Source: a virus. Taken from it: a stretch of 64,000 nucleotides of DNA. The position numbers and the translations under genes are program-made. Positions 1-64,000 of the stretch are shown in pieces. The notes below the pieces were generated by a model, which saw only the letters and a list, made by a program, of their open reading frames with translations, was not told where the DNA came from and did no database searches. The DNA lies in IMG/VR virus record IMGVR_UViG_3300009551_000004; one strand, given 5' to 3'. Numbering within the stretch: the stretch's first letter is position 1; every line of letters starts with the position of its first letter.

Positions 1-89
1 AGCCCGCAGAGCAACACATCCACAAGGCGGTGGCCAAAGTGATGCAGAGTTCGAGCAGGTATGGCGCTCAGCGCGTAATCGCACGGTAG
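1..89 (+). CDS. 3' end of an upstream gene (partial)
   Basis: Frame-3 ORF open from the window edge (..AVAKVMQSSSRYGAQRVIAR) and ending at TAG 87-89. Confidence 0.3.
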   Translation, partial: PAEQHIHKAVAKVMQSSSRYGAQRVIAR

Positions 90-109
90 GTCAGGGGCGC
101 GCACTGCCC

Positions 110-1642
110 GTGAATCCGAGCGAGGCATTTGCGTTCCCTTTCGGGGATACGGGCGTCGCTGATCCTTTCGCCGCGCCCAGCATCGTCGACATGCCGACTG
201 CGCCCATCCCGCCAGCCGCGCCGGCACCTGCGGCTATGGAGAGCGTGAGCGCTCCCGAGACGGAACGAGCCATTTCCGCGGCCGTAAAAGTCGCCGAGCC
301 TCCGGTGGTGGAAACGACCGAGGCGGGCATCGACATCCTGGCAACGCTTCCCGTGGAATTCTACGAGCGACGCGTGTGGCTCAAAGAATTGCGACGCATC
401 GCGCATGAGCGCATGGCAGCAGCGGATGCTGTGCTGGGAAGCTATCTGGCCATCGTCGCCAGCCAGATTCCGCCCGGCCTGCGCCTGGACACTTCTATCG
501 GCTCGCCGTTGACCGCGTCGCTGTACGTCATCATGGTGGGCCCGTCCGGGCGCGGCAAGACCAAGGGCACTTCGGTCGCCAAGAAACTGTATCGCGAACA
601 GATCGTGTCGGAAGTCCTCGCTACTGGCGAAGGGCTTGTCGAGGCATTCTGGGGTAAAACCAAAATCCAAGATCCCACGACATTGAAATTCACTACTGAA
701 CGCGCGCAAATCCACACGAACAAGCTTTTCGTTCTCGACGAAGGTCAAGGCTTGTTGCAGATGGAGAAGCGCGTCGGCAATATGACCGGCGTGATTCTCC
801 GGAGCGCGTGGTCCGGTAGCGACGCTGGTCAGTCCAACGCGACCGAGGAACGCAAGCGCAAGCTCGAAGCCGGCTCTTACAATCTCGGCCTCGTCATGGG
901 TATGCAGAACGAAGTGGCCGGCGAGTTGCTCGCCGATCCTTCACTGGGCACGCCGCAGCGATTCCTCTGGTTCTCCGTCATCGACCCCACGATGAAGCTC
1001 ACCGACGTCGATCGCCCTTTCGATGACGTGCTTACGCACCCTATTCACCCGAGTCACATCCGGCTCGCGCCGCCGTCATTTATCGGCGGATCGACGACAC
1101 TCGATCTCACACCCATGCCGATGACCCTCGACGCCAGTATTCGTTTGCGGCTCCGCGAGGAAGACTTCCTCAAGAGCACGGGTCAAATCGCTGTCGATGA
1201 ACAGGATTCACAGAAGCCAGCCTCCCTGGGCAAACTGGCCATGATCTTCGCCTACCTGGACGGTCACGACCACGTCAGCGAAGACGATTGGGACATGGCC
1301 ACGACGATTTACGACACGTCGGCGCTCGTGCGTGAACAGCTACTGGAGATAGAGCACCGCCGGCAACGTGACGGCAAGCTCGCCATCGCCCAGGACAAGG
1401 CCCGCGAGAAGCAGGCCATCGGCCGCTACGGTCATGAGCAGGTCGAAACAATGCAGAAGATCTACGACTGGATCGCCCACGGCAAGACCACCCGACGCGC
1501 TATCACCCAAAACGCCAAGGGCGCACGACGAGAAGTGCTCGCCGACGTGCTCGATCAGATGGTCAAGAACGGATACCTGAAAGAGATTGACGCGGGCAAT
1601 CGGCAGATTCGTTACGAGCGCGTCGAAGGCAAGGCCCCCTGA
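110..1642 (+). CDS. P-loop NTPase, DUF3987-like / primase-associated helicase-like
   Basis: 510-aa ORF with GTG start; Walker A GPSGRGKTKG and Walker B-like LFVLDEGQ; a hairpin terminator follows. Confidence 0.7.
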   Translation: MNPSEAFAFPFGDTGVADPFAAPSIVDMPTAPIPPAAPAPAAMESVSAPETERAISAAVKVAEPPVVETTEAGIDILATLPVEFYERRVWLKELRRIAHERMAAADAVLGSYLAIVASQIPPGLRLDTSIGSPLTASLYVIMVGPSGRGKTKGTSVAKKLYREQIVSEVLATGEGLVEAFWGKTKIQDPTTLKFTTERAQIHTNKLFVLDEGQGLLQMEKRVGNMTGVILRSAWSGSDAGQSNATEERKRKLEAGSYNLGLVMGMQNEVAGELLADPSLGTPQRFLWFSVIDPTMKLTDVDRPFDDVLTHPIHPSHIRLAPPSFIGGSTTLDLTPMPMTLDASIRLRLREEDFLKSTGQIAVDEQDSQKPASLGKLAMIFAYLDGHDHVSEDDWDMATTIYDTSALVREQLLEIEHRRQRDGKLAIAQDKAREKQAIGRYGHEQVETMQKIYDWIAHGKTTRRAITQNAKGARREVLADVLDQMVKNGYLKEIDAGNRQIRYERVEGKAP

Positions 1643-1644
1643 GT

Positions 1645-1700
1645 CGACCAACGGGCAGCCCTGCTAGACTGGCCGCTGCCCGTTGGTCGGGTTCTTTCGG
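1645..1700 (+). terminator. Intrinsic terminator
   Basis: 15-bp stem CGACCAACGGGCAGC / GCTGCCCGTTGGTCG followed by GGTTCTTTCGG. Confidence 0.7.
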
Positions 1701-1749
1701 GGTTATTGTCAGATCGTTGTGGGGACTGTCTGACAATCGGGGAAGACGC

Positions 1750-1787
1750 GAATGGCCCCGGTACGCAATTGCGTACCGGGGCCATTC
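1750..1787. terminator. Bidirectional terminator palindrome
   Basis: 38-nt perfect palindrome GAATGGCCCCGGTACGCAATTGCGTACCGGGGCCATTC between convergent genes. Confidence 0.65.
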
Positions 1788-1796
1788 GTTCGTACA

Positions 1797-2357
1797 CTAC
1801 TCGGCGTGGTCGGCGGCCTCCAGCTCCGGCACCACGTTCGCCTCCGACAGGAAGGCATTCGCAAAGGCGGTGGCCTGACCCTTCTTGAACTCGTTCGCCA
1901 CAACATCGTATCGCCCGTGGAAACGCTCCCGAATCGACGCGGTCCCCGTGGAGTATTCGGCGTTCACCGCTTCGAGGGCTTCTCCGTACGCCTTGCGGGC
2001 GACCACGTTGTATCCGGCGAGCTCCTCCGCCGCTTCCAACGCGCGACGCGCCTCCGTGGCGACCTTCTGGTACGCGTCTTCGTACGGCTTCATCGCTTCG
2101 CTGTATTCCGCGTCGATGGGCTTCTCGGCCTCGCGCTGCGCGGCGAAAACCGTGTCCATGTCAGCGTCGTACACGTCGTACGCCTTGAAGGTGAGCAGCT
2201 CCTCTGCCGCCCAGCTCCAGTCGAAGTCGCCCGCGTGCTTGACGCACAGCTCGACCGTCACCTCGGTGCCGTCCGGGAACAGCTTGGCGAAGAAGTCGCG
2301 CTCCTCCTGGCAGGCTCCGAGCCTGCGCAGCAACTCGACGGTGATCTTCTTGCTCAT
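1797..2357 (-). CDS. Hypothetical protein
   Basis: 186-aa ORF, last gene of the leftward operon, with a GGAAAC-type purine leader upstream. Confidence 0.75.
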   Translation of the reverse strand: MSKKITVELLRRLGACQEERDFFAKLFPDGTEVTVELCVKHAGDFDWSWAAEELLTFKAYDVYDADMDTVFAAQREAEKPIDAEYSEAMKPYEDAYQKVATEARRALEAAEELAGYNVVARKAYGEALEAVNAEYSTGTASIRERFHGRYDVVANEFKKGQATAFANAFLSEANVVPELEAADHAE

Positions 2358-2408
2358 GTGGTTTCCTTTTCTTTTCCGTGTGTCATAGACGTTACACCTT
2401 GCCGTCGG

Positions 2409-2807
2409 TCACGGCAAGACAGGAGTGACTGCGGGCGGCGAATTCTTTCCGTGGACACCCAACGCCCACGCGCGACGACGCGCCTCCGCCAATGCCCTGC
2501 CCCACGTTTCGTTCATGTCCTGAACGCGTTGCGCGGCACGAAGAATGGATGCCACGCCATACGACAGATCCACTACATCGCTCAGGCTGCCGGATTCCCA
2601 GAGGCTGTAGACATTACTTCCGCAGCCTTCCAGACGACTCAACGGAACGCCGACTTCGGCGAAAACGCATCCGACAATGCACCACGGAACGAGCTCGTTA
2701 TCTTCCCAGGTAACATACACGCAACCGCGCTTCGTGTCGCGACCATGTTTCGCGACCACGTGTTCCAGCAATTCGAGAGCACGTTCAGCGGTGATCTGTT
2801 CCGTCAT
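2409..2807 (-). CDS. Paralog family A protein (Cys-containing, about 115-130 aa), copy 1
   Basis: MTEQITAERALELLEHVV..C.Y......CIVGCVF...W..AL shared with the next four genes. Confidence 0.8.
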   Translation of the reverse strand: MTEQITAERALELLEHVVAKHGRDTKRGCVYVTWEDNELVPWCIVGCVFAEVGVPLSRLEGCGSNVYSLWESGSLSDVVDLSYGVASILRAAQRVQDMNETWGRALAEARRRAWALGVHGKNSPPAVTPVLP

Positions 2808-2931
2808 GACATCATCCCGCTATTCCAGCAGCCATGCTGATCAGCACAGCATCCTTCGCCGCTGCGCTGGATTGCTCGATGGCCGCATACGGCATTGGGA
2901 TTCTCATTCCTTGTTGCCGACCCTTGCTCCG

Positions 2932-3288
2932 TCATTCTTCGTCGCCCCATTCCTCAGCCGTGTCGAGCGCGGCCCCCAGGGCGACCCCCCACGTGCTGGG
3001 AGTGTCCTGCGCGCTCTGAGCATCGTGGAGAACTTCCGTAGCAGCCTCCGTGAGCTCGATACCGTCAAGCGGCCAGCTCAGCGCAAGCTCATTAACACAC
3101 GTGCCCTCGTTGGCGCTCAGCGTCGACAGCGACACGCCCCACGCAAAAAAGAAGCAGCCGGCGATGCAATTCGGCACATTCAACGAATGGTTAACGTACC
3201 GATTGCTGCGCACGGTATCCGCGCCGTGCTGATCGACGAGTGTCCGCAGGGTATCGATCACCTGCATCTTGGTGATCGTCTTCGTCAT
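2932..3288 (-). CDS. Paralog family A protein, copy 2
   Basis: 118-aa ORF with the same NCIAGCFF / TWG.AL motifs. Confidence 0.8.
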   Translation of the reverse strand: MTKTITKMQVIDTLRTLVDQHGADTVRSNRYVNHSLNVPNCIAGCFFFAWGVSLSTLSANEGTCVNELALSWPLDGIELTEAATEVLHDAQSAQDTPSTWGVALGAALDTAEEWGDEE

Positions 3289-3638
3289 CGTGTCACCTGA
3301 TCATGCATCTTCCGCGCCGCTTCGAGAGCATCGCCCCACGTCTTGTTTTCATCCTGGGCATACTGCGCCACATCCAGGATCTCCGCAGCGTTTTGCGTAA
3401 GTGTAAACCCGCCAAGAACGCGAGTGCCCATGTAGAAAACCGACTTGCCTTCGAATTCGGCAAACGCATCCACCGGCATACCCGCCTCGGCCAGTACACA
3501 CGCGGCGATGCAGTGCGCCTTGCCGTCGACCACGTACCTGCATTCACGCTTGATGTCTTCACCCTCGCGTTCGACCACCAATTCCAAAAGCTCCATGACT
3601 TCCGGAACGGTGATGACATGCACCTCATCGTCACTCAT
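3285..3638 (-). CDS. Paralog family A protein, copy 3
   Basis: Internal ATG (MSDDEVHVITVPEVMELLELVV) preceded by GGAGG; ATGA overlap with the upstream stop. Confidence 0.8.
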   Translation of the reverse strand: MSDDEVHVITVPEVMELLELVVEREGEDIKRECRYVVDGKAHCIAACVLAEAGMPVDAFAEFEGKSVFYMGTRVLGGFTLTQNAAEILDVAQYAQDENKTWGDALEAARKMHDQVTR

Positions 3639-3982
3639 TCGCCTGCCTCCAATGACGCCGCTCGTGCCCGTGCGCGCTCCAGTGCTTCGCCCCACGTGAG
3701 CTCGTTGTCCTGGGCAATCTGCGCACAACGCAGCACGCGACCGGCGTACATGCTCAAATTGACTGCAAGGCCAGCCTTGTCGGTCCACGCGTACACGGAA
3801 CGATGCTCCATGGCCACGAGCTCAGGCAGCGGAACGCCCAGCTCGAACAGGACGGTTCCGCCGATGCACTGCGGTGCGTCATCAACCACGTAACGGCATT
3901 CGCGCTTGGTGTCCGCGCCTTCGCGCGCGACCACGAGCTCCAGAACTTCCAGCACGCGCTCGACGCTGATTTGGTCATTCAT
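3635..3982 (-). CDS. Paralog family A protein, copy 4
   Basis: MNDQISVERVLEVLELVVAREG..; ATGA overlaps at both ends. Confidence 0.8.
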   Translation of the reverse strand: MNDQISVERVLEVLELVVAREGADTKRECRYVVDDAPQCIGGTVLFELGVPLPELVAMEHRSVYAWTDKAGLAVNLSMYAGRVLRCAQIAQDNELTWGEALERARARAASLEAGE

Positions 3983-4314
3983 TCGATCTCCCCCATCGCC
4001 TTCGCCTTGGCCATCTCCAGCGCCTCGCCCCATACGCAGCCGGCGTCTTGGGCGACCTGAGCGGTGCGCAATACGCGGCCGGCACCGTCGCTCAAGCTCA
4101 CGCCGCCGACGGACGTGAATGAACTCACGGAAGTCCCCTCCAATTTTACGAGGTGACTGAGCGGCACGCCCAGCTCGAACAGCACCGTGCCGCCGATGCA
4201 ATGCGCCTGGCCGTGGACCACGTACTTGCATTCACGCTTGGTGTCTTCACCTTCGCGTGCGACCACGAGCTCCAGAACTTCCAGCACGCGCTCGACGGTA
4301 ATCTGGTCACTCAT
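3979..4314 (-). CDS. Paralog family A protein, copy 5
   Basis: MSDQITVERVLEVLELVVAREGED..; start chosen by alignment to copies 3 and 4. Confidence 0.75.
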   Translation of the reverse strand: MSDQITVERVLEVLELVVAREGEDTKRECKYVVHGQAHCIGGTVLFELGVPLSHLVKLEGTSVSSFTSVGGVSLSDGAGRVLRTAQVAQDAGCVWGEALEMAKAKAMGEIE

Positions 4315-4320
4315 TCCGCG

Positions 4321-4425
4321 TCCGCCTTTGTCATAGCCGCCTTCAGTGTCTCGCTCCAGGTGACGCCACCGTCCTGGATCATCTGCGCGGCACAGCACGT
4401 CCGTCTTGGTGATGATCTTCGTCAT
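4321..4425 (-). pseudogene. Decayed sixth family A copy (N-terminal stub joined to a frame-shifted C-terminal stub)
   Basis: MTKIITK start is almost identical at nucleotide level to the start of copy 2; a +1 frame reads AQMIQDGGVTWSETLKAAMTKADAE*, like the family C-termini. Confidence 0.45.
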
Positions 4426-4682
4426 CTCTTCCACACCGCTTCCGAAACCCAGAGAAACGCCTCGACAGTGCCGTCCCGCTTGGCGGGATCCACCCGGTAG
4501 CCACGATAGCGGAAACTGCACAGCTTGTCACCGAGGAAAATCGGCCGCCAATCCACAGCGGCGATGTTCTTCAATTCCGTGGCGGATTCGACCGTAATTG
4601 TGCCCAGCTCCACACCCGCTTCATTGCACACATGCACGATAATGTCGGGATTCGGCAGCTTGTACGCCTTACGCGGGGCCAT
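4422..4682 (-). CDS. Hypothetical protein
   Basis: 86-aa ORF with ATG preceded by GGAAGGA. Confidence 0.7.
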   Translation of the reverse strand: MAPRKAYKLPNPDIIVHVCNEAGVELGTITVESATELKNIAAVDWRPIFLGDKLCSFRYRGYRVDPAKRDGTVEAFLWVSEAVWKR

Positions 4683-4836
4683 TGATCACCCATCCTTCCG
4701 CATCCACCACGTCAGGCGATTCGTCGTCTTGCGTCGGGATGATTGGCGGACGGCGCAGCGGGGTGGCCGCACCGGTCGTCACCTGCTCCACTTGCTCGTG
4801 CAGCCACCCCAACATGACGTGCGACAGCGCACTCAT
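4669..4836 (-). CDS. Small hypothetical protein (55 aa)
   Basis: ATG overlaps the upstream TAA (TAATG) and the ORF fills an otherwise empty gap; below the track cutoff. Confidence 0.45.
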   Translation of the reverse strand: MSALSHVMLGWLHEQVEQVTTGAATPLRRPPIIPTQDDESPDVVDAEGWVINGPA

Positions 4837-5471
4837 TAGCCGAACAGCTTCTTCGCCTCGGCCACCTTCGCCTCGGCCTGCTCGGCGCGGGCCTCAGCCG
4901 CCTCGGCGCGGGCCTTCGCCTCGGCGAACTCTCGCTCCAGCTGCGAAACGCTGCCGGCCTGGGCAAGCACAACCCGAAGCGCGTCCATGGCGTCGGACAG
5001 GCCCGTGGCGTTGCCATTCGTGGCCGGCACGACGTCCTGGACAACCGATCGCGGCTTCTCCTGAGCGGGCCCTGACGTCCTGGACGGCTCGGCCTTGACC
5101 GGCTTCGTCGCCGATTCGACCGTCACCTTCCTGACGGCACGCACGGCGCGCCTGGCGTTGGCCGCCTCCTTCTCGGCGTTCCTGGCGCGACGCTCCTCCG
5201 GCGTGATGTGGGCATTGCGGTGCGGGAAGACGCTGCGAGGACTCTCGGCGGCGAACTGGCAATCCGCGCAGCCGTAAGCGAGGGTGTCGTCCGCCAGCAG
5301 CAACGTGCGCACCGACTTCCAGTTGACCGTCATGGGCCTGTAGCCCCGACTGGTCCCCGACACCTGCGTGTCATCCGTGGCCTCCACCGAGACGTGCTTG
5401 CCGTTGTCGAGCTCGACGTATCCGTGCTCGCCCCACGCCTCGCCTGCGAACGGCTGCTTGATCCACCACAT
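4836..5471 (-). CDS. Hypothetical protein with Ala/Glu coiled-coil C-terminus
   Basis: Start at MWWIKQP after GGAAGGAAC; a promoter lies upstream. Confidence 0.75.
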   Translation of the reverse strand: MWWIKQPFAGEAWGEHGYVELDNGKHVSVEATDDTQVSGTSRGYRPMTVNWKSVRTLLLADDTLAYGCADCQFAAESPRSVFPHRNAHITPEERRARNAEKEAANARRAVRAVRKVTVESATKPVKAEPSRTSGPAQEKPRSVVQDVVPATNGNATGLSDAMDALRVVLAQAGSVSQLEREFAEAKARAEAAEARAEQAEAKVAEAKKLFG

Positions 5472-5508
5472 GGTTTGTTCCTTCCGGGTCGGTTCCGTGT
5501 CATCGCTG

Positions 5509-5537
5509 ACACTAGCGAACCATTGATGGTTTGTAAA
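5509..5537 (-). promoter_or_regulatory. SigA-like promoter (TTTACA-17-TAGTGT)
   Basis: Member of the GTGTTTACA-N17/18-TAnnnT family, just downstream of the 5543-5575 hairpin. Confidence 0.6.
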
Positions 5538-5542
5538 CACCA

Positions 5543-5575
5543 GGCCCGTACCTGCCGTTTCCGCAGGTACGGGCC
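5543..5575 (-). terminator. Hairpin terminator
   Basis: 13-bp stem GGCCCGTACCTGC / GCAGGTACGGGCC after the stop of 5582..5776. Confidence 0.6.
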
Positions 5576-5581
5576 ATGGTC

Positions 5582-5776
5582 TTACCTTGACTTGAGTCGA
5601 CGTCGCAACGCTGGCCCGACCGTGTCAAGGTGGTGGTTGATCTCGCCCAGCATGCGCGTCTCCAGCGCGTTCCGCCCTTCGGGAAGTTCATCCCCCAGGG
5701 CGCTCTGGATTGCCTGCGCCTCTTTACGGAAAGCCGCAAGACGTTCGATGAGTTTACCTATGGCATTGACGTCCAT
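5582..5776 (-). CDS. Small hypothetical protein
   Basis: 64-aa ORF in the track, helical-looking. Confidence 0.6.
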   Translation of the reverse strand: MDVNAIGKLIERLAAFRKEAQAIQSALGDELPEGRNALETRMLGEINHHLDTVGPALRRRLKSR

Positions 5777-5780
5777 GGCG

Positions 5781-5906
5781 CTACTGAGTCACCCCCGTCG
5801 ATACCGGAACTGCCGGCGCGGCGTTCGTGTGTGAATGCTTCGTCACCATGATCAGCACCAACACGAACACCAACGCGGCAACAAAAGTCTTCGCTCCTCT
5901 GGTCAT
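5781..5906 (-). CDS. Small membrane protein (41 aa)
   Basis: MTRGAKTFVAALVFVLVLIMV.. has one hydrophobic helix; CGGAAACGGAA leader upstream. Confidence 0.45.
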   Translation of the reverse strand: MTRGAKTFVAALVFVLVLIMVTKHSHTNAAPAVPVSTGVTQ

Positions 5907-5946
5907 TCTTTATCCGACTTCCGTTTCCGTTTCTTGACGATGTATA

Positions 5947-6150
5947 CTACTGCTTCTTTGCCGCGTCGATCTGTGCACTCACCATGCGCATCGTGTTGTC
6001 CAGCTGAAGACAGGCGAGCCTGACTTCATGTACCACACGATGCTGCTCACCGAGGCCGTTGATCGCTTCGACCTGCTGGCTTTCCAGCTGCCCGAAAACA
6101 GACTCCAACTGCTTCAGGACAGCCGTCATGACGCGAATTTCCTCAGTCAT
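5947..6150 (-). CDS. Small hypothetical protein
   Basis: 67-aa ORF in the track. Confidence 0.6.
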   Translation of the reverse strand: MTEEIRVMTAVLKQLESVFGQLESQQVEAINGLGEQHRVVHEVRLACLQLDNTMRMVSAQIDAAKKQ

Positions 6151-6316
6151 ACTGTTCCGCCCATTCCTTTACGGTGACCTTGTGACCACTGGAATCGAAA
6201 TTCGGGTACACGGGCTTGTCGTTGACGTAGTGTATCCAGCCGAACGTCCCGGACCAGTACGCCGGATTGTCGCACGTGTCGCAAAAAGGATCTTTGCGTT
6301 CGATGTCATCCCACAC
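6143..6316 (-). CDS. Small hypothetical protein (57 aa)
   Basis: GTG start inside the last codons of the HAD gene; the C-terminal part reads like real protein (DPFCDTCDNPAYWSG..). Confidence 0.5.
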   Translation of the reverse strand: MWDDIERKDPFCDTCDNPAYWSGTFGWIHYVNDKPVYPNFDSSGHKVTVKEWAEQYD

Positions 6317-6827
6317 TGTACGTTCCGATCTCCCGGTCCCACCACTTCTCGACGTATTCGAGATGGGCCTCCAAAAGGCCCACGTTCTCGTCGGTTCGCA
6401 AAAGCAACGTCCCCGGCCGAATCGACGACCACCGGTGATCCGCTGGCGTGAACTGATCGTCGATCCACACCAGCGGCCGAGCTCCCACCGCTGCCAGCAC
6501 CTCACGCTGCTTCCAGTGCGGCCCCGGCTTGACCCGGAACGGCGGCGTCACCTCGATCACCGGGAGGGCCGGCAAGCCGATCCTCGGCGCGATCTCAGTG
6601 TTGGCGTGCTCGTTCCACGTCGTGGCCCACATCAGATCGGCGCTCAGCGCCTCGGCCAGCTGAACGAGCCTCGCGCCGTGGTCCGGATGCAACCACAAAT
6701 CGAAGTGACTTCCATCAACTGGCACGGCGCGATGCTTGACGAAACCGCGCCGATCGAGCTTGGCTGGATTGCCCAATGGATTAAGCACGCCATCGACATC
6801 CAACGCGACGACGAGACGATCGGTCAT
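6306..6827 (-). CDS. HAD-superfamily phosphatase-like protein
   Basis: VALDVDGVLNP (DxDG motif I) near the N-terminus; WIDD near the C-terminus; ATGA coupling. Confidence 0.65.
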   Translation of the reverse strand: MTDRLVVALDVDGVLNPLGNPAKLDRRGFVKHRAVPVDGSHFDLWLHPDHGARLVQLAEALSADLMWATTWNEHANTEIAPRIGLPALPVIEVTPPFRVKPGPHWKQREVLAAVGARPLVWIDDQFTPADHRWSSIRPGTLLLRTDENVGLLEAHLEYVEKWWDREIGTYSVG

Positions 6828-7021
6828 TTCCTCACCGTCCTTACAGTAATCGCGCAACCGCCATCTCGGAAGCCCATTTCTTTCGTGATCTCGCGCACGG
6901 CGGTCGACAAATGCCTGCCGCAGGTGTAGCGGCCGTCGGTACCGTCCACGTAGAACGTGACAAAAAACGAGGCACCATCGGAACAGGTGAATCCGCTACG
7001 CCCGCGACAAGCTTCTGTCAT
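6824..7021 (-). CDS. Small Cys-containing protein
   Basis: Internal ATG with ATGA overlap to the upstream stop. Confidence 0.55.
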   Translation of the reverse strand: MTEACRGRSGFTCSDGASFFVTFYVDGTDGRYTCGRHLSTAVREITKEMGFRDGGCAITVRTVRK

Positions 7022-7440
7022 GACGTCTCGCCGTCCAGGGCGCGTCGCAGGAACCAGTTGTAGCGTTCGTCGTCGTCGGAATACAGGACATTGGCAATCC
7101 ATGTCGCAAACTCACCAATGGCCATCTCGTGTTGCACGCCGCGTTTGATCGCTTCAGTGAAAATCGCCGTAGCGATGGTCACCGCTTCGGCGCTCAACAG
7201 GCCCTGGGGGTCAACGTCGCCCCGGGCAACCGCGTGCGCCGCCTCGATGCGCAACTCACACCACTCACACGTGACCTTCGAATTCCCGACGTCTCGCCAG
7301 TCGTCCGACACGGGAACAAGCTTGCCGGTGAGATCGCACAGTGCGCGACGAAACGGACTCGCCGGCTTGCCATCGACGACGTGATCCTTGTTCACGTCGC
7401 AATGTGTGATCCCGGTTTTTGGATTGAGCAGGTTTCCCAC
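7018..7440 (-). CDS. Hypothetical protein; N-terminal domain paralogous to 7443..7646
   Basis: GTG start; GNLLNPKTGITHCDVN matches ANLINVHTGVIHADIN of the neighbour. Confidence 0.6.
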   Translation of the reverse strand: MGNLLNPKTGITHCDVNKDHVVDGKPASPFRRALCDLTGKLVPVSDDWRDVGNSKVTCEWCELRIEAAHAVARGDVDPQGLLSAEAVTIATAIFTEAIKRGVQHEMAIGEFATWIANVLYSDDDERYNWFLRRALDGETS

Positions 7441-7442
7441 GG

Positions 7443-7646
7443 TCAGGCCGCCGTCGCCACGTGCTGAATGTTTTCGATCAGCATCGCGCAGTCGGCGCAG
7501 GTGATCGGAGCGGCACCGCACTCAACGAAGTCGTCCCAGCTCACCACCGTGGCGGGGTCGCAGAACAGGGCCGACACCGGCGTATTCGCCAGCACGTTGA
7601 TGTCGGCATGGATCACGCCGGTGTGCACGTTGATCAGATTTGCCAT
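7443..7646 (-). CDS. Small protein, paralog of the 7018..7440 N-terminal domain
   Basis: 67-aa ORF in the track with GGAAAGGGAAAG upstream. Confidence 0.65.
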   Translation of the reverse strand: MANLINVHTGVIHADINVLANTPVSALFCDPATVVSWDDFVECGAAPITCADCAMLIENIQHVATAA

Positions 7647-7676
7647 GATCTTTCCCTTTCCGGTTCGTTACGGCAG

Positions 7677-7706
7677 ACCGTATCACGACCTGTTTCGTCG
7701 GCGCAA
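7677..7706 (-). promoter_or_regulatory. Putative promoter (TTGCGC-18-TACGGT)
   Basis: Weaker member of the promoter family, embedded in the 7683..7850 ORF. Confidence 0.35.
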
Positions 7707-7850
7707 CGGCGACACCACATTCGCCAGCAGGCCCGCGCCAACGGCGGTGACCAGCCAGAGCACGTCGCCCGTTCCGATCAGCAGCACGACGCTCAACAAG
7801 CAGGCAATCGCCAGCACGACGCCCGCGACCTTGCGCAATTCAGCAATCAT
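7683..7850 (-). CDS. Small membrane protein (55 aa, two hydrophobic helices)
   Basis: MIAELRKVAGVVLAIACLLSVVLLIG..; ATGA overlap with the upstream stop. Confidence 0.5.
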   Translation of the reverse strand: MIAELRKVAGVVLAIACLLSVVLLIGTGDVLWLVTAVGAGLLANVVSPLRRRNRS

Positions 7851-8104
7851 CGACGGATCATATCAGCGCATGCCGCGATAGCGTGCAGGAGTGCCTTTTC
7901 GTGGTCCATCTGAAGCTTCCGGCTCGGCTCCCAGACCTCGCTATACGCATCCAAGGCCTTCTGTCGCAGGTCATTACGGTCGAGACCGCTCGTGAGACCC
8001 AAAGCCTCCAGCTCACGACGCACATCGTCAGAGCTGAGACGGTCATTCTCATGGTCGATTTTCGTCTTGGCCCTTTTGACTTCAGGCCAGGGTCGCGTCG
8101 CCAT
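7847..8104 (-). CDS. Hypothetical protein
   Basis: 85-aa ORF in the track. Confidence 0.65.
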   Translation of the reverse strand: MATRPWPEVKRAKTKIDHENDRLSSDDVRRELEALGLTSGLDRNDLRQKALDAYSEVWEPSRKLQMDHEKALLHAIAACADMIRR

Positions 8105-8328
8105 TACCGCCCCTGCCTCTCCATCGACGGGATGATCTGCTCACGCAGCAGCCGCGTCACACCGCCCAGAGCCGCGATGGCGACGAAGCTCTTAATTCCC
8201 GGCTTGATGCGCATCTGCGCTTCGAGCCAGCCGGTCAGCGTGACGAAGCGCCTCAATGCTTCGACGTCGCCCGGCTGAAAGATGTTCCGCACAGCCTCAT
8301 CAACTTCACTTTGCTGATTCCGGTTCAT
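8104..8328 (-). CDS. Hypothetical protein
   Basis: Start MNRNQQSEV; TAATG overlaps at both ends. Confidence 0.6.
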   Translation of the reverse strand: MNRNQQSEVDEAVRNIFQPGDVEALRRFVTLTGWLEAQMRIKPGIKSFVAIAALGGVTRLLREQIIPSMERQGR

Positions 8329-8609
8329 TACTTCCACTCCCCTTCGACGAATCGCTTGCCGTCGGTCCACATGTCCAATGTCATCAAGGCGTTGGTGTAG
8401 GTCACGCGCCCCTCCGAATCGACCGGCGCATTCCACACCCGATACCCCTTGGCATCGAGAATGTCATAATGCTGATCGGCCACGAGAAACGGTGAATGGG
8501 TAGAGCGCAAACGGCCGACGAACTTCCCGTCACGAAGAACCCGCCACCAGTACACGCCGCCGCTGGACTCGTCATTGACACAGGCCCAGTCGTGATCCTC
8601 GAAGGCCAT
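8328..8609 (-). CDS. Hypothetical protein
   Basis: 93-aa ORF in the track. Confidence 0.65.
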   Translation of the reverse strand: MAFEDHDWACVNDESSGGVYWWRVLRDGKFVGRLRSTHSPFLVADQHYDILDAKGYRVWNAPVDSEGRVTYTNALMTLDMWTDGKRFVEGEWK

Positions 8610-8821
8610 CAGGAGTTCCGCTTCTCGCGCCAGTACGTCCGCGTCGCCGCCTCGGCGTCACCACGCGTCTTGTACGCGTTGTCGCGGCGATTCCAGCCGG
8701 GACCACCAGACATCCCGTGGAAGTCCTCCGCCATGGCGTGCCAGCCGTTGTGCACGGGGTACACCACGCCGCACTTCTCCCCGTTGTCGAGAACGGGATA
8801 ACTCTCTGCTTCCTCTGCCAT
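8609..8821 (-). CDS. Hypothetical protein
   Basis: Start MAEEAESYP after AAAGGAACGGAA; an alternative ATG lies at 8836. Confidence 0.6.
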   Translation of the reverse strand: MAEEAESYPVLDNGEKCGVVYPVHNGWHAMAEDFHGMSGGPGWNRRDNAYKTRGDAEAATRTYWREKRNS

Positions 8822-8832
8822 TTCCGTTCCTT

Positions 8833-9024
8833 TCATTCTTCCGAATTGTACCAGAAAACGAAGCTATTGCACTGGCACTTGATCTCGATGTTACGATCGT
8901 CAATGCGACCAATCAGCGTACCAACGCACCCCGGCACCGTCGGTTCAATCGATTCGACGTGCTCGCACCATGGATGGCCGCAGTGACACACGTCGAACAG
9001 TCGCCGGGATGCCGGGGTGCTCAT
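8833..9024 (-). CDS. Small Cys/His-rich (zinc-binding-like) protein
   Basis: 63 aa with CHCGHPWCEH .. C.C pattern. Confidence 0.6.
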   Translation of the reverse strand: MSTPASRRLFDVCHCGHPWCEHVESIEPTVPGCVGTLIGRIDDRNIEIKCQCNSFVFWYNSEE

Positions 9025-9026
9025 GC

Positions 9027-9164
9027 TCAGTCCAGATTCTTGATCGTCACGCTGTAGTTGACCTGCCCATTCGTGACGTGTACAACGTGTTCGCCGAGCT
9101 GCGTCACATTGTAATCGTACTCGCGCAATGCGCTGATCAGGTCGCGAATGAAGGTCTCATCCAT
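9027..9164 (-). CDS. Small hypothetical protein (45 aa)
   Basis: Fills the gap between 9024 and 9171; below the track cutoff. Confidence 0.4.
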   Translation of the reverse strand: MDETFIRDLISALREYDYNVTQLGEHVVHVTNGQVNYSVTIKNLD

Positions 9165-9170
9165 GTCGGA

Positions 9171-9446
9171 TCACTTCTTCGGACACAGCGGGTCGACGAC
9201 TGTGGTCACCGCGCCGTAGTTGTTGTTGTTGTGGAACACGACGGTGTATCGGATGTCGCCGACGCACTTCGTCGCCAGGTTCGAGAAGCCGTCCGGCATG
9301 GCGATGATCTGCGCGCCGGTCATGTCCTCCCCGCCGAGACGCGGCGCATCCTGAAAGGGCTCAGCCGCCTTCTCCAGGCCGCAGCCGGCAGCCGTGAAGG
9401 CGATCGCGGCGGCAATCGCGCCGACGACAAGAACACTACGCTTCAT
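9171..9446 (-). CDS. Putative lipoprotein
   Basis: MKRSVLVVGAIAAAIAFTAAGC: signal peptide plus a lipobox-like AAGC. Confidence 0.65.
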   Translation of the reverse strand: MKRSVLVVGAIAAAIAFTAAGCGLEKAAEPFQDAPRLGGEDMTGAQIIAMPDGFSNLATKCVGDIRYTVVFHNNNNYGAVTTVVDPLCPKK

Positions 9447-9627
9447 GATCGGTTTCCTTTTCTGTGTAATACGCTTCGAAAATCGGTTCTACGATACGAG
9501 AAAACTTCAGGTACAGCTCGCGATGATCCGGTGACGCGTTATCCCAGTTCAAGTCGGGATGATAACCGTGCACCTGTTCGAACATTGCCTTGGCGGCACG
9601 AAGGACGATGTCCGAATCGGGTTCCAT
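9436..9627 (-). CDS. Small hypothetical protein
   Basis: 63-aa ORF in the track. Confidence 0.6.
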   Translation of the reverse strand: MEPDSDIVLRAAKAMFEQVHGYHPDLNWDNASPDHRELYLKFSRIVEPIFEAYYTEKETDHEA

Positions 9628-9719
9628 CAGTCACTTCCTGTCGCCAGGTTTCGATTAGCCTTTCGCGAGAAACCCCATTCGGCCCGTCCCCTCTGCGGGC
9701 CGAATGGGGTGGTCATGAG

Positions 9720-10115
9720 TCAGACCGGCGCGTGGCTCGACAACTGCACGGTCAACACCGCCGGATCGGCGCACTTCGCCTTCTGCGCCTCGACCATCTG
9801 CCCGTGAACCTCCCAGGCCTCGGCCATGGAACCCGCCCTGAGGCCGCCAACCTTCTTGCCGCACTTGTTGGTCACCAGCGTCTCGAAGATCAGCAGCTGA
9901 CCTTCCGTGCCGTAATTCCGGCCGGTCCACGCCGTGGACACGAAGAACGACGTGCCGATGCAGTCGGCCTTGTCGAACACCTGCGTCTTGGCCACCATGC
10001 GGTAATCGTAATCGTTCAGTAGCTCACGCCACTGCGTCTCGGAGATCTTTTGGCCATTGTGGTCGTAGTGCGTGGTGACCTGGGCCCATACGCGCTCGAT
10101 CTCGTTGATGTCCAC
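9720..10115 (-). CDS. Hypothetical protein
   Basis: 131-aa ORF in the track. Confidence 0.7.
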   Translation of the reverse strand: MDINEIERVWAQVTTHYDHNGQKISETQWRELLNDYDYRMVAKTQVFDKADCIGTSFFVSTAWTGRNYGTEGQLLIFETLVTNKCGKKVGGLRAGSMAEAWEVHGQMVEAQKAKCADPAVLTVQLSSHAPV

Positions 10116-10151
10116 GGGTGTGTGCTCCTTTTCCGGTTCCGAAACGACGAT

Positions 10152-10421
10152 TCAGGGGTGGACGTGCTGACCGCTGCTCGACGGGGGCGTTAGGGTGCCT
10201 CCGTCGGCAACCTGCTTGGCCAGGTCGCGCAGCTTGCCGTCCACCTGACGTGCGGTGCCGGCCCCGATGCCCGTGCCGGTGATACGGATCAACGTCGCGA
10301 CAACGGCTTTACGAACGATCTCATCCACCTCATCGCGCCCCACCGAGGACACCGGATACATGCCGCCGATGGCCGCGTGGACCTGATTGACAACCTGGTC
10401 AGCCAGACTCGACACGATCAT
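10152..10421 (-). CDS. Hypothetical protein
   Basis: Start MIVSSLADQ after GGAAGGAA. Confidence 0.6.
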   Translation of the reverse strand: MIVSSLADQVVNQVHAAIGGMYPVSSVGRDEVDEIVRKAVVATLIRITGTGIGAGTARQVDGKLRDLAKQVADGGTLTPPSSSGQHVHP

Positions 10422-10432
10422 TTCCTTCCGGC

Positions 10433-10714
10433 TCAGGCGTTCCACGGCGCGATGCCGCTGGTGTCGTAGATCGAGTTCTGGTTCAGCAGCTCGGACACGG
10501 GGATCGGATTCGGGCCGGCGGTCATCGGCGGGGCGGCCGGCACGTACAACTCCGTGTAGATGCGGCGGACGACGCCTTGGGTGGCCAACACCTCGGATCG
10601 CCAGCCGGAACCAGCCGGAAGATGCTGCGTCTCGAAACGGCGCAGCAGGTTAGACAGCAACTGCCATTCGTTGAACTTCAGTGGGCCGGTGGGGAGCGAG
10701 GCGGGCGTCGTCAT
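10433..10714 (-). CDS. Hypothetical protein
   Basis: 93-aa ORF; promoter and CGGAAACGGAACACGGAGGAAAAG leader upstream. Confidence 0.7.
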   Translation of the reverse strand: MTTPASLPTGPLKFNEWQLLSNLLRRFETQHLPAGSGWRSEVLATQGVVRRIYTELYVPAAPPMTAGPNPIPVSELLNQNSIYDTSGIAPWNA

Positions 10715-10749
10715 CGTCTTTTCCTCCGTGTTCCGTTTCCGATACGCAG

Positions 10750-10779
10750 ACCCTAGCAGGAAGCGGCACGACCTGTAAA
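10750..10779 (-). promoter_or_regulatory. SigA-like promoter (TTTACA-18-TAGGGT)
   Basis: GTGTTTACA family member. Confidence 0.6.
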
Positions 10780-10821
10780 CACCTGAGATGCTGCATGGTG
10801 TTTCGCCTGCTCAGGCCATCA

Positions 10822-10983
10822 TCAGTCCAGCTCTATGACATGCAGGAAACCTTCCTCGTCGCGCCTCACGACCTCGAACACGGCGTCACCGTCATCCACG
10901 ACGAGAACCACTTGCGCGCCGATCGGAGCCTCATCCAGACGGCCGATCCAGAACCCATCCTCGTCAACGTTCGGCTTGCTCAT
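10822..10983 (-). CDS. Small hypothetical protein (53 aa)
   Basis: ATGA overlap with the upstream gene; below the track cutoff. Confidence 0.45.
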   Translation of the reverse strand: MSKPNVDEDGFWIGRLDEAPIGAQVVLVVDDGDAVFEVVRRDEEGFLHVIELD

Positions 10984-11144
10984 TCTCCCAGCACCTTCCA
11001 CCGTCTGCTGCCATCAGGATTTTCCGTGATCTGAAGCACGAGATGTCGAACCGGCTCACCGGCCTTCTCGACGCGGAGCATAGCCTGGTCGCCCACCTTC
11101 ATCGTGTGGAGCAACGTCTCCAGGGTCGGCTTTTCCTCGGTCAT
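10980..11144 (-). CDS. Small hypothetical protein (54 aa)
   Basis: ATGA overlaps at both ends; below the track cutoff. Confidence 0.45.
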   Translation of the reverse strand: MTEEKPTLETLLHTMKVGDQAMLRVEKAGEPVRHLVLQITENPDGSRRWKVLGE

Positions 11145-11500
11145 TCGTCACTCGCCGCCATCTTCGCGCGATGCGCCTTCAGATTTTCGACGTGCTTGAG
11201 CTGCTGCTCCGAGCCGGCCTCGCTCCAGCGGATCTGATCCGTCAGATACTCCTCATACTCCCGATCGCTATGGTCGAGAAGTTCCTGCGGGAAACGCTCG
11301 AAGTATTCCGACTCCTCAACGCAATCCCAATCCTCCTCGTTCAGCTGATGCGCGATTGCTCGCACGAACGGCCGCAGCAATTCGTCGATAACCGGATGAA
11401 CATCATTCACACCCGGCATCGAGCCCAGCGCCGCGCGAACGAGCTTCTCCGCCTCGGAGATCGCCAGGTCCGCGAAATCCGTGCCGCCACACCAACCCAT
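11141..11500 (-). CDS. Hypothetical acidic protein
   Basis: Start MGWCGGTDF after AAGAAGGAAAG. Confidence 0.65.
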   Translation of the reverse strand: MGWCGGTDFADLAISEAEKLVRAALGSMPGVNDVHPVIDELLRPFVRAIAHQLNEEDWDCVEESEYFERFPQELLDHSDREYEEYLTDQIRWSEAGSEQQLKHVENLKAHRAKMAASDE

Positions 11501-11501
11501 G

Positions 11502-11771
11502 TCACTTTCCTTCTTGTTTATGTCGCCGCCATACCGGCACCTGCGGTTCGACCGGTGCCGGCGGGTTCGCCTTCCACCACGCCTCCATCTCTCTACGGAG
11601 AGCCGGCGTCGATTCAGTGTTGACAAACTTCGGTGAAACCGCCTTGCGGTAACGCTGCTGCAATTCCAGCGGCAACCTGTTGAAACAACCGATGCACCCC
11701 CATAGCGAAGGGGAAAATCCCCCCTCGCTCACGCCCCGTCCGCACCCACGACACACCCCGCCCCGACTCAT
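11502..11771 (-). CDS. Zinc-ribbon paralog family C, copy 1
   Basis: CRGCGRGVSEGG..WGCIGCFNRLP..Q.RYR..WW..NP, close to the next gene. Confidence 0.7.
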   Translation of the reverse strand: MSRGGVCRGCGRGVSEGGFSPSLWGCIGCFNRLPLELQQRYRKAVSPKFVNTESTPALRREMEAWWKANPPAPVEPQVPVWRRHKQEGK

Positions 11772-12052
11772 CGTTCCTTTCCTTCCTGCGTGTGCCGCTT
11801 CCATGCCGGCAAGGCGGGCTCTGCCGCCGGGGCCGGATTCTCCTGCCACCACTTCTCGATCTCGTCGCGCAACGACTGCATTTTCTCAGCCGTTGGCGAG
11901 GAGAAATCCGACGCTGCCCTACGATACCGCTGACGTAGGGCCTGCGGCAGGCGATTGAAGCAATCGAGGCAGCCCCATCGCGTAGCGAGCTTGCCGGCTT
12001 CGCTGACGCCACGCTCGCACCCCGGACACCGAAAACCGAACGGCATCGTCAC
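11768..12052 (-). CDS. Zinc-ribbon paralog family C, copy 2
   Basis: CPGCERGVSEAG..WGCLDCFNRLPQALRQRYR..WWQENP. Confidence 0.75.
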   Translation of the reverse strand: MTMPFGFRCPGCERGVSEAGKLATRWGCLDCFNRLPQALRQRYRRAASDFSSPTAEKMQSLRDEIEKWWQENPAPAAEPALPAWKRHTQEGKER

Positions 12053-12246
12053 TCATCTCCCGTGTCACGTATACGGATGAGGAATGTCTTGCCGCCTTCG
12101 TGGCCGGTCACCTCGAAGACCACCCTTTCCCTGCTCACCATGAATGGCACCCACTGGCCGATTGATATGCCGAGCAACTCCGGCAGATCAACGACGAGAT
12201 TCTCGGTCTCGTCGTTGATCTGCGGATTGGAGAACTCGCCGCTCAT
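12049..12246 (-). CDS. Small hypothetical protein
   Basis: 65-aa ORF with ATGA coupling. Confidence 0.6.
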   Translation of the reverse strand: MSGEFSNPQINDETENLVVDLPELLGISIGQWVPFMVSRERVVFEVTGHEGGKTFLIRIRDTGDE

Positions 12247-12698
12247 TCGTCACCGTCGATCGACAGCATGAACTCGTCGTTGCGCGCGTCGGCGTCGTCA
12301 TCGGTTGCCAAGGCGTCGAACTGCTCAGCGGGCATGACCGTCGCGGTCAACTCGGCAGGCGCGATCAGGTTGGCCGGATCGTCCGTCTCGTGGGCGTCCC
12401 ACTCCATACGCCACGCGGCCAGATCCTCCACGTCGAACGTGCGGATCATTTTCTCCACGACCTTCAGGAGATTCACGTCGTTCGGCACGACGTGAATCTT
12501 GTAGTCACTGCGCTCCGAGTCCGTCAGCGTGATGGACACCAGATTCGGCACTGTGGTGGATGACACGATCTCCATTTCCAGCCGCAGGCCGGTAGCCTGA
12601 ATCGCTGCCCACTGTGGCGCGAGGGCGTCATCCACCACGCCCGTGATGATCTCCTGCTCGCCGTGCGGGCGATGGAACTGCGTCGCTTCGATGATCAT
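12243..12698 (-). CDS. Hypothetical acidic protein
   Basis: Start MIIEATQF after GGAAGAGGAA. Confidence 0.7.
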   Translation of the reverse strand: MIIEATQFHRPHGEQEIITGVVDDALAPQWAAIQATGLRLEMEIVSSTTVPNLVSITLTDSERSDYKIHVVPNDVNLLKVVEKMIRTFDVEDLAAWRMEWDAHETDDPANLIAPAELTATVMPAEQFDALATDDDADARNDEFMLSIDGDE

Positions 12699-12699
12699 G

Positions 12700-13020
12700 T
12701 CATTCCTCTTCCTGTTCCGGATTTTCCACAAACCACTGGCGGACGACCTTTTTATGCTCCACTAGCTGTCCAGAGCCCATGGTCGATTGACCCACACTTC
12801 TGCACGCCATGCGTATATCCAGCGGTAGACGAACCCAGCAAACGGCGCAGCACGGACGGTTGCCGGCGAAGTGGTCACCGCATCCAGGGCATTTCCTAAG
12901 TCCAGATTTTCCATGCACGTGCACATTCTCCGGCGGACCTTCCGACGCGGCTTCTGGATAGGTCTGCGCAAAAGAGCTATTGATTATCTTGCCGCGACAA
13001 TGCCGTCGTCGGGAAGTCAT
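12700..13020 (-). CDS. Zinc-ribbon paralog family C, copy 3 (divergent)
   Basis: CPGCGDHF..CCAVCWVRLP..WFVENP; the start is uncertain. Confidence 0.55.
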   Translation of the reverse strand: MTSRRRHCRGKIINSSFAQTYPEAASEGPPENVHVHGKSGLRKCPGCGDHFAGNRPCCAVCWVRLPLDIRMACRSVGQSTMGSGQLVEHKKVVRQWFVENPEQEEE

Positions 13021-13319
13021 TACGCCTCCTGCACTCGGCCGGCGCGCATGTCCTCCAAGCCGCGCTGAAGGTCCGAATTCTCCAGGGTGGCCTGGTCCTG
13101 GAGTCGGTGCCACACGTATTCCTGCACCTCGCGCGGCGCGGCGCGCAGTTGCGTCAGCAGCTCCGACATGGCGCGAACCAACTCCACCATGTCCGCCGCG
13201 TCATCAGCCGCCATGTCGTTGTGCGATGAGCCATCGGCCGTGACCTCGGCCCCGTCCTTGAATCCGAACAGGTCGCAGAGGTCGTTGAACAGCTTGTCGT
13301 TCTCGGTGGGCTCGCTCAT
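13020..13319 (-). CDS. Hypothetical acidic protein
   Basis: Start MSEPTENDK with ATGA overlap. Confidence 0.65.
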   Translation of the reverse strand: MSEPTENDKLFNDLCDLFGFKDGAEVTADGSSHNDMAADDAADMVELVRAMSELLTQLRAAPREVQEYVWHRLQDQATLENSDLQRGLEDMRAGRVQEA

Positions 13320-13579
13320 TCCGAATCCTTCTTTCGTTTCCTCGGACCACGGTAATTGTTCACCTGCGCGGCGTGCGCGTCCTTGCACGGCTGGCAGCGA
13401 CAATTATAGTTCGTATAGCCGTTGACCGTGCCGTGCACACGGTCGGGAATGGGCTTGCTGAGCTTATTCGCTCGGTAGAAGGCCATGGCGTCGGCATTGG
13501 CCTTCTTGCATTTGTCGCAACGGCAGCCCTGATTGTAGCGTCGCTGCGTGCCGTGCTCCGCCAGTTTCCGCTCAGCCAT
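13316..13579 (-). CDS. Putative DNA-binding protein with two HGT..Y..GCRC..C repeats
   Basis: HGTQRRYNQGCRCDKCK and HGTVNGYTNYNCRCQPCK; this repeat is common in actinophage DNA-binding proteins (recalled from memory, not searched). Confidence 0.55.
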   Translation of the reverse strand: MAERKLAEHGTQRRYNQGCRCDKCKKANADAMAFYRANKLSKPIPDRVHGTVNGYTNYNCRCQPCKDAHAAQVNNYRGPRKRKKDSE

Positions 13580-14219
13580 CAGGCACCTTCTTCAGCCAGT
13601 TCCGGATGTGCGCCGACGATGCGACGGTCAGTGGCACGCGGCGCGACGGGCCCGTCTGCCACATCCAGCCAGCCGCGTACGTCCACTTCGTGAGCAAAGG
13701 ATCCTTGACCACGTCTTTGGCCGGCGTTTTCATCGGCGGGTGCCACGGGACCACCTCGACCGGCGGCGGCAGCATCGGCGGATGCCACAGCCACGTCTTG
13801 CCCTCGTTGGTCTTGCGGCCCTCGCCCTGCCGCTCCTCCGCTTCGCCGGCCGTAGCCGCGCGGCGGCCGAGCACCGGCCATGTCGTCCGCGACCACATGG
13901 CCACGGCGTGGTCAACGTCGCCCTGACCCTCGCCGCCGGCCGCCGCGCGCCAACACCGCAGGCTCAGCGTGTCCGTGAGCGGCCCCACCTTGCCGACGGC
14001 CGTCGGTGTGTACCCCCGGGCGACGAAGGCCTTCACGACCCAACCGCCATCCCGTGCCACCTTGGCCATCGACTTCCACGGGCCGTCAGACCAGCGCTCG
14101 TCATCCGGCTCCAGCCAATGCGCCATCAGTGGTGCCGGCCAGAAGTGCAGGGTGGGATGGACCGGAAGCAGAAACTCCAGTCCATCCACCATCATGCGCG
14201 GAATCTCGATCGTCATCAC
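13572..14219 (-). CDS. Hypothetical protein
   Basis: 215-aa ORF in the track. Confidence 0.7.
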   Translation of the reverse strand: MMTIEIPRMMVDGLEFLLPVHPTLHFWPAPLMAHWLEPDDERWSDGPWKSMAKVARDGGWVVKAFVARGYTPTAVGKVGPLTDTLSLRCWRAAAGGEGQGDVDHAVAMWSRTTWPVLGRRAATAGEAEERQGEGRKTNEGKTWLWHPPMLPPPVEVVPWHPPMKTPAKDVVKDPLLTKWTYAAGWMWQTGPSRRVPLTVASSAHIRNWLKKVPDG

Positions 14220-14590
14220 AGCGATGACTCCATGGACGCCAGAATCCTCGTCGCAAACATGATCGCCTGCTGCTCATTGGCGCAGAGCGTGGGCGACAAC
14301 GCCAATGCCTCGTCCAGATGCTCGCGAATGCAATCCGCCGCGTCCTTGAGCCACGCGGCCAATGGGATCAACGTGGTGGCCGGCGACATCATCGCAATCC
14401 ACGTGCCATTCCGATCCGCATCGGTGCAGATCGCGACACCCGACACCGACTCGACGCTCGTTAAGCCCTGGTCGTCATACGCGCGCCATGGGCCCGACGT
14501 CGTGTTCTCCGCGACGGAAATCAGGTGCGCCAGCACGCGCTCCACCTTCTCCGCATCCGCCACGGAGAAAGACCGCTCCGCGTCCGCCAT
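14216..14590 (-). CDS. Hypothetical protein
   Basis: 124-aa ORF in the track. Confidence 0.7.
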   Translation of the reverse strand: MADAERSFSVADAEKVERVLAHLISVAENTTSGPWRAYDDQGLTSVESVSGVAICTDADRNGTWIAMMSPATTLIPLAAWLKDAADCIREHLDEALALSPTLCANEQQAIMFATRILASMESSL

Positions 14591-14593
14591 TGA

Positions 14594-14800
14594 TCAGCCC
14601 TCCGCAACCTTGATGGTCGCCTGTGCCATCTTCAGCAGGTCCGCCTCGTTGTCGACTGGCGTGCCCTTCTCCCGCTTCTCGGCTGCGTTCGTGAACCAAC
14701 CCCGCAGCTGCCGGCCCGACGGCGAATTCGGATTCGTCAGACGCGCCGCCTCGCGGAACGTGTTGACGATCTCGGTGTTCTCGTCCTGCTTGCCCATCAC
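14594..14800 (-). CDS. Small paralog family B protein
   Basis: 68 aa; C-terminus ..DLLKMAQATIKVAEG matches the family. Confidence 0.6.
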   Translation of the reverse strand: MMGKQDENTEIVNTFREAARLTNPNSPSGRQLRGWFTNAAEKREKGTPVDNEADLLKMAQATIKVAEG

Positions 14801-14985
14801 GCCTCACTCGCTTCGATGATCTGCTGCGCACGGTGCAGCAGATCGGTTTCGTTGATCGCAAACGGCCTGGCATCCATGCGCGCCAAACACGCCTCGTTGA
14901 ACTGCCCGTACAGAGGATTGCTTCGACTGATCAAGGCCATGGCCTTGAGGAACACGCGGGTGATGTCCTGGCACTCATCGGTCAT
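14797..14985 (-). CDS. Small paralog family B protein
   Basis: 62 aa; ..DLLHRAQQIIEASEA. Confidence 0.6.
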   Translation of the reverse strand: MTDECQDITRVFLKAMALISRSNPLYGQFNEACLARMDARPFAINETDLLHRAQQIIEASEA

Positions 14986-15317
14986 CGTTCATCACGCCAA
15001 CCGCGCTCGTGCAGAATCGCCCACTTCTTCGCGATCTCCACGTCCAATTCGACATGCAATACCGCCGCCGTGACGAATGCGGTGATCACCACGTCGGCCA
15101 GCTCGCCAGCCATCTCCTCGAACGTGCCCGTTCGCCGCGCCTCGCCCGCCCAGCGTCGAAACGCGCCGACGAACTCACCCGCCTCCTCGGCCAACGCCAA
15201 CACCTGGCGCGTCTGAGCGGTGTCCGGATTGAACCCGACGGCTTGCAATTTCCGGGCAATGGCGATGCCGACCATCGCCAATTCGCCGACCTCGATCCGC
15301 TCCTGCTGCTCACTCAT
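14982..15317 (-). CDS. mazG: MazG-like nucleotide pyrophosphohydrolase
   Basis: LAEEAGEFVGAFRRW..ELADVVI..I..K...RGW pattern typical of phage MazG-like proteins. Confidence 0.65.
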   Translation of the reverse strand: MSEQQERIEVGELAMVGIAIARKLQAVGFNPDTAQTRQVLALAEEAGEFVGAFRRWAGEARRTGTFEEMAGELADVVITAFVTAAVLHVELDVEIAKKWAILHERGWRDER

Positions 15318-16389
15318 ATTCGGTCACATTCCCCTTGCGCGTCAGGTAGTCGGCCGACACGACCTTCACAATCGCGCGCTCGCCACCCAGCGCATCCGAG
15401 ACGCGCTCCCGCACCGGCCGCACCACGACACCCTCGCGGATGTGCGCCCCGGTGCCGGTGACCTGTTCGCGGCCCGACGCCAGGGACAGAATCGTGTCGA
15501 TGTCGAAGCCGCCCACATAGAGCACTGGCACGAACGGCACGACGCCGTGGAGCAGATCGCCCACCTGGTCATGGTCGGCCCAGAACACCTCACCGTTGAC
15601 GTCCACGCGGATGTCGAACGCGGCATACCCTGGCGTGCCCTTCGTGGTGCCGTACTTCAGATCCTGTACGCCATACACCTCGCCGAAGATCGCCACGCGA
15701 TCGGCCTCCAAATCGGTCAGGATGTTCCGCGCCACCTCTTCGATGTCATACGCGCGCACGGCCCGCCAGTACAGGTTCCGCTCCGACTCCGCGATGGCCA
15801 GACGCTTCTCGGAGAAGCCCTTCGACGTCACGAACAGGCCGCCGTCTTTCGTCACCGTGACGCAACACGCCGAGCCGTGAATCTTCTCCGTGGCGACGAC
15901 GCGCTCTCCCGGCGCGAACACGTCCGGATAGCGCTGAAAATGCTGGATGTCGGTCCACGGCAGCAGATCCGGCGCGGAAATCATAGTTCCCGAGAGATCC
16001 CCGGGCACCTCCGGCACCCACTTCGTGATGCCCAGCGGCTCGGAATAATCCTCGTCGCCGAAGACGCGCGAATTGGCTGCCCAGGAAAGCGTCAATCCGG
16101 CAACCGCCTTCGGCCGGCACACGATGCCCTGGGAGAGCTCACCGCGCAGCCGCACCGCCTTGACGCGATTGGCCTGCTTGCCGGCGAGGCGGCCGACCAG
16201 CCCCAACTCCTCGATCAGCTCCGTCGGCAGGATCGCCTGCTCCGGAATGTAGATCGCGTACTCGCCCGTCTTGTAGACGCCCTTCGGCACCACGGCGCGG
16301 TACAGGCCCACCTGAGCCAGCTCCAGGGCATCCGCATTCGGATGCTCGTGAATCGTCAACCGCTCAGCGGTGACGCGCAGTGTGGACAT
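15310..16389 (-). CDS. RNA ligase with N-terminal OB-fold tRNA-binding-like domain
   Basis: N-terminus ERLTIHEHPNADALELAQVG resembles tRNA_bind/CsaA domains; nucleotidyltransferase motif I EKIHGS. Confidence 0.7.
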   Translation of the reverse strand: MSTLRVTAERLTIHEHPNADALELAQVGLYRAVVPKGVYKTGEYAIYIPEQAILPTELIEELGLVGRLAGKQANRVKAVRLRGELSQGIVCRPKAVAGLTLSWAANSRVFGDEDYSEPLGITKWVPEVPGDLSGTMISAPDLLPWTDIQHFQRYPDVFAPGERVVATEKIHGSACCVTVTKDGGLFVTSKGFSEKRLAIAESERNLYWRAVRAYDIEEVARNILTDLEADRVAIFGEVYGVQDLKYGTTKGTPGYAAFDIRVDVNGEVFWADHDQVGDLLHGVVPFVPVLYVGGFDIDTILSLASGREQVTGTGAHIREGVVVRPVRERVSDALGGERAIVKVVSADYLTRKGNVTEYE

Positions 16390-16391
16390 GG

Positions 16392-16574
16392 TCAGTTCCC
16401 TTCAAAATTCCGGATCACTGAGCGCGCATAGGCCATGAACGCGCCGAAATTGGGAATACGTTTTCCGCGCTCCAACGCGTCGGCATTGTTGGACCAATAC
16501 ACACAGGACACCGGATCGTCCTCGGTGAGATGGGCCAATCTGCGCAACATGTCGACGTCGTCCTGGTTAGACAT
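16392..16574 (-). CDS. Small paralog family B protein
   Basis: DVDMLRRLAHL...AYARSVIRNFEGN. Confidence 0.55.
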   Translation of the reverse strand: MSNQDDVDMLRRLAHLTEDDPVSCVYWSNNADALERGKRIPNFGAFMAYARSVIRNFEGN

Positions 16575-16576
16575 GA

Positions 16577-16795
16577 TCAGTTCCCCTTGTCATTCCATTC
16601 CGACAGATCAGCCTGACAACGCCGGCATTCGAGATCGCCGGGCGTCCAGTCGTGTTCGGGATACTCGTTTCCGTCGCCATCGACGCAGACGTCCTCGTCG
16701 TCGGGATCGTCAAGCAGCCATGTGTCCTGCCACCCGTCATCCGCCGGGTCGACCCCCTGATCACCGAAATCGTCCAGGTGCGCATCCTCGTACAT
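16577..16795 (-). CDS. Small, highly acidic protein
   Basis: 72-aa ORF, Asp/Glu-rich with a C..C pair. Confidence 0.6.
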   Translation of the reverse strand: MYEDAHLDDFGDQGVDPADDGWQDTWLLDDPDDEDVCVDGDGNEYPEHDWTPGDLECRRCQADLSEWNDKGN

Positions 16796-16813
16796 TGCCG
16801 AATCCTTTCCGAA

Positions 16814-16999
16814 TCAGAAGGGGTGCCTGTCGATCAGGTTTTCCACTTCGATGATTAATTCGTCCTCGTTCTCCGCCCTGCTGCCCGCCTGGCGCAATGC
16901 CAGCGCGGCCAACAGCTTCGCGCGCAACTCGTCTGAACAGCCCTTCTGCTTCAGGCCGAGCCGCAGCATGTTCTCGTGCGACTCCAGGTCGTCAGCCAT
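16814..16999 (-). CDS. Small hypothetical protein
   Basis: Start MADDLESHE; 8-nt overlap with the upstream gene. Confidence 0.55.
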   Translation of the reverse strand: MADDLESHENMLRLGLKQKGCSDELRAKLLAALALRQAGSRAENEDELIIEVENLIDRHPF

Positions 17000-17414
17000 C
17001 CTGGGCACCCGTCGGATTGAAATGCTGAACGAACCCCGCCGCCATCTCCCGCTGCCGGCGCACCATGGCCTGGTACGACATCGCGTCCACGTACGGCGTG
17101 CAGCCCTCGCACATCGCGCGGGCATCGGTGCGACACCCCTCCACCACCAGGCGCACCAAGCCCGTCGGCAGCCACGTCAGCCGCTCCGGCTCGCCATCCA
17201 GCGCCCAGCCGATCAGCGCGCCGCAGCGCCAGCACTCCACGTTGTCCGGGTGCTGATGCAGGTACTTCAGAGCGTCGAGAAACGGTGCCGGCAGGGCCGC
17301 CACGGCGGCACTCAACACGGGCATGTCGTCGAGGTCGTAGTCGGTCCACGGCGTCGACTCCAGGAACACCGACTCCATGCGCTCCAGCTTCGGGCCCAGA
17401 TCGTCGTCGGTCAT
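16992..17414 (-). CDS. Hypothetical Cys-containing protein
   Basis: Start MTDDDLGPK with ATGA overlap. Confidence 0.65.
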   Translation of the reverse strand: MTDDDLGPKLERMESVFLESTPWTDYDLDDMPVLSAAVAALPAPFLDALKYLHQHPDNVECWRCGALIGWALDGEPERLTWLPTGLVRLVVEGCRTDARAMCEGCTPYVDAMSYQAMVRRQREMAAGFVQHFNPTGAQDG

Positions 17415-17683
17415 GGCGTTCCCTCCGAGTTGTAGAAGCAGGACGGGCACAGCACCCGCATGGGGCCTCTGCCTCCACGGACGAGGCCACACGGCATCCA
17501 CTTGCCGGCCACCCAGCCGACCAGATCCCTGCACTGCGCGCACATCGTACGGTTCGGATCCTCGTCGATGACGTCCAACGCGATCGTGAAATCCTCGTCC
17601 GTCGTCACATCGGAACGAACGAAACGGCACTTCTCGATCGGGTCGTAGTAGAACGGGGACGTGTCGAAAAACATTCGCGTCAT
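17411..17683 (-). CDS. Hypothetical Cys-containing protein
   Basis: Start MTRMFFDTSP with ATGA overlap. Confidence 0.6.
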   Translation of the reverse strand: MTRMFFDTSPFYYDPIEKCRFVRSDVTTDEDFTIALDVIDEDPNRTMCAQCRDLVGWVAGKWMPCGLVRGGRGPMRVLCPSCFYNSEGTP

Positions 17684-17868
17684 GACGTCAACCTCAGACA
17701 TTTCTCGCACCACGCGGCCTTATCCGTCTCGCGGAACGGGATGAGCTCCGATCCCCTGCCCGGGATACGACACGCCGCATAGGGGTACGACGTGTTCGGA
17801 TGGCCGTAGTGCACGGTCAGGCTGCCCGGGATCACCACGTTCGGCTTCGTGGGCACGAACGGGGCCAT
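17680..17868 (-). CDS. Small protein, paralog pair D
   Basis: PNVVIPGSLTVHYGHP..C...TD...C.KC shared with the next gene. Confidence 0.65.
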   Translation of the reverse strand: MAPFVPTKPNVVIPGSLTVHYGHPNTSYPYAACRIPGRGSELIPFRETDKAAWCEKCLRLTS

Positions 17869-18080
17869 CAGGCGTTACCTCCACACTTCGGGCAGTTCAC
17901 GGGCGCGTCGGTGACGCGGTACGGATTGGCCGGCAGTGGGCGCATGTCCGCCGCAGGCTCACACAGCGGATACGGCTCCGCCGTGTACGGGTGCCCCCGG
18001 TGCACCGTGACGCCGCCGGTCACCTGCACGTTCGGCGCGAGGTTGGGGTGCGCGGTCTCCAGCAACAAGGGGTCGATCAT
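17868..18080 (-). CDS. Small protein, paralog pair D
   Basis: PNVQVTGGVTVHRGHP..C...TD..NCPKC. Confidence 0.65.
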   Translation of the reverse strand: MIDPLLLETAHPNLAPNVQVTGGVTVHRGHPYTAEPYPLCEPAADMRPLPANPYRVTDAPVNCPKCGGNA

Positions 18081-18265
18081 CAGCCCAGTCCCTTCACGAT
18101 CATGCGCGCCGAGGCGACAAACCAGTCCAGATTTGGCACGGAACGCTGTGCGGTCAGATCCTCCGCCACGGTGCGGAGATTCGCGGCGGCTGCCGGCTCG
18201 TTTTTCAGCAGTGCCGCCGCTTCGTGCAACAACGCGACCTTGTCGGCGCGGTCGGCCGGCGTCAC
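18080..18265 (-). CDS. Small paralog family B protein (tandem copy 7)
   Basis: GTG start after GAAGGAG; GTGA overlap; DKVALLHEAAALL..VPNLD..ASARMIV. Confidence 0.6.
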   Translation of the reverse strand: MTPADRADKVALLHEAAALLKNEPAAAANLRTVAEDLTAQRSVPNLDWFVASARMIVKGLG

Positions 18266-18453
18266 TGTTCGGACTCCTTCACGGTCTCGCGCGCGTCGGC
18301 GAGGATGCTCTCCAGATCGGCGACGTCCCGGTTGGCGTCGAGGTCGTTCGCGGCGTCGTGGAACACCGCGCCCACCCACGAGTTGCCACTCAGTGCCGTG
18401 GCCTTGCGCAACAGGGCCACGTTCTCGGCGCGCTCTTTGTCCTCGGCATTCAT
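18262..18453 (-). CDS. Small paralog family B protein (tandem copy 6)
   Basis: ENVALLRKATAL...DLESILADARETV. Confidence 0.7.
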   Translation of the reverse strand: MNAEDKERAENVALLRKATALSGNSWVGAVFHDAANDLDANRDVADLESILADARETVKESEQ

Positions 18454-18665
18454 CGGTTCTCCCCATGCGCGTCGATGATGCGTTGCGCGACCACCAGCAG
18501 CGGATCGATATCGAGCGGCACGTCATGGGATTCCATGAACATCGCGGCGGTCACCAGATTTCCGTGCATGACCTGATCGGAAATATCCATGCCCAGCGGG
18601 CCGGCGTCATCCTCCACGATCTTCGCGGCCTTTCGCAGCAATGCCACCTGCTCGTCGCGGGTCAC
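18450..18665 (-). CDS. Small paralog family B protein (tandem copy 5)
   Basis: EQVALLRKAAKIV...LLVVAQRIIDAH. Confidence 0.7.
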   Translation of the reverse strand: MTRDEQVALLRKAAKIVEDDAGPLGMDISDQVMHGNLVTAAMFMESHDVPLDIDPLLVVAQRIIDAHGENR

Positions 18666-18880
18666 GACTTCTTTCCCTTCCCCAGGATCTCGATGAGTTT
18701 GCGCGCTTGCACCCGCCGGTCATCGAGGTTCGGCACCGAGCGGCCCGCTTCCAGGTCATTCGCGATGTCGCGCAGGGAAACGACCAACGCGACATCGTCA
18801 TCGTGCATGCCGGCCGGATCGGCAGCGGCGGATTCCACCGCGTTCGCGGCGGCGTAGAAAAGAGCGGCGTCGCCGCTCAC
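18662..18880 (-). CDS. Small paralog family B protein (tandem copy 4)
   Basis: ..LRDIANDLEAGRSVPNLDDRRVQARKLIEIL. Confidence 0.7.
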   Translation of the reverse strand: MSGDAALFYAAANAVESAAADPAGMHDDDVALVVSLRDIANDLEAGRSVPNLDDRRVQARKLIEILGKGKKS

Positions 18881-19086
18881 TGCGCCTCCATCACTCTGAC
18901 GAGTATCTGGGCCAGAATGAGGGTCTGTCCGATGCCCGGAACGGGGTGACCGGCTCGCAACTCCTTCGCGAGCTTGGTCAGGCTATCCGCCAGGAGGACA
19001 TCGGATGCGCGATCTGATGTCGGGTCCGTATCGGCGTACAGCAAATGCGCGGCGCGTTCCAGGATTGCGACCTCTTCCTCGCTCAC
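18877..19086 (-). CDS. Small paralog family B protein (tandem copy 3)
   Basis: EEVAILERAAHLL...LAKELRAGHPVPGIGQTLILAQILV. Confidence 0.7.
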   Translation of the reverse strand: MSEEEVAILERAAHLLYADTDPTSDRASDVLLADSLTKLAKELRAGHPVPGIGQTLILAQILVRVMEAQ

Positions 19087-19292
19087 AGTCGACCCTCCGA
19101 TCGCGCGTCGATGACGTCGCGGGCCGCGCTCAGAATGCCGGCCAGGCCCACCACGACACGGTCTTCCATCAGAGCGTTCGCCGTGGTCTGGAATGACGTG
19201 GCCAAGGCGATTTCATACAGGCGCGGTTCGACCAGGCCGCGCAGAATCGCGGTGGCCTCGCGCAGGATCTCGACCGAGTCGAAGATGGTCAC
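19083..19292 (-). CDS. Small paralog family B protein (tandem copy 2)
   Basis: SVEILREATAIL...GILSAARDVIDA. Confidence 0.7.
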   Translation of the reverse strand: MTIFDSVEILREATAILRGLVEPRLYEIALATSFQTTANALMEDRVVVGLAGILSAARDVIDARSEGRL

Positions 19293-19510
19293 TTCGCACC
19301 GCCGTGAACGGCGATGACCTGCCGGGCGATGTGCAGCTTGCCGGCCAGGTCCGTGATGGTCGCGCCGTTCGCCAGGGCGTCCGCAGCGGACCTGAGGCGT
19401 GCCACGAGTTCCATTTCCTCCAGGTCCAGGTCACGCAGGCCGGAGAGGGTCGTCGCGGCGTCGCGCAGGGTGGCGATGTCCCTGCCCTTTTCCGATTCCG
19501 AGTTCGTCAT
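19289..19510 (-). CDS. Small paralog family B protein (tandem copy 1)
   Basis: DIATLRDAATTL...DLAGKLHIARQVIAV. Confidence 0.7.
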   Translation of the reverse strand: MTNSESEKGRDIATLRDAATTLSGLRDLDLEEMELVARLRSAADALANGATITDLAGKLHIARQVIAVHGGAK

Positions 19511-19541
19511 GGCACGAACGTAGCGTAATGCCAGTGATGCG

Positions 19542-19733
19542 TCAATGGCGGGAGTCGGTGTGGCGTGCTTTTTGCAGCTCAGCCCACTCTTCGAGGGTCG
19601 GCAAGGAGTTCGGCGGGATGCGTGACGGGCGGGCGCGTACTTCGTGCCAGGTTTCCGAGGCCTGACGTCGGCGTTCTGGGGTCCAGGCAGCTTTCGCGGC
19701 GCGGGACAGGTGGGCTCGTTGCTCAGGAGTCAT
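19542..19733 (-). CDS. Small basic protein, first gene of the leftward block
   Basis: 63-aa ORF with no SD sequence; possibly a short-leader transcript. Confidence 0.55.
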   Translation of the reverse strand: MTPEQRAHLSRAAKAAWTPERRRQASETWHEVRARPSRIPPNSLPTLEEWAELQKARHTDSRH

Positions 19734-20071
19734 GGCTCGATAGTCGCATATCAGCGTCGGTCACGCAGCGGCCAAGACGACTGGTCACTTTCGATGCGTG
19801 CAGTCGGCACGGGCCGACCAGGAGCTGCACGGGCCGAGGGTTGGGCTCTGAGAGCGTCTCTGCGCCTCGAAAACGGCCTGGCAAGTACAACCTCCCTCGG
19901 AAGCGGAGAACGTGGCGCAGCGGGCCAACCAGGGGGCAGAACGGCGGCATGGCGGTCGAGGGGGGACCGGAGGCTTGTCGTGGGGCTCCCCAGATGCAGG
20001 TCGGGGCACGTTTCGGGGCTGGTAACCGGGGGTCGTCACTCTGCGTGCACCCCGAAAAGTGCTGCTCAGGG

Positions 20072-20112
20072 GTTGAGGAAGTTGAGGATGAGGGTGAAGG
20101 TGAGGGTGAAGT
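20072..20112. repeat. GTTGAGG x2 followed by a tandem TGAGGGTGAAGG x2
   Basis: Read directly; GTTGAGG is the inverse of the CTCAAC copies at 20217-20256. Confidence 0.8.
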
Positions 20113-20152
20113 GGGGCCACCCTCGGTGACCGAGAGTGACGAAAGTGGTAGT

Positions 20153-20208
20153 GGTTATATACGTATAGTATATCTTGATCTTGATAATAATCGAATTAGA
20201 CCTCCAAA
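20153..20208. other. AT-rich core between inverted repeat sets
   Basis: GGTTATATACGTATAGTATATCTTGATCTTGATAATAATCGAATTAGACC in an otherwise GC-rich genome. Confidence 0.7.
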
Positions 20209-20216
20209 ACCCCGGA

Positions 20217-20270
20217 CTCAACGCTCAACTTGGTGAGGGTGACCCTCGCCCTCAACTTGGGGGTGAGGGT
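20217..20270. repeat. CTCAAC x3 interleaved with TGAGGGTG x2 and the palindrome GAGGGTGACCCTC
   Basis: Read directly from the sequence. Confidence 0.8.
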
Positions 20271-20362
20271 GCTGGTTACCCTCGGCCTTTTCGTCGACAG
20301 AGGGTGAGATTCGGGGCCTGTGACTGGTTGGCCTCGATGCTCTTTCCCCCTTGTGCATGTGC

Positions 20363-20388
20363 GCGTACGCGTGCGTACGCGCGTACGC
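20363..20388. repeat. GCGTACGC x3 within an alternating purine-pyrimidine tract
   Basis: Copies at 20363-70, 20373-80 and 20381-88. Confidence 0.75.
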
Positions 20389-20567
20389 CCGACGGGGAGA
20401 GGCGAGGAGCGAGAGACGAGGAAACTTTGTCGGAACTTCTCGGCCCCCTAACGCGCCCGCGTCCGCGCGCATACAGGCACGCGGCGCGTGTGTCAAGGGG
20501 TGGGGAGCCAGAAGAAACGAGACGGTGCGTCTCGCCATGGGCTGGGTAGCCGTCGTATCCTGGAGCC

Positions 20568-21020
20568 GTGAGTGGTGGTGATGTGGCGGGAATCGAGCAG
20601 ATCGAGGCCATGTTGTATGTTGCGGGATTGAAGGATTGGGATTCCGTGAAAGCCATTCTGGATATGGTGGAAGAATATGCGAATACAAAAGATTCGCGTA
20701 TTCAGTTTATTCCCGTTAATAACGGTGCGTGCATTTGCGCGAAATTGCCGGATGAAGTACGCCGTCGCTTGTCCGCTCTCTATTCTGCGAAAGATTTTCC
20801 GCGAGAATCCGTGAAAGAGTGCTCGGAATGTAGATTGACATTGCCGAGATCTGAGTTCCATAAGAATCCTGGAACAAAGGATGGCAGACAATCTGCGTGC
20901 AAGGAATGTCGGAACAGAAGGCAACGGAAACTAAGAGTGGCGCGGCGATTGGCGCGAAGCGGGGCAATCATCGGAACGGATTGGTTTGATTCCGATGCGC
21001 CGTTCGACGACTTCGAGTAA
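20568..21020 (+). CDS. Hypothetical protein with C-terminal CxxC..F....DG....CxxC zinc-ribbon motif (moron-like)
   Basis: 150-aa ORF with GTG start; visibly AT-richer than its flanks; isolated rightward gene followed by two terminators. Confidence 0.65.
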   Translation: MSGGDVAGIEQIEAMLYVAGLKDWDSVKAILDMVEEYANTKDSRIQFIPVNNGACICAKLPDEVRRRLSALYSAKDFPRESVKECSECRLTLPRSEFHKNPGTKDGRQSACKECRNRRQRKLRVARRLARSGAIIGTDWFDSDAPFDDFE

Positions 21021-21041
21021 AGGAGGGTCACCCTCCTTTTT
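21020..21041 (+). terminator. Intrinsic terminator 1
   Basis: AAGGAGGGT-C-ACCCTCCTT followed by a T run. Confidence 0.8.
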
Positions 21042-21067
21042 ATTCGACCCCCAGGCCGTTATATGCT

Positions 21068-21091
21068 AAAGGAGGGTCACCCTCCTTTTTT
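21068..21091 (+). terminator. Intrinsic terminator 2 (duplicate of terminator 1)
   Basis: AAAGGAGGGTCACCCTCCTTTTTT. Confidence 0.8.
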
Positions 21092-21190
21092 ACTGGAGCG
21101 GGAGATCCCATTTGCTGGACATCATGCATGCTGCGGATCATTCGTAACCGTCATACATTCCCTGTTGTGGGCGATATGCGGCAGCCGTAA

Positions 21191-21431
21191 GGCGGCGTGG
21201 TGCTGGGAATAGCGGACTCAATGCAATGGCGTGTGACGGCGTGAGTGATACGCAGGGTGGCCTATGCGGCAGGGATTCGAGGCGGCGTGGGCGCTGAACT
21301 GCGGCGTTGCTGAGCGGCGAGTTTTCGGGGCCGCGATGGGTGAATGCCGATGCGGCGTGGTGGGGCAGTGGGGCGGCGGGATATTCGGCGGCACGGCGTG
21401 GGGTTTGGGGGTGTGGAGCGTGGCGGCGTGG
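21191..21431. repeat. Dispersed (G/T)GCGGCGTGG repeats in a G-rich noncoding stretch
   Basis: Copies at about 21191, 21281, 21351, 21392 and 21421. Confidence 0.6.
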
Positions 21432-21653
21432 TTTCTATTTGCCAAGCCTCGATGCCGTCACGCGCGACGCGCGCGTCATGCGATTGCCGAGTGGCGATGC
21501 GTCACGGTGACGAAAGCTCGACGCCGCGTCGAGGCCGGGCAGCTCTTGACCATCTATTTAAAATTCGAATCTCACCATTTGTTACTCGTCGTCAATCACT
21601 CATAAAAAATTTTTAAAAGGTGGTTCCCCGCGCGGGCGTGCGTGCGCCCTCCC

Positions 21654-21761
21654 TGTCCCATTTGTCCGTTACGTCTCTTCTGCGCTTCTTGTCCATGATG
21701 TCCACACAGTCCTAGATGTCCGTTTTGGTCGAAGTGTCCCCAATGTCCGATTTCCCTAGAC
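21654..21761. repeat. 9-bp-phased TGTCC array (about 12 units)
   Basis: TGTCC or one-off variants at 21654, 21663, 21672, 21681, 21690, 21699, 21708, 21717, 21726, 21735, 21744 and 21753. Confidence 0.85.
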
Positions 21762-21939
21762 ATACGTCTGTACACCTCCCCATCCGATCGTTGGATGGTA
21801 GGACGTCTGCTGAGCATGCGGCATTGCCACGCGGGCCCGCAGCAGGTCAGCCACGTAACGGCCGCACTGGGCCCTCATGTGGCCGCAGACGGCCGCAACC
21901 GCGTCTCCGGTGTGTTCGTACTGCCAGTGGCGCGTCATT

Positions 21940-21969
21940 GGTCTAGCACGCGCTCAGGGCCCGTGTAAA
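21940..21969 (-). promoter_or_regulatory. Leftward SigA-like promoter (TTTACA-18-TAGACC)
   Basis: GTGTTTACA family; points into the TGTCC array. Confidence 0.5.
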
Positions 21970-21985
21970 CACCCCCGATCGGCTC

Positions 21986-22014
21986 TGTACACACCGCGCC
22001 GCATGTGGTGTAAT
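21986..22014 (+). promoter_or_regulatory. Rightward promoter (TGTACA-17-TGTAAT)
   Basis: Located upstream of 22052..22252. Confidence 0.45.
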
Positions 22015-22051
22015 GAGCTTTCGTGGAATCGGAACAGGAAGGGGCAGAGCC

Positions 22052-22252
22052 ATGTTCGATGTCGAGGTGCGCCGCGCCGGTGGCTGGTCAGCCGTTGCGC
22101 CAGGCCTACCCAGCAGGCAGGAAGCGACCGACAACGCGGCCGAGGTGCGCCACGCCGAACGGCAACGACCGCAGGGAGCCACGTCGGTACGCGTGATGGG
22201 GCTGGATGGCAACGGCGTCCGCGTGCAACTCGGCGTGTGGAAGATCCGTTGA
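22052..22252 (+). CDS. Small hypothetical protein (66 aa)
   Basis: ATG after GGAACAGGAAGGGG; followed by a strong terminator. Confidence 0.6.
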   Translation: MFDVEVRRAGGWSAVAPGLPSRQEATDNAAEVRHAERQRPQGATSVRVMGLDGNGVRVQLGVWKIR

Positions 22253-22260
22253 ACGCCGAA

Positions 22261-22289
22261 ACGCCCCGCCGGATGATCCGGCGGGGCGT
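22261..22289. terminator. Bidirectional terminator
   Basis: 12-bp stem ACGCCCCGCCGG / CCGGCGGGGCGT between convergent genes. Confidence 0.75.
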
Positions 22290-22302
22290 CGAGTGGTGCG
22301 GG

Positions 22303-22881
22303 TCAGTCCTTGTTGCACTCGCGGTGATCCATGGTCACGTGCTCAATCCAGTGGATCACGGGCAACGGGCGGCCGTCCGGCATGCTGACCGCATAGCCGG
22401 TCAGCGGGACGCGGGTCATGCGGTTCAGTTCGTTACTGGCGCGTTTCTGCGCTTCCTCGGCCGCGAGGTACGTCCGGCAGTGCTCACAGTCGTCGCGCAG
22501 CGGCATGTGGTCGCACGCGTCCCCGAGGTGTTCGAGCGTGCGGAACATGTCCGCCAACAGAACCTCGGCCGCGTCGTGCGCCGACGCAGTGCAGTACGGC
22601 GCGTTGTTCGGCGAGTAACCCGCGTCGTTGTACCCCACGTGCAGCCGCGCGACGATCGGCGTGTAACTCGTGTGCTCCGCGAGCCAGTCCCATCCGGCAT
22701 CGGTCGGCTCGTGCTCCCACTTGCGCGCGGCAGGGGTGAGCAGTTCGCGCCCGACCAGTGCGGCCGTGGTGCCGGTGGACGGGTACGCGTGCGTGACCTC
22801 GGGGCCGATGTCGCCCGTGGCGATACGGCCGTACAACTCCAGTGCCGCGCGCATGATGCCGGTGAGCTTGTGCGTGGTCAT
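22303..22881 (-). CDS. Hypothetical protein
   Basis: 192-aa ORF in the track. Confidence 0.75.
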   Translation of the reverse strand: MTTHKLTGIMRAALELYGRIATGDIGPEVTHAYPSTGTTAALVGRELLTPAARKWEHEPTDAGWDWLAEHTSYTPIVARLHVGYNDAGYSPNNAPYCTASAHDAAEVLLADMFRTLEHLGDACDHMPLRDDCEHCRTYLAAEEAQKRASNELNRMTRVPLTGYAVSMPDGRPLPVIHWIEHVTMDHRECNKD

Positions 22882-22912
22882 GTGAACCCTCTTTCCGATT
22901 CCGGTCCGTTGT

Positions 22913-22952
22913 CCGTGGCGCGGGTCCGACCCCCATCGGGCCCCGCCATGGG
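22913..22952 (-). repeat. Intergenic long hairpin, G5-loop family, copy A
   Basis: CCGTGGCGCGGGTCCGA-CCCCCA-TCGGGCCCCGCCATGG. Confidence 0.7.
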
Positions 22953-22959
22953 CGACGGC

Positions 22960-23133
22960 TCAGAGCATGCCGTCGGAGTACCAGGGTTCCTCGGCGTACG
23001 GACCGGTGCCGTTGCACGCGTCGCAGTCGTCGACACACTGGACGTTCCACGAGCGCCCCGGCTCGGTCTGGGCCATGGTGTGCCCGTTGGCCGCGCGGTA
23101 GGGGCGCTGCCAGTCCTCAAGTTCCGTGTTCAC
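22960..23133 (-). CDS. Small Cys-containing protein
   Basis: GTG start after GGAATCGGAAAGG. Confidence 0.55.
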   Translation of the reverse strand: MNTELEDWQRPYRAANGHTMAQTEPGRSWNVQCVDDCDACNGTGPYAEEPWYSDGML

Positions 23134-23174
23134 GGTGTCTGCCTTTCCGATTCCGCAACCTGACACAACACATC

Positions 23175-23193
23175 ATGTCCCATCGTGGGACAT
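23175..23193 (-). promoter_or_regulatory. Palindromic operator module, site 1
   Basis: ATGTCCCA-TCG-TGGGACAT with -10-like TATGAT immediately upstream in gene orientation. Confidence 0.65.
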
Positions 23194-23218
23194 CATACAG
23201 CCGCCAAATGGGTGAATG

Positions 23219-23512
23219 TCAGTCGGTGAATTCGTAGCCGATGACCAGCGACCCGCAACGGCCGTAGCTGACGATTTCGCCGCGCGTGAGGGTTCGCTCA
23301 AGCCTGCGCACGGACTCGCCACCATCGCGGAGCAGTGCGGCCAGTCCGGCCGCGTAGTCCTCATGGCCACCCGCGTACGCCATCACCAGACCCTCAAACA
23401 CCCGCTCCGCACGCGCGAACCGTTCCGGGCTGTACGGCTCACGGTTCGCGATCATCATCGCCTTGTACGCCCGGTCGACCAGCGTGGCCAATTCCGCAGT
23501 GGTGGCAACCAT
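23219..23512 (-). CDS. Hypothetical protein
   Basis: Start MVATTAELA after ACGGAAACGGGAG. Confidence 0.65.
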   Translation of the reverse strand: MVATTAELATLVDRAYKAMMIANREPYSPERFARAERVFEGLVMAYAGGHEDYAAGLAALLRDGGESVRRLERTLTRGEIVSYGRCGSLVIGYEFTD

Positions 23513-23536
23513 CGTGATCACTCCCGTTTCCGTCGT

Positions 23537-23575
23537 CCGTGGCGTGGGTCCGACCCCCATCGGACCCCACCATGG
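23537..23575 (-). repeat. G5-loop hairpin family, copy B
   Basis: CCGTGGCGTGGGTCCGA-CCCCCA-TCGGACCCCACCATGG. Confidence 0.7.
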
Positions 23576-23587
23576 GCGACGGAACGG

Positions 23588-23824
23588 TTAGCCGAGGTAG
23601 GCCGATGCCGCGCGACCGTGGAATTGCACGGCGTCTGCCTCGGCCGAGGTCAGCGCGCGCACACTGCCCTTGGCGACGCACGGCGTGTACCCGGTCCGGT
23701 CCATGGTGACGCTCACGCCGTTGCCGGGCACGCACTCGCGCACGGTGGCCGATTCCCAGTAGCGCGGACCGGCCGTGTCGTCGAGGTGCACCATGACCAC
23801 GTCACCCGCGCGAAAGTCCTGCAT
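23588..23824 (-). CDS. Small hypothetical protein
   Basis: ATG (MQDFRAGD) after GGAAACGGAAACGGAA. Confidence 0.6.
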   Translation of the reverse strand: MQDFRAGDVVMVHLDDTAGPRYWESATVRECVPGNGVSVTMDRTGYTPCVAKGSVRALTSAEADAVQFHGRAASAYLG

Positions 23825-23866
23825 TCTGACCACCCATTCCGTTTCCGTTTCCGAACTGCGTCAAGC

Positions 23867-23885
23867 ATGTCCCATGGTGGGACAC
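23867..23885 (-). promoter_or_regulatory. Palindromic operator module, site 2
   Basis: ATGTCCCA-TGG-TGGGACAC. Confidence 0.65.
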
Positions 23886-23931
23886 CGCACAGCCGCCAAA
23901 CGGGTGAACCATGACGGTCCACCCGTTTGCG

Positions 23932-24396
23932 TCAGTCGTGGTACAGCCCTGCCACGGTCGTCTCGCCCGGCAGTGTGGTGTCTGGGCGGGCCCGGTCGCG
24001 CACAGTCGCCGGTACGTAGAGGTTCTGGCCCTCACGGCCCGTTTCGCGGCTCAGTGGCGTCACGTGGCGGCCCAGCCAGCGGCGCGCGCTCTCCTCGCCG
24101 ATGCCGCGCACTTTGGCCACGTGTGCGCACGCCTGGTCCGTTGTCCAGTACGGCTCATGGCGCGGTTCCGGCAGCGTCCACCCGTCAGTGATTTCCCGAT
24201 AGACGGTCGTCGCGCTGTCACCGCTCACGTGTTCCACCAACACCATGCCGCGATCGAAATTCGGGCCTTCTCGCTGGGCCAGTTCCTCGGCAATCGCGGC
24301 TTGCGCCGTCAACGCGTCGCGGTAGCGCGAATCGGTGACCGGCACACGGGCATGCCACACACCGAAACCGTCGGCCCACGTGCTGATCTCGGACAC
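23932..24396 (-). CDS. Hypothetical protein
   Basis: GTG start after AGTAGGGAGGAA. Confidence 0.7.
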   Translation of the reverse strand: MSEISTWADGFGVWHARVPVTDSRYRDALTAQAAIAEELAQREGPNFDRGMVLVEHVSGDSATTVYREITDGWTLPEPRHEPYWTTDQACAHVAKVRGIGEESARRWLGRHVTPLSRETGREGQNLYVPATVRDRARPDTTLPGETTVAGLYHD

Positions 24397-24405
24397 GATT
24401 CCTCC

Positions 24406-24723
24406 CTACTTGCTCACGCTGGCCAGCAGCACGGCCAGTCGACCATTGGCGAACGAGTCACCGTTGCCCAGTCCGGACGGGTTGACGCATCCACGCGCGT
24501 CGATTGTTCGCGCGCCGTGGATCATCACCTGTCCGTACACGTCACCCCAACGCGCGCAGTCCGCCGTCCACCCATCGGCCGCCGCGTCGGCGGCCGTCAA
24601 CGTGCGCGGCGTGCTGATCGTCGGATCGATGGCGGTCACGTGGCGGCCGTTCGACATGGCGCAGCCGGTGAACGCGACACAGCCGAGAATCACGCCGATC
24701 AAAGCACCCATGAGCGTGCGCAT
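24406..24723 (-). CDS. Putative lipoprotein
   Basis: MRTLMGALIGVILGCVAFTGC: signal peptide plus lipobox-like FTGC. Confidence 0.65.
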   Translation of the reverse strand: MRTLMGALIGVILGCVAFTGCAMSNGRHVTAIDPTISTPRTLTAADAAADGWTADCARWGDVYGQVMIHGARTIDARGCVNPSGLGNGDSFANGRLAVLLASVSK

Positions 24724-24770
24724 TGTGTGTTCTCCCTCGTTCCGTTTCCGTGTGTTGAACCGCGTCAAGC

Positions 24771-24789
24771 ATGTCCCAAGATGGGACAT
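24771..24789 (-). promoter_or_regulatory. Palindromic operator module, site 3
   Basis: ATGTCCCA-AGA-TGGGACAT. Confidence 0.65.
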
Positions 24790-24811
24790 CGGCATACCGC
24801 CGAATGGGCGA

Positions 24812-25132
24812 TCAGTACGTGAGCGTTTGAGAGTCGTAGCACGCGGCGTGCAGCGGCATCCGCTCATGACCACACCACAAGCCGAATTCCTCGGCACAGT
24901 TGCCGTAAATGCCCTCCCGTTCCTGCAATTCCTCGCTCACGGTCGCGTCTTCGCGATGCGGGTTGCCATCCTGCAAATCGGTGGGGCATATCCACGTCGG
25001 CACGCCGTCGTCACTGTCCATGACGGCCTTGTGGCACGCCGGACAATGGCCGATGCATCGGCCGCCGTTCTCATCGGCGGTCGGGCCCGCCATGTGCAGC
25101 ACGGCGCATGTGGTGATCAGCTTGGCGGTCAT
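24812..25132 (-). CDS. Cys-rich hypothetical protein
   Basis: Start MTAKLITTC after GGAAAGGA. Confidence 0.6.
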   Translation of the reverse strand: MTAKLITTCAVLHMAGPTADENGGRCIGHCPACHKAVMDSDDGVPTWICPTDLQDGNPHREDATVSEELQEREGIYGNCAEEFGLWCGHERMPLHAACYDSQTLTY

Positions 25133-25206
25133 GGCGCAATCCTTTCCGATCGAATATCCGTGATGGGGCCCGTCACACACGGGCCCGCTCATGGCGATTC
25201 GATCAG

Positions 25207-25605
25207 TCAGTCAAGCCACGTGAGCGTGGCGATTCGACCGGCCTTGGTGCGGGTGATCCGCGCGTGGCGGATGTCCTTCGTGATGTGATCCACGGTCCAT
25301 CCGTTCTCGACGTCGTACGCGCACGCGGCGTCGGACGACGTCACGAGCGTTTCGCCGTCCGCGAACAGCTTGAAGCGCGGATTGCCGCTCACACTGTTGT
25401 TCAGCCGCTCGTAACGGTGAACGGTGATGACGTCATCGGCCGCAGGCTCTGCGAAGCACGCCTCGCGGAAACGGTACGCGTCGAATCGCGAGGCGTCCGC
25501 TTTGAACATGGCGGAGAATTCGCGCGTCAACTCGTCACGGTTCTCGCCGCCGTACGCGTTGATGATCCGGGCAGCCTCGACGTAGTGCTTCTTTGACATT
25601 GCCAT
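25207..25605 (-). CDS. Hypothetical protein
   Basis: 132-aa ORF in the track. Confidence 0.7.
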   Translation of the reverse strand: MAMSKKHYVEAARIINAYGGENRDELTREFSAMFKADASRFDAYRFREACFAEPAADDVITVHRYERLNNSVSGNPRFKLFADGETLVTSSDAACAYDVENGWTVDHITKDIRHARITRTKAGRIATLTWLD

Positions 25606-25635
25606 GGTGAAAGCCTTTCATTCCGATTCGGGATT

Positions 25636-25672
25636 CCGTGGCCGCACGCGTCCCCCAACCGCGTGTGACCAT
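25636..25672 (-). repeat. G5-loop hairpin family, copy D
   Basis: CCGTGGCCGCACGCG-TCCCCCAAC-CGCGTGTGACCATG. Confidence 0.55.
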
Positions 25673-25683
25673 GAAACGACGAA

Positions 25684-25938
25684 TCAACCAACCTGACCGA
25701 CGGCGAGCGCCAACACGAGAACCGGAACGCCGTTGCGGTCGGTCGTCGCGATGAACTTGTCCGCCTCATAGCGGAAAGTGTCCGACGCGCCATCGCGGTA
25801 CACCCACTGAACCGCGATGAGGTTGTTTTCCGCGTCCACGCGGACAACGCTGCCGTCCAGGTCCTCCCACCGGTTCGGTGAGCCGTTGTACCCCGAGAGG
25901 TAGACGTGCATGCCCTTGGTGACGTCCAGCGTGCGCAT
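25684..25938 (-). CDS. Small hypothetical protein
   Basis: Start MRTLDVTKG after GGAAACGGAACGAGGA. Confidence 0.65.
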   Translation of the reverse strand: MRTLDVTKGMHVYLSGYNGSPNRWEDLDGSVVRVDAENNLIAVQWVYRDGASDTFRYEADKFIATTDRNGVPVLVLALAVGQVG

Positions 25939-25984
25939 GGTGTCCTCGTTCCGTTTCCGACTGTCAATCTGTTGTGCGCTCAGC

Positions 25985-26003
25985 ATGTCCCATCGTGGGA
26001 CAC
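25985..26003 (-). promoter_or_regulatory. Palindromic operator module, site 4
   Basis: ATGTCCCA-TCG-TGGGACAC. Confidence 0.65.
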
Positions 26004-26028
26004 TGTCATACCGCCAAACGGGTTAACC

Positions 26029-26391
26029 TCAGAGGTTCGTGAAGTACGCAGGCACCTCGACATATTCCGGCCACGTGCACTCATCCTCTGTGCACACCCG
26101 GTCGTCGATTCGGTCAATCTGGTCCGTTCCGTCTCCATGTGTGACGAGATCACCATATGCCCAGCAGTACTCGTGCCCGTTTGCGTCGCTATCGTTGGGC
26201 GTGTAGCCGATTTCGTACACCGTGTCGCCCAGATACCAGCGGTCACGTTTCTGGCAGACCTTTGCCCATTCCGGGGATATGTGTTCACGAATGGCAGCGG
26301 CAAGGCAGTCCGAGCCGTGCTTGTCGCTACACACGTAACGCACGGTGTGGGTCTGCCCTTCCGGCCCCCATGCAATATAGATCAGTCCCAT
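26029..26391 (-). CDS. Hypothetical protein
   Basis: Start MGLIYIAWG after GAAAGGAACG. Confidence 0.65.
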   Translation of the reverse strand: MGLIYIAWGPEGQTHTVRYVCSDKHGSDCLAAAIREHISPEWAKVCQKRDRWYLGDTVYEIGYTPNDSDANGHEYCWAYGDLVTHGDGTDQIDRIDDRVCTEDECTWPEYVEVPAYFTNL

Positions 26392-26407
26392 GATCGTTCC
26401 TTTCGCC

Positions 26408-26463
26408 GTCTCAGTGTCCGTGAAAGAGGGCCGTTTCCGGCCCCCCAACACGGTCACTGAGAC
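26408..26463 (-). repeat. G5-loop hairpin family, copy E (composite)
   Basis: Outer stem GTCTCAGTG / CACTGAGAC enclosing CCGTG..GGCCG..CGGCC-CCCCAA-CACGG. Confidence 0.55.
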
Positions 26464-26750
26464 GCACGCCGCCGATACCAGCCCTTGGCAAACGCCAGTG
26501 CGTTCTCAAGCTGTGTGAAGCCGCCCAACCGTTCCTCGTCATCCGGCGTCAATGCGAGGTCCGACCCGCGCACCTCGAACGTGGCCCAGTTGTCGACCGT
26601 CACGCGCTTCAGTTCGACGACCCGGATTCCGTCCACCATGAGCACCGCGTGATCCGCGTACTCTTTCCCGAACGGCGCGGTAGAAAGGTCGTTGCCGTTC
26701 TCCCACAGCAGCGTTTCGAATTCGATGTCATCCACTGCGCTTCCCCTCAC
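26454..26750 (-). CDS. Hypothetical protein
   Basis: 98-aa ORF; GTG start with GTGA overlap. Confidence 0.65.
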   Translation of the reverse strand: MRGSAVDDIEFETLLWENGNDLSTAPFGKEYADHAVLMVDGIRVVELKRVTVDNWATFEVRGSDLALTPDDEERLGGFTQLENALAFAKGWYRRRASQ

Positions 26751-26971
26751 CAGTCATAGTGGAGCACGGGCAGTCCGGCCGAAATGCCGGACACCTCGAC
26801 ACACGCGTTGGTGCATTCCTCGCACTCTCGCACGTGCGCCAACACGTGTTCCGGTTCAACATCCGGCACGCCGTTGCTCACGTGCGCGTCGGTGTCGAAC
26901 ATGAGAAACAATTCATCACATCCTACGGGCTCCCAAAACCGCCCATCGGACATGTCCCACTGCATACGCAT
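26747..26971 (-). CDS. Small hypothetical protein
   Basis: Start MRMQWDMSDG after GGAATCGGAAGGA. Confidence 0.6.
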   Translation of the reverse strand: MRMQWDMSDGRFWEPVGCDELFLMFDTDAHVSNGVPDVEPEHVLAHVRECEECTNACVEVSGISAGLPVLHYDW

Positions 26972-26997
26972 GGCGTCATCCTTCCGATTCCGGGTAT

Positions 26998-27036
26998 CCG
27001 TGGCGACACGCGGCCCCCGTCCGCGTATCACCATGG
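26998..27036 (-). repeat. G5-loop hairpin family, copy C
   Basis: CCGTGGCGACACGCGG-CCCCCGT-CCGCGTATCACCATGG. Confidence 0.65.
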
Positions 27037-27405
27037 TCACTCGGAATCGCGAAACGCGATCACCCATTCGTCATCGTAACCGGCAATCGTCGTCGCCACG
27101 TAGTACCCCGGATTGTCGAGGATGTGCTGCGCCAGATTACCGCCGATGAATTCCGACGGGTGCATGCACGGACCCCGGTAGTTGTACTGGCCGGTCCAAC
27201 CGCGTAGGAGCGTCCACCCGTCGCCGGACACGCGAACATCCTCCGCGCCGTCCGTGTGCGTGTTGTCGTACACCTCGGGAGCGTGCAGACCGCGCGGCTC
27301 ACTGACCGTCCCGTCGCCATGCGAGAGAATCACGTGGCCAATGCTCATGATGTTTTCGAGCGCGTAGGGATTCGAGCGGCTCAGATTGACCGTGATGCGT
27401 TCCAT
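27037..27405 (-). CDS. Hypothetical protein, paralog pair F
   Basis: Start MERITVNLS; shares GW..L.G....NPGYYV with the next gene. Confidence 0.65.
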   Translation of the reverse strand: MERITVNLSRSNPYALENIMSIGHVILSHGDGTVSEPRGLHAPEVYDNTHTDGAEDVRVSGDGWTLLRGWTGQYNYRGPCMHPSEFIGGNLAQHILDNPGYYVATTIAGYDDEWVIAFRDSE

Positions 27406-27422
27406 GTCGTCGCCTTTCCGGT

Positions 27423-27728
27423 TCAGACTGCCGGGTGGTACGCGACGACGAACGTGTTGCGCTTGACGTCCGGGTGGGGCAAGCGCACGTAGTAGCCCGG
27501 CGCGTTCATCATGTCGTACGCCACGCGGTTGCTGATCTCGTCCGTCGGGCCGCACAGCTGGGCCCATCCGCTGCCCAGAACGGCCACGTTGCCGTTTTGC
27601 TGCTCCACGGTCTCCACGTGGTCGAGCGTGCAATTGACCACGATGTCGACCAGCGGCCCGTCCAAGGTGTTCCACACCTCGATCACGCGGTAGTTCTGCA
27701 TCATGTTGCGGAGCGTGCTCGGCTTCAC
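27423..27728 (-). CDS. Hypothetical protein, paralog pair F
   Basis: GTG start after GGAAACGGAACGAGGGA. Confidence 0.6.
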   Translation of the reverse strand: MKPSTLRNMMQNYRVIEVWNTLDGPLVDIVVNCTLDHVETVEQQNGNVAVLGSGWAQLCGPTDEISNRVAYDMMNAPGYYVRLPHPDVKRNTFVVAYHPAV

Positions 27729-27774
27729 GTTGTCCCTCGTTCCGTTTCCGTGTCCTCTGTGGTGCCGGTCAAGC

Positions 27775-27793
27775 ATGTCCCACCGTGGGACAT
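27775..27793 (-). promoter_or_regulatory. Palindromic operator module, site 5
   Basis: ATGTCCCA-CCG-TGGGACAT. Confidence 0.65.
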
Positions 27794-27865
27794 GTGTCTA
27801 CCCCCAAACGAGTGACGCCGGTCACAGAACTTGCTGCCATGTTCCCCCGAACGGAGGTATGCACA

Positions 27866-27884
27866 GTGTCCCACTGTGGGACAT
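27866..27884 (+). promoter_or_regulatory. Palindromic operator module, site 6 (inverted, serves the rightward gene)
   Basis: GTGTCCCA-CTG-TGGGACAT, then GCTT..AACGGAAACGGAAAGGGG..ATG. Confidence 0.65.
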
Positions 27885-27923
27885 GCTTATGCGGCACGAC
27901 AACGGAAACGGAAAGGGGCGACC

Positions 27924-28292
27924 ATGCGAACCACGACCCTCGCGGATTACCTGATCTCGTTTTACGAGACCGACACCGTGGACAATCAGGGCGCACAGTG
28001 CCAGCACTGCCAGGAAATCGGCGCACTAATTACGCACAACGTCAGTTACGCGGGATGCGTCACCGGCGCGATCATGTCGGTGGAGTGTTGCGGCGGCTGC
28101 GCGTCGCGGATCATCCGCGCCAACGCGGACGAGACCTATCAGGTGATCGTGTTCTGGGTGCCGTTCTCCAACGTGCTCCGTGACATCGACGTGCCGTTCT
28201 CTCCCGCGTGGCTCGCCACGTACGAACTGGACATCGTGGATGACCGAATGAACAGCATCGATGACACGCGGCCCCATCCGGACGGCGAGTGA
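27924..28292 (+). CDS. Cys-rich hypothetical protein
   Basis: ATG after AACGGAAACGGAAAGGGG. Confidence 0.7.
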   Translation: MRTTTLADYLISFYETDTVDNQGAQCQHCQEIGALITHNVSYAGCVTGAIMSVECCGGCASRIIRANADETYQVIVFWVPFSNVLRDIDVPFSPAWLATYELDIVDDRMNSIDDTRPHPDGE

Positions 28293-28381
28293 CCACGATT
28301 GACACGGCCGTGCCGGTCACGCACCGACATGCGCCGCGCCAACCGGCGTTCACCATTCCGAATCGGAAAGAGGCACTGATC

Positions 28382-28489
28382 ATGGGTCGTCGTCGTCACC
28401 GTCGTCACTCACACCGCCACGGTGTGGGCCACGCGTTGCTGCGCATTGTGGAGCACATCCTCAGACACGCCGCGCGGGGCATGCGGTAA
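28382..28489 (+). CDS. Small Arg/His-rich peptide (35 aa)
   Basis: ATG after GGAAAGAGG; very short. Confidence 0.35.
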   Translation: MGRRRHRRHSHRHGVGHALLRIVEHILRHAARGMR

Positions 28490-28721
28490 ATCGTGCGTGT
28501 AGGCACACGCATTGCCAATCACACGTCATGCAATTCGCGCGTATTCCATTGTGTGAATTGCTAGACGAACCATCGTGGTAATGCGGCACGGTATGGGACG
28601 ACATCCATCCACACCGTGCCGCGTGCTGCCCGTGCTCGCTGGCCACACAGCGCCGAGGCCCTGTGCCCTGCCGTGTGCCTTGCCGGCCCTGTGCCATGGC
28701 GTACCGGCCCGGCAGGGCGTG

Positions 28722-28856
28722 GCCTTTGGTGGACACGCGCCATGGTGCGTGCCGCTGTGCTGCACGCTGCTGGGCCGGCAAGGGACGCGGTGCCCATGGC
28801 ATGCCTTTGGTGGACACCGTGCTGCACAGCTCGGCAGGGCGTGGCCTTTGGTGGAC
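28722..28856. repeat. GCCTTTGGTGGAC x3 (two copies extended to GGCAGGGCGTGGCCTTTGGTGGAC)
   Basis: Copies at 28722, 28803 and 28844. Confidence 0.8.
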
Positions 28857-29093
28857 GCATGCCCTGCTGCGTGTGTGTACGTACGTGTGTATCGTGCAGT
28901 GTGTACACACGTACGACATGGGCCGTGTGTCGCGACGCGCTCACAGAGCGTGCCTGCCCGTTGTGTCCGCTTCGCGAGCCTCGCCCGCGATGTCCGTTTT
29001 GCCCGCTCTGCACTATATGGGGCGCATTGCGGCGAACGGCACCACCGTTTAGATCCACCGCAAAATTCCTCGATCCAAAAACTTCGTTGAACG

Positions 29094-29144
29094 CTCAACT
29101 ACTTCGTGGCCTCAACCACTTCACGGCCTCAACTACGCCCTATA
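29094..29144. repeat. Three tandem 17-bp CTCAAC(T/C)AC.. iteron-like repeats
   Basis: CTCAAC at 29094, 29111 and 29128, exactly 17 bp apart. Confidence 0.8.
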
Positions 29145-29167
29145 CACCCCCGCCGTCACAAGGCACA

Positions 29168-29542
29168 ATGGCCACCATGACAGCCACGGGTGACTTCTAC
29201 GAAGACGACGAACCGCTCGACCACATTCTCGCCGCTCTTGAAGTCGGCAAAAGGGAGATCACAAAGCACGCGGATGATCCGACTAAAATCGTAGCCCCAT
29301 GGACTCCCGACACCGTTGACGCCCTGAACGCGTTTCAAGCCTGGGGCGTGATGCACCCCTTTACATGCGGCATCGATTCGACCCACGGCACTGGTAAGCT
29401 CCACGCCACCGAGCAGGGCTGGAAGTGCACGGATTCGGAATGCGACTACCGACAGAACTGGGCCCACGCCTTCATGGCCGATCGTGACTTCCCCGTGCGT
29501 GTCGAAGCGCAGTATCAACTGTTCCTGTCTTTGAGCGAGTAG
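29168..29542 (+). CDS. Hypothetical protein
   Basis: Real-looking C-terminal part of the 28616..29542 ORF; first ATG after the repeat block. Confidence 0.65.
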   Translation: MATMTATGDFYEDDEPLDHILAALEVGKREITKHADDPTKIVAPWTPDTVDALNAFQAWGVMHPFTCGIDSTHGTGKLHATEQGWKCTDSECDYRQNWAHAFMADRDFPVRVEAQYQLFLSLSE

Positions 29543-29616
29543 ACTCCCCTGCGAGAAGCGCGGGCGAGCCATTCTCACGACGACACCCAGAACCCCTTCG
29601 ACTCGCCCGCGCTTTT

Positions 29617-30282
29617 TCATTCCCAAAGAAGCCGTCGCCGTTCTCTACATTTGCACCAGGCCTTGACGTGCACTGGTGTGCCCAACGGTGTGACGTAGCA
29701 CGCCTTGTCCATCCTCGGCCACGGCTCCGGTGCGGGCTTCTCCTCGCGTTCCTGCGCGAGTGAGTGCAGGGCAGCCGAAACCTCAGCCGGATCGAACTTC
29801 GGCAAATAACGCGTCCACGTCTCGTCGATTTCCGGTTCCGCGAAGACCTTCAATTCGACGATCGTGGATTCTTTGGCCTTTTCTCCCTCTTCACGTTCAT
29901 GCTGTTCCCGCACCATGCCCATGAGCCTGTCGAGTTCGTCGCCCCAGTACTGGGCGTCGCGGTTCTGGGTGGCCATCGCGCGCCGCCGTTCCCGCTCTCG
30001 CGCGAGCTGGGCGCGAAGCTCGCCGATGGTGTGGGACAGCCGGCCGTTCTGTCTCCGAAGGCTCCTTCGGGTGCGCCGATGATCGTCGCGCTCACGGATG
30101 TAATGCTCGGGGTTGAGGATCGGCCACGTGGCGACTTGTTCATCGGTGTAGTTGTGCCACATCTCCGTGGTCCACGCCCAGATCGCATGCCATGCGTACA
30201 CCATGTCTCCGGACAGTCGAACGACGATGGTGCCGGTGGCGTTGTCGCGTCGGATTTCCGGAAATTTCATGTCCCGATTCAT
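29617..30282 (-). CDS. Hypothetical protein with Arg/Glu coiled-coil segment
   Basis: 221-aa ORF in the track. Confidence 0.7.
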   Translation of the reverse strand: MNRDMKFPEIRRDNATGTIVVRLSGDMVYAWHAIWAWTTEMWHNYTDEQVATWPILNPEHYIRERDDHRRTRRSLRRQNGRLSHTIGELRAQLARERERRRAMATQNRDAQYWGDELDRLMGMVREQHEREEGEKAKESTIVELKVFAEPEIDETWTRYLPKFDPAEVSAALHSLAQEREEKPAPEPWPRMDKACYVTPLGTPVHVKAWCKCRERRRLLWE

Positions 30283-30527
30283 TCGAGTCCGTTCAGGAAT
30301 AGATCGGCTGTGGCGCGATCGTGAAGTCGCTTTTTGAGCGCGTCGACTGCGTCGCGAATGAGCTGCTTGAGCGTGTCCTCGTTGACGTACATCATTTTCG
30401 AGCCGGTTTCGAGCCGTCCTGGCTGGACGGCCCAGTGCAGAGAGATGATGTCATCCTGGACATAAAGCCGAATGTCGTCGGGACAGTTGCCATGTGTGCA
30501 TCGGCATTCAATCATTCCTTGCCCCAT
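30279..30527 (-). CDS. Small hypothetical protein
   Basis: 82-aa ORF with ATGA coupling. Confidence 0.65.
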   Translation of the reverse strand: MGQGMIECRCTHGNCPDDIRLYVQDDIISLHWAVQPGRLETGSKMMYVNEDTLKQLIRDAVDALKKRLHDRATADLFLNGLE

Positions 30528-30640
30528 TCAAAGCGCATGTCGTCCGGTAGGCCCCATGTGGCGCGCGCCCACTCGGTGAGCTCGACCGCGAGCCGGTCCA
30601 TACGTTCAATGAGCCATTGACGGTACTCGTCTTCGGTCAC
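30512..30640 (-). CDS. Small hypothetical protein (42 aa)
   Basis: GTG after CAAGGA; the track ORF starts at a TTG inside a hairpin. Confidence 0.35.
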   Translation of the reverse strand: MTEDEYRQWLIERMDRLAVELTEWARATWGLPDDMRFEWGKE

Positions 30641-30659
30641 GGGCTGTCCTTGACATAGG

Positions 30660-30692
30660 GGAACCCCGGGACGTCTCCAGTCCCGGGGTTCC
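30660..30692 (-). terminator. Hairpin downstream of the tRNA-like region
   Basis: 12-bp stem GGAACCCCGGGA / TCCCGGGGTTCC. Confidence 0.55.
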
Positions 30693-30774
30693 AAGTATTC
30701 ATCGTTTTCAAGTCGATGATGCCATTTTGTCTGCGCACGTCAACGGCGGTACAGCACGCGAATCAATCTGAGGG

Positions 30775-31024
30775 CGTCATGCTCTGCCTATTGAGCTACC
30801 AATCCATGGTGCAGGATCCCGACTGACACCGAGATCCTGCTGACAACGTGACGCGGAGAAGCGGAAACGCGCCACATTGTAAAGGGGTGTGAAACCTACG
30901 CATTGGCACAGATTGCCGCGCAGTCCCACGTGCGCCACTTCCTCCGTTTCCGTCGATGTAGTCGGAAAGGTACAAGCTGGAGTGGCGAGAGGATTGGGCC
31001 GGGCTCGAACCGGCAACCCTGACG
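30775..31024 (-). ncRNA. Permuted tRNA-like unit 2 (3' half 31024-30990, 5' half 30805-30775)
   Basis: The 3' half reads CGTCA-GGGTT-GCCGG-TTCGAGC-CCGGC-CCAATCC-T. The 5' half reads GGATTGG-TA-GCTC-AATAGGCA-GAGC-A-TGACG. Acceptor pairs 7/7 and anticodon stem 5/5, but only across the permuted halves. Confidence 0.5.
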
Positions 31025-31091
31025 TTCTAGTTCACGTGCGGTCGATTTGACGTGATGGCGGGGGGTTTGAGTTTTGACCAAGAATCTAAGG

Positions 31092-31186
31092 TTGGGAGTG
31101 CGTCGCCTCTGCCAATTGGGCTACCACACCACGAAGCTCGAAGAGGTGAGAGGTGTGGGAAGGGTTCGAACCTCCACTGAAACGCA
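31092..31186 (-). ncRNA. Permuted tRNA-like unit 1 (3' half 31186-31151, 20-nt linker, 5' half 31130-31092; anticodon loop CTCCCAA)
   Basis: The 3' half reads TGCGT-TTCAGT-GGAGG-TTCGAAC-CCTTC-CCACACC-T. The 5' half reads GGTGTGG-TA-GCCC-AATTGGCAG-AGGC-G-ACGCA-CTCCCAA. Confidence 0.55.
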
Positions 31187-31246
31187 CTGACGTTCAGGCT
31201 GAAACTCAAGTTCAGCTTGTGGTCAGGTACTACCTTATCACGTGCG

Positions 31247-31290
31247 CGCGGGTCAGGCAATGTGCATGTGCGAATTGCCTGACCCGCGTC
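31247..31290 (-). terminator. Hairpin terminator after 31295..32029
   Basis: 14-bp stem GCGGGTCAGGCAAT / ATTGCCTGACCCGC. Confidence 0.7.
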
Positions 31291-31294
31291 GCCT

Positions 31295-39709: not shown

Positions 39710-39983
39710 CGCAACACACTTTCTTACAGCACTCGTGCATAGCCTGGAGGGCACCCAGCACAATGCTGTGCTTCATCACGAAGAACAGGTGATCGCGATC
39801 CGGGTGGTAAATGCCGCAGGGGCAGACGCGCATCATGATTCGACGCGCTGAGTCCCAAAATAGCGGTGCGGTGTTCAAAGGATGGTCGGACGGGTTGTGC
39901 ACGGAACAGAAGCTGCCTTCACACGCTTCTGCGTCGTGCGTCTGAATGATGCTGCCGTCCGGCATCCCGAAAAGGTCCATCAT
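39690..39983 (-). CDS. Cys/His-rich hypothetical protein
   Basis: Start MMDLFGMPDG with ATGA overlap. Confidence 0.6.
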   Translation of the reverse strand: MMDLFGMPDGSIIQTHDAEACEGSFCSVHNPSDHPLNTAPLFWDSARRIMMRVCPCGIYHPDRDHLFFVMKHSIVLGALQAMHECCKKVCCDATGHH

Positions 39984-40180
39984 TTGCCCTCTTCGTCGAA
40001 GATCTCGTTGAGGAAATCTTTCCGACGCGCCGCCTTGGCTGCCTTCGCGTTCACCGCGTAGCAGGTAGGCCCATCGTGCTTCTGGGTCCACGTTTCCAGC
40101 TGGTCGACCACCTGTTGAGGGGTGAGATCCAAAGCGACCAACTCGCCGCCGCAGTTGCAGAACTTGCGAAGATCAGGCAT
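39980..40180 (-). CDS. Small hypothetical protein
   Basis: 66-aa ORF in the track. Confidence 0.6.
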   Translation of the reverse strand: MPDLRKFCNCGGELVALDLTPQQVVDQLETWTQKHDGPTCYAVNAKAAKAARRKDFLNEIFDEEGK

Positions 40181-40190
40181 GTTTTGCTCC

Positions 40191-40424
40191 TTAGTGCCAG
40201 CCGAGTTTCTTGGTGAACGTCAAGTCTGGTTGGAGTTCGTAAAGCCGCCAGAAAGTTTCCGAATGAGGGTCGTGCCAGAATTGCTCGACCTCGTCAGCGG
40301 ACTCAAGCCGCATAAGAAGCGGCGAAAGGACGCATGTGAGGTCTTCTTTGATCGTGAAAGCCTCGTTGCCGAGTCGTGCGAGTCTGACGCGTTGTCCTTT
40401 CCGTACGCCTTTGACGATGATCAT
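40191..40424 (-). CDS. Small hypothetical protein
   Basis: Start MIIVKGVRKG. Confidence 0.55.
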   Translation of the reverse strand: MIIVKGVRKGQRVRLARLGNEAFTIKEDLTCVLSPLLMRLESADEVEQFWHDPHSETFWRLYELQPDLTFTKKLGWH

Positions 40425-40428
40425 CGTG

Positions 40429-40599
40429 TTACTCTCCAAGTTCGATCTTGCCAACAATGGGAATATCAATCACCACGCCTCGTGGGTTGATGATCCCGAT
40501 GACCTTCTCTTCGATCTTATTGACGGTCCCTTCAATGCGCTTACCGTTGACGAAGACCACGATGGGATCGCCAGGCTTTTTGCCGAAAAAGTTGTGCAT
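40429..40599 (-). CDS. Small hypothetical protein (56 aa)
   Basis: ATG after GGAGAAGGG; below the track cutoff. Confidence 0.5.
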   Translation of the reverse strand: MHNFFGKKPGDPIVVFVNGKRIEGTVNKIEEKVIGIINPRGVVIDIPIVGKIELGE

Positions 40600-40623
40600 C
40601 GTTCAAACCCTTCTCCGTCATGG

Positions 40624-40863
40624 TCACCAACCGCGTTTTCGACCCCTGAGTGCACTTCCCGTCCAACGATAAGAGCTGTAACGAGACTTTCTTTCAGCTT
40701 TGATCTTCGTCGGAAACTCCACGAAAACGCCTTCGTGTCCGGTGTGCTCCTTGACCCATTGTTTTGCTTTCCGGATGCAGTCCCCGTAGCCGCAACAATA
40801 CGTCGAAGCGTTGGGAGTGTCGATTCCTGGCCGTTCGATTGGTGGCCAAGAAACCCACCCCAT
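40624..40863 (-). CDS. Small hypothetical protein
   Basis: Start MGWVSWPP after GAGGGG. Confidence 0.55.
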   Translation of the reverse strand: MGWVSWPPIERPGIDTPNASTYCCGYGDCIRKAKQWVKEHTGHEGVFVEFPTKIKAERKSRYSSYRWTGSALRGRKRGW

Positions 40864-40913
40864 CCCCTCATGTCCGCACTGCGCATCGCGAGTGCCAGAA
40901 GCTGGATCGTGGC

Positions 40914-41123
40914 TCACGGCAACGCGGCTCCACACCATTTGCACGACGCGGGAGCATTGGTTTTCGTTCCCTTGGTCGAACGGGCGCAGTAATCGCATAC
41001 CCACACGTTGACGTGACCGCCGACGTGAATCGAATGCGCTTTCCGGGTGAGAAGTGCTTCGTCGCCTTGCGCCTGCGCGATGGCGCACACGTGCGCGCCA
41101 TTCATATCGAGCCCGCCGCTCAT
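40914..41123 (-). CDS. Small zinc-ribbon-like protein
   Basis: Start MSGGLDMNG with ATGA overlap; CDYC...CKWC. Confidence 0.55.
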   Translation of the reverse strand: MSGGLDMNGAHVCAIAQAQGDEALLTRKAHSIHVGGHVNVWVCDYCARSTKGTKTNAPASCKWCGAALP

Positions 41124-41395
41124 GACTGAAGCACCCTTCCGCAGGAGTGGCAATTGGCAGGGGCGAGAGGCATTTTGCCCCGCATGCTCGTGAATGCGAG
41201 GCAGTGGGGACACACCCAGCCTTCGAGCCCGAAGACGTACACGGCCCAGTCGGTCACGCTGACGGGACTGCCCGTGTCGATCTCCTCGGGTAGCTGAGGG
41301 ATGTAGTTATCCCCCTTTTTCTCCTTTAAGAGCCGAAGGCCCTGTGCCTCTGCGCGTGTCAATTCATCGCGCGTTGGACGCTTAGACTCAGCCAT
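41120..41395 (-). CDS. Small zinc-ribbon-like protein
   Basis: CPHC....CHSC. Confidence 0.65.
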   Translation of the reverse strand: MAESKRPTRDELTRAEAQGLRLLKEKKGDNYIPQLPEEIDTGSPVSVTDWAVYVFGLEGWVCPHCLAFTSMRGKMPLAPANCHSCGRVLQS

Positions 41396-41606
41396 TGCGC
41401 AGCTCCGCGTTCAACGCGTCGCCGGAGGCCTCCAGGATGGCGAAATACGCCTTCTTGGTCTCCTTGTCGTCGACAAGAAAGCGGATGTCGTCGGCCGTCA
41501 TGTGGCCGCGCACGTATTCGGCCGCTTCGCGCAGCGTCACGGCCTGGTTCGGGTAAACCCGCTGCACGTCGGCGAGAACGAGCCTGAGCGCTTCTCGGAG
41601 ATTCAT
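41388..41606 (-). CDS. Small hypothetical protein
   Basis: 72-aa ORF in the track. Confidence 0.6.
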   Translation of the reverse strand: MNLREALRLVLADVQRVYPNQAVTLREAAEYVRGHMTADDIRFLVDDKETKKAYFAILEASGDALNAELRNG

Positions 41607-41884
41607 CGTTGCCTCTTATCGACTTCGGTCAGCCACGCTTCGGTCAATTCGTTCCAGTTTCTTTCGTCAGTCACATCGAATCCGTACATGTGTGCTTCGT
41701 CGTGACTGACGTCGATCGCGGCCAAGGCTGCCGCATACGATCCGAACACCCGGGTTCCGATACAGTGATTCATCGATCGCATGTCCAGCGTCGCGCGATT
41801 GATTCGTAAAGCCCAACCAGGCTTGTGGCGATCGAATTCGGCGGCCCCACGTCGAGCCGCTTCACTGATGCTTGGCACCATCAC
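41603..41884 (-). CDS. Hypothetical protein
   Basis: 93-aa ORF in the track. Confidence 0.65.
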   Translation of the reverse strand: MMVPSISEAARRGAAEFDRHKPGWALRINRATLDMRSMNHCIGTRVFGSYAAALAAIDVSHDEAHMYGFDVTDERNWNELTEAWLTEVDKRQR

Positions 41885-42071
41885 CCTCCTCGGTATATCC
41901 GAGCACGGTCAACTGTGCATGAGTGATGACTTCCTGGATGTTCAGGATTTCCTCGCCACCCTCCAGGGTGTTGGCCAGGTTGGTGAAGTAATCCTTGTCG
42001 CCCTGCGCGGTGTACATCTCCGCCGCCTTGCGAAGGATCTCCACGTAGCGGTCTCGCTGCGCCTTGTCCAT
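41862..42071 (-). CDS. Small paralog family B protein (outlying copy)
   Basis: RYVEILRKAAEMY...LANTLEGG..I.EVITHAQLTV; ATG after GGAAAAGGAAG. Confidence 0.6.
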   Translation of the reverse strand: MDKAQRDRYVEILRKAAEMYTAQGDKDYFTNLANTLEGGEEILNIQEVITHAQLTVLGYTEEGDGAKHQ

Positions 42072-42109
42072 AGACTTCCTTTTCCTGGTTCCGAGTTCCT
42101 GATACATCG

Positions 42110-42138
42110 ATGCTACAGCATCGGGTGTTTTTTGTAAA
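42110..42138 (-). promoter_or_regulatory. SigA-like promoter (TTTACA-17-TAGCAT)
   Basis: Promoter family member. Confidence 0.55.
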
Positions 42139-42146
42139 TACTGGGG

Positions 42147-42344
42147 TTACTTACCGCTTCCACGTTTGAATTCAGCTTCGATGTTCCTCATGGCGCGAGG
42201 ATCACTGTTCGTGGCAGAAGCGAATACTATACTCCCGCTAGAATGGACGTACTTGACGTGACCTTTCTTGCTTGTTCCACGGTTCTCGAAACCGTAGAAA
42301 GCGGCCATTTCGTCTAAACTTCTAAAATTCTTCTCAGTGCCCAT
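42147..42344 (-). CDS. Small protein, weakly HicA-like
   Basis: FYGFENRGTSKKGHVKYVH..V..A resembles the HicA G..GSH...H pattern; locally AT-rich. Confidence 0.35.
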   Translation of the reverse strand: MGTEKNFRSLDEMAAFYGFENRGTSKKGHVKYVHSSGSIVFASATNSDPRAMRNIEAEFKRGSGK

Positions 42345-42561
42345 CGCCGTTGTCCTGACGTAGGCGCTGTACGCGGACGTACGCGGCGTCGAGCTCCTCC
42401 CAGCTGATCTCTTCCGCATTCCCGTTGGCCAAGCGCACCGTGGCCGTCCACTGCGGCGCTCGCTTGATGGCGATGACGTCAGCCACCAGAACCGCGTCGT
42501 GGATCGTGCTGAATCTTGACGGCAGGTAGACAGACTTGCCTACCCAGTAATCCTCGCGCAT
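42334..42561 (-). CDS. Small hypothetical protein
   Basis: 75-aa ORF with promoter and CGGAAACGGAAGGAAG leader upstream. Confidence 0.65.
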   Translation of the reverse strand: MREDYWVGKSVYLPSRFSTIHDAVLVADVIAIKRAPQWTATVRLANGNAEEISWEELDAAYVRVQRLRQDNGDGH

Positions 42562-42588
42562 TGATCTTCCTTCCGTTTCCGTGCATTT

Positions 42589-42617
42589 ACTGTATCACAG
42601 GTGATACAGTCTGTAAA
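42589..42617 (-). promoter_or_regulatory. SigA-like promoter (TTTACA-17-TACAGT) overlapping a 20-bp palindrome
   Basis: The palindrome CTGTATCACAGGTGATACAG (42590-42609) fills the spacer and -10. Confidence 0.6.
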
Positions 42618-42633
42618 TATGTGATGCTACAAT
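42605..42633 (+). promoter_or_regulatory. Putative rightward promoter (extended -10 TGcTACAAT)
   Basis: TACAAT at 42628-33 preceded by TGC; weak -35. Confidence 0.45.
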
Positions 42634-42668
42634 CACAGTGACGGAACGGTTAAACAGGAAGGAAACGC

Positions 42669-43838
42669 ATGCGGATCATGATTTTAGGCGGCGACGGCTA
42701 TCTGGGTTGGCCGCTCTCGCTACATCTGTCGGCAGCTGGGCATAACGTGGCGATCGTGGACAACGGCGCGCGTCGAGACATCGATCGTCAGCTCGGTACC
42801 AACAGCGTGGTTCCGATCCTGAACCTGTACAAGCGCATCAATGCATGGCGCGAAGCGAGTGGTGTGTGGCTCAAACGCTATGACGTCGATTTGTTGAACT
42901 ATTCCGACTTGCGACATGCTTTGATCGACTTCCAGCCGGATGCCGTGGTGCACCTCGCGGAGCAGCGCTCCGCACCGTATTCGATGATGGGGCAGCAAGA
43001 AGCGACGTACACGCAGCGGAACAACGTCATCGGCACCCTGAACCTGATTCATGCAGTGGCGGAGATCGATCCTTCGGTTCATATCGTCAAGCTGGGCACG
43101 ATGGGTGAATACGGCACGCCGAACATCGACATCGAGGAAGGTTGGCTCGATGTCGACCACAATGGACGGCATGATCGGGTGCTGTACCCCAAGAAAGCTG
43201 GCTCGTGGTACCACCTGAGCAAAGTGCACGACTCGCATAACCTTGAATTCGCATGCCGTGCGTGGAATTTGCGCGTCACAGATTTGAATCAGGGTGTCGT
43301 CTATGGCCATGAGACCGATCAGACGATTTTGACTCTGGCTCCCGAATTGGCGACCAGATTGGATTACGACGCTATTTTTGGTACGGTGGTGAACCGTTTT
43401 GCCGTCCAGGCGGCACTGGGCCACCCTCTGGCCATCTACGGCAATGGCACGCAGACGCGCGGATTCATTAGCATCCGCGACGTCATGCAGTGCATCGAGT
43501 TGGCGATCCATAACCCGCCGAAATCGGGCGAGTTTGTAGTTTTCAACCAGATGACAGAGGCGTTTTCGATCGTCGAACTCGCCAAGCGGGTTGCGCGCGT
43601 GGATCCGAACGGCACGGGCGTGCGTTATTTCTACAATCCGCGCGTCGAACAGGAAGACCATTACTACAACGTCAAGCACACAGGGTTAGAGGAATTGGGT
43701 CTCGTGCCGCACCCACTTCACGATGATGACATCGCCGCGCTAATCGAGACAGCACAGCGCTATCGTGACCGCGTTGATTTGTCGAAGATGGACCCCACCA
43801 TCTTGTGGCGACCTCGCCACAATCGCCCTATGGCCTGA
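42669..43838 (+). CDS. sqdB: UDP-sulfoquinovose synthase (SQD1/SqdB)-like NAD-dependent sugar epimerase/dehydratase
   Basis: 389 aa. N-terminal GGDGYLGW Rossmann motif. Blocks HLAEQRSAPYSM, YTQRNNVIGTLN, KLGTMGEYGTPNIDIEEG, YPKKAGSWYHLSKVHDSHN, TDLNQGVVYG, RLDYDAIFGT..NRF..QAALGHPL..YG.GTQTRG and NPRVEQEDHYYN.KH match my recollection of SQD1. Confidence 0.8.
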   Translation: MRIMILGGDGYLGWPLSLHLSAAGHNVAIVDNGARRDIDRQLGTNSVVPILNLYKRINAWREASGVWLKRYDVDLLNYSDLRHALIDFQPDAVVHLAEQRSAPYSMMGQQEATYTQRNNVIGTLNLIHAVAEIDPSVHIVKLGTMGEYGTPNIDIEEGWLDVDHNGRHDRVLYPKKAGSWYHLSKVHDSHNLEFACRAWNLRVTDLNQGVVYGHETDQTILTLAPELATRLDYDAIFGTVVNRFAVQAALGHPLAIYGNGTQTRGFISIRDVMQCIELAIHNPPKSGEFVVFNQMTEAFSIVELAKRVARVDPNGTGVRYFYNPRVEQEDHYYNVKHTGLEELGLVPHPLHDDDIAALIETAQRYRDRVDLSKMDPTILWRPRHNRPMA

Positions 43839-43954
43839 ATGAGGGATACAACACCAAAGACGATGATCATAATCGCCGCAAGGCTCACAATGGCGACGGC
43901 AAGACCGAGCATGCCGAATTGCAACGCGGCCATTGTCGGGCCATCGTGATTCAT
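43760..43954 (-). CDS. Small membrane protein
   Basis: 64 aa with one long hydrophobic segment; convergently overlaps the 3' end of the sqdB-like gene. Confidence 0.45.
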   Translation of the reverse strand: MNHDGPTMAALQFGMLGLAVAIVSLAAIMIIVFGVVSLIQAIGRLWRGRHKMVGSIFDKSTRSR

Positions 43955-44064
43955 CTCCGCTCCTTGCGATAGGACGGGAAAAGAAGACCACCGGCCGCGA
44001 TCGCGACCAATAGGCCGAGTCCAGTATAGAGGGTAATGTAGGTCAACGCTTCGTCGTACGACAT
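43951..44064 (-). CDS. Small membrane peptide (37 aa)
   Basis: ATG after AAAGGA; ATGA overlap with the next gene. Confidence 0.4.
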   Translation of the reverse strand: MSYDEALTYITLYTGLGLLVAIAAGGLLFPSYRKERR

Positions 44065-44080
44065 ATCGATCCTTTCGCGA

Positions 44081-44110
44081 AGAAGGGGCCCCCGGCCGGG
44101 GGCCCCTTCT
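44081..44110 (-). terminator. Hairpin terminator
   Basis: 30-nt perfect palindrome AGAAGGGGCCCCCGGCCGGGGGCCCCTTCT. Confidence 0.75.
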
Positions 44111-44119
44111 TTCGTTGTA

Positions 44120-44392
44120 TTACCAGTGCCTGCGCATCTGAGTACCGTGAGGATGCGTGCTGTGCGTCGGGTCGTTGATTTCTCCCCACGCCTTGGCGCA
44201 CTTAGAACTGCCGCACGTCTCCTGATTTCCCTTCCGGTCTTTCAGGCACGCCTGCCCCCCTGCGCGCGTGGGCATCTGACACTTTTTGGACGCTGGGTCG
44301 TTGATCTTTGGCGGCCCTGCCGGCGCATCAGGTGCCGCCTTGGCCATGATTGCGGCGTCGACAGCCTTGAGAGCATTCCAGACCTTACCCAA
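44120..44392 (-). CDS. Small Lys/Cys-containing protein
   Basis: ORF 44120..44401 in the track; the start (TTG or later ATG) is uncertain. Confidence 0.5.
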   Translation of the reverse strand: MGKVWNALKAVDAAIMAKAAPDAPAGPPKINDPASKKCQMPTRAGGQACLKDRKGNQETCGSSKCAKAWGEINDPTHSTHPHGTQMRRHW

Positions 44393-44442
44393 AACAAACA
44401 ACTCCTAGATCGTTTTGCACTTTCTTTTCCGGATCTGCATGC

Positions 44443-44471
44443 AGCCTAGCACGTGCGCGGAAGGCTGTAAA
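44443..44471 (-). promoter_or_regulatory. SigA-like promoter (TTTACA-17-TAGGCT)
   Basis: GTGTTTACA family. Confidence 0.6.
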
Positions 44472-44607
44472 CACTCCCCCCGTTCGTCACGTTGAGCTAC
44501 ACACTCACACACTCACTCACCTCGGTGACACCTCTCTGACCGGCCAAAACGAAGCCGGTGGCGACACCGGGGCAGGTGAGTGAGTGTGTGAGTTGCACGC
44601 TCTGTGA

Positions 44608-46788
44608 TCAACACGCGAGTCGGTACGTGCGGTCTTCGTCTTTAGCCAACACATTCTTCGAGACGAGCTGGCCGAGCAGGTTGTACACCGCGTTTTCGTT
44701 CTTGATGACCACGCCGGCAGTTTTGAGCGCATCCATGATCTCCGCCGAGGTCAATGGCCTGTTGGCACGTCGAAGCACCCAAACGATTTGATCCGCTCGT
44801 CCTGTCGGCGGAGCTAGATCCTTCAATTCCTCCAATTCGTCATCGGGAATATCGGTATTCAGCTCTTTCGCCACTTCACGGAAGGCTTCTTGCTGTATAT
44901 CAGATATGGTGTCGAAGTCGAGTCCCATATCAGCGGCGAGACGTCGCGCCTCGGCGTCGAGGTCTATCTTTTTTTCGACTGGACGAGAATCGACAACCGT
45001 CATCGGCTTCTTGTTCTTGCGCAAGTAGTCAAGGAATTCCATGGTGACCGTGGTGTGCCGCCGGGCGTAGAGCTTGCCGGCGGCGCGTTGCGACCCCTCG
45101 TCCAAATATGTCTTGAATTTCCGACGTGACCAAGAAACCTGACTCAAGGTGAGGCCGTTGTGCAAACGCGGCTTACTGGGGTCATCCTCTTGGATGTAGC
45201 GACCCTTGACGAGAACGGGGAACGGTGTCCCTTCGTCGTCTTTCAGGTAGAACTCGCCCTTGTTTTCCGGCGGCGCGAGTTTGTAATCCCCCAATTGCCG
45301 CCCCAGGGAGAGAGTGTCTTGCGAATTGAAAGCGACGGCGTAACCGGTCTGTGCTTGAATATCGCCTCCCATCGGGCCGAGCTGGTCAATGGTGTCGCGT
45401 TGAGTCAGATACTTAGCGAAACAACCGGCGGATCCCGCGCCTTGCATGTTCATGCCCAGAAGCGCGGATGAGTGATGTTGCTGCCCATCGTATTCGGCGG
45501 TTACCGTCGTATTGCGCAAGGTGTACATCGCCTCTTCGATGATGCACACGATGTCTGGTAGGCCTACCCGCTCATGCAGACGAAGCGACTGTCGATAACG
45601 CGCTACCCGCATGAGGGCGGCCAGACATTCCGCGCTGTCTTCGGGGCCGACACAGATGAAGTCGAAAGGCATCTCCTCGCCGGTGTCGAGATAGATCTCC
45701 AGCCAGCCAGCCAGCAGGTCGTAAAGCTTTTCCGTGCCGCAGATCCACACCACGGCGTTCTCGCAGCGCGTCAGGTATGCGAGAACATTGTGAATGAGCG
45801 ACGTCTTACCCGATCGCGTCTTGCCGATGTACTGCCCGTGCTGCCGCAAAGACAAATGGACCGGCTTAGCGTCTAGCCCGTACCCGATGAGCATCGGCTT
45901 GCGAACATCGGCCCACTCCAATTCGTCCACGAAGGGATATAGCCGGGCCATGATGTCCTGTATGGTCACGGTGATGGTGTAACGACCCGACAGTTTCATT
46001 TTCTGAATAGCAACCCATCGTGTCTCCAATTCCTTGTTCAATAGTTCGGACAATGCGACGGCGATTGGTTCGGAGTCTTCCGTCGATAGGGTGCGGTTTT
46101 TCTGCGCCAAAGCCCTGGCTGGAATACGTACCTTGAATCGAATTCCAAAGAGGACGCCATCCTCGTCGCGCAACGGCTCCGATTCCACGACTTCGATCCA
46201 GCCGCGCTTAATGCGCTTGAGGGCTAGGCGCATGACCATGACGTCGTGACTCTCTGTCACTGCCGGCAACGGGCCGTCAAACGCCTCCAGCACATGCGGC
46301 GCTAGGTCGACCACTCGACCAGCAGAAACGGCCTGAGTGCGCTCCTGACGGACTTTCTGAAGGCGCGGGCGTAGACGCCCTAAGTAGGGGTCGAGAAGCG
46401 CTCCAGCGAGCACCTGGACACCCGTAACGGCCAGAAGGGCTAGTAGGCCGAGAGGAAGTGCGCTCAGGCCAGCGATCGCGAGGCTGATCGCCACGGCGAG
46501 GTCGGCCACGATCGCCGCCATGATGAGCCGAAAGACGACAGCGCGAGTGTCGATCGTCCAGTTGACGAAGACGTCGACAACGTGAACTAGTCGCTCTGTC
46601 GCAACGATGATGATGAACGCTAGGAACACCATTCCGGCGATGGATAGGGCCACCGGAATGGGGAATAGCAGGGAAATGAGCGCGACGACGAACGTCGATA
46701 GGGCACCCAGCACCGGGAGAAAGACTTTGTAGGGAATCATTTCCTCATCTTTCCGAAAAGGATAATCGGCCCATAACGGATTCGTCAT
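44608..46788 (-). CDS. FtsK/SpoIIIE/TraB-like membrane-anchored DNA translocase
   Basis: 726 aa. N-terminal hydrophobic helices, Walker A GKTRSGKTS, and a C-terminal winged-helix-like segment (LTSAEIMDALKTAGV..VYNLLGQLV). Confidence 0.8.
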   Translation of the reverse strand: MTNPLWADYPFRKDEEMIPYKVFLPVLGALSTFVVALISLLFPIPVALSIAGMVFLAFIIIVATERLVHVVDVFVNWTIDTRAVVFRLIMAAIVADLAVAISLAIAGLSALPLGLLALLAVTGVQVLAGALLDPYLGRLRPRLQKVRQERTQAVSAGRVVDLAPHVLEAFDGPLPAVTESHDVMVMRLALKRIKRGWIEVVESEPLRDEDGVLFGIRFKVRIPARALAQKNRTLSTEDSEPIAVALSELLNKELETRWVAIQKMKLSGRYTITVTIQDIMARLYPFVDELEWADVRKPMLIGYGLDAKPVHLSLRQHGQYIGKTRSGKTSLIHNVLAYLTRCENAVVWICGTEKLYDLLAGWLEIYLDTGEEMPFDFICVGPEDSAECLAALMRVARYRQSLRLHERVGLPDIVCIIEEAMYTLRNTTVTAEYDGQQHHSSALLGMNMQGAGSAGCFAKYLTQRDTIDQLGPMGGDIQAQTGYAVAFNSQDTLSLGRQLGDYKLAPPENKGEFYLKDDEGTPFPVLVKGRYIQEDDPSKPRLHNGLTLSQVSWSRRKFKTYLDEGSQRAAGKLYARRHTTVTMEFLDYLRKNKKPMTVVDSRPVEKKIDLDAEARRLAADMGLDFDTISDIQQEAFREVAKELNTDIPDDELEELKDLAPPTGRADQIVWVLRRANRPLTSAEIMDALKTAGVVIKNENAVYNLLGQLVSKNVLAKDEDRTYRLAC

Positions 46789-46808
46789 GGGCCGATTATC
46801 GGTGGTAC

Positions 46809-48170
46809 TCAGTGACGCTGTCGGTAGTCCTGGATGATCTTGGCAACCTCTTCACGCACCTCGGCGTCACGAGCGGCCTTGGCCGTGTTGAGCAGGTGCT
46901 GCTCGTGATCTGCCCGTAGGTCATCCATGCCTTCGGTCTGCTGCGCTAGGTCACGAAACTCGTGAGCCTGAAGGGTTCGCTCCTGTGCCGAGGCGAGCGC
47001 TCGCGCTGCGGCCGTGTCCAGGTATGCGTCACGCGCTGCCTTGGGCAGCATATCCACGGTGGTCACGTTGCTGCTCCTTTTTCTTTGATCGGGAATTGGG
47101 AGAACTTTGTCCGGGTCCGACGTGGGCCATTGCGGCTCGCCCATGCGATGGTAGATCGGCGGCAACCTTTTCGCCTTGCGCACAACGGTAATGCGGGGCA
47201 GGTTATGCGCCCGAATCGGCTTGTAGTGGTCGAGATCCACATTCGGCCACGCAATGTCAGGTGTCTTTGATGCGGTCTTCACTGAATCCTCCGGTCGTGA
47301 CCTGGTTTCCGGCGCGACCGTCGGAGTATCCTTCTTGTCGCCCTTCTTTTTGGTCTTCGTTTTCGGTGGGTCAATCGCGTCAGGCTTTGATGTATCTGGA
47401 ATTTTGCCGGTCAACGGACGCGGCGGCCAGTTGTCCGGCACGCGCGGCCCGGACGTTCCGGCAATCATTCGCCGCTCCCGATTAGGACGCGGCCCCTGGT
47501 TGCCCGGGTTGACCAATGTCTGTGGTGTACGAACGCCTCGCGTCCGGTTGCCGTTCCCGCGCGGTCCCGCCGGAGCTTGAGACCGATCCTGCGACCAGCG
47601 ACGAGACCGCGTGCGACTGGCCGTCTCGCCAGGCTCAGTGGGCTGCGACCGGCGAGACCGACGCCGAGACGGCTGCTGGCCGTTGGTCTCACGGTCGCGA
47701 GACCGCTGACGAGACCATGGCCACCGCTTTGTGGGACCAGTCTCAGACTGCCGATCCTGCGCCGCACGGCGAGACCGAGATTGCGGGCTGCCCGGAGACT
47801 GCGACCGAGACTGAGACGGTCCCGTCGTGCCCCCCTGAGACCGGGTCGCACGATGCCTCTGCGCGGTCTCGGACTGGAAGAAGTGGCGCAACGCCAGGCC
47901 GAGACCAACGAGAATGGCGAGACCGCCAACCGCGATGACGGCCAGCAGCGGCGATTGCAGCCACAAAATCACGCCGCCGACCAGCACAATCGTCACGCCG
48001 AGCGCGGCCGACAGGTGCCAAGGCGGCACGCCGGTCGTCCTGGTCTCGGCCTTTGCCCTGGTCTCCGGCTTCGACGTCTTGGTCTCAGGCTTGGTCTCGG
48101 TCTCACCTTCGACGAGATCCGCAGGTGAAACTGGCTTTGCCGAGGCGAAAACCGTGTCCTCGTCGCTCAT
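46809..48170 (-). CDS. Membrane protein with Glu-Thr and Arg-Ser low-complexity tracts
   Basis: 453-aa ORF with one hydrophobic segment; carries most of the GGTCTC/GAGACC copies. Confidence 0.7.
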   Translation of the reverse strand: MSDEDTVFASAKPVSPADLVEGETETKPETKTSKPETRAKAETRTTGVPPWHLSAALGVTIVLVGGVILWLQSPLLAVIAVGGLAILVGLGLALRHFFQSETAQRHRATRSQGGTTGPSQSRSQSPGSPQSRSRRAAQDRQSETGPTKRWPWSRQRSRDRETNGQQPSRRRSRRSQPTEPGETASRTRSRRWSQDRSQAPAGPRGNGNRTRGVRTPQTLVNPGNQGPRPNRERRMIAGTSGPRVPDNWPPRPLTGKIPDTSKPDAIDPPKTKTKKKGDKKDTPTVAPETRSRPEDSVKTASKTPDIAWPNVDLDHYKPIRAHNLPRITVVRKAKRLPPIYHRMGEPQWPTSDPDKVLPIPDQRKRSSNVTTVDMLPKAARDAYLDTAAARALASAQERTLQAHEFRDLAQQTEGMDDLRADHEQHLLNTAKAARDAEVREEVAKIIQDYRQRH

Positions 48171-48571
48171 TTCCTCGTCACCTCCTCGGTCGTTTCTCGC
48201 GTTGATATGACTGTATCACGCCGGTCTCGCGAATTCACTCATTGAGACCAATGCGAGACCGCGCCCCGGTCTCATGAGACCGGGGCGCGGCAGTCTCAGG
48301 ATGCCTGTTCGCGCTTAAACCGTTCCCGCGCCGTGGCCAGGCGACGGGCGACGGTGGCCCTGCTCAGGTGGGCCGGCAGCGACTGCTGCGCTTCGGGCAG
48401 CTTCAGTGCGTCAGGGTCGTTCCGCTCGACGATGAATCGGAGCAGGGTCTCCACCTCGGCCTCTGCGTCGGCACCGCGCACGGTGAGCGAAATCGTCTTA
48501 GTCTCACTCCTGACCTGCGGAATCTCAGCGGTCTCAACAGTCTCAGCAAGCGGGGTCTCATCCACGGTCTC
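47579..48571. repeat. Dense GAGACC/GGTCTC hexamer cluster (about 26 perfect copies)
   Basis: Counted by eye: 13 GAGACC and 13 GGTCTC on the plus strand, spanning two coding regions and the intergenic spacer. Confidence 0.85.
48261..48288 (-). terminator. Hairpin terminator built from the hexamer motif
   Basis: GCGCCCCGGTCTC-AT-GAGACCGGGGCGC. Confidence 0.7.
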
Positions 48572-49396
48572 ACCGATCGGGAACGGTGCGCCGTAGTCCG
48601 CGCCCCACACGCGCTGAGCGTTGGTGGCGAGCTGCATACCGCGCAGGAAGCGCTCCAAAGCGGCGGGGTCGTCCATGATGCCGGCGGCGGCGAGCGCCTT
48701 AACGAATCGGCGAACGTCCTTTTCGGTGCCCTCGGTGGTCATGCGGATGTGCGTGGCCTTGGCCAGCGCGCGTTCCCGGGCGATCGTCTTCGCGTCACGG
48801 CCCTCGTCGCCGAGGCCGAACAGCGCCAGGAAGCGCTCACGGAATTCGCGGGCAAGGCGGACGAACATCGAGTCGTCGCGGATCTCCAGCCCGCGCACCT
48901 CGATACCGAGCGCGAGGTGCAACATCACCAGGCTCAGGATCGGGCCGAGGATGACGCGGGCGATGCCCACCCAGAAGCCGCTCAGACTCCACGCCATGTA
49001 CGCCGAGACGGCGCAGAGCGTCCACGCGATCAGGCGAGCTGGCCCAGGGTGGCCGTGCTGACGGATCGAAGCGCGCATGCCCCAACCGCAGGCGATCTGC
49101 GCGAGCTCCAAGACGAAGAACATGATGCCGCGCACCCAGAGCGTGTTCACCTCCAGGACGACACCGAAGAACAGCCAGCTCGTGTCGACGGACACCGCCA
49201 TGCCGGCGACGGCCGCGAGGTAGAACAGGCCGGCACCCTTGGCCGCGTCGTCGCGAGCGGCGAGAAAGGCGCGAACGGCGTTGCCGGCCGTCTTGACGAT
49301 CGCGTACACCGTCCACGTGCCCGCTAGGGCGAGAATCGCGTAGAGGGCGGAAACCGCCCACCCCGGTGCGCTGTTCAGAAGCTCGTTGATGCTCAT
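48296..49396 (-). CDS. Polytopic membrane protein (DUF2637-like) with C-terminal HTH-like tail
   Basis: 366 aa with several hydrophobic helices; the tail reads LSRATVARRLATARERF. Confidence 0.65.
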   Translation of the reverse strand: MSINELLNSAPGWAVSALYAILALAGTWTVYAIVKTAGNAVRAFLAARDDAAKGAGLFYLAAVAGMAVSVDTSWLFFGVVLEVNTLWVRGIMFFVLELAQIACGWGMRASIRQHGHPGPARLIAWTLCAVSAYMAWSLSGFWVGIARVILGPILSLVMLHLALGIEVRGLEIRDDSMFVRLAREFRERFLALFGLGDEGRDAKTIARERALAKATHIRMTTEGTEKDVRRFVKALAAAGIMDDPAALERFLRGMQLATNAQRVWGADYGAPFPIGETVDETPLAETVETAEIPQVRSETKTISLTVRGADAEAEVETLLRFIVERNDPDALKLPEAQQSLPAHLSRATVARRLATARERFKREQAS

Positions 49397-49517
49397 TTTT
49401 CCTCCGTTCCGGTTCCGAGAATGAACCTACCAGAGGTGTTGCACGCGCGCAACAAGCACCGGGTCGACTTTTCGTCGATCCGGTGCTTGGTGTGAAGTTG
49501 TCGCAGGTCAGACGGTT

Positions 49518-49715
49518 TTACTCGTCTTCAGTTCCCACGTCATGAAGGGCTTTTTCCAGGTCGTGAATGCGCCATCGGAGCGTCTGCTCCTTCACTCTGG
49601 CACGGCTGTCCCGCTCGGCCAAGGTGGCGTTCATCCGAGCCAGGTAATTGTTGTGCGCCGAGAGTTCGCGACGTTCACGAAGAAGCTTCTTGACTAGTCT
49701 TACCAAGATCTTCAT
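49518..49715 (-). CDS. Small coiled-coil protein
   Basis: 65-aa ORF in the track. Confidence 0.6.
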   Translation of the reverse strand: MKILVRLVKKLLRERRELSAHNNYLARMNATLAERDSRARVKEQTLRWRIHDLEKALHDVGTEDE

Positions 49716-49719
49716 CGCG

Positions 49720-49845
49720 TCATCCCAGCCACTTCGTCAGCAGCAGCCCGGCCAGCGTCAAGACACCGGTCACAGTGGCGAAAACGGCGATGCCGGTGAT
49801 GGCCGAAACGAAGAGGTTGGGTTCGTGCTCGTCGTTCTGATCCAC
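49720..49845 (-). CDS. Small membrane peptide (41 aa)
   Basis: GTG overlapping the upstream TAG; one hydrophobic helix. Confidence 0.4.
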   Translation of the reverse strand: MDQNDEHEPNLFVSAITGIAVFATVTGVLTLAGLLLTKWLG

Positions 49846-50168
49846 TACGAATCCTTTTCTTCTGCTTTTCCTTCCGATTCAGGCGCTGGCCGATACGAAA
49901 ACAGCGCGCCGTGATCGGACATCAGCAACTGCGTGTCGTCGGGGAATGTCATCAACGTAACCCCGTGATCGAGGTCGCGCTGCTTGCGCAGAACGAATTT
50001 CCACTCAGCACCGGGGGTATCCGCTCGTGCCGGCACCCACTTCTGCATGCCGTGGATTTCTTCGTCGTAGTCGTCTTTCGGGACGACGAAGACCATATAT
50101 CCTCGTTTGACGCTGCCAGATTTGCGCAGTCGTTCTTCGAGTCCGGGCTTGTTGTCGTATCGAGGCAT
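49845..50168 (-). CDS. Hypothetical protein
   Basis: 107-aa ORF in the track. Confidence 0.7.
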   Translation of the reverse strand: MPRYDNKPGLEERLRKSGSVKRGYMVFVVPKDDYDEEIHGMQKWVPARADTPGAEWKFVLRKQRDLDHGVTLMTFPDDTQLLMSDHGALFSYRPAPESEGKAEEKDS

Positions 50169-50182
50169 GACCTCAGTATGGA

Positions 50183-50219
50183 GGCGGAACCTCGGCGACA
50201 GGGTGGTCGAGGTTCCGCC
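50183..50219 (-). terminator. Hairpin
   Basis: 12-bp stem GGCGGAACCTCG / CGAGGTTCCGCC. Confidence 0.55.
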
Positions 50220-50231
50220 AGTTCGGGGGTG

Positions 50232-50366
50232 TTAACGCCGCTTCGTCTTGCCGGCGTTGATCTTGCCGCCGCCGTGACGGAACGACTTCGTTCCGCGACG
50301 ACGCGCGGTTCGCGTCTGGCCGTCGGCCTTGGCCTGCTTCATCCGGGTGCTCAGCGCGGTCGGCAT
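50232..50366 (-). CDS. Small, highly basic protein (44 aa)
   Basis: ATG after AAAGGA; Lys/Arg-rich. Confidence 0.5.
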   Translation of the reverse strand: MPTALSTRMKQAKADGQTRTARRRGTKSFRHGGGKINAGKTKRR

Positions 50367-50380
50367 GATCCGACGTCCTT

Positions 50381-50755
50381 TCAGGAAACGAGAGCGGCGG
50401 CGCGAGCGAACTCGGCGGCGGCCTCGGGGTTGCTCTTCGGGCGGTAGGTCACCAGACGGCGCACGACCGTGCGGAAGTTGTACTCCTTGACCGGCACGAC
50501 GCGCTCGCTCTTGCGCGACTTCGTCTTCGGCTTGATCTTGGTGGTACTCATCTGCGTCGGAACGACACCTCGCGAGAATGCCGGCGCAAATCGCTGGGCG
50601 TTGTCCGGCGAAACACCGAGGGTGACCAGCCACGTGCGGGCCGGCTGGGGGGTCAGGGTCGCGACGCGACGCCGGGCGCGGTTCCGCTCACGGTCGGCGC
50701 GGGTGGACACGCGCAGCTGACGGGCGAGGCGGTGGCGCTCCTGGACGTTCGACAT
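50381..50755 (-). CDS. Basic hypothetical protein
   Basis: 124-aa ORF; promoter upstream. Confidence 0.65.
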   Translation of the reverse strand: MSNVQERHRLARQLRVSTRADRERNRARRRVATLTPQPARTWLVTLGVSPDNAQRFAPAFSRGVVPTQMSTTKIKPKTKSRKSERVVPVKEYNFRTVVRRLVTYRPKSNPEAAAEFARAAALVS

Positions 50756-50792
50756 GATGTGCTCCTGGTGGTTCGTTCCGGTTCCTGGTAAG

Positions 50793-50821
50793 ACCGTACC
50801 ACGGGCACATCATGCTGTAAA
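50793..50821 (-). promoter_or_regulatory. SigA-like promoter (TTTACA-17-TACGGT)
   Basis: GTGTTTACA family. Confidence 0.6.
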
Positions 50822-50869
50822 CACCTTGACTGTTTCCGCAGGTCGCAGGCCTGGTGATACCGTTACGTC

Positions 50870-51046
50870 ATGAACGAGCCGAAGCCGCCTGAAGGATTTC
50901 CCGCCTTCACTTCCAGTCAGGTGGGGGCCATCGCCATGCATGAGTTTCTGGAGATGCTGATCGAAGCCGGATGGCCAGAAAGGCGGGCAATTCTGTACCT
51001 CGTCGAGTTGGGTGAGCGGACCAGGAGAGATGGAGAAGGGACCTAA
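50870..51046 (+). CDS. Small hypothetical protein (58 aa)
   Basis: ATG only 6 nt after a TACCGT -10-like box (possibly leaderless); below the track cutoff. Confidence 0.4.
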   Translation: MNEPKPPEGFPAFTSSQVGAIAMHEFLEMLIEAGWPERRAILYLVELGERTRRDGEGT

Positions 51047-51440
51047 ATCAGCAAAAAGGGGCGACCTTCTTACATCGTATCGTCCGAAATGGCGTGACGA
51101 TGTAGACAATGACGACTACATCGCCGCTTTGGATTTTTTGTCGCTGGTCATGGAATCGGATATTGCCGCAATTAGTGTCGATCAACTGCGCGACCAGAAC
51201 GTCATCATCAAACGTAAAGCCAAAGACCTTTTACGTGCCGCCCAGCTGCCCCTGCTCGGCAGAACCGACGAGTATGTCATGCCCGAATTGGTGAAGATCG
51301 CCACGGGGGTTCGACTCTCCCCCGTGCTTTATCTTCGCGGCAACAATGCGCGGCATGCTATTATTGCCGACGGGTACCACAGAATCTGTGCCGCACATCT
51401 GTGCGATCCCGGATGCGACGTACCCTTGAAAATCATCTAG
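51030..51440 (+). CDS. ParB-like N-terminal (nuclease/CTPase fold) domain protein
   Basis: PVLYLRGNNARHAIIADGYHRICAAHL matches the ParB-box DGxHR..AA pattern; an alternative GTG start lies at 51012. Confidence 0.6.
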   Translation: MEKGPKSAKRGDLLTSYRPKWRDDVDNDDYIAALDFLSLVMESDIAAISVDQLRDQNVIIKRKAKDLLRAAQLPLLGRTDEYVMPELVKIATGVRLSPVLYLRGNNARHAIIADGYHRICAAHLCDPGCDVPLKII

Positions 51441-51453
51441 CAAAGGAAAAGGA

Positions 51454-52182
51454 ATGCCAGACAGGGATATCGTTATTCACGGCGTCGCTCATCGTGGCGC
51501 ATGTGATCCCGAAATCGCGGCCTTTGTGGCGAGTGCTCGATTGTCGGCTACGGTTTTGCCGGTTTATCCGCAACTCAACCAGCACCCCCTCATCGGTGAG
51601 GCTGAGGTGGGGATCGCGGCGAACGGTGACGTCAACGTCAGGGCGACGATTTTTGCGCGACACGCGTCATGGTTGATGGGGTTTCCTTTCCTTTCTGTGA
51701 CAATCGACGACCCGGAAGATGGCCCGCGCGAAATCATTCAAGTCGCGGTTACCGACCAGGTCACCGACCCGTTCCAACTCCCCTACCGGATCGTCGACTT
51801 CGATGACGCATTTCGTCATGAATTCTCGTATTTCTACGACCCCGTTGTCGAAGTCGACGAAGCGCACGAAGCGCAAGTTCAGCTCAACGGAGACGGCTCC
51901 GTACACCCGATGTTCAACGCGGGGAAGGTTCACATGGAATTGCGACACCGCACGGAGAACTTGCGGCGTGCAATTCCTGACGCCATCGCGCGGGCATTCG
52001 GATACGATTCTTGGACACGAGATCTGGAAACATGTGACCACTGCGACGAGTGGCCGATGACGTTGCTGGTCCTGCGTGAAGTGATGGGGGCGTTGAACAA
52101 CAAGCCGCCCCGTCGTGCGGAGTATCCCGTGATAGGCTTGCCTGTAATCGAGGAAGATGGAACTACTGGGGTTTCCCCGTGA
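51454..52182 (+). CDS. Hypothetical protein
   Basis: 242-aa ORF; ATG after AAAGGAAAAGGA. Confidence 0.75.
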   Translation: MPDRDIVIHGVAHRGACDPEIAAFVASARLSATVLPVYPQLNQHPLIGEAEVGIAANGDVNVRATIFARHASWLMGFPFLSVTIDDPEDGPREIIQVAVTDQVTDPFQLPYRIVDFDDAFRHEFSYFYDPVVEVDEAHEAQVQLNGDGSVHPMFNAGKVHMELRHRTENLRRAIPDAIARAFGYDSWTRDLETCDHCDEWPMTLLVLREVMGALNNKPPRRAEYPVIGLPVIEEDGTTGVSP

Positions 52183-52192
52183 CGAGGGATGT

Positions 52193-52342
52193 GTGTTCAG
52201 CGGTTTTCAGGATTGTGGACCGGTGGTGTGGCTGTTGGTAATGCTGCTGATTTTCTGCATGGTGATCATCGCGTTGTTGCTCGATCGGCCTCCCGAACCG
52301 ACCGACGACGCGGTGACCGAGTGCGACAAGCGACTTCCATAA
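52193..52342 (+). CDS. Small membrane protein
   Basis: GTG after GAGGGA; one hydrophobic helix; a terminator follows. Confidence 0.45.
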   Translation: MFSGFQDCGPVVWLLVMLLIFCMVIIALLLDRPPEPTDDAVTECDKRLP

Positions 52343-52343
52343 C

Positions 52344-52373
52344 GAAAGGCCCCGGCGCTCGCCGGGGCCTTTC
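52344..52373. terminator. Bidirectional terminator
   Basis: 13-bp stem GAAAGGCCCCGGC / GCCGGGGCCTTTC followed by a T-rich tail. Confidence 0.75.
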
Positions 52374-52376
52374 GTT

Positions 52377-52631
52377 TCACGTTTCTTTGTACACGTTCAT
52401 CACGTGGCCATTATCGGCCGGCGATACTATCCAGCACGCTCCCGCCATGGGTCGCCAACCGGCGCTGGCGATCTTCTCCAGGGCATTTCTCGTGGTCATG
52501 TCGGGTGCCCACGTGCCATGATGAGTTTTGCCGGTTGTGATTGTGACGCATTTATGACCTTGATCGACGGTGGCGATACCGAAGATCACACCTGCCATCC
52601 CGTTCTCATCTCCGATTTCATTTCGCGTCAT
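52377..52631 (-). CDS. Small hypothetical protein
   Basis: Start MTRNEIGDE with ATGA overlap. Confidence 0.6.
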   Translation of the reverse strand: MTRNEIGDENGMAGVIFGIATVDQGHKCVTITTGKTHHGTWAPDMTTRNALEKIASAGWRPMAGACWIVSPADNGHVMNVYKET

Positions 52632-52873
52632 TTGCCCTGAATGATCGGCCCGTTGATCGTGTGCGCCTGGTAGACCGTGCCAGTGACGTTGCCACTGATA
52701 TTGTTCCTGACGCCATCTTCGATGAGTTCGAGCTCGTCTTCGGCGTGCCAGATCGGGTCGTTGCCGAACCACGAAACCTGATGCGACGACTTGCCGCGTC
52801 GTGTGCCCGATTTGACGATGACGCCCACCTGCGCGGGCTTGCTCTTGAGTCGTACCCGGTCGAATTCCTTCAT
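52628..52873 (-). CDS. Small hypothetical protein
   Basis: 81-aa ORF with promoter upstream. Confidence 0.65.
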   Translation of the reverse strand: MKEFDRVRLKSKPAQVGVIVKSGTRRGKSSHQVSWFGNDPIWHAEDELELIEDGVRNNISGNVTGTVYQAHTINGPIIQGK

Positions 52874-52906
52874 GTTGATCTCTCTTTCCTGTTCCGTTGT
52901 CGCGTT

Positions 52907-52935
52907 ACGGTATCACGTTCGCGCGGTGCCGTAAA
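52907..52935 (-). promoter_or_regulatory. SigA-like promoter (TTTACG-17-TACCGT)
   Basis: Promoter family member. Confidence 0.55.
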
Positions 52936-53032
52936 CACTTGCTGCTCACGGTCGTTTTCCGGAAGACGCTTGACGCACGTCTGGTGGTGATGGTACGTTC
53001 TTATCACCGCTGGTCACCCGGCCGGTTCCACG

Positions 53033-53071
53033 GCACTCCGCCGGCACATTTCCCCCGTGCCGGCGGAGTGC
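53033..53071 (+). other. Perfect 15-bp hairpin abutting the first tRNA
   Basis: GCACTCCGCCGGCAC-atttccccc-GTGCCGGCGGAGTGC. Confidence 0.8.
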
Positions 53072-53073
53072 GA

Positions 53074-53148
53074 GCCTTCCTGGCCCAAATGGCAGAGGCC
53101 GTTGATTCAAAATCAACGCAAGTCTGGGTTCGAGTCCCAGGGAGGGCA
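53074..53148 (+). tRNA. tRNA with anticodon CAA (Leu-type anticodon and D arm, but a short variable region)
   Basis: GCCTTCC-TG-GCCC-AAATGGCAG-AGGC-C-GTTGA-TTCAAAA-TCAAC-GCAAGT-CTGGG-TTCGAGT-CCCAG-GGAGGGC-A. Confidence 0.6.
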
Positions 53149-53272
53149 CGTAGTACCGTCATAACCTAGGACATTGACGGAGCACTACCCGCGTACCATA
53201 CGGTCGGCGAAAATACGAAGGTCGCTCCTTCTATCACGGTTTTCGCGGTTCCAGTCCCTGCTGCGCGGTCAG

Positions 53273-53343
53273 GCCGTACAGCGCTGGCTGGGTCGGCGTG
53301 GCTGTAAACCACTCCCGTGGGGGTTCGAATCCCTCGTGCGGCA
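53273..53343 (+). tRNA. tRNA-like, anticodon GTA (Tyr), short variable region and weak D arm
   Basis: Acceptor GCCGTAC / GTGCGGC; anticodon loop CTGTAAA; T arm GGGGG-TTCGAAT-CCCTC. Confidence 0.45.
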
Positions 53344-53355
53344 CAAGAATTACAT

Positions 53356-53429
53356 GCTGGTGTAGCTCAATTGGAAAGAGCACCGCCCTGTCGAGGCGGG
53401 AGTTGCGGGTTCGAGTCCCGTCGCTAGCG
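53356..53429 (+). tRNA. tRNA-Asp (GTC)
   Basis: Canonical cloverleaf with anticodon arm CCGCC-CTGTCGA-GGCGG. Confidence 0.85.
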
Positions 53430-53486
53430 CAAAGTTGGAACTAGTCTTTCCCCGAAAACCAATCTTCCAATGTTCCAACTTTATCC

Positions 53487-53560
53487 GGCCTCGTAGCTCA
53501 GTTTGGGAGAGCATTCGGTTGAAACCCGAAGGGTCGCAGGTTCGAATCCTGCCGGTGCCA
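53487..53560 (+). tRNA. tRNA-Phe (GAA)
   Basis: Anticodon arm TTCGG-TTGAAAC-CCGAA; one acceptor mismatch. Confidence 0.8.
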
Positions 53561-53569
53561 CTTAAGTAC

Positions 53570-53642
53570 GGCTCCATAGCTCAGTCGGTAGAGCTCCCGA
53601 CTTTTAATCGGGAGGTCGCAGGTTCGAACCCTGCTGGGGTCA
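53570..53642 (+). tRNA. tRNA-Lys (TTT)
   Basis: Anticodon arm CCCGA-CTTTTAA-TCGGG with canonical D and T arms. Confidence 0.85.
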
Positions 53643-53645
53643 CAA

Positions 53646-53685
53646 GTTTCTACTGTGCATTCAACCCTGGATGCACAGTAGAAAC
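53646..53685 (+). other. Perfect 15-bp hairpin between tRNAs
   Basis: GTTTCTACTGTGCAT-tcaaccctgg-ATGCACAGTAGAAAC. Confidence 0.8.
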
Positions 53686-53691
53686 GTCCAG

Positions 53692-53765
53692 AGCGGGATG
53701 GCGCAGTTCGGTAGCGCGCCGGGCTCATAACCCGGATGTCATCGGTTCAAATCCGATTCCCGCCA
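53692..53765 (+). tRNA. tRNA-Met (CAT), initiator-like
   Basis: Anticodon arm CCGGG-CTCATAA-CCCGG has three G-C pairs next to the loop; the 1-72 pair is mismatched (A x C). Confidence 0.8.
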
Positions 53766-54032
53766 CGAGAGGGGCAATGCCGGTTCGAATCCGGTTGGTG
53801 AAAGCATCCGGTCACGGCCGGAGGGTGACTAACTGTCGGCTAACAGGCAAGCCACTCCTCGTTAAACAGGCGCACGGCAACGATCCATCGACACAAGGTC
53901 GGTGACACCTGGCGGTGACGGCCGCCGTGTGGCCTGCTACACCATCCGACATCTTGGCCCGAGTGTCGGAGTTTCATTCAAAGTGTGCGCACACAGGACG
54001 CGGCACGTGGCGTCTATCGGGCTGCCATAACT

Positions 54033-54131
54033 GGAGGATTGCCAGAGCGGCCAAATGGGCGGGACTGTCAATCCCGTGGTACAGCGAGTCCGGGGTAGCT
54101 GTATCCGTTGGTTCAAATCCAACATTCTCCG
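54033..54131 (+). tRNA. 99-nt class-II-like tRNA, Ser-like body, anticodon loop CTGTCAA (GTC)
   Basis: GGAGGAT-TG-CCA-GAGCGGCCAAA-TGG-G-CGGGA-CTGTCAA-TCCCG, then a 30-nt variable arm, then GTTGG-TTCAAAT-CCAAC-ATTCTCC-G. Confidence 0.5.
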
Positions 54132-54219
54132 CAGGTGCTGTACGGTAAAGGTGAAGAAACGATCCTCCGGGAGATAAACCGGCACAGACCAGGTGTAAGT
54201 CCTGGGCAGCATCAGATGA

Positions 54220-54262
54220 CCCCGCTCTGGCGACCCCGAAACCGCCAGAGCGGGGTTTTTCT
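54220..54262 (+). terminator. Strong intrinsic terminator after the tRNA cluster
   Basis: 13-bp stem CCCCGCTCTGGCG / CGCCAGAGCGGGG followed by TTTTTCTT. Confidence 0.85.
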
Positions 54263-54333
54263 TGCCCGATTTCAACGAAAGAAGCGACGTGCCCACCCTC
54301 ACCTCAGTCCCCGTTGCGCTCCGGCCGTTTTCT

Positions 54334-54831
54334 ATGGCGGGTGCGGCGATCGTCTCCAATCCGCAAAGAACTCGATACGACACACCACGCAAACCCAGTA
54401 AGTGGATTCTCGACGTTGACGGCACGCTGCTCCTGCGGCTGCCGGGTGGCCGTGGTCCGTTTGACTGGGATCGCGTGCATGAAGACGTGCCCAACGCACC
54501 GGTCATTCATGTGGTGCGAGCGCTCGCTCTGGCCGGCGACAGCTTCGTTGTGGTGTCTGGCCGACTCGACGTGTGCCGCGACGCGACGATTGCCGCACTG
54601 CATCGACACGTCTTTCTTCAGTCGTCGACAGCCTGGAATTCTGGCGACCTGTTCATGCGCGACAAGGCACGAGAGTTTATGCCTGACCACGAATTGAAGC
54701 GGGAATTGCTCCATCACGAGCTTGTTCCGCGTTACGACATTGTCGGCGCGATCGACGATCGTCACAAGGTTGTAGAGATGTGGCGTCAGGAAGGTATCTT
54801 TTGCATGCAGGTGGCCGACGGAAACTTCTAG
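54334..54831 (+). CDS. HAD-family phosphatase (polynucleotide 3'-phosphatase-like)
   Basis: WILDVDGTLL (motif I), VVSGR (motif II) and GAIDDR (motif IV); the start is uncertain (TTG 54262 or ATG 54334). Confidence 0.65.
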   Translation: MAGAAIVSNPQRTRYDTPRKPSKWILDVDGTLLLRLPGGRGPFDWDRVHEDVPNAPVIHVVRALALAGDSFVVVSGRLDVCRDATIAALHRHVFLQSSTAWNSGDLFMRDKAREFMPDHELKRELLHHELVPRYDIVGAIDDRHKVVEMWRQEGIFCMQVADGNF

Positions 54832-54869
54832 ATCAACTTCGCTGTCTTGCCGATGATACGATCACCAAC

Positions 54870-55511
54870 ATGACAGCAGCCCGGAGACCCGTCGTGCGTG
54901 AACAGTTGCGCGACGTGACGGGGACCGCTCTCGACCTCAACAGACGTTTGGAAGAGGTTGTCGCGGTCCCCGTCAGCAGCTTGGGTCGTAGTGGCAAACG
55001 TGGTCGAATCGACCATTCACAGCCGCCGTGGAACGCCCCCGTTGCGCACCTCATTTTGGAGATGCATGCACTTGCGCGATACCTGGAAGACGGTTTTCGC
55101 CTTCATTTGAATATGCAATGGCAGCCGCGCGGCGGCACCGACGAGAATACGCGATTTGCACTGCTGGCCATTCTCAATCTAGCCGAGTCGGCCGAGGATA
55201 GCTGCGTTTTCGAAGCCGTCCAGTCGATCGGTGGTTGGAATTCGCGCGCCTTGATCGTGCTGGGCGAACGCGACATGCCGCAACGTCTGCCACGCAATGT
55301 GGGTGAAACTGAACCACGTTGCCCTTACTGTCAACATCTGACGCTGCGATTCTGGTCGTCACGCGCCGTAGTACGATGCATCAATCCTGGGTGTTTTCAC
55401 GACGGACGGCGTCCCACCGCACGTATCGAGTATTCGGTTGTAGCCCGTGACTGGGTTCTTGCTTGGAATGACGGATCGGTTGGGATGCCGATTGACCAAA
55501 GGATTGCATGA
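54870..55511 (+). CDS. Hypothetical protein with C-terminal zinc ribbon
   Basis: Start MTAARRPVV; CPYC....C.NPGC. Confidence 0.65.
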   Translation: MTAARRPVVREQLRDVTGTALDLNRRLEEVVAVPVSSLGRSGKRGRIDHSQPPWNAPVAHLILEMHALARYLEDGFRLHLNMQWQPRGGTDENTRFALLAILNLAESAEDSCVFEAVQSIGGWNSRALIVLGERDMPQRLPRNVGETEPRCPYCQHLTLRFWSSRAVVRCINPGCFHDGRRPTARIEYSVVARDWVLAWNDGSVGMPIDQRIA

Positions 55512-55798
55512 TGGACGACTTTACCGCCGACAGTCCAGCTCCGCGTCGTGGCTGGTCGTCGCAGAACCTGCCCGTAGTGGCAGTTGACGATAATCGCTAC
55601 TGGTCGGTTTTCGACATGATCGAACTGTTTGGAACAAGCGAGAAGAAAGTACGAGCGCTAATTGAGCTGGGGGGGTTGAAACACGTCGGCAAGCGGCACG
55701 GCGGAGCCCGTAAGAGGCACGTTCCCGTCTACCTTGCCGATGCGGTCCTTAGCACAACTAAGGAAAAGGTGGAGAAGTTACTTTCTAGTAGCACGTAA
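55508..55798 (+). CDS. Small putative DNA-binding (excisionase/MerR-like HTH) protein
   Basis: 96-aa ORF with ATGA overlap; WSVFDMIELFGTSEKKVRALIELGGL. Confidence 0.5.
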   Translation: MMDDFTADSPAPRRGWSSQNLPVVAVDDNRYWSVFDMIELFGTSEKKVRALIELGGLKHVGKRHGGARKRHVPVYLADAVLSTTKEKVEKLLSSST

Positions 55799-55856
55799 GG
55801 GCAGCTCGGCGTTTCCCTCCTGAGCTGCGAATTTGATATTCGACCTATCTCAAATA

Positions 55857-55885
55857 TTTACTTGATCTTGATCGCCTGCTAGCGT
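55857..55885 (+). promoter_or_regulatory. Rightward promoter (TTTACT-17-TAGCGT)
   Basis: Located upstream of the LysM-Rpf gene. Confidence 0.5.
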
Positions 55886-56074
55886 CGTCACGTGCTCGAC
55901 GGAGCTAGTGACAGGATGACGAGTGACAGGTATACTACCGCCAGTAGGACAACTGTACCCTTTTCCTGGCCTTTTGCTCCATTGAGCCGTCGGCACCCTT
56001 GCGACATCGCGTCACCCCACGACGCGTGTCCGCTACATCGCTGTAGCGGGGTGAGGTCGCCCTCCTTCAGCTGA

Positions 56075-56794
<720 letters not shown>

Positions 56795-56808
56795 CTAACT
56801 GAAGACCA

Positions 56809-56845
56809 GAAAGCCCCCGCCGATGCCCCCTCGGCGGGGGCTTTC
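56809..56845 (+). terminator. Intrinsic terminator
   Basis: 15-bp stem GAAAGCCCCCGCCGA / TCGGCGGGGGCTTTC. Confidence 0.75.
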
Positions 56846-56866
56846 GCATGCCCAAAGGGAGGCGTT

Positions 56867-57415
56867 GTGAGCGACCGACTGAGCGACGAGCAGATGCTCA
56901 TGCCGTTGCCGATTGGCCCCGTCGACAAAAAGGGCCGCGCTCGTGACGCTGAGGCCGCACGCCTGAAGGCCATGGGCTGGTCGCTTCAGCGCATCGCCGA
57001 CCACTTGCACCTCTACGAGGACAACGATCCGGCGAACCGGGGCGATCCGGAGCGTGCCGGCGCGGCGATCAAGCGCGCGATGGCGCGTGCGGTGCGTTTT
57101 GCCGCCGACGAAACGCGCGCATTGGAGCTTCAGAGCTATGACGAGCTCGAAGCCGAGTGTTGGCGCATGCTTCAGAGCAAGCACATCATGATCCAGAACG
57201 GCAAGGTTATTCTGTTCGACGGAACTCCGGTTGATGACGACCGTTTCGTTCTGGAGACGATCGACCGCATTCTGAAGATCAAGGAACGTCGGGCTCGCCT
57301 GCTCGGTCTCGACGCGCCGACGCGGGCCGAGATCGTCACGATTGACAGCATCGAGGCGGAGATCGGCAAGCTGGAAGCCGAACTCGCCGAGTCGCGAAAA
57401 ACTAACCTGATCTGA
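56867..57415 (+). CDS. terS: Terminase small subunit (putative)
   Basis: GTG after AAAGGGAGG; N-terminal HTH (LKAMGWSLQRIADHL), coiled-coil C-terminus, located just upstream of TerL. Confidence 0.6.
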   Translation: MSDRLSDEQMLMPLPIGPVDKKGRARDAEAARLKAMGWSLQRIADHLHLYEDNDPANRGDPERAGAAIKRAMARAVRFAADETRALELQSYDELEAECWRMLQSKHIMIQNGKVILFDGTPVDDDRFVLETIDRILKIKERRARLLGLDAPTRAEIVTIDSIEAEIGKLEAELAESRKTNLI

Positions 57416-57534
57416 TGGCGAAGACGGGACAAGAGCGAGGCGTGCCGCATCCCGGGCAGGAAAAACATCCGACCAGCAAGGTGTCGCCACCGATTAGCAA
57501 GCTTCCGCTGCCGAAAACTAACCGTTAATCCGGT

Positions 57535-57672
57535 CTAATGTTCGCGCGGCTCGCCACAAGCCAGACACTGCTCGAACTGCTCGGTATCGTCGTCGAGGCT
57601 GAATTGATGGCCGAAGTATTCGCAGCTTGTGTAGGTCATGTCACGAGCTTCATCGTCGGTCAGGTCGTCCAT
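57535..57672 (-). CDS. Small antisense-oriented Cys-containing protein (45 aa)
   Basis: ATG after GGAATCGGAAGGAG with its own promoter; sits between TerS and TerL. Confidence 0.45.
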   Translation of the reverse strand: MDDLTDDEARDMTYTSCEYFGHQFSLDDDTEQFEQCLACGEPREH

Positions 57673-57698
57673 GTCAATCTCCTTCCGATTCCGAGACG

Positions 57699-57727
57699 AC
57701 GGTACCAGGCCGATCCGTGGCTGTAAA
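57699..57727 (-). promoter_or_regulatory. SigA-like promoter (TTTACA-17-TACCGT)
   Basis: GTGTTTACA family. Confidence 0.55.
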
Positions 57728-57741
57728 CACCTGGGAGGTGT

Positions 57742-59235
57742 GTGGCTGACACTCTCCTGGAGATCAAGCTCGATAAACTTCGCCGCCTTCAAGAACTGCA
57801 ACGCCAGAAGCGTGAGATCGAAAGCGGAGATGCGGCTCGCGTCGTATGGCGCGAGTCGGCGAGGCCCGATCAGCTTGAACCCGAAGGCGACTGGTTTGTC
57901 TGGCTGATCCTCGCCGGCCGAGGCTGGGGCAAGACGCGGACCGCCGCTGAGCTCATGGCGGAGAAGGCGCGACGCTACCCCGGCGCGCGTATCGCCCTGG
58001 TGGGCCGGACGTTCGGCGACACCCGCGACACCATGATCGAGGGTGACTCGGGACTGCTGAACGTTTTCAAGCAGTCGGAACTTCGTGGCGGCAAGGTCGA
58101 TGGTGCATGGAACCGATCCCTCGGTGAAGTGTATTTGGAAAACGGCACCAAGTTCTTCTCGTATTCGTCCGAAAAGCCCTGGCAACTTCGTGGTCCTCAG
58201 TTCCATTTTGCCTGGGGAGACGAGTCGTGCTTCTGGGCCGACGCCCATAAAGGCACTGCCGCTGACACGACGTGGTCAAACCTGACGATTGCCACCCGAC
58301 TCCCCCGCAAACCGGGGTGGCCTCTGGACTACCAAAGCCGCATTGTGGTGGCCACGACTCCTCGGCCGGTGGCTCTGCTTAAGGTGTCCGATCCGCAACA
58401 AGTTTCTCCCGGCCTAATGCAGCGTGACAACGTCATCGTCACCCGTGGTCGCACCGTAGACAATCTGGAAAATCTCAACGACAACTACAAGGCGAATGTT
58501 GTTGCCCCTCTGCTGGGCACGCAGCTCGGTCTTCAGGAGCTCGACGGCGAGATTCTGGAGAATCGAGACAACGCCTTGTGGAAGCGTGAATGGATTGAGG
58601 CTGACCGCTACGGCGCTGACCGCGCTAGCGAGCTCGATCTGGTACGCGTTGTCGTGGGTGTCGACCCGTCGGTCACCAGCGGAGAAGCCGCCGACCTGAC
58701 GGGCATCATCGTCTGCGCCGCAGACCGTGAAGGTAATGGTTACGTTCTCGCCGATTACACCATGCGCGGCACGCCGAAGCAGTGCATGCAGAAAGTCAAA
58801 GAGGCGTACGACACCTGGAAGGCAGACCGCGTTGTCGCCGAGGTGAACAACGGCGGCGACTATATCGGCACCGTGTTGCGCACGGTGGACGACAACATGG
58901 CATTTCGAGCTGTGCGTGCCAGTCGAGGTAAGAACACTCGCGCTGAGCCGATCTCGGCTTTGTATGAGCAGCATCGCGTGCATCACGTCGGCATGTTTCC
59001 TCAACTCGAAGACGAAATGTGCACCTGGGCACCGGGTGATCCGGAATCGCCGGACCGCATGGACGCCATGGTCTGGGCAATGTACGACCTGAAAGACCTG
59101 ATCGGCGGCTCCTGGCTGGACGCCTACAGCGTCGTTCGATGCCACAAGTGCGAACGACCCTTTACGAAGACATTCGGCGGCAAGCCGCGCGAAAAGTGCC
59201 CGCACTGCAATACGGCTGTTGAGGAGGCCGCGTGA
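57742..59235 (+). CDS. terL: Terminase large subunit
   Basis: 497 aa; Walker A-like AGRGWGKTRTAAE; typical size and position upstream of the portal. Confidence 0.85.
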   Translation: MADTLLEIKLDKLRRLQELQRQKREIESGDAARVVWRESARPDQLEPEGDWFVWLILAGRGWGKTRTAAELMAEKARRYPGARIALVGRTFGDTRDTMIEGDSGLLNVFKQSELRGGKVDGAWNRSLGEVYLENGTKFFSYSSEKPWQLRGPQFHFAWGDESCFWADAHKGTAADTTWSNLTIATRLPRKPGWPLDYQSRIVVATTPRPVALLKVSDPQQVSPGLMQRDNVIVTRGRTVDNLENLNDNYKANVVAPLLGTQLGLQELDGEILENRDNALWKREWIEADRYGADRASELDLVRVVVGVDPSVTSGEAADLTGIIVCAADREGNGYVLADYTMRGTPKQCMQKVKEAYDTWKADRVVAEVNNGGDYIGTVLRTVDDNMAFRAVRASRGKNTRAEPISALYEQHRVHHVGMFPQLEDEMCTWAPGDPESPDRMDAMVWAMYDLKDLIGGSWLDAYSVVRCHKCERPFTKTFGGKPREKCPHCNTAVEEAA

Positions 59236-59606
59236 CCCAGCCGGCTCCCCTGCCTAACTTCTTCAACGCCATTGCCGCGATCGATTCGCAATGGTCGCAG
59301 GTGTACATCATCACCAATGACGACGGCTCGTTGGCAAACATCACCAACAAAACGTTTGAGCTCGTTGTGCGCGACACCAACACCGGCTTGGTCGCCTTTT
59401 CGGTGAACAACACCGCATCCACTAGTGCGGGGAATATCGCGGTAACCAGCAGCGCGGCAAGTCTTCAGGTGATTCTTACACCCACCGCGACATCGCTGCT
59501 TCATGAATATGGCAGCAATTACACGCTGTGGATGGATCCCACTCTCAACGATGCGACAGCGCTTGTCGCCGGCATTTTTTACGGCCGTACGGTCGCGGTA
59601 CCTTAG
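59232..59606 (+). CDS. Hypothetical protein
   Basis: 124-aa ORF with GTGA overlap to TerL. Confidence 0.7.
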   Translation: MTQPAPLPNFFNAIAAIDSQWSQVYIITNDDGSLANITNKTFELVVRDTNTGLVAFSVNNTASTSAGNIAVTSSAASLQVILTPTATSLLHEYGSNYTLWMDPTLNDATALVAGIFYGRTVAVP

Positions 59607-59617
59607 GAGGCTAACGG

Positions 59618-60871
59618 GTGGTCAACGTCACCATCGTCACCGCCGGCACCTCCGGACCTCGCGGCAATGGGTGGCTGTCCGGCACAGGCGCGCCGGCTAA
59701 TTCGGTCGGTTTTAACGGCGATTTCTACCTCGACACCACAAATCCGTCGGTGTTTTACGGCCCTAAAGCAAACGGCGCATGGCCAGCGCCGACGCAGTTT
59801 ACGAGCCAGAAGAACAACTTCACTGCGACGCGTGACCCGGCGACAACGGACGACGGCACGCAAGGGTATTCGATCGGGTCGATCTGGATCAATACCTCAA
59901 CCTCGGCATATTTCGTCGCCGAAAACGTGACGACAAATGCCGCAGTGTGGTATCAGAACTATCAGCTGGGCACCACGTCGGGTAGTGCCGCTGCCGGCAA
60001 TGACAGTCGAATCACCGGCGCACTCCAGGCGTCAAACAACCTCAGCGATGTCACGAGCGTATCGGGCTCTCGTAACCATCTCGGTTTAGGCGGCGCGGCC
60101 GTGCTCAACGTCGGCACCACGACGGGCACTGTGGCTGCCGGTGACGACTCCCGAATCGTCAATGCGCTGCAAAACACGTTGCTCACCACCAAGGGCGACC
60201 TGATTGTTGCCACGAGTGGCGGTGGTGCCACCCGTCTTGGCGTCGGTAGCAACACTCAGATTCTGACGGTTGATTCGACGCAGGCCACGGGCCTGAAGTG
60301 GGCGGCCCCCGCCGCGAGCGGCATGGATCAGATTTTCCCGATGAACCAGGGCTACGGCCTTCTGACCGTCAGCGACAACCCGTTGTTCTTCCAGAACATT
60401 TCCGGCCTGGCCAGCGGGACCGTATTCGGTGCCCGATGCTGGGTGCCGGCGAATACGGCTCTGGGACACCTCGTCGCCGCTAACCACAGTGCGGGGACGT
60501 ACAACACTTCGGCAGTCCCTAACCAGCTGGGCATTTACGACGACAGCGGCACGCAGCTTCAGACCACGGCTAACGACAACACGCTGTGGACCACTGTCGG
60601 TTGGGCCGGCGGTGCTATCACGACCGTTCCGGCACAGGCTAGCGGTCGATTCGTGTACATCCTGTACATCCTGGGCGGCTTCACCGGCGTTCAGGTGCCC
60701 TATGCATTGGGCGCAAACGACACCAATGCCCCCTACATGGGCCTTGGTGTTACTAATGCCGGCAATCGTCGTGCATTTTACCTGAACGGGCAGTCGGCGC
60801 TCCCGGGCTCGTTCAATCCGACGAGTGTTGGCACTAATACCGGTTTCGTGCCGCTCGTGGGGGCGTACTAG
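59618..60871 (+). CDS. Tail-fibre-like / minor-tail-like Gly/Thr/Asn-rich protein
   Basis: GTG after TAGGAGG; GPRGNGW and GDFYLDTT...YGPK motifs common in phage fibre proteins. Confidence 0.6.
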   Translation: MVNVTIVTAGTSGPRGNGWLSGTGAPANSVGFNGDFYLDTTNPSVFYGPKANGAWPAPTQFTSQKNNFTATRDPATTDDGTQGYSIGSIWINTSTSAYFVAENVTTNAAVWYQNYQLGTTSGSAAAGNDSRITGALQASNNLSDVTSVSGSRNHLGLGGAAVLNVGTTTGTVAAGDDSRIVNALQNTLLTTKGDLIVATSGGGATRLGVGSNTQILTVDSTQATGLKWAAPAASGMDQIFPMNQGYGLLTVSDNPLFFQNISGLASGTVFGARCWVPANTALGHLVAANHSAGTYNTSAVPNQLGIYDDSGTQLQTTANDNTLWTTVGWAGGAITTVPAQASGRFVYILYILGGFTGVQVPYALGANDTNAPYMGLGVTNAGNRRAFYLNGQSALPGSFNPTSVGTNTGFVPLVGAY

Positions 60872-61203
60872 TGACAATGTCCACTGGAGAACGGGCTCCG
60901 TTCGACCAGGCAGCTCGCTCCGTCATTTCCGGCACTCAACGGATCTTTGGTGGCTCTCCTCGGCTTCCGTTGACGCAGGAAGAGAAGAAAGAAGCGCAGC
61001 AAGTCGCCAAAAGTGGTGGCGTCTGTCTGTTCTGCGGCGGCATCCACGTCGGCGCGTCCACGCCAGCGTGCCCCCGCTTGGCGAGTGGGAAGCTCAACGG
61101 TGATGGCACTGTCGTTGAATTCACGTATTGGCAGGAGTGGAACACCGACCGCGTCATTTTCCCCGAGGAAATTGAAGACGACAAGGAGTCCGGTGACGAG
61201 TGA
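60871..61203 (+). CDS. Hypothetical protein
   Basis: 110-aa ORF in the track. Confidence 0.65.
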   Translation: MTMSTGERAPFDQAARSVISGTQRIFGGSPRLPLTQEEKKEAQQVAKSGGVCLFCGGIHVGASTPACPRLASGKLNGDGTVVEFTYWQEWNTDRVIFPEEIEDDKESGDE

Positions 61204-61402
61204 CCAGGAACGCGCTGAGATTATGTTGCGCTTGCGCCTGATCAATGATGCGCAAGAGCGTGGCGCGACCTGGGCGGGAATCGCCAGTGCGCTGGGGTAC
61301 TCCGACGGAAAAGCTGCAAAGAATGACGTGAAAAAGACCGCGCGACGGCTGGAAAAGTTACTGCGCACGGAGGCGGAGAAGGTGACCGATGGCCACGAAT
61401 AA
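61193..61402 (+). CDS. Small HTH-like protein
   Basis: GTG after AAGGAG; ATWAGIASALGYSDGKAAKNDVKK. Confidence 0.55.
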   Translation: MTSDQERAEIMLRLRLINDAQERGATWAGIASALGYSDGKAAKNDVKKTARRLEKLLRTEAEKVTDGHE

Positions 61403-64000
61403 GTCTATCCTCCGCGCGACCAAGTACTCCCCCACTTCCGCGCCGCAAGGTGGCGTCAGCACCGGTCGATTCTCGCCGCTGGCAATGCAATTGGCGGATC
61501 AACACGGCTACGCCAATGCGTATTCAGGCTTCCTGCCGCGTCCGGCGTCCGACTTCACGCAAGGCGCATTCGGCCCGTTCAGCCCCATCCTGCCCGTCCC
61601 GGTTGACGAGCCGGGCCCGGATGGTCGCGCCGAACCGCGTCGCGAAGAATACCGCGTCGGCTGGAACCTTCCTGTCGGCACGCCCGGTAGCGAAGGTCTG
61701 AAGCTGGCCAGCTTCAGCACCCTTAAGACGCTGGCCGACCTGTACTCCGTGGCGCGGGCGTGTATTCAGCTGCGCAAGTCGGAGATTCGCGGTCTGGAGT
61801 GGGACATCATGCCCACCCAGGAAGCGGCCAAGGCGAACCGTGGCGACAAGAAGTGGTTCAAGGATTTCGGCGAGCGCCGAGCCAAGGCCAAGAAGTTCTT
61901 TCGGCGTCCAGACCCGGACTACTACAGCTGGAACACCTTCCTGGATGCATTTCTTGAGGAAGTCTTCGTTTTTGACGCCCTCTCCCTCTACCTGCGCCCC
62001 AAGCGCGGCAAGGGAATGCGTAAGGGCGTTCTCGGCAGTGATCTGGACAGCTTGAATCTGATCAACGGTCCGACGATTCGGCCGCTGTATGACATGCACG
62101 GTGGTTACCCGGCTCCGCCGGCTCCGGCCTACCAGCAGTACCTCTACGGCGTGCCGCGTTCCGACTTCATCAAGATGTTGACCGAAATGGACATCGAAGA
62201 GTCGGGCATGCGGTCGAGTCAACTTGGCGCATTTCGCGGCGACCAGTTGCTCTACATTCCCATGGTGCCGCGTCGCTGGACGCCGTACGGCTTCCCGCCC
62301 ATCGAGCGGGCGATGATTCCGGTCCTGTCCGGTCTCCAGAAGCAGGGTTGGCAGCTCGATTATTTCCGCGAGGGCACCGTCCCTTCGGTGTACATGTCTC
62401 CCGGCGACGAGAACATGACGCCGAATCAGATTCGCGAGCTTCAGGACGCCCTGAACGCTTTCGCGGGCGATCCGGCGTGGCACCACAAGATCATTGTTTT
62501 GCCGCCCGGCACGCGCGTCGAGCCTCAGCGTGATGTGCAGCTGGCCGACCAGTTCGACGAAATCGTCATGACGCAGGTCTGCATGGCCTTCGACATCATG
62601 CCGATGGAGCTGGGCATCGCGCCCAAGGTGTCGACGTCGATGTCGCCTGGCGCGAGCAATCAGATGGCCAAGATGGCGCAGAGCATCGGCGAACGCAAGG
62701 CGACGAAGCCGACGTTGATGTTCATCGCGGACATCATGAACGGCATTCTTCAGACCACGTGCGGTCAAGACGACATGCAATTCGTTTTCGAAGGCCTGGA
62801 AGCCGAAGAGGATCAGGTTCTTCTGACCGAATTGCTGGTCAATCAGATCAAGTACGGCCTGCGCAGCGTTGACGAGGCGCGGGACGAGCTGAGCCTTCAG
62901 CCGTGGGGTATGCCGGAAACGAGCGGCCCCGTGTATATGGCCCCGACGGGTCCGATTCCGTTCGGTGCGGTCACGCCCGTCCCTGGGCAGCCCACACCGG
63001 CCGCCCAGCCTGCCCTGCCGGGCGTGCAGCCGGCGACGCCCGTGGTGGCAGGTGGAAGTGCCAGCGGTGCTTCCAGTCAGCCCGTGGCGGCCCCTCAGCA
63101 CGTCGAGACGCCAGGCCACGCAGCCGCGCAGGGGCATGCCGGCACGCCGGCCGCCAAGCCCGCCGCGCGACCTGGCGCGGCGGGCCAGACGGTCAAACCT
63201 CCAAGAGGTCCCGCTTCCTCATCGGTGAATAGTCGCCCCAAGGTAGACGACCCGGGGTTGCTTAAAGCAGCCGCCAATGAGCTCGAAGCCCTGGGACGGC
63301 ACGTCAAAAAGGGTCGCCAGGTCTCCAGCTGGGTACCGCGCGCATTAGCGCCCGATGCTCTTGCGCGCATTAGCCAGCACATGGCCGAAGGTCTGGAGAT
63401 CGACGAAGCGATCAAGGTAGTCAAGGCGACACGGCGAATCGTCTCCCTCAATGGGCAGGAATCATGGATGGATGCCGCCGTTCCGCTCAATGCGGCAGGC
63501 GGCGGTGGCCGTTCACCCGTCAGACATCTTGGTGACGGCACCGAAGTGCCTGGCGGCGTGCCGGCGAACACGGCTGGTGGCGAACCTCCACGGTGGGCTC
63601 CGTCCCGGCCGCTCAATGGATACATGGGCGGCTTCTACGACGGCTCAGATCGGTCTCAAGCGCATCACCCCTCCAGCGGTCGTGACGACCGAATTCCCGT
63701 AGGGGTAGATCATCAAACCGACGTGAACTCACGTCCCGGAAGTTACCCCGACCCGCCGCGTGGGCAATGGCCGAACGGCGGCCACGGAACGGGACAGGCT
63801 GGAGCGAATGCCGTACCGGGCGACGTGAACGACCGAGATCGGTCACCCGGTGTCGGTGATATGGCGGCCAAGGCGGCTGCCCCTGTCGCTGCCGGTTTGG
63901 CGGTTCGAGCGGCCGACACGGGCCGCGTGCTGATGCTTCAGCGGGCAATGACCGATGACGACCCCGCCGCTGGCGCGTGGGAATTCCCGGGCGGCTGCTT
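61389..64000 (+). CDS. Portal protein fused to a long C-terminal extension ending in a Nudix-like domain (partial, runs off the window)
   Basis: I traced the frame codon by codon from ATG 61389 to 64000 and found no stop. The portal-like body is followed by a Pro/Ala linker (about 62950-63230). The last residues read GLAVRAADTGRVLMLQRAMTDDDPAAGAWEFPGG. Confidence 0.75.
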   Translation, partial: MATNKSILRATKYSPTSAPQGGVSTGRFSPLAMQLADQHGYANAYSGFLPRPASDFTQGAFGPFSPILPVPVDEPGPDGRAEPRREEYRVGWNLPVGTPGSEGLKLASFSTLKTLADLYSVARACIQLRKSEIRGLEWDIMPTQEAAKANRGDKKWFKDFGERRAKAKKFFRRPDPDYYSWNTFLDAFLEEVFVFDALSLYLRPKRGKGMRKGVLGSDLDSLNLINGPTIRPLYDMHGGYPAPPAPAYQQYLYGVPRSDFIKMLTEMDIEESGMRSSQLGAFRGDQLLYIPMVPRRWTPYGFPPIERAMIPVLSGLQKQGWQLDYFREGTVPSVYMSPGDENMTPNQIRELQDALNAFAGDPAWHHKIIVLPPGTRVEPQRDVQLADQFDEIVMTQVCMAFDIMPMELGIAPKVSTSMSPGASNQMAKMAQSIGERKATKPTLMFIADIMNGILQTTCGQDDMQFVFEGLEAEEDQVLLTELLVNQIKYGLRSVDEARDELSLQPWGMPETSGPVYMAPTGPIPFGAVTPVPGQPTPAAQPALPGVQPATPVVAGGSASGASSQPVAAPQHVETPGHAAAQGHAGTPAAKPAARPGAAGQTVKPPRGPASSSVNSRPKVDDPGLLKAAANELEALGRHVKKGRQVSSWVPRALAPDALARISQHMAEGLEIDEAIKVVKATRRIVSLNGQESWMDAAVPLNAAGGGGRSPVRHLGDGTEVPGGVPANTAGGEPPRWAPSRPLNGYMGGFYDGSDRSQAHHPSSGRDDRIPVGVDHQTDVNSRPGSYPDPPRGQWPNGGHGTGQAGANAVPGDVNDRDRSPGVGDMAAKAAAPVAAGLAVRAADTGRVLMLQRAMTDDDPAAGAWEFPGGC

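Follow-up and report, generated by a model that had tools for sequence, protein, structure and literature searches.

The window analysed here (the whole 64,000-nucleotide stretch of IMG/VR virus record IMGVR_UViG_3300009551_000004) comes from an uncultured soil phage, has a GC content of 61% and contains a tRNA cluster, RNA-repair genes, an Lsr2 homologue, TerL and the C-terminal part of a Prim-Pol. In having a tRNA cluster and genes for RNA repair, the genome resembles those of large lytic phages. The host is probably an actinobacterium, given the Lsr2 homologue and the relatives of TerL and other markers among Gordonia, Arthrobacter and Microbacterium phages. Near-identical copies of the phage are present in several soil metagenomes, one of them as a contig of 104.8 kb, ERZ27252311 k141_586430, that is circularly permuted with respect to the window. 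The copies found are more than 99.9% identical, and the contig of the sole other relative stops before the array that is the subject of this analysis.

Between 1.8 and 50.7 kb, the minus strand carries almost all genes. A gap of 2.8 kb (19510-22303) surrounds the array; it is devoid of genes with the normal GC3 bias of this phage, lower in GC and rich in repeats. The gap holds a Zn-ribbon gene, two terminators, the array itself and a plus-strand gene for a protein of 66 amino acids; an early operon controlled by palindromic operators ends at 22303. The features of the gap and of the region beyond it are:

20568..21020, plus strand: low-GC gene for a 150-aa Zn-ribbon protein (N-terminal module of the endonuclease VII/HNH type)
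21022..21091, plus strand: two identical terminators (21022-21041 and 21071-21091), GGAGGGTCACCCTCC followed by T5-6, 3' of the Zn-ribbon gene
21568..21595, minus strand: weak candidate leftward promoter; -35 TTGACG (21595-21590), 16-nt spacer, -10 GAGATT (21573-21568)
21601..21620, no strand assigned: A/T tract CATAAAAAATTTTTAAAAGG, 34 bp from the array
21654..21761, plus strand: main array of 12 head-to-tail 9-bp units, each with a TGTCC core and an A/T-rich tail (from motif scan, shuffles and autocorrelation)
21717..21731, plus strand: two-unit sub-site TGTCCGTTTTGGTCG, one base off the dimer motif TGTCCGTTTTGCCCG that is common to Streptomyces phages
22052..22252, plus strand: 66-aa gene, the conserved gene closest to the array, with 76% identity in the sole relative found
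23175..27884, no strand assigned: six palindromes RTGTCCCA-N3-TGGGACAY (ATGTCCCA-N3-TGGGACAT) at 23175, 23867, 24771, 25985, 27775 and 27866 (0.22 expected)
28722..28858, minus strand: three copies of GTGTCCACCAAAGGC, DnaA-box-like (7/9 to TTGTCCACA), ahead of the second array on the plus strand
28955..29017, plus strand: second, weaker 9-bp array of seven units, TGCCCGTTG TGTCCGCTT CGCGAGCCT CGCCCGCGA TGTCCGTTT TGCCCGCTC TGCACTATA, containing ATGTCCGTTTTGCCC (28990-29004)

The A/T run that the first-pass annotation placed on one side of the array is present in the sequence (21601-21620). Read on the minus strand, it would be an UP-element-like stretch just upstream of the TTGACG hexamer. The candidate promoter, TTGACG-16-GAGATT, is 61 nt from the array, which would put the array roughly 60-170 bp upstream; the consensus scan did not return this promoter. 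Nor did it return the leftward promoter that had been proposed on the other side, at 21940-21969.

Relatives found through the neighbouring genes do not show the array. The 66-aa gene and a 192-aa gene have one relative each, on the contig that ends before the array, no phage relatives were found for the Zn-ribbon protein, and the relatives of the RNA ligase in JGI metagenomes are not syntenic. The 66-aa protein was considered as the binder of the array and rejected: its predicted fold is beta2-alpha-beta2 (pLDDT 93), which contains no helix-turn-helix and is not a winged helix, and the predicted structure gave no significant match in the PDB.

A 9-bp-phased array with a conserved core and an A/T-rich tail

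On the plus strand, exact TGTCC occurs at 21654, 21663, 21690, 21699, 21717, 21735 and 21744, with all spacings being multiples of nine. Among all 5-mers and periods from 6 to 15, TGTCC at period 9 is the best in-phase recurrence in the window; Markov shuffles of the window (n = 20) yielded at most four in-phase copies for any combination of 5-mer and period, versus seven for TGTCC. The base autocorrelation has its maxima at lags 9, 18 and 27. The 9-bp phasing put forward in the first-pass annotation is thus borne out. Its description of every unit as TGTCC or a one-mismatch variant fits the seven exact copies and AGTCC, but not the four other degenerate units, of which CGTCT, TGCGC and TGGTC have two mismatches each and TCCCT has three. 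Given these mismatch counts, the credible array is limited to units 1-11 (21654-21752); unit 12 is degenerate and is to be dropped. Examples of the units are TGTCCGATT, TGTCCGTTT, TGTCCCATT, TGTCCGTTA and TGTCCCCAA.

Variation is distributed unevenly over the unit. Departures from the majority base amount to 10 of 60 cells in positions 1-5 and to 30 of 48 in positions 6-9 (Fisher p = 1e-6). The 4-bp tails that act as spacers are A/T at 35 of 44 positions (80%), against a local fraction of 0.435 (p = 1e-6), and positions 7-9 taken alone are A/T in 25 of 33 cases (p = 2e-4). A pyrimidine followed by G is found in phase in 10 of the 12 units (TG in nine, CG in one), where the background is 0.18 (p = 2e-6). 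This pattern, in which the core is conserved and the tail variable but A/T-rich, suggests a constrained DNA element and argues against a tandem duplication that is decaying neutrally. The TCC of the core is conserved at 0.7-0.9 bits, which is beyond what the published BldC contacts, described below, strictly require.

Arrays with this period also occur elsewhere. Among the matches listed, TGTCC arrays of 9 bp were found at more than 119 IMG/VR loci and at more than 120 bacterial loci of many phyla, and arrays with permuted or arbitrary control cores are likewise abundant in viral contigs. TGTCCNWWW arrays are present in many non-actinobacterial genomes, beside unrelated housekeeping genes, and the bacterial TGTCC arrays have no BldC-like ORF nearby. 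The notion of TGTCC arrays as a widespread class was dropped for these reasons: as the control cores are also abundant and the neighbours unrelated, the abundance of arrays elsewhere is not evidence. In IMG/VR, non-coding arrays are about three to four times commoner with TGTCC than with control cores among the matches listed (24/119 versus 15/240, p = 1e-4). Several of the IMG/VR TGTCC arrays lie upstream of terminase genes and others next to genes for replication proteins or a ParA gene; with such varied neighbours, the set is heterogeneous.

The array matches the published BldC recognition unit

BldC of Streptomyces is a 68-aa MerR-like winged-helix protein that forms cooperative head-to-tail multimers on 9-bp direct repeats (PMC5859096). 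One protomer is bound for every 9 bp, and a 36-mer with four repeats takes four protomers (PMC5859096). The natural minimal site, from whiI, is TGTGTCCGAATTGCTCGGATTG, while the optimised site is TGTCCGAATTGTCCGAATTG, i.e., consists of TGTCCGAAT units (PMC5859096). Arg30 makes bidentate contacts to the G of the 5'-TpG step and the wing lies in a narrowed, A/T-rich minor groove, where changing AATT to GGCC abolishes binding (PMC5859096). By our reading of the residue numbering, Lys26 approaches the guanines that pair with the CC of TGTCC. The filaments can run over longer sites, with the DNA being shortened and writhed (PMC5859096). According to the authors of the BldC work, BldC sites are not predictable bioinformatically, the natural consensus being too loose (PMC6428758).

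The array has the same features: direct 9-bp repeats in a single phase (seven exact and four degenerate units), the YpG step at a fixed position of the unit and the A/T-rich tract of 4 bp before the next YpG. Period, core and A/T spacer together make up the published BldC recognition unit, which the first-pass annotation had not noticed. In comparison with TGTCCGAAT, eight of the 12 units agree at 6-8 of the nine positions, and the other four at 3-5, and the array is thus like both the wild-type and the optimised whiI sequences that are bound by BldC. The whiI site, TGTCCGAAT-TGCTCGGAT, resembles TGTCCGTTT-TGGTCG of the main array (21717) and TGTCCGTTT-TGCCCG of the second array (28991), and the dimers TGTCCGTTTTGGTCG and TGTCCGTTTTGCCCG are comparable with TGTCCGAATTGCTCG of whiI.

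The natural BldC operators (whiI and smeA-sffA; PMC5859096, PMC6428758) share with the array the head-to-tail 9-bp repeats, the fixed TpG and the A/T tract before the next TpG, and the unit here is nearly that of optimised whiI, TGTCCGAAT. They differ in length, with 2-4 repeats in the natural sites and 11-12 units here, although the published model allows extension over longer sites. The TGTCC core is also far better conserved than in natural chromosomal BldC sites. Furthermore, the array belongs to a phage genome with no detectable BldC homologue in the roughly 72 kb searched, and no recognisable promoter overlaps it; at or beside it there is only the weak leftward candidate mentioned above.

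A search of the array region against INPHARED DNA, for close and distant matches, returned only a weak match, to Streptomyces phages, which served as a lead. A synthetic array of BldC-like units has matches in 60 phage records, of which 35 are from Streptomyces phages of the BE cluster (Stanwilliamsviridae). None of the Streptomyces matches lies within a protein annotated with a known function; the majority occupy feature-free DNA, one is covered by a 'hypothetical protein' CDS, and a few come from records without annotation. In the first 14 kb of NootNoot, TGTCCNWWWTG is observed 10 times (0.2 expected), in nine cases on the strand opposite to the leftward early genes. Five upstream regions were inspected; in the four cleanest, a distance of about 9-17 nt separates the boxes on this strand from a -35-like hexamer downstream of them, and the promoters concerned read TAGACA/TTGnnn-N17-18, with TAGACT or similar at -10. 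The motif is also present in Wakanda and BillNye, where arrays of 7-8 units adjoin three or four perfect TTATCCACA boxes. It is absent from five non-Streptomyces actinophage loci and from the rest of our phage, and the literature searched contained no description of the TGTCCNWWWTG boxes of BE phages. The 15-mer ATGTCCGTTTTGCCC was found, among 542 loci, only in our phage (at 28990), in Wakanda and, twice, in NootNoot. In our phage, it forms part of the second array, which lies inside another gene-free gap.

The BE-cluster phages NootNoot, Wakanda and BillNye are thus like our phage in the motif, in its orientation with respect to leftward genes and in the exact 15-mer, and by tblastn they too gave no BldC homologue. 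Their sites consist of two or three units near a -35-like hexamer or of 7-8 units next to DnaA boxes, whereas the main array has 11-12 units and is 61 nt from a weak promoter. That the dimer motif also occurs in unrelated Streptomyces phages suggests a trans-acting factor in common, which the host probably supplies.

No BldC, HTH_17 or MerR protein was found in the window and the 8 kb beyond its left end by six-frame phmmer and hmmsearch, by hhalign to the BldC profile or in precomputed Pfam assignments, a search that covered about 72 kb of the roughly 105-kb genome. The BldC query sequence had been verified against PDB entries 6AMA and 6AMK. The neighbouring proteins gave no sign of a DNA-binding domain. 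BldC orthologues are very abundant in soil data, with at least 8000 candidates in the protein database and, among the matches listed, identities of 81-100%, nearly all of them at least 91%. By tblastn with BldC, homologues are present in 282 actinophage records (Microbacterium, Mycobacterium, Gordonia, Brevibacterium and Arthrobacter phages), none of which is a Streptomyces phage. The BldC-like genes of Efeko, Schnabeltier, AGM1 and MintFen have no TGTCC arrays near them; of the BldC-encoding actinophages inspected, only Giles has TGTCCGGGATGTCCG.

Phage-encoded counterparts of such a system are known: GIL01 gp1 (PMC11511902), Gp36 of mycobacteriophage D29 (PMC12266134) and the lambda Xis microfilament are small winged-helix proteins that oligomerise head-to-tail on direct repeats in phage DNA and regulate phage promoters. 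No such gene was found in the parts of our phage searched. Their repeats are also different, e.g., AGGCGGC-N13-AGGCGGC for Gp36 (PMC12266134), while the repeat in our phage matches a BldC site of the host type.

Possible binders and functions of the array

Our best explanation, held with moderate confidence, is that the array may be a platform of about 100 bp for a filament of a BldC-family protein, probably the BldC of the host, with a regulatory or architectural role beside the weak leftward promoter. The BldC orthologue of the host would be the likeliest binder, as a search of about 72 kb of the phage revealed no homologue. We infer the identity of the binder, its cooperativity on the array DNA and the regulatory output as follows. 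The array would be coated by a small winged-helix protein of the BldC family (MerR-like, Xis-like), assembled head-to-tail into a filament with one protomer per unit and up to about 11 in all. In each unit, an arginine would contact the T-G step at positions 1-2, a lysine would touch the G-G opposite the CC of TGTCC, and the wing would fit into the minor groove where it is narrowed, at the A/T-rich positions 7-9 and the T of the next unit. Binding would be nucleated at the good units (1, 2, 5, 6, 8, 10 and 11), from which the filament would spread over the degenerate units 3, 4, 7 and 9 by cooperative contacts between protomers.

The likeliest output of such a filament would be transcription control at the boundary between the palindrome-controlled early operon, which ends at 22303, and the next leftward gene block. 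The filament might activate or occlude the weak leftward promoter (21595-21568), or it might form a bent, shortened nucleoprotein block or stop read-through from the early operon. By analogy with the BE-phage promoters, the GGACA strand would be the coding strand of the leftward unit. Alternatively, the array might titrate the binding protein; among the functions proposed in the first-pass annotation, that of a titration sink is a possible one.

A bolder version, which we put forward tentatively and consider doubtful, is that the array might be a phage-borne decoy or sensor of BldC, the developmental brake of the host: replication would multiply the eleven near-optimal sites of each genome, so that together they would titrate BldC or serve to read its level. 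Phage gene expression would then be coupled to, or perturb, the host's decision between vegetative growth and sporulation, and the two- and three-unit boxes at BE-phage early promoters would be the everyday version of the same hijack of a host factor. In Streptomyces, BldC acts as a key brake on development, at chromosomal sites whose degeneracy defeats prediction. Phages that wire their early programme to this host developmental regulator, or that sponge it, would be new, all the more so as BldC-type boxes also mark early promoters in an entire lineage of cultured Streptomyces phages with no BldC homologue by tblastn, and the array would provide a natural high-affinity substrate for studies of BldC filaments.

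Other explanations have been weighed against a platform for a BldC-family filament. That the array acts through a gene product, be it a Gly-His/Gln tripeptide-repeat protein (ORF 21596-21817) or a transcript with repeated protein-binding motifs, is extremely improbable. Frames are open across the array on both strands, and most of the 9-bp TGTCC arrays in IMG/VR fall, among the matches listed, within long ORFs for repeat proteins. The minus-strand ORF, with its Gly-His/Gln repeats, has however a GC3 of 0.49, as opposed to 0.7-0.9 in real genes here. In its intact cores, the Gly codon is always GGA while the following codon is either His or Gln, making it the DNA that is kept and not the peptide, and a search of 1.84 billion representative proteins returned only the ORF itself and low-complexity repeats, with no family. 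A coding tripeptide or collagen-like repeat was rejected on these grounds, and so was a structured RNA, because either strand folds less well than its shuffles (z-scores of +0.95 and +1.37) and no Rfam family matches the array. A functionless, VNTR-like tandem duplication in decay would be in keeping with the commonness of arbitrary-core 9-bp arrays in viral and bacterial DNA. We regard it as quite improbable, since substitutions are far fewer in the core than in the tail, the tail is A/T-rich in spite of its variable sequence and the unit matches an experimentally defined protein site. Arrays of short direct repeats to which small proteins bind are typical of centromeres of type Ib and type II, and one IMG/VR array (ATGTCCACG x7) immediately precedes a ParA-like gene. 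That our array is a partition centromere (parC/parS/parH type) of a plasmid or prophage, as had been suggested, is nevertheless very improbable for a genome that resembles those of large lytic phages: among the 107 window proteins and the adjoining loci, neither a linked pair of NTPase and centromere-binding protein genes nor any member of the ParA, ParM, ParB or ParR families was detected, and the 'ParB-like protein' reported at 51030-51440, in an ORF at 51012-51440, has no Pfam match even at E<=1. Arrays of ribbon-helix-helix proteins (the omega heptads of pSM19035, ParG/parH of TP228 and the MetJ metboxes) likewise consist of contiguous short units, of 7-8 bp, to which many small proteins bind cooperatively, but they differ from our array in period, unit sequence and protein fold, and they are found with par or met operons, of which there are none here. 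A role of the array in a replication origin, whether through iteron-like initiator sites or as an architectural feature beside an A/T-rich unwinding tract, is distinctly unlikely. In its favour are the A/T tract at 34 bp, the gene-poor, repeat-rich and low-GC surroundings of 2.8 kb, the perfect DnaA boxes that similar arrays abut in BillNye and Wakanda and the three DnaA-box-like repeats that precede the second array of the window. Against it, the 9-bp period is not helically phased like one of 17-22 bp, no initiator gene is adjacent (the nearest replication genes, Prim-Pol and a helicase, lie at more than 20 kb), the A/T tract measures only 20 bp, and GC skew, uninformative here, has no global extremum at the array. 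DnaA boxes are at chance level, being enriched neither over the window nor near the main array. The array itself was rejected as a cluster of DnaA boxes (TTGTCCACA), because the core fits and the tail (ACA) does not: only the unit ATGTCCACA fits TT(G/A)TCCACA, and A, C and A are found at positions 6, 7 and 8 in two, two and three of the first 11 units. Of the earlier proposal of a regulator-type protein-binding site, the idea of a non-coding platform of direct repeats is supported, while the centromere and iteron functions attached to it are not.

The remaining alternative is that the array consists of half-sites for the phage's own regulator of the palindromic early operators and serves as a sink, a reservoir or a cooperative loading site. 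The palindromes, which the first-pass annotation had noted at six sites 1.4-6 kb away, are genuine (six observed against 0.22 expected); they sit in seven conserved early promoter/5'UTR modules at that distance from the array, and a scan of IMG/VR with the palindrome returned matches at chance level only. The claim that the core equals the operator half-site holds for the 5 bp of TGTCC, which are identical and are the sole feature that palindromes and array have in common, and units 1, 10 and 11 match 7/8 half-site positions. It does not extend to the geometry: the half-sites of the palindromes are inverted, with 11 bp from centre to centre, whereas the units of the array are direct repeats at a spacing of 9 bp, which implies a different binding geometry. 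The A/T-rich tail, significantly conserved in the array, is also missing from the palindromes. With no DNA-binding domain detected in the neighbouring proteins, and with the dimer motif being present in unrelated Streptomyces phages as well, we consider this alternative unlikely; a binder common to array and palindromes is possible but not indicated. Because conservation of TCC in the core exceeds what the BldC contacts require, the binder could still be a different TGTCC-reading protein, e.g., the regulator of the six palindromes. Even with another protein as the binder, the array would stand out, in a phage otherwise unannotated, as a strong regulatory or architectural element that had not been described before.

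A second repeat-rich gap and its counterparts in Streptomyces phages

A second gap without genes, rich in repeats, lies at 28292-29168 of the window. Its elements, and the regions of two Streptomyces BE-cluster phages that share its layout, are as follows.

Elements of the second gap and of the corresponding phage regions
28722, 28803 and 28844, minus strand: three DnaA-box-like copies of GCCTTTGGTGGAC(A/G)C
28955-29017, plus strand: weaker 9-bp array of seven units, following these three copies
BillNye (locus L152), 2208-2495: DnaA boxes and 9-bp array
Wakanda (locus L155), 2715-2995: DnaA boxes and 9-bp array

In BillNye and Wakanda, a 1.4-kb non-coding region contains three or four DnaA boxes that match the E. 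coli type (TTATCCACA) perfectly and are immediately adjoined by a 9-bp TGTCCG array; this region may be a phage origin using the host DnaA. The gap in the window may likewise be origin-like, because its layout mirrors that of the two phage regions. A 15-mer inside its array is identical in Streptomyces phages.

Nine-base-pair repeats in other phages and in bacteria

At four IMG/VR loci from phages unrelated to this one (L043, L057, L099 and L151), TGTCCGGAA or TGTCCGAAA takes turns with TGTCCGATT in arrays of six to nine 9-bp units, which end about 13 nt 5' of a strong -10 region (TGCTATAAT in L043, L057 and L151; TGGTATAAT in L099). In the flanks examined, a RinA/ArpU-like regulator gene is located upstream of the array, with tRNAs, an HNH endonuclease and TerL downstream. 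These arrays look like the site of a late-promoter activator.

Shorter repeats are found in a mycobacteriophage and in three bacterial genome contigs of 69-70% GC, two of them from Brevundimonas (L197 and L257).

Short repeats, all intergenic
L179, 2187-2200: TGTCCGGGATGTCC, two-unit 9-bp repeat in the gp47-cro gap of mycobacteriophage Giles
L197: three copies of TGTCCGAAT
L257 and L296: TGTCCGAAT TGTCCGAAT TGTCCGAAA

The Giles repeat runs on as TGTCCG and neighbours the Cro gene, which is BldC-like (40% identity); the contigs each have three tandem units of the experimentally optimised BldC site.

Early modules and other features of the window

Seven conserved early promoter/5'UTR modules are present at 23125-27944 and 21950-22057, ordered TTCACCCGTTTGGCGG, palindrome (RTGTCCCA-N3-TGGGACAY), GCTTGAC and ACGGAAACGGAA-RBS; the module preceding the 66-aa gene lacks the palindrome. 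Allowing up to two mismatches, ACGGAAACGGAA is found at 35 sites where 6 would be expected, and most of these are directly 5' of minus-strand start codons.

The low-GC island at 20150-21100 (47-54% GC) looks like an inserted mobile gene, containing an A/T-rich stretch, two identical strong terminators and the gene for a 150-aa Zn-ribbon protein, an endonuclease VII/HNH N-terminal module according to PHROGs. On the minus strand, 18262-19510 holds a tandem run of small paralogous genes (63-73 aa) with the common N-terminal motif (V/I)A(L/I)LR(K/D)AA. At 47699-47800, GAGAC recurs at 6/12-bp phase, five copies being in phase, probably as part of a coding repeat.

tRNA genes of the window
53074-53766 and 54033-54131: cluster of five genes (Leu, Asp, Phe, Lys, Met) and a tRNA match found by Rfam only
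31150-31239: tRNA-Ser, apart from the cluster

The Rfam-only match is 99 nt long and possibly carries an insert.

Follow-up and report, generated by a model that had tools for sequence, protein, structure and literature searches.

Six palindromes in a leftward array of small genes

The window analysed here is a 64-kb stretch of DNA from an uncultured actinobacteriophage, part of a genome of ~105 kb (104.8 kb). It contains an array of small leftward genes, followed by a rightward operon, in which six copies of a palindrome (P1 to P6) lie upstream of start codons. Positions in related contigs are given as contig:position.

22303..27728, minus strand: array of 14 small leftward genes (A-N), interspersed with P and H modules
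23175..23193 (17-mer core 23176-23192), minus: P1 palindrome ATGTCCCATCGTGGGACAT, serves gene M (22960-23133); orthologue L292:10885
23867..23885 (core 23868-23884), minus: P2 palindrome, serves gene K (23588-23824); orthologue L292:10510
24771..24789 (core 24772-24788), minus: P3 palindrome, serves the cassette of genes I (lipoprotein-like, 24406-24723) and J (23932-24396); missing in L292, equivalent module 5' of an I-like gene at L474:1873 and L477:4144
25985..26003 (core 25986-26002), minus: P4 palindrome, serves gene F (25684-25938); orthologue L292:8410
27775..27793 (core 27776-27792), minus: P5 palindrome, first module of the leftward array, with genes A (27423-27728) and B (27037-27405); orthologue L292:7279
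27866..27884 (core 27867-27883), plus: P6 palindrome, inverted module; orthologue L292:7185
27924-28292, 28383-28489 and 29177-29542, plus: rightward operon served by P6

The original prediction had placed six copies of a palindromic promoter/operator module here, and all six were found at those positions with the spacers it had listed. A search for TGTCCCA-N3-TGGGACA at up to 2 mismatches returned six matches where 0.03 were expected, and none of 100 shuffles reached six. Even with 3 mismatches allowed in the 14-base core, the window gave no further copy, and none was found in the 8 kb past its left end (contig L284); together these searches covered 72 kb of the genome. All six palindromes are intergenic, confined to ~5 kb and located 40-65 nt upstream of start codons, each with its flank oriented toward the gene served, as had been described. 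The invariant unit of the six sites is a 17-mer with 7-bp arms. Three sites have A/T as their eighth, outer pair and three have G/T, so the 8-bp perfect inverted repeat formerly attributed to all six is true for only three of them.

Conservation of the arms in related contigs

Six further, diverged contigs contributed 20 more sites, giving 26 sites in seven related contigs. Their proteins are 52-85% identical, and their flanking DNA is 70-85% identical (measured for L292). Results showed that the 14 arm bases are unchanged in all 26 sites, while the 3-bp spacer takes 10 forms. Across the five L292 orthologues not one of 70 arm bases has changed, for which the chance is ~1e-7 given the flank identity. 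The second kind of module in the array, H, behaves differently.

22882..22959, minus: H module, a long GC hairpin flanked by CCATGG...CCACGGA, then a start-associated sequence (SAS)
23513-23587, 25133-25206, 25606-25683, 26392-26453 and 26972-27036, all minus: other H modules

H modules are kept in L292 and L474, and their hairpins (-21 to -35 kcal/mol) show compensatory changes in 7 of 12 pairs. The P modules do divide the region into cassettes, as originally proposed, but not alone, since they alternate with these covarying CCATGG...CCACGGA elements. Because the P arms are invariant and the neighbouring H hairpins covary, the P palindrome argues for sequence-specific DNA recognition rather than an RNA stem. 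The earlier view of the arms as conserved rather than covarying was thus upheld, and the palindrome appears to behave like a site that a protein recognises by its sequence and that is linked to the initiation of transcription. The eighth pair is broken in 3/26 sites (G.A or A.A), indicating that selection does not favour a longer stem. The dyad reaches the centre in other lineages (GTCCCAC-S-GTGGGAC and GTCCCAA-W-TTGGGAC), a feature that makes sense if DNA is read with two-fold symmetry but not if the centre is the loop of a hairpin.

The main alternative, which we consider unlikely, is that the dyad acts at the RNA level, folding into a hairpin with a 7-8 bp stem and a triloop within the 5' leader or in the gap between two cistrons. 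Its role might then be to signal stabilisation or processing, to act as a translational operator, or to form the boxB-like half of a nut-like antitermination site (upstream box, 8-nt spacer, hairpin) that lets polymerase read through the H hairpins. The single orientation relative to the gene at all sites, with the distance to the start codon, fits a 5'-UTR hairpin; the core is stable (~-10 to -13 kcal/mol), and an eighth A-U or G-U pair is possible in 23/26 sites, on the sense strand only. The lambda nut site resembles the box-spacer-hairpin order of the P module, H hairpins usually come after P modules, and 28383-28489, which has its own SAS, codes for an arginine-rich peptide of 35 aa. Within operons of other lineages the palindrome is found directly beside ribosome-binding sites, often so close behind a stop codon that no promoter could fit before the next ribosome-binding site. 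However, a fixed stem with a free loop is the reverse both of known hairpin-protein recognition and of the H hairpins, and a regular A-form stem gives little sequence read-out. The three broken eighth pairs and the dyads running through the "loop" of other lineages also speak against a hairpin, and no Rfam family matched.

Cassette content beside the modules differs between relatives: genes A, E, H and K together with P3 are missing from L292, and J is shortened elsewhere to its C-domain. Such changes exactly at module edges would suit recombination or mobility elements without a dedicated regulator, either T4 PeSL-like cassette boundaries or REP/MITE-like selfish repeats, as would the indel boundaries marked by Cluster O phage repeats (PMC4351075) and a ~90-bp dispersed repeat in Rhodobacterales genomes headed by the same 19-mer. 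We regard this explanation as quite unlikely. Any repeat would serve homologous recombination, which leaves the 14 fixed bases and free spacer in lineages of 35-67% GC unexplained; module orientation and distance to the start codon are fixed, and no transposase or recombinase was found nearby. Repeated regulatory DNA would more probably cause cassette shuffling as a by-product.

Proposed promoter layout and candidate regulator

The palindromes are accompanied by an oriented upstream box, a hexamer overlapping the right arm, and SAS copies before start codons.

23201..23216, minus: upstream box of P1, consensus TTCACCCGTTTGGCGG, oriented, 8-10 nt 5' of the palindrome
23893-23908, 24797-24812, 26011-26026 and 27801-27816, minus, and 27842-27857, plus: other upstream boxes TTCACCCGTTTGGCGG
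23172..23177, minus: candidate -10 hexamer CATGAT of P1, overlapping the right arm
23864-23869, 24768-24773, 25982-25987 and 27772-27777, minus, and 27882-27887, plus: candidate -10 hexamers CATGCT
27740..27750, minus: SAS CGGAAACGGAA(CGAGG), one of at least 20 copies
22893-22903, 23145-23155, 23837-23853, 24740-24750, 25949-25959 and 26982-26992, minus: other SAS
27903-27913 and 28358-28368, plus: other SAS

The tail CGGAAACGGAA...GAGG, formerly counted as part of the P module, belongs elsewhere: CGGAA(A/T)CGGAA...GAGG precedes at least 20 start codons across the window, including those of genes with canonical promoters or with an H module, and is a genome-wide SAS. The canonical promoters, TTTACA-N17-TAnnnT, lie elsewhere in the phage ~8 nt upstream of the same SAS.

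Of the flanks described as conserved, neither GCTTGAC nor the TA(T/G)nnn box is kept across the orthologous modules of relatives. The box read as a TAnnnN -10 element lacks the position-6 T in 5/6 sites and is replaced in the L292 orthologues (GGTATGCACAG at 27866 vs GGAGTCTTCCGTCG; TATGAT at 23175 vs TGTGCGG). A better-kept candidate is the hexamer CA[T/A][G/A][C/A]T, whose A (position 2) and T (position 6) are kept in 26/26 sites of the seven contigs, three mis-oriented sites being read by hand, with variation at positions 3-5. It would put the palindrome in the -35/-10 spacer and not, as had been suggested, at the transcription start. A -35-like ATGACA or TAGACA (5/6 match) lies 16-18 bp upstream in several modules. 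Since the -10 candidate begins with C, not T, and the -35-like hexamer is poor (2-3/6) in about half of the modules, this layout is only the best fit.

P5 and P6 form the back-to-back divergent pair noted previously, and they sit in the only divergent intergenic region of the array. This 195-bp region separates the leftward genes from the rightward operon and must hold two promoters, and both strands of 27700-27960 are free of TAnnnT. An RNA hairpin would still require promoters here, and would go untranscribed if the start falls after the CAnnnT hexamer. The missing canonical -10 would fit an extruded DNA hairpin recognised as promoter by the phage's own RNA polymerase, as in phage N4, whose early promoters have a 5-8 bp stem and a 3-nt loop, a geometry that the palindrome matches. 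This is extremely unlikely: N4 needs specific loop and stem bases and the loop bases here are not conserved, the six sites lie in a mid-genome array rather than being few at a genome end, and no RNA polymerase-like or giant gene was found in 72 kb, the largest ORF (831 aa) being a Prim-Pol.

The palindrome is most likely the site of a dimeric DNA-binding regulator inside a phage-specific promoter, and its binder is most likely phage-encoded. Gene J, which lies within the array that would be regulated, is the best candidate.

23932..24396, minus: gene J, 154 aa, N-terminal WADGFGxWHA domain and C-terminal MerR/BldC/Xis-like winged-helix domain

The J model was built on 10 sequences (mean pLDDT 72), and Foldseek matches to the predicted winged-helix domain were all of MerR/BldC/RacA/Xis type with weak E-values (0.3-2). 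J homologues occur on every related contig carrying P modules, but J and the sites co-occur in syntenic relatives only, so the association carries no independent weight. In unrelated lineages with the same palindrome, the segments searched gave no J-like domain. The XRE protein at 39488, named originally as a possible regulator, has a weak HTH_3 match (E 0.0014) and no homologues outside this phage; nothing therefore ties it to the sites, and J is the better candidate.

Related repeats and the proposed operator

The same palindrome recurs in unrelated phages; unrelated viral contigs and Rhodobacterales genomes also contain the 17-mer in multiple copies. It represents a new example of the known, functionally unsolved start-associated inverted repeats of actinophages, its nearest known counterparts being the inverted repeats of Clusters O and EG and the SAS and extended SAS (ESAS) of Clusters K and EF. 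The half-site TGTCCCAC resembles the parS half-site TGTTCCAC, and a ParB/KorB-like or other global silencer acting at a distance on reused partition-type sites could be imagined, although we rate it very unlikely. An unrelated contig (L042) has both the palindrome and a gene for a ParB-like protein, as do, for their analogous repeat, the Cluster O phages (PMC4351075), and the position of the palindrome relative to promoters differs between lineages. Yet Pfam scans of 126 window ORFs gave 0 ParB-family matches, the palindrome position is fixed inside a conserved module in this clade, and RobsFeet-type phages encode ParB-like proteins with no such repeats in the 24 kb examined.

The Cluster O repeat, TGTTCGG-N3-CCGAACA of mycobacteriophage Corndog (Cresawn et al. 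2015, PMC4351075), has the same architecture as P, with invariant 7-bp inverted arms (TGT...ACA) and a variable 3-bp spacer, and is likewise multi-copy. Its copies are concentrated in the short gaps between non-structural genes of a leftward array; binding by a dimeric protein was proposed, and copies mark the ends of indels. Its half-site differs from that of P. We confirmed 34 copies in Corndog, spread genome-wide, one in three lying within a gene and most being distant from predicted promoters, whereas the 6 P copies are all intergenic, within 5 kb, and each in a larger oriented module. The 18-bp repeat of Cluster EG Microbacterium phages, GATCAACC-NN-GGTTGATC (Jacobs-Sera et al. 2020, PMC7302621), resembles P in its 8-10 copies in short intergenic regions 5' of starts at one genome end, kept across members despite diverged surrounding DNA. 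It differs in sequence, 2-bp spacer and distance from the start codon (14-22 vs 40-65 bp), and no accompanying upstream box or SAS is described (PMC7302621).

SAS and ESAS are known from Cluster K mycobacteriophages (Pope et al. 2011, PMC3203893) and Cluster EF Microbacterium phages (PMC7302621), their function still unresolved in 2025 (PMC12699233). Like CGGAAWCGGAA..GAGG here, that SAS is an unusually conserved, purine-rich sequence that takes the ribosome-binding position in some of the non-structural genes, although the sequences are unrelated; like P, the ESAS adds an inverted repeat directly upstream in a gene subset, but as imperfect 17-bp repeats with a variable 4-13-bp spacer, against perfect 7-bp arms and a fixed 3-bp spacer in P. 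The stoperators of Cluster A mycobacteriophages (L5 gp71 repressor; cited in PMC3203893) are also many copies of one short protein-binding site in short actinophage intergenic regions, and silence blocks of genes. They are 13-bp, asymmetric, orientation-dependent and bound by a temperate phage's immunity repressor, whereas P is a dyad; the 64-kb window gave neither an integrase nor an immunity repressor.

In the proposed layout, P would share with MerR operators a dyad in the -35/-10 spacer, and the fold predicted for J matches MerR/BldC/Xis-type winged-helix proteins. However, MerR promoters have over-long 19-20-bp spacers, against 16-18 bp here, MerR proteins dimerise via a long coiled coil that J lacks, and BldC binds direct repeats rather than an inverted dyad.

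We give about an even chance to the complete proposal, a palindromic operator in a non-canonical promoter bound by a dimeric regulator, with J as best candidate. A dimeric sequence-specific protein would read two 7-bp half-sites in successive major grooves, their centres 10 bp apart, leaving the central 3 bp uncontacted. Each operator would be built into a repeated, non-canonical promoter of this phage clade, running from the upstream box TTCACCCGTTTGGCGG through a weak -35-like hexamer to a palindrome that fills the 16-18-bp spacer and whose right arm shares its last two bases with the -10-like CA[T/A][G/A][C/A]T; the transcript would begin a few bases beyond this hexamer and run through a short leader and the SAS into the start codon. 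As the dyad would lie within the promoter spacer, its occupancy would govern RNA polymerase access, most simply by repression, or by MerR-like remodelling of a poor promoter. In this way the operator may link the expression of small genes in five leftward cassettes with that of one divergent operon.

Conservation of the dyad and its genomic setting

A pattern search for ATGTCCCA-N3-TGGGACAT returned six matches and no more, at 23175, 23867, 24771, 25985, 27775 and 27866, the six palindromes of the original prediction (P1-P6). Six copies compare with 0.03 expected, and none of 100 shuffles reached six. The unit without variation is a 17-mer, TGTCCCA-N3-TGGGACA, which has a 7-N3-7 plan with perfect arms. 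No additional dyad was found in the 64-kb window at up to three mismatches of the 14 specified bases, nor in 8 kb past its left end, and isolated half-sites were not enriched. The window covers ~60% of the genome, which is ~105 kb long (ENA ERZ27252311, contig k141_586430, 104,803 bp) and of which 72 kb was examined.

All six dyads are intergenic and lie 40-65 nt 5' of the start codons of small genes with no assigned function. The array in which they lie runs leftward and holds 14 small genes without family assignment (22.3-27.7 kb); a short rightward operon that starts at 27924 flanks it. Two array genes, A (27423-27728) and B (27037-27405, both minus strand), are paralogues with a common ...NxPGYYV... 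motif, and the relative L292 has just a B-like copy, immediately behind the module. The operon served by P6 also holds a 35-codon ORF (28383-28489, plus strand) with its own start-associated sequence, encoding an Arg/His-rich peptide (MGRRRHRRHSHRHGVGH...), and 28490-29176 has no convincing reading frame. Left of the array, 19500-22300 shows lower GC (0.58), positive GC skew and a weak coding signal. Its ORFs run rightward, with a leftward array on either side, and the stretch may have a role in regulation or replication.

Among the genes are those for Lsr2, an Rpf-like transglycosylase, a large terminase and RNA-repair enzymes, and one for a DUF7873 protein closest to Gordonia and Arthrobacter phage proteins; this content suggests that the phage is an uncultured actinobacteriophage of rhizosphere metagenomes. 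The best protein matches were to Gordonia, Arthrobacter and Microbacterium phages, the GC content is 61%, and the source is a rhizosphere metagenome. The RNA-repair set comprises an RNA ligase (15310-16389) and an RlaP-type nucleotidyltransferase (38313-39077), together with polynucleotide kinase/phosphatase and HAD_SAK_2 genes at other places in the window. In addition to Lsr2, the genome carries MazG and a nucleotide-sugar epimerase (42669-43838). Five tRNAs (Leu, Asp, Phe, Lys, Met) are clustered at 53074-53766, a sixth tRNA-like Rfam match with a long insert lies at 54033-54131, and a tRNA-Ser stands separately at 31150-31239 (minus strand).

Megablast found no close relative in INPHARED, and no annotated phage carried the module. 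Contigs L004-L007 represent the same phage (99.9% identical), and diverged relatives were reached through homologues of gene J (23932-24396, minus strand), a gene of the array. L292, L293 and L294 are 84% identical in protein and 70-85% identical in DNA over the syntenic stretch, and L474-L478 share 52-65% protein identity. We compared 26 modules from the window, L292 and L474-L478, leaving out L293 and L294 as repeats of the L292 modules. The gene content of the relatives changes directly beside the modules.

The 14 arm bases were identical in all 26 sites from the seven contigs, and the spacer took ten forms. Among the five L292 orthologues, 70 arm bases showed no change at ~20% divergence (chance ~1e-7). 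The expectation that the arms are conserved rather than covarying was borne out. The proposed 8-bp perfect repeat proved to be one base pair too long: at the outer eighth position, 23 sites have A.T or G.T and three have G.A or A.A. Because this pair is broken in three sites, a longer stem is not under selection. The dyad is a real cis-element under strong constraint.

Module architecture and a proposed promoter layout

Read in the direction of the served gene, the six dyads have flanks in common, among them an upstream box, TTCACCCGTTTGGCGG, conserved 8-10 nt from the dyad. Two parts of the predicted module did not survive comparison with the orthologues, in which other sequence stands in place of the TA(T/G)nnn box and of GCTTGAC. 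Nor does the CGGAA(A/T)CGGAA..GAGG tail belong to the module: it is a genome-wide start-associated sequence (SAS) found before at least 20 start codons; where a dyad precedes it, the distance between the two varies from 10 to 22 nt. The palindrome had also been credited with partitioning the region into cassettes; the dyad module is real, but a second intergenic hairpin module, H, alternates with it.

H modules and examples of the start-associated sequence in the window
22882-22959, minus strand, H module (long GC hairpin, CCATGG...CCACGGA flanks, then SAS)
23513-23587, minus strand, H module
25133-25206, minus strand, H module
25606-25683, minus strand, H module
26392-26453, minus strand, H module
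26972-27036, minus strand, H module
5929, 10741, 19500, 33698, 42581, 49417 and 57693, minus strand, examples of SAS, CGGAA(A/T/C)CGGAA..GGAG/GAGG directly 5' of starts
22024, 27903 and 28358, plus strand, examples of SAS

The H hairpins fold at -21 to -35 kcal/mol, with compensatory changes preserving 7 of 12 consensus pairs, and in the relatives the hairpins are kept by wobble or compensatory changes. H may serve for RNase III-type processing, or as a terminator/attenuator that separates cassettes. On the 3' side of gene J, the box that precedes P2 is paired with its own inverted copy (window 23893-23931; L292 10463-10500; L474 2479-2520), and this pairing is kept by compensatory change between relatives (CAAACGGGTG..CACCCGTTTG vs GAACGGGTG..CACCCGTTC); it looks like a terminator-like hairpin made from the box.

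Elsewhere in the genome, SAS stands behind ordinary TTTACA-N17-TAnnnT promoters (10741, 57693, 42581 and 19500). These canonical promoters, (GGTG)TTTACA-N17-TAnnnT, stop ~8 nt before SAS, so many mRNAs may start at SAS. No canonical sigma-70/SigA promoter was found in 21-30.5 kb. Among the palindrome modules, TAnnnT occurs in P1 only, and it is absent from both strands of the divergent region 27700-27960, where the P5/P6 pair is located and two promoters must be. The hexamer starting with the last two dyad bases is CATGCT in 16 sites, CATGAT in five, CAAGCT in three and CATACT in two (with manual reading of three mis-oriented sites); in this CAnnnT, A2 and T6 are invariant in 26/26 sites and the intervening positions vary. 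ATGACA or TAGACA, matching TTGACA at five of six positions, occurs 16-18 bp upstream in several modules, and the others match at two or three.

Since CAnnnT is the sole invariant -10-like feature and the divergent pair has no canonical -10, the dyad would be placed within a promoter spacer, at about -27 to -11, where a dimer bound to it would gate RNA polymerase. This putative layout has only moderate support. Its weak points are the C at position -12 and the poor match of half of the -35-like hexamers; promoters with such elements may depend on a factor.

We also considered an RNA-hairpin role for the dyad, the main rival reading. RNAalifold on the six modules predicted the palindrome stem with confidence, and that stem alone, the remaining pairs being weak and partly broken. 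Neither the dyad sites of the window nor those of other viral or of Rhodobacterales loci matched an Rfam family. A stem whose sequence never varies around a free 'loop', beside hairpins that do covary, bears the hallmark of a two-fold DNA site bound by a dimer and not of an RNA stem, and we regard the hairpin role as unlikely. The dyad has the geometry of a classical operator of 17 bp, its two half-site centres being separated by one turn of the helix. The most probable reading, at about even odds, is that the dyad is an operator within a repeated phage-specific promoter. Pairing of the upstream box with SAS received no support from RNAalifold, and tiny ORFs from GGnGGTATG were set aside since the frame differs between modules.

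Gene J as a candidate regulator

No clear transcription factor was recognised among the 126 window ORFs with Pfam and PHROGs, and no ribbon-helix-helix protein came up when Arc, Mnt and CopG were used as queries. The XRE-like protein was rejected, having no homologues beyond this phage. An 87-aa protein (13316-13579, minus strand) with two 'HGT..Y..GC.C..C' copies is homologous to Corndog gp89 (E 2e-6); it was set aside, as IMG/VR contigs with its homologues carry no palindrome within 10 kb. PHROGs also show the 'HGT..Y..GC.C..C' module attached, as an accessory domain, to phage proteins of the HTH, HNH, integrase and WhiB-like types.

Gene J, the second gene of the P3 cassette, encodes two domains, of which the C-terminal one spans aa 72-154. 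A Foldseek search with the two-domain model gave meaningless kinase matches, and the C-terminal domain model alone (core pLDDT 86-97) was informative. Its matches fell in one class: BldC (probability 0.72-0.82, TM ~0.5), RacA, BmrR, NmlR, MtaN and CueR, together with lambda gpNu1 and Pukovnik Xis, at weak E-values of 0.3-2. The model shows a winged helix-turn-helix with no long coiled coil, and a profile search of the domain against PDB sequences found no match. By its predicted fold, the C-terminal domain is of the MerR/Xis-type winged-helix class, weak E-values notwithstanding, and is a candidate binder of the dyad. J or a stand-alone C-terminal domain was present in every module-bearing relative, a co-occurrence that is not independent evidence because the relatives are syntenic. 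No J-like domain was detected in the examined segments of unrelated lineages carrying the palindrome. Gene J is put forward as a testable candidate regulator located inside the array it may regulate.

Described phage elements and the dyad in unrelated genomes

Closest among described features are the repeats of Clusters O (PMC4351075) and EG (PMC7302621) and the SAS and ESAS of Clusters K and EF (PMC3203893, PMC7302621). The Cluster O repeat, TGTTCGG-N3-CCGAACA, has the same 7-N3-7 plan, and its 34 copies in Corndog were confirmed here; that of Cluster EG is GATCAACC-NN-GGTTGATC (PMC7302621). Like both, the dyad is a short perfect inverted repeat, present in several copies per genome in short intergenic regions upstream of non-structural gene starts and kept among relatives despite diverged flanks (26 sites, seven contigs). 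Cluster O and EG hosts are actinobacterial, and the host here may be one too, given Lsr2, the Rpf-like transglycosylase, the protein matches and 61% GC. The papers on these repeats give them no role (PMC4351075, PMC7302621), and a 2025 survey describes the roles of SAS and ESAS as still unverified (PMC12699233). Like that of Clusters K and EF, the SAS of this phage is asymmetric, highly conserved and located where ribosomes would bind in a subset of genes (at least 20 starts), but its sequence is unlike theirs. The palindrome as an exact string had no match in the literature searched.

Other known systems differ. ESAS are imperfect 17-bp repeats with a variable 4-13-bp spacer, directly 5' of the SAS, in contrast to perfect 7-bp arms and a fixed 3-bp spacer. 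Cluster A stoperators are asymmetric, orientation-dependent 13-bp sites for the immunity repressor of a temperate phage; the site here is a dyad, and the window showed no gene of an integrase or repressor family. In lambda nut the loop is recognised, the stem is tolerant and one site, 3' of the promoter, serves an operon; here the loop varies, the stem is fixed and six sites lie in 5 kb. N4 hairpin promoters have conserved loop and stem bases and go with a phage-encoded virion RNA polymerase; the loop here is not conserved, and no such gene was found in 72 kb. Sites of the parS/KorB OB type go with a ParB-family CTPase of their own replicon, and ParB_N had no match among the 126 window ORFs. 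The dyad shares the plan, position and conservation typical of the Cluster O/EG repeats and, in the sequence examined, lacks the features of ESAS, stoperators, nut, N4 promoters and parS/KorB sites. MerR-type operators are centred in the -35/-10 spacer, and the putative CAnnnT/-35-like layout would fit this arrangement; unlike MerR promoters, which have 19-20-bp spacers, most modules have a best spacer of 16-18 bp, and the J model has no long coiled coil like the dimerisation helix of MerR-type regulators.

A scan of IMG/VR for the 17-mer returned at least 118 loci, of which at least 11 had 3-11 copies each. These loci represent at least five viral lineages, unrelated to one another and with GC contents of 35-67%, in which the dyad is intergenic at 3-11 copies per ~10 kb; IMGVR_UViG_3300042371_000472, 3300030430_000208 and 3300031901_000003 are among their contigs. 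A control of the same composition, TCCGCTA-N3-TAGCGGA, gave 59 single matches and no multi-copy locus. With a second such control, TCTGCCA-N3-TGGCAGA, no locus reached three strict copies, but another real family, CTGCCA-N3-TGGCAG, came to light. The latter is multi-copy at L297, L311, L312, L364, L367 and L383 (IMG/VR, 40-48% GC), often paired 14 nt apart and near TGGCAC-N5-TTGC (sigma-54-like).

One of the lineages is actinophage-like, with WhiB, and its outer stems covary around the core. At L010, L040, L070 and L106 (51-57% GC) the core is GTCCCAC-S-GTGGGAC with covarying outer stems, e.g. ggggagt...actcccc. The core in the L010 lineage is often followed by GATAGTGA, a -10-like box, 15-20 nt on, and WhiB and L5-type genes were seen among the pooled loci scanned. 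Another lineage is marine, distant kin of HMO-2011 and roseophages, with the dyad 2-20 nt before the ribosome-binding site. When the 19-mer was scanned against 185,579 genomes, the matches listed were mostly in Rhodobacterales. These loci (L164-L283, e.g. Tabrizicola NZ_CP192600 and Seohaeicola 4SK31) carry the identical 19-mer, ATGTCCCA-YSR-TGGGACAT, as the head of a ~90-bp dispersed repeat composed of the palindrome, a T-run, GAAATCAATGGGTTAC and TTAGGG-N4-TTTAAC (CtrA-box-like), with copies mostly at gene 3' ends, often over the TGA stop codon. No protein was shared between the window and the examined segments of the other palindrome lineages, and the motif was absent from DUF7873-homologue loci, CRP-345 roseophage and the 24 kb examined of RobsFeet-type phages. 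A metagenome scan with an extended pattern gave lone unrelated matches plus more of the lineage designated B.

That the identical 17-mer recurs in Rhodobacterales as well as in unrelated phages suggests an operator and regulator that can be transferred as a pair, with possible use as an orthogonal switch. A broader reading, in which the dyad is a regulatory 'word' in wide use, recognised by a DNA-binding module that spreads horizontally, is doubtful but conceivable. If one protein family of fixed specificity underlay all cases, it would amount to an undescribed pan-phage transcription-control system and offer a handle on the Cluster O/EG/K repeats.

Short conserved inverted repeats and SAS of actinophage clusters have been catalogued since 2011. 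The dyad adds an unusually clean case with a testable layout and candidate regulator: its sites are few and fixed in place within the module, H serves as a covarying control, seven diverged relatives are at hand, and a regulator candidate lies in the array. Should the dyad prove to be bound by J, or by some other protein, that gates the putative non-canonical promoter, this would be the first mechanism for the class, and the same demonstration would show how phages co-ordinate blocks of small 'dark-matter' genes.

Follow-up and report, generated by a model that had tools for sequence, protein, structure and literature searches.

Two tRNA-like units on the minus strand of the window are probably the heads of two YrlA-like structured RNAs, which form a conserved cassette with a gene of the DUF7873 family. 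The window is the whole stretch of viral DNA that was analysed (64,000 nucleotides; IMG/VR virus record IMGVR_UViG_3300009551_000004). The two RNAs, RNA A (type A; unit 1) and RNA B (type B; unit 2), are tRNA mimics, not decoders. A DUF7873 context for such RNAs appears to be undescribed in Rfam 15, Pfam, and the literature that we searched.

An earlier note, made from the sequence alone, had read the two units as tRNA genes with the 3' half encoded upstream of the 5' half. The pieces of both units were found on the minus strand, with the same coordinates and identical letters. The order in both is T arm, 3' acceptor strand, spacer, 5' acceptor strand, and D arm. The acceptor helix is a perfect 7 bp in unit 1 (GGTGTGG/CCACACC) and again in unit 2 (GGATTGG/CCAATCC). 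As the note had said, a chimaera of the unit 1 5' half and the unit 2 3' half has a mismatched acceptor stem. When rotated, both units folded as clean cloverleaves in ARAGORN, and 0 of 500 dinucleotide shuffles of each rotated unit were called a tRNA. Nothing was called by ARAGORN for unit 1 in native order. A tRNA-Ser(tga) call at 31150-31239 is a weak miscall seeded by the unit 1 T arm, with 4/7 pairs in its acceptor stem. Rfam retrieved no tRNA (RF00005) at the locus, either at the gathering threshold or at E up to 10. When the entire window was scanned with a descriptor, the two units and one artefact within the tRNA cluster were retrieved, and nothing else. Markov-simulated windows contained a mean of 0.295 descriptor matches, and 7 of 200 simulations contained two or more.

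The gene upstream of the RNAs is at 31295-32029 on the minus strand. It encodes 244 aa, and its product matches DUF7873 (PF25283) in Pfam with 351 bits and an E value of 4e-105. It is the constant neighbour of the RNAs. One or two modules lie downstream of DUF7873 at all 15 first-round loci, among which are those of Gordonia, Arthrobacter, Pseudanabaena, Vibrio, Rhizobium, Klebsiella, and Ralstonia phages. We then scanned 155 further loci from phages and actinobacterial chromosomes with a strict descriptor, which requires the 7-bp helix. Strict modules were present on the same strand within 700 nt downstream of DUF7873 in 142 of the 155. The control regions contained them in 6/155 (upstream) and 0/155 (opposite strand). 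The note had judged a chance origin of the units improbable, and chance is now excluded, mainly because modules follow DUF7873 at both sets of loci. It had also proposed looking for ordinary intact tRNAs at this position in related genomes; the permuted order was found there instead. This conservation supports a permuted arrangement that is under selection and is not debris.

No other protein family was common to more than 17 of 80 chromosomal neighbourhoods. An ADP-ribosylglycohydrolase gene adjoins DUF7873 in one Streptomyces genome and was considered as a partner, yet it is adjacent at only 2 of the 80 loci. The phage cassettes usually lie inside or next to tRNA arrays. The DUF7873 family contains about 2,600 clusters at 50% identity and is present in at least 564 actinobacterial genomes and in 75 GenBank phages. 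Relatives of the locus were reachable only via the DUF7873 protein; in a blastn search of 50,697 phage records, the 1-kb region gave no match.

The DUF7873 protein has a predicted pI of 6.3, and its AF2 model has a pLDDT of 83.7. Its fold gave no match in a PDB profile search or in Foldseek against PDB and BFVD, and PHROGs and PADLOC provided no annotation. Many weak Foldseek matches pointed to a Cas7-type subunit. These are meaningless because their TM-scores are about 0.1. No RNA-binding, nuclease, or toxin fold was recognisable in the profile and Foldseek searches.

RNA A is at 31065-31218 on the minus strand, as are all of the features below. It consists of a 5' hexamer-repeat strand, an inner stem, the tRNA-like head, and a conserved 3' tail. 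Its motifs AAGCUGAA... and ...AGAUUCUUGGUCAAAACUCAAAC align with the family consensus. The 5' hexamer-periodic region (AAGCTGAACTTGAGTTTCAGCCTGAACGTCAG) is at 31187-31218, and its NNCUGA-type repeats are kept in type A orthologues. The hairpin that had been described as isolated and anticodon-arm-like lies inside this region, which is the 5' strand of the unit 1 stalk in relatives. The inner stem is formed by AGTGCGT (31182-31188) and ACGCACT (31097-31103), a perfect 7 bp. A 5-bp anticodon stem with a free CTCCCAA loop had been proposed here. Since the inner stem is 7 bp, that loop is partly paired, through its bases CT. The T arm (GGAGG-TTCGAAC-CCTTC) is at 31159-31175, and the T48 directly upstream of it pairs with A15 (the Levitt pair). 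The acceptor 3' strand CCACACC (31152-31158) pairs at all seven bases with the 5' strand GGTGTGG (31124-31130). The acceptor loop between them (31131-31151) contains the discriminator T and 20 nt and is probably an excised spacer. The equivalent loop is 4-9 nt in first-round relatives. U8-A9 and the D arm (TA GCC-CAATTGGCAGA-GGC) are at 31105-31123. The hallmark of type A is this D arm with a 3-bp stem and an 11-nt loop. Type A relatives form a long stalk in constrained folds; its recovery at the consensus level failed on the MAFFT alignment. The unit 1 stalk in the window has diverged from the family consensus.

RNA B is at 30736-31054. It is a complete stalk-plus-head RNA with a 184-nt insert in its acceptor loop. 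The covariance model R1 found it as two pieces, at 31090-30919 (33.6 bits; E 1.2e-8) and 30853-30732 (24.3 bits; E 5e-6), both stalk strands included. The junctions of the tRNA cluster in the window match only the head of R1 and never its stalk. The native fold of RNA B has a z score of -3.0. Its outer helix P1 pairs CACGTCAA (31047-31054) perfectly with TTGACGTG (30736-30743) over 8 bp. The internal-loop motif of the 5' strand, AUCGACC, is at 31040-31046, and the family consensus is GGAUCGAMCG. The middle helix P2 pairs GCACGTGAA (31031-31039) with TTCGCGTGC (30754-30762) over 9 bp, one of them G-U. CGTCA (31020-31024) pairs with TGACG (30775-30779), as the note had reported; in RNA B this is the inner stem. 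The head comprises the T arm (GCCGG-TTCGAGC-CCGGC; 30998-31014), the acceptor 3' strand CCAATCC (30991-30997), the acceptor 5' strand GGATTGG (30799-30805), and U8-A9 with the D arm (TA GCTC-AATAGGCA-GAGC; 30781-30798). The D arm of type B has a 4-bp stem. The 3' strands of the stalk (30744-30774) contain the asymmetric loop CCCTCAGATTGA, the 3' strand of P2, and the internal loop TGTACCGCCG. The family consensus for this side is ...ACUGAUCC...CUUAAACG..., from which the 3' internal loop in the window has diverged. Given this loop and the diverged stalk of unit 1, the window copy could be partly degenerate.

The acceptor-loop insert of RNA B (30806-30990) contains the discriminator T and 184 nt that fold into four hairpins. 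The insert is unique to this genome. We considered and rejected a mobile element or intron; the insert has no homologue in the other inserts or in the window, and it has no Rfam intron match.

The features that had been assigned to 30775-31216 are real. They reach farther, from about 31218 to 30736, and a perfect 13-bp hairpin follows RNA B at 30692-30660 (30660-30692 on the minus strand). The RNA transcription unit may end at this hairpin. A hairpin is present at the equivalent place in most close relatives (L001-L004, L007, and L008), with a conserved GGAUAU loop. Another long perfect hairpin is at 31248-31287 on the minus strand, just past the DUF7873 stop codon. The note had called it the terminator of 31295-32029; it has no U-tract and was not called in the terminator scan. 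Neither a sigma-70-type promoter nor an intrinsic terminator that would bound the RNAs was found in the scan for transcription signals. The transcript boundaries of about 31218 and 30736 are predicted from the sequence.

The helices of type B covary. Plain MAFFT was used to align 48 natural type B sequences, and RNAalifold recovered P1, the internal loop, P2, and the T, acceptor, and D helices from the alignment. Compensatory changes were found at 29 of the 31 consensus pairs. Paired cells made up 96.8% of the total, compared with 41-46% in slid registers, and 0 of 500 shuffles were as good. Of the cells in the two stalk helices, 97.9% and 90.4% were paired, and covariation was found at all 15 of their pairs (6/6 in P1 and 9/9 in P2). 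P1 and P2 were not among the selection criteria of the descriptor, whereas the perfect T, acceptor, and D helices of the survey are partly guaranteed by it. The acceptor helices change in sequence among relatives and remain perfectly paired. The inner stem of type B leads into an internal loop and two further covarying helices, and there is no 7-nt anticodon loop.

The heads keep the tertiary signatures of tRNA. None of these positions was used by the descriptor for selection. Bases compatible with the Levitt 15-48 pair occur in 204 of 207 modules (174 A-U and 30 G-C); shuffles averaged 152 and never exceeded 164. Of the 207, 205 have U8, 202 have A14, and all have G53-C61. A15-U48 and U8-A9 are seen in both units of the window. 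The acceptor helix ends at 7 bp, since pairing between the discriminator and N-1 would be possible in no more than 25 of the 207 modules. N-CCA is encoded in register in 66 of them (32%). We considered whether the CCA simply follows the convention of the host. It does not in Phendrix and Mimi, where the tRNA genes mostly lack CCA and the modules encode it. The acceptor loop ranges from 6 nt to the 185 nt of the window, and the inserts are unrelated. An apparent loop of 186 nt at one locus (L049) is an artefact in which two units share one acceptor strand. The end features, the Levitt pair, and the loop inserts suggest RNase P and CCA processing, which would produce a two-piece tRNA mimic.

Among known RNAs, these most resemble the YrlA class (RF02553). 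YrlA-class RNAs were likened by their discoverers to circularly permuted tRNAs (bioRxiv 10.1101/312249). In both kinds, the 5' and 3' ends form a stalk, and the head contains a T arm, an acceptor-like stem, and a D arm. Both keep the tertiary nucleotides of tRNA, including a covarying Levitt pair. In both, one or two RNAs closely follow a protein gene on the same strand, and both occur in phages. The note had taken the layout to be unprecedented in phages, which does not hold for this reason. The YrlA RNA of Mycobacterium smegmatis has a 7-bp acceptor stem and is cleaved by RNase P in vitro, and it is cleaved and CCA-tailed in vivo (PMC4201824). The stem is shared with the RNAs described here; the RNase P and CCA processing observed there is predicted here.

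The differences are as follows. The constant neighbour is DUF7873 here and Ro60 (TROVE) in YrlA; reported YrlA RNAs are on the same strand as Ro60 and within 4 kb of it (PMC4201824). The 5' motif is AUCGACC in the window and GGAUCGAMCG in the family, whereas that of YrlA is GNCGAAN0-1G (PMC4201824). At the position of the YrlA motif, type B contains GGAUCGACCG or, in some sequences, GGAUCGAACG; the CGA(A) core is common to both, and the first G is an A. Among the modules captured by the descriptor, for which the 7-bp helix is required, the discriminator is nearly always unpaired and 32% encode CCA, whereas most YrlA RNAs have short closed acceptor stems and no CCA. The cassette also contains two distinct conserved RNA types (A and B), with acceptor-loop inserts of up to 184 nt.

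Rfam scores were low. YrlA was the sole match over unit 1 of the window, at 18.1 bits and an E value of 0.88, and its alignment covers the T arm, the acceptor-like stem, the D arm, and the inner stem. The orthologues of unit 2 (L001-L006) and a Streptomyces chromosomal copy matched the full YrlA model with 28-39 bits and a best E value of 3.5e-5. Overall, relatives scored 25-39 bits, and the Streptomyces copy scored 29.1 bits. The gathering score of 69 bits was reached by neither the window nor its relatives. A tRNA dimer used as a control scored 29.4 bits on the same model. Scores of 18-39 against a threshold of 69, with a tRNA dimer at 29, do not separate YrlA homology from convergence from tRNA.

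The RNAs could be ordinary YrlA-family RNAs acting with the host Ro60 (Rsr), with the DUF7873 linkage being secondary. The layout of T arm, acceptor-like stem, and D arm on a closing stalk is the same. A CGA-containing motif is present on the 5' strand where the outer helix meets the internal loop, GNCGAAN0-1G has a comparable place in YrlA, and M. smegmatis and Gordonia are among the actinobacteria that have both Ro60 and YrlA (PMC4201824). We consider this unlikely. A search of the 13 largest ORF products of the window (8 against Pfam and 5 against PADLOC only) gave no TROVE protein, none lies within 10 kb of the Streptomyces sp. P1-3 locus, and TROVE was not a recurrent neighbour in the 80 chromosomal loci. 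The Rfam scores are far under the gathering threshold, and the motif differs from the exact GNCGAA. Slightly less probable still is a toxin-antitoxin-like or conflict module, in which the RNAs would neutralise DUF7873 in the style of type III systems or would act as decoys for host defences that attack tRNA. The cassette is an autonomous two-part unit in unrelated chromosomal contexts and many phages, the phage copies adjoin tRNA arrays, and RNA A has repeated hexamers; defences decoyed in this way would target the acceptor end or elbow of tRNA. However, DUF7873 has no match in PADLOC or PHROGs, no nuclease or toxin fold was detectable, and the cassette has no tie to any specific defence system. 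In known type III systems, the RNA is encoded first and the protein second, which is the opposite of the order here.

Genuine permuted or split tRNA genes (for example, for Gly-CCC and Glu-CUC), whose halves would be joined or annealed into a decoding tRNA, perhaps with sealing by the phage RNA ligase, are very unlikely. The rotated sequences are cleaner cloverleaves than any shuffle, and the 7-bp helix, free discriminator, and frequently encoded CCA resemble tRNA ends. Like permuted tRNA genes of the Cyanidioschyzon merolae type, the units place the 3' half before the 5' half and connect the acceptor strands through an intervening sequence, and RNase P-type processing of their ends would be expected. 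Permuted tRNA genes are known from C. merolae, some green algae, and Thermofilum (PMC3978253). Those genes produce ordinary decoding tRNAs via a circular intermediate, with a BHB at the anticodon-loop junction, whereas a covarying extended stalk replaces the anticodon loop here, in phages and bacteria. The archaeal/eukaryal splicing endonuclease is not known from bacteria. Archaeal split tRNAs (Nanoarchaeum equitans and Caldivirga) are encoded as halves in separate genes that splicing endonuclease and ligase join into a covalent decoding tRNA. Two base-paired RNA pieces may be present here also, but they come from one locus in permuted order, and joining is unnecessary. Decoding with the anticodons CCC or CTC is not supported: the inner stem leads into a covarying stalk in the 48 type B orthologues and not into a 7-nt loop, and in unit 1 the CT bases of the proposed loop are paired. 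The candidate anticodons vary arbitrarily between orthologues, with no conserved U33/R37 loop. Because the family consensus has no anticodon loop, no ligation is needed. The ligase gene at 15310-16389 is a real Rnl-type gene; nothing links it to the RNAs, and the cassette occurs in chromosomes and in phages with no associated ligase. No joining signal of the BHB or intron type was noticed, and Rfam gave no intron match. Of the split molecule that had been proposed, one part may stand: the acceptor strands may become the free ends of a two-piece RNA, which would not be a decoding tRNA.

A two-piece RNA from a permuted gene recalls tmRNA. The two-piece tmRNA genes of alpha-proteobacteria and cyanobacteria encode the 5' acceptor strand after the T arm, the 3' acceptor strand, and CCA. 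The segment in between is removed, which leaves a mature RNA of two base-paired pieces. The gene order is the same here as in permuted ssrA, and one relative (L005) has a weak, partial match to cyano_tmRNA with 23 bits. Even so, tmRNA-like molecules for ribosome rescue are extremely improbable. Only 4 of 207 modules have the alanine identity pair G3-U70, and the window units have U3-A70 and A3-U70. The D stem is full, unlike that of tmRNA, and there are no visible pseudoknots and no SmpB context. The tmRNA models of Rfam had no match in the window and only the partial one, below threshold, in relatives, and no conserved tag reading frame was seen when the alignments were inspected by eye. Nonfunctional debris, such as tandem tRNA remnants, rearrangement scars, or attP-type tRNA fragments, would also mimic the pattern, since the T arm of one tRNA is followed by the D arm of the next, and the junctions of the window's tRNA cluster do match the R1 head. 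Those junctions match the head alone, while the modules are at the same position in 142/155 loci across phyla. Their acceptor helices stay perfect despite sequence change, and covariation is extensive and includes the Levitt pair. Judged by conservation and covariation, debris is effectively refuted.

Our preferred reading remains that of two YrlA-like RNAs in a cassette with DUF7873, and it suggests the following mechanism. The RNAs would be transcribed downstream of DUF7873, possibly as one transcript with it. The paired 5' and 3' regions would form a stalk in the place of the anticodon arm, and the head, with its T arm, 7-bp acceptor helix, and D arm, would adopt the L-shape of tRNA. RNase P would cleave 5' to the 5' acceptor strand. 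The acceptor loop would be trimmed to the discriminator, and CCA would be encoded or added. The product would be a two-piece RNA whose pieces are kept together by the acceptor, inner, and stalk helices and whose 3' end is of the tRNA type. Within the stalk, the conserved internal loop may bind a protein, most plausibly DUF7873, to which the genomic linkage points. The head may engage or sequester a factor that recognises tRNA.

The analysis shows the architecture of the RNAs, their conservation and covariation, their tertiary signatures, and their linkage to the gene; we infer the processing, the binding by DUF7873, and the biological role. In this form, the cassette would encode a Ro60-independent DUF7873 RNP with processed, anticodon-less mimics, by which phages and actinobacteria engage or divert a tRNA-handling enzyme. 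We offer this as a tentative proposal that is possible and less than probable. Even aminoacylation of the free tRNA-type 3' end of the mimic is conceivable. In type A, the D arm is tRNA-Leu-like, the discriminator is usually A73, and CCA is often present. These are features that LeuRS can read with no anticodon.

The cassette provides a large set of natural variants of the Y RNA-like design, here with a different and compact protein partner. Its tRNA-end features (the 7-bp helix, free discriminator, and encoded CCA) are far more pronounced than in most YrlA RNAs, and it is a testable system for asking what such mimics bind. The locus exposes a recurrent annotation error, in which the region is left blank or filled with small ORF calls or an odd or suppressor tRNA. 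A new Rfam family would be justified, and the linkage would be a first functional lead for Pfam DUF7873. It also suggests that phage tRNA arrays hold more than tRNAs.

Both units lie on the minus strand, and their pieces read as the earlier note had written them. Unit 1 (RNA A, type A; 31065 to 31218) contains a T arm (GGAGG-TTCGAAC-CCTTC), the 3' acceptor strand CCACACC, discriminator T, a 20-nt spacer, GGTGTGG-TA, and a D arm (GCC-CAATTGGCAGA-GGC). Unit 2 (RNA B, type B; 30736 to 31054) has the same order of elements, with 184 nt from the discriminator to the 5' acceptor strand. When rotated, both units gave clean cloverleaves with ARAGORN, compared with 0 of 500 dinucleotide shuffles for each. 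In native order, no tRNA was found at the locus by Rfam, and ARAGORN called only a weak "tRNA-Ser" seeded by the unit 1 T arm. A descriptor for this permuted head (T arm, acceptor 3' strand, loop, acceptor 5' strand, D arm; here called the module) retrieved units 1 and 2 only from the whole window, plus one artefact in the tRNA cluster. Simulated windows averaged 0.295 hits, and 7 of 200 had two or more.

A DNA similarity search retrieved no relatives. They were reached through the protein encoded immediately upstream of the units, DUF7873 (PF25283; 31295 to 32029, minus strand; E 4e-105). Two modules were present ~85 and ~230 nt past the DUF7873 stop codon in all six of the first-fetched IMG/VR loci. 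Their acceptor helices vary in sequence and are fully paired, and their loops are usually 4 to 11 nt. The same held for nine phages in GenBank (from Gordonia, Arthrobacter, Pseudanabaena, Vibrio, Rhizobium, Klebsiella, and Ralstonia), where the region is unannotated, lies under tiny ORF calls, or is miscalled "tRNA-Sup-TTA." A further 160 loci (155 usable), taken from viral contigs and from genomes of actinobacteria, were surveyed with a strict descriptor. A module was found within 700 nt downstream of DUF7873 on the same strand in 142/155 loci, upstream in 6/155, and on the opposite strand in 0/155. In Streptomyces sp. P1-3, the DUF7873 gene sits among core chromosomal genes and not in a prophage. 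Every other protein family recurs in at most 17 of 80 chromosomal neighbourhoods, and the recurrent families include neither a TROVE protein nor an RNA-processing enzyme. Given the downstream linkage and the lack of any other widely recurrent family, DUF7873 and its RNA(s) form a self-contained cassette. The gene preceding DUF7873 in Streptomyces sp. P1-3, on the same strand and separated from it by 66 nt, encodes an ADP-ribosylglycohydrolase (8769 to 9935 of the locus). The two genes are neighbours in only 2/80 chromosomal loci, and their proximity is probably incidental. In the window, a gap of ~840 nt without a convincing ORF (32030 to 32872) separates DUF7873 from a transposase-like gene (32873 to 33748, minus strand; phrog_4285, E 5e-88).

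Two RNA types recur, with A before B. The type A D arm has a 3-bp stem and a 10- to 11-nt loop, and the type B D stem has 4 bp. For the type B consensus, 48 natural sequences were aligned with MAFFT alone, and RNAalifold was run on the result without structural input. The consensus contains an outer helix (P1), an internal loop (5' AUCGACC opposite 3' CUUAAACG), and a 9-bp P2, followed by the helices of the T arm, acceptor, and D arm. Compensatory changes were present at 29 of 31 pairs, and 96.8% of cells were paired, compared with 41 to 46% in slid registers; 0 of 500 shuffles equalled the alignment on any measure. Neither stalk helix had been selected by the descriptor; the two were 97.9% and 90.4% paired and covaried at 15/15 pairs. 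Constrained folds of individual RNAs gave the stalk-plus-head shape in both types. The type B covariance model found unit 2 as two pieces divided by the insert, with both stalk strands included (E 1.2e-8 and 5e-6; E-values from this custom model are rough). At true tRNA-tRNA junctions in the window tRNA cluster, it matched the head only. Unit 2 P1 is CACGTCAA/TTGACGTG (8 bp), and P2 is GCACGTGAA/TTCGCGTGC (9 bp). The type A head covaries, and strongly conserved motifs flank it; the consensus from the alignment did not recover the repeat-rich stalk. Its 5' strand consists of four to five hexamer-periodic NNCUGA-type repeats (e.g., GCUGAA GUUGAG ACUGAA GCUGAC), found at 31187 to 31218 (minus strand) in the window and in related loci L001 to L005 and L096 to L111. 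Its 3' strand has a conserved CUCAGAYUCUCGCUCCAG...CUCAGC. The window copy has diverged in the unit 1 stalk and in the unit 2 3' internal loop.

These structures bear on what the units are. The earlier note's finding was real and accurately described, but its reading as permuted or split tRNA genes that decode was wrong: the anticodon loop is absent, and the "anticodons" are not conserved. In unit 1, the inner stem extends over 7 bp and takes in part of the proposed anticodon loop, and the proposed unit 2 anticodon stem (CGTCA/TGACG) is a short inner stem. A tmRNA was rejected, as only 4/207 modules have G3-U70 and the D stem is complete. Rearrangement debris is excluded by conservation and covariation. 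At a permissive threshold, the sole Rfam match across unit 1 was YrlA (18.1 bits, E 0.88), aligned over the T arm, acceptor-like stem, D arm, and 7-bp inner stem. YrlA is a bacterial "Y RNA-like" family whose 5' and 3' ends form a stalk bearing a tRNA-like module ordered T, acceptor-like stem-loop, D (PMC4201824). Mycobacterium smegmatis YrlA has a 7-bp acceptor stem and undergoes RNase P cleavage and then CCA tailing (bioRxiv 10.1101/312249; PMC4201824), and YrlAs have been reported in 22 bacteriophages. RNAs of this permuted layout were thus already known, phages included; the earlier note overlooked YrlA in suggesting that nothing similar was known in phages. The units and their relatives share the YrlA order on a stalk, and the type B 5' motif resembles YrlA GNCGAAN0-1G without matching it. 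YrlA membership was not demonstrable on scores of 18 to 39 bits against a threshold of 69, where a tRNA dimer scores 29. No Ro60 gene was found among the large window ORFs or within 10 kb at the Streptomyces sp. P1-3 locus, and none recurs across the 80 chromosomal neighbourhoods.

Judged from sequence, the head truly mimics a tRNA, and its ends are tRNA-like. Its helices in the survey modules were selected by the descriptor. Features outside the descriptor include U8 (205/207 modules), A14 (202/207), and G53-C61 (207/207). A Levitt-compatible 15-48 pair is present in 204/207 (174 A-U, 30 G-C; shuffles, mean 152, maximum 164). The acceptor helix ends at 7 bp; pairing between the discriminator and N-1 is possible in only 25/207. 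An in-register N-CCA is encoded in 66/207 (~32% versus roughly 2% expected by chance), which suggests that selection acts directly on a tRNA-type 3' end or on an RNase P RCCA contact. The idea that it mirrors the genome's own tRNA genes was dropped, as modules do not simply follow them. Acceptor loops range from 6 nt to 185 nt (window), and the inserts are unrelated. The end features, the variable inserts, and the M. smegmatis precedent suggest loop excision, which would yield a two-piece RNA. In two loci (L080 and L081), the type A acceptor loop holds a 105- to 106-nt insert that is closed by a 13-bp helix and has a D arm (AGCTCAACTGGATAGAGC) and a T arm (GTGGGTTCGAATCCCGC). By its sequence, it is a tRNA-like element nested in a tRNA mimic. 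The type A D arm is GCGGAAUUGGUAGACGC in phages Pam2 and FBKp24 and GCGAAACUGGUAGACGC in phiRSL1; the former presumably matches the Escherichia coli tRNA-Leu D arm. The type A discriminator is A in all three, and FBKp24 also encodes CCA. The Leu-like D arm and discriminator A raise the question of whether LeuRS could charge type A mimics.

tRNA finders misannotate the modules. Examples are the GenBank "tRNA-Sup-TTA" in Klebsiella phage vB_KpM_FBKp24 (3913 to 3992 of the locus) and the ARAGORN "tRNA-Ser(tga)" at 31150 to 31239 in the window. Both have mismatched acceptor stems and are seeded by the module T arm and an upstream hairpin. A perfect 13-bp hairpin follows RNA B (30660 to 30692, minus strand). 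Strong hairpins also lie ~45 to 150 nt past the unit 2 D arm in six related loci (L001 to L004, L007, and L008). Most close relatives have a conserved GGAUAU or GAUGGAUAU loop, which the window hairpin lacks. This hairpin may serve as a terminator; alternatively, it may represent a third conserved RNA element. Elsewhere, the window encodes a normal tRNA-Asp(GUC) (53356 to 53430) and a 99-nt tRNA (54033 to 54131, plus strand; Rfam 49.3 bits) that default ARAGORN misses. The latter looks class II-like: its variable arm is ~30 nt, and its anticodon loop, CUGUCAA, holds GUC (Asp). If introns are permitted, ARAGORN reports a tRNA-Asp interrupted by a 17-nt intron.

DUF7873 comprises ~2,600 clusters at 50% identity, and nearly all of the best-scoring 150 representatives are single-domain proteins of ~245 aa. 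AF2 modelled the protein with confidence (pLDDT 83.7, pTM 0.69). The model predicts long helices at both termini, and a long beta-hairpin would carry the conserved basic stretch RTKKVPRNHVK. Unlike Ro60, DUF7873 has no ring. No fold relatives were found in PDB or BFVD (TM-scores <0.3), and no profile match came from PDB, PHROGs, or PADLOC. Its genomic linkage suggests that DUF7873 binds the RNAs.

The mimic pair shows pronounced tRNA-end features. Judged against Rfam 15, Pfam, and those publications that could be searched, it seems to be a new, very widespread, and unannotated YrlA-like tRNA mimic pair that is coupled to DUF7873 instead of Ro60.
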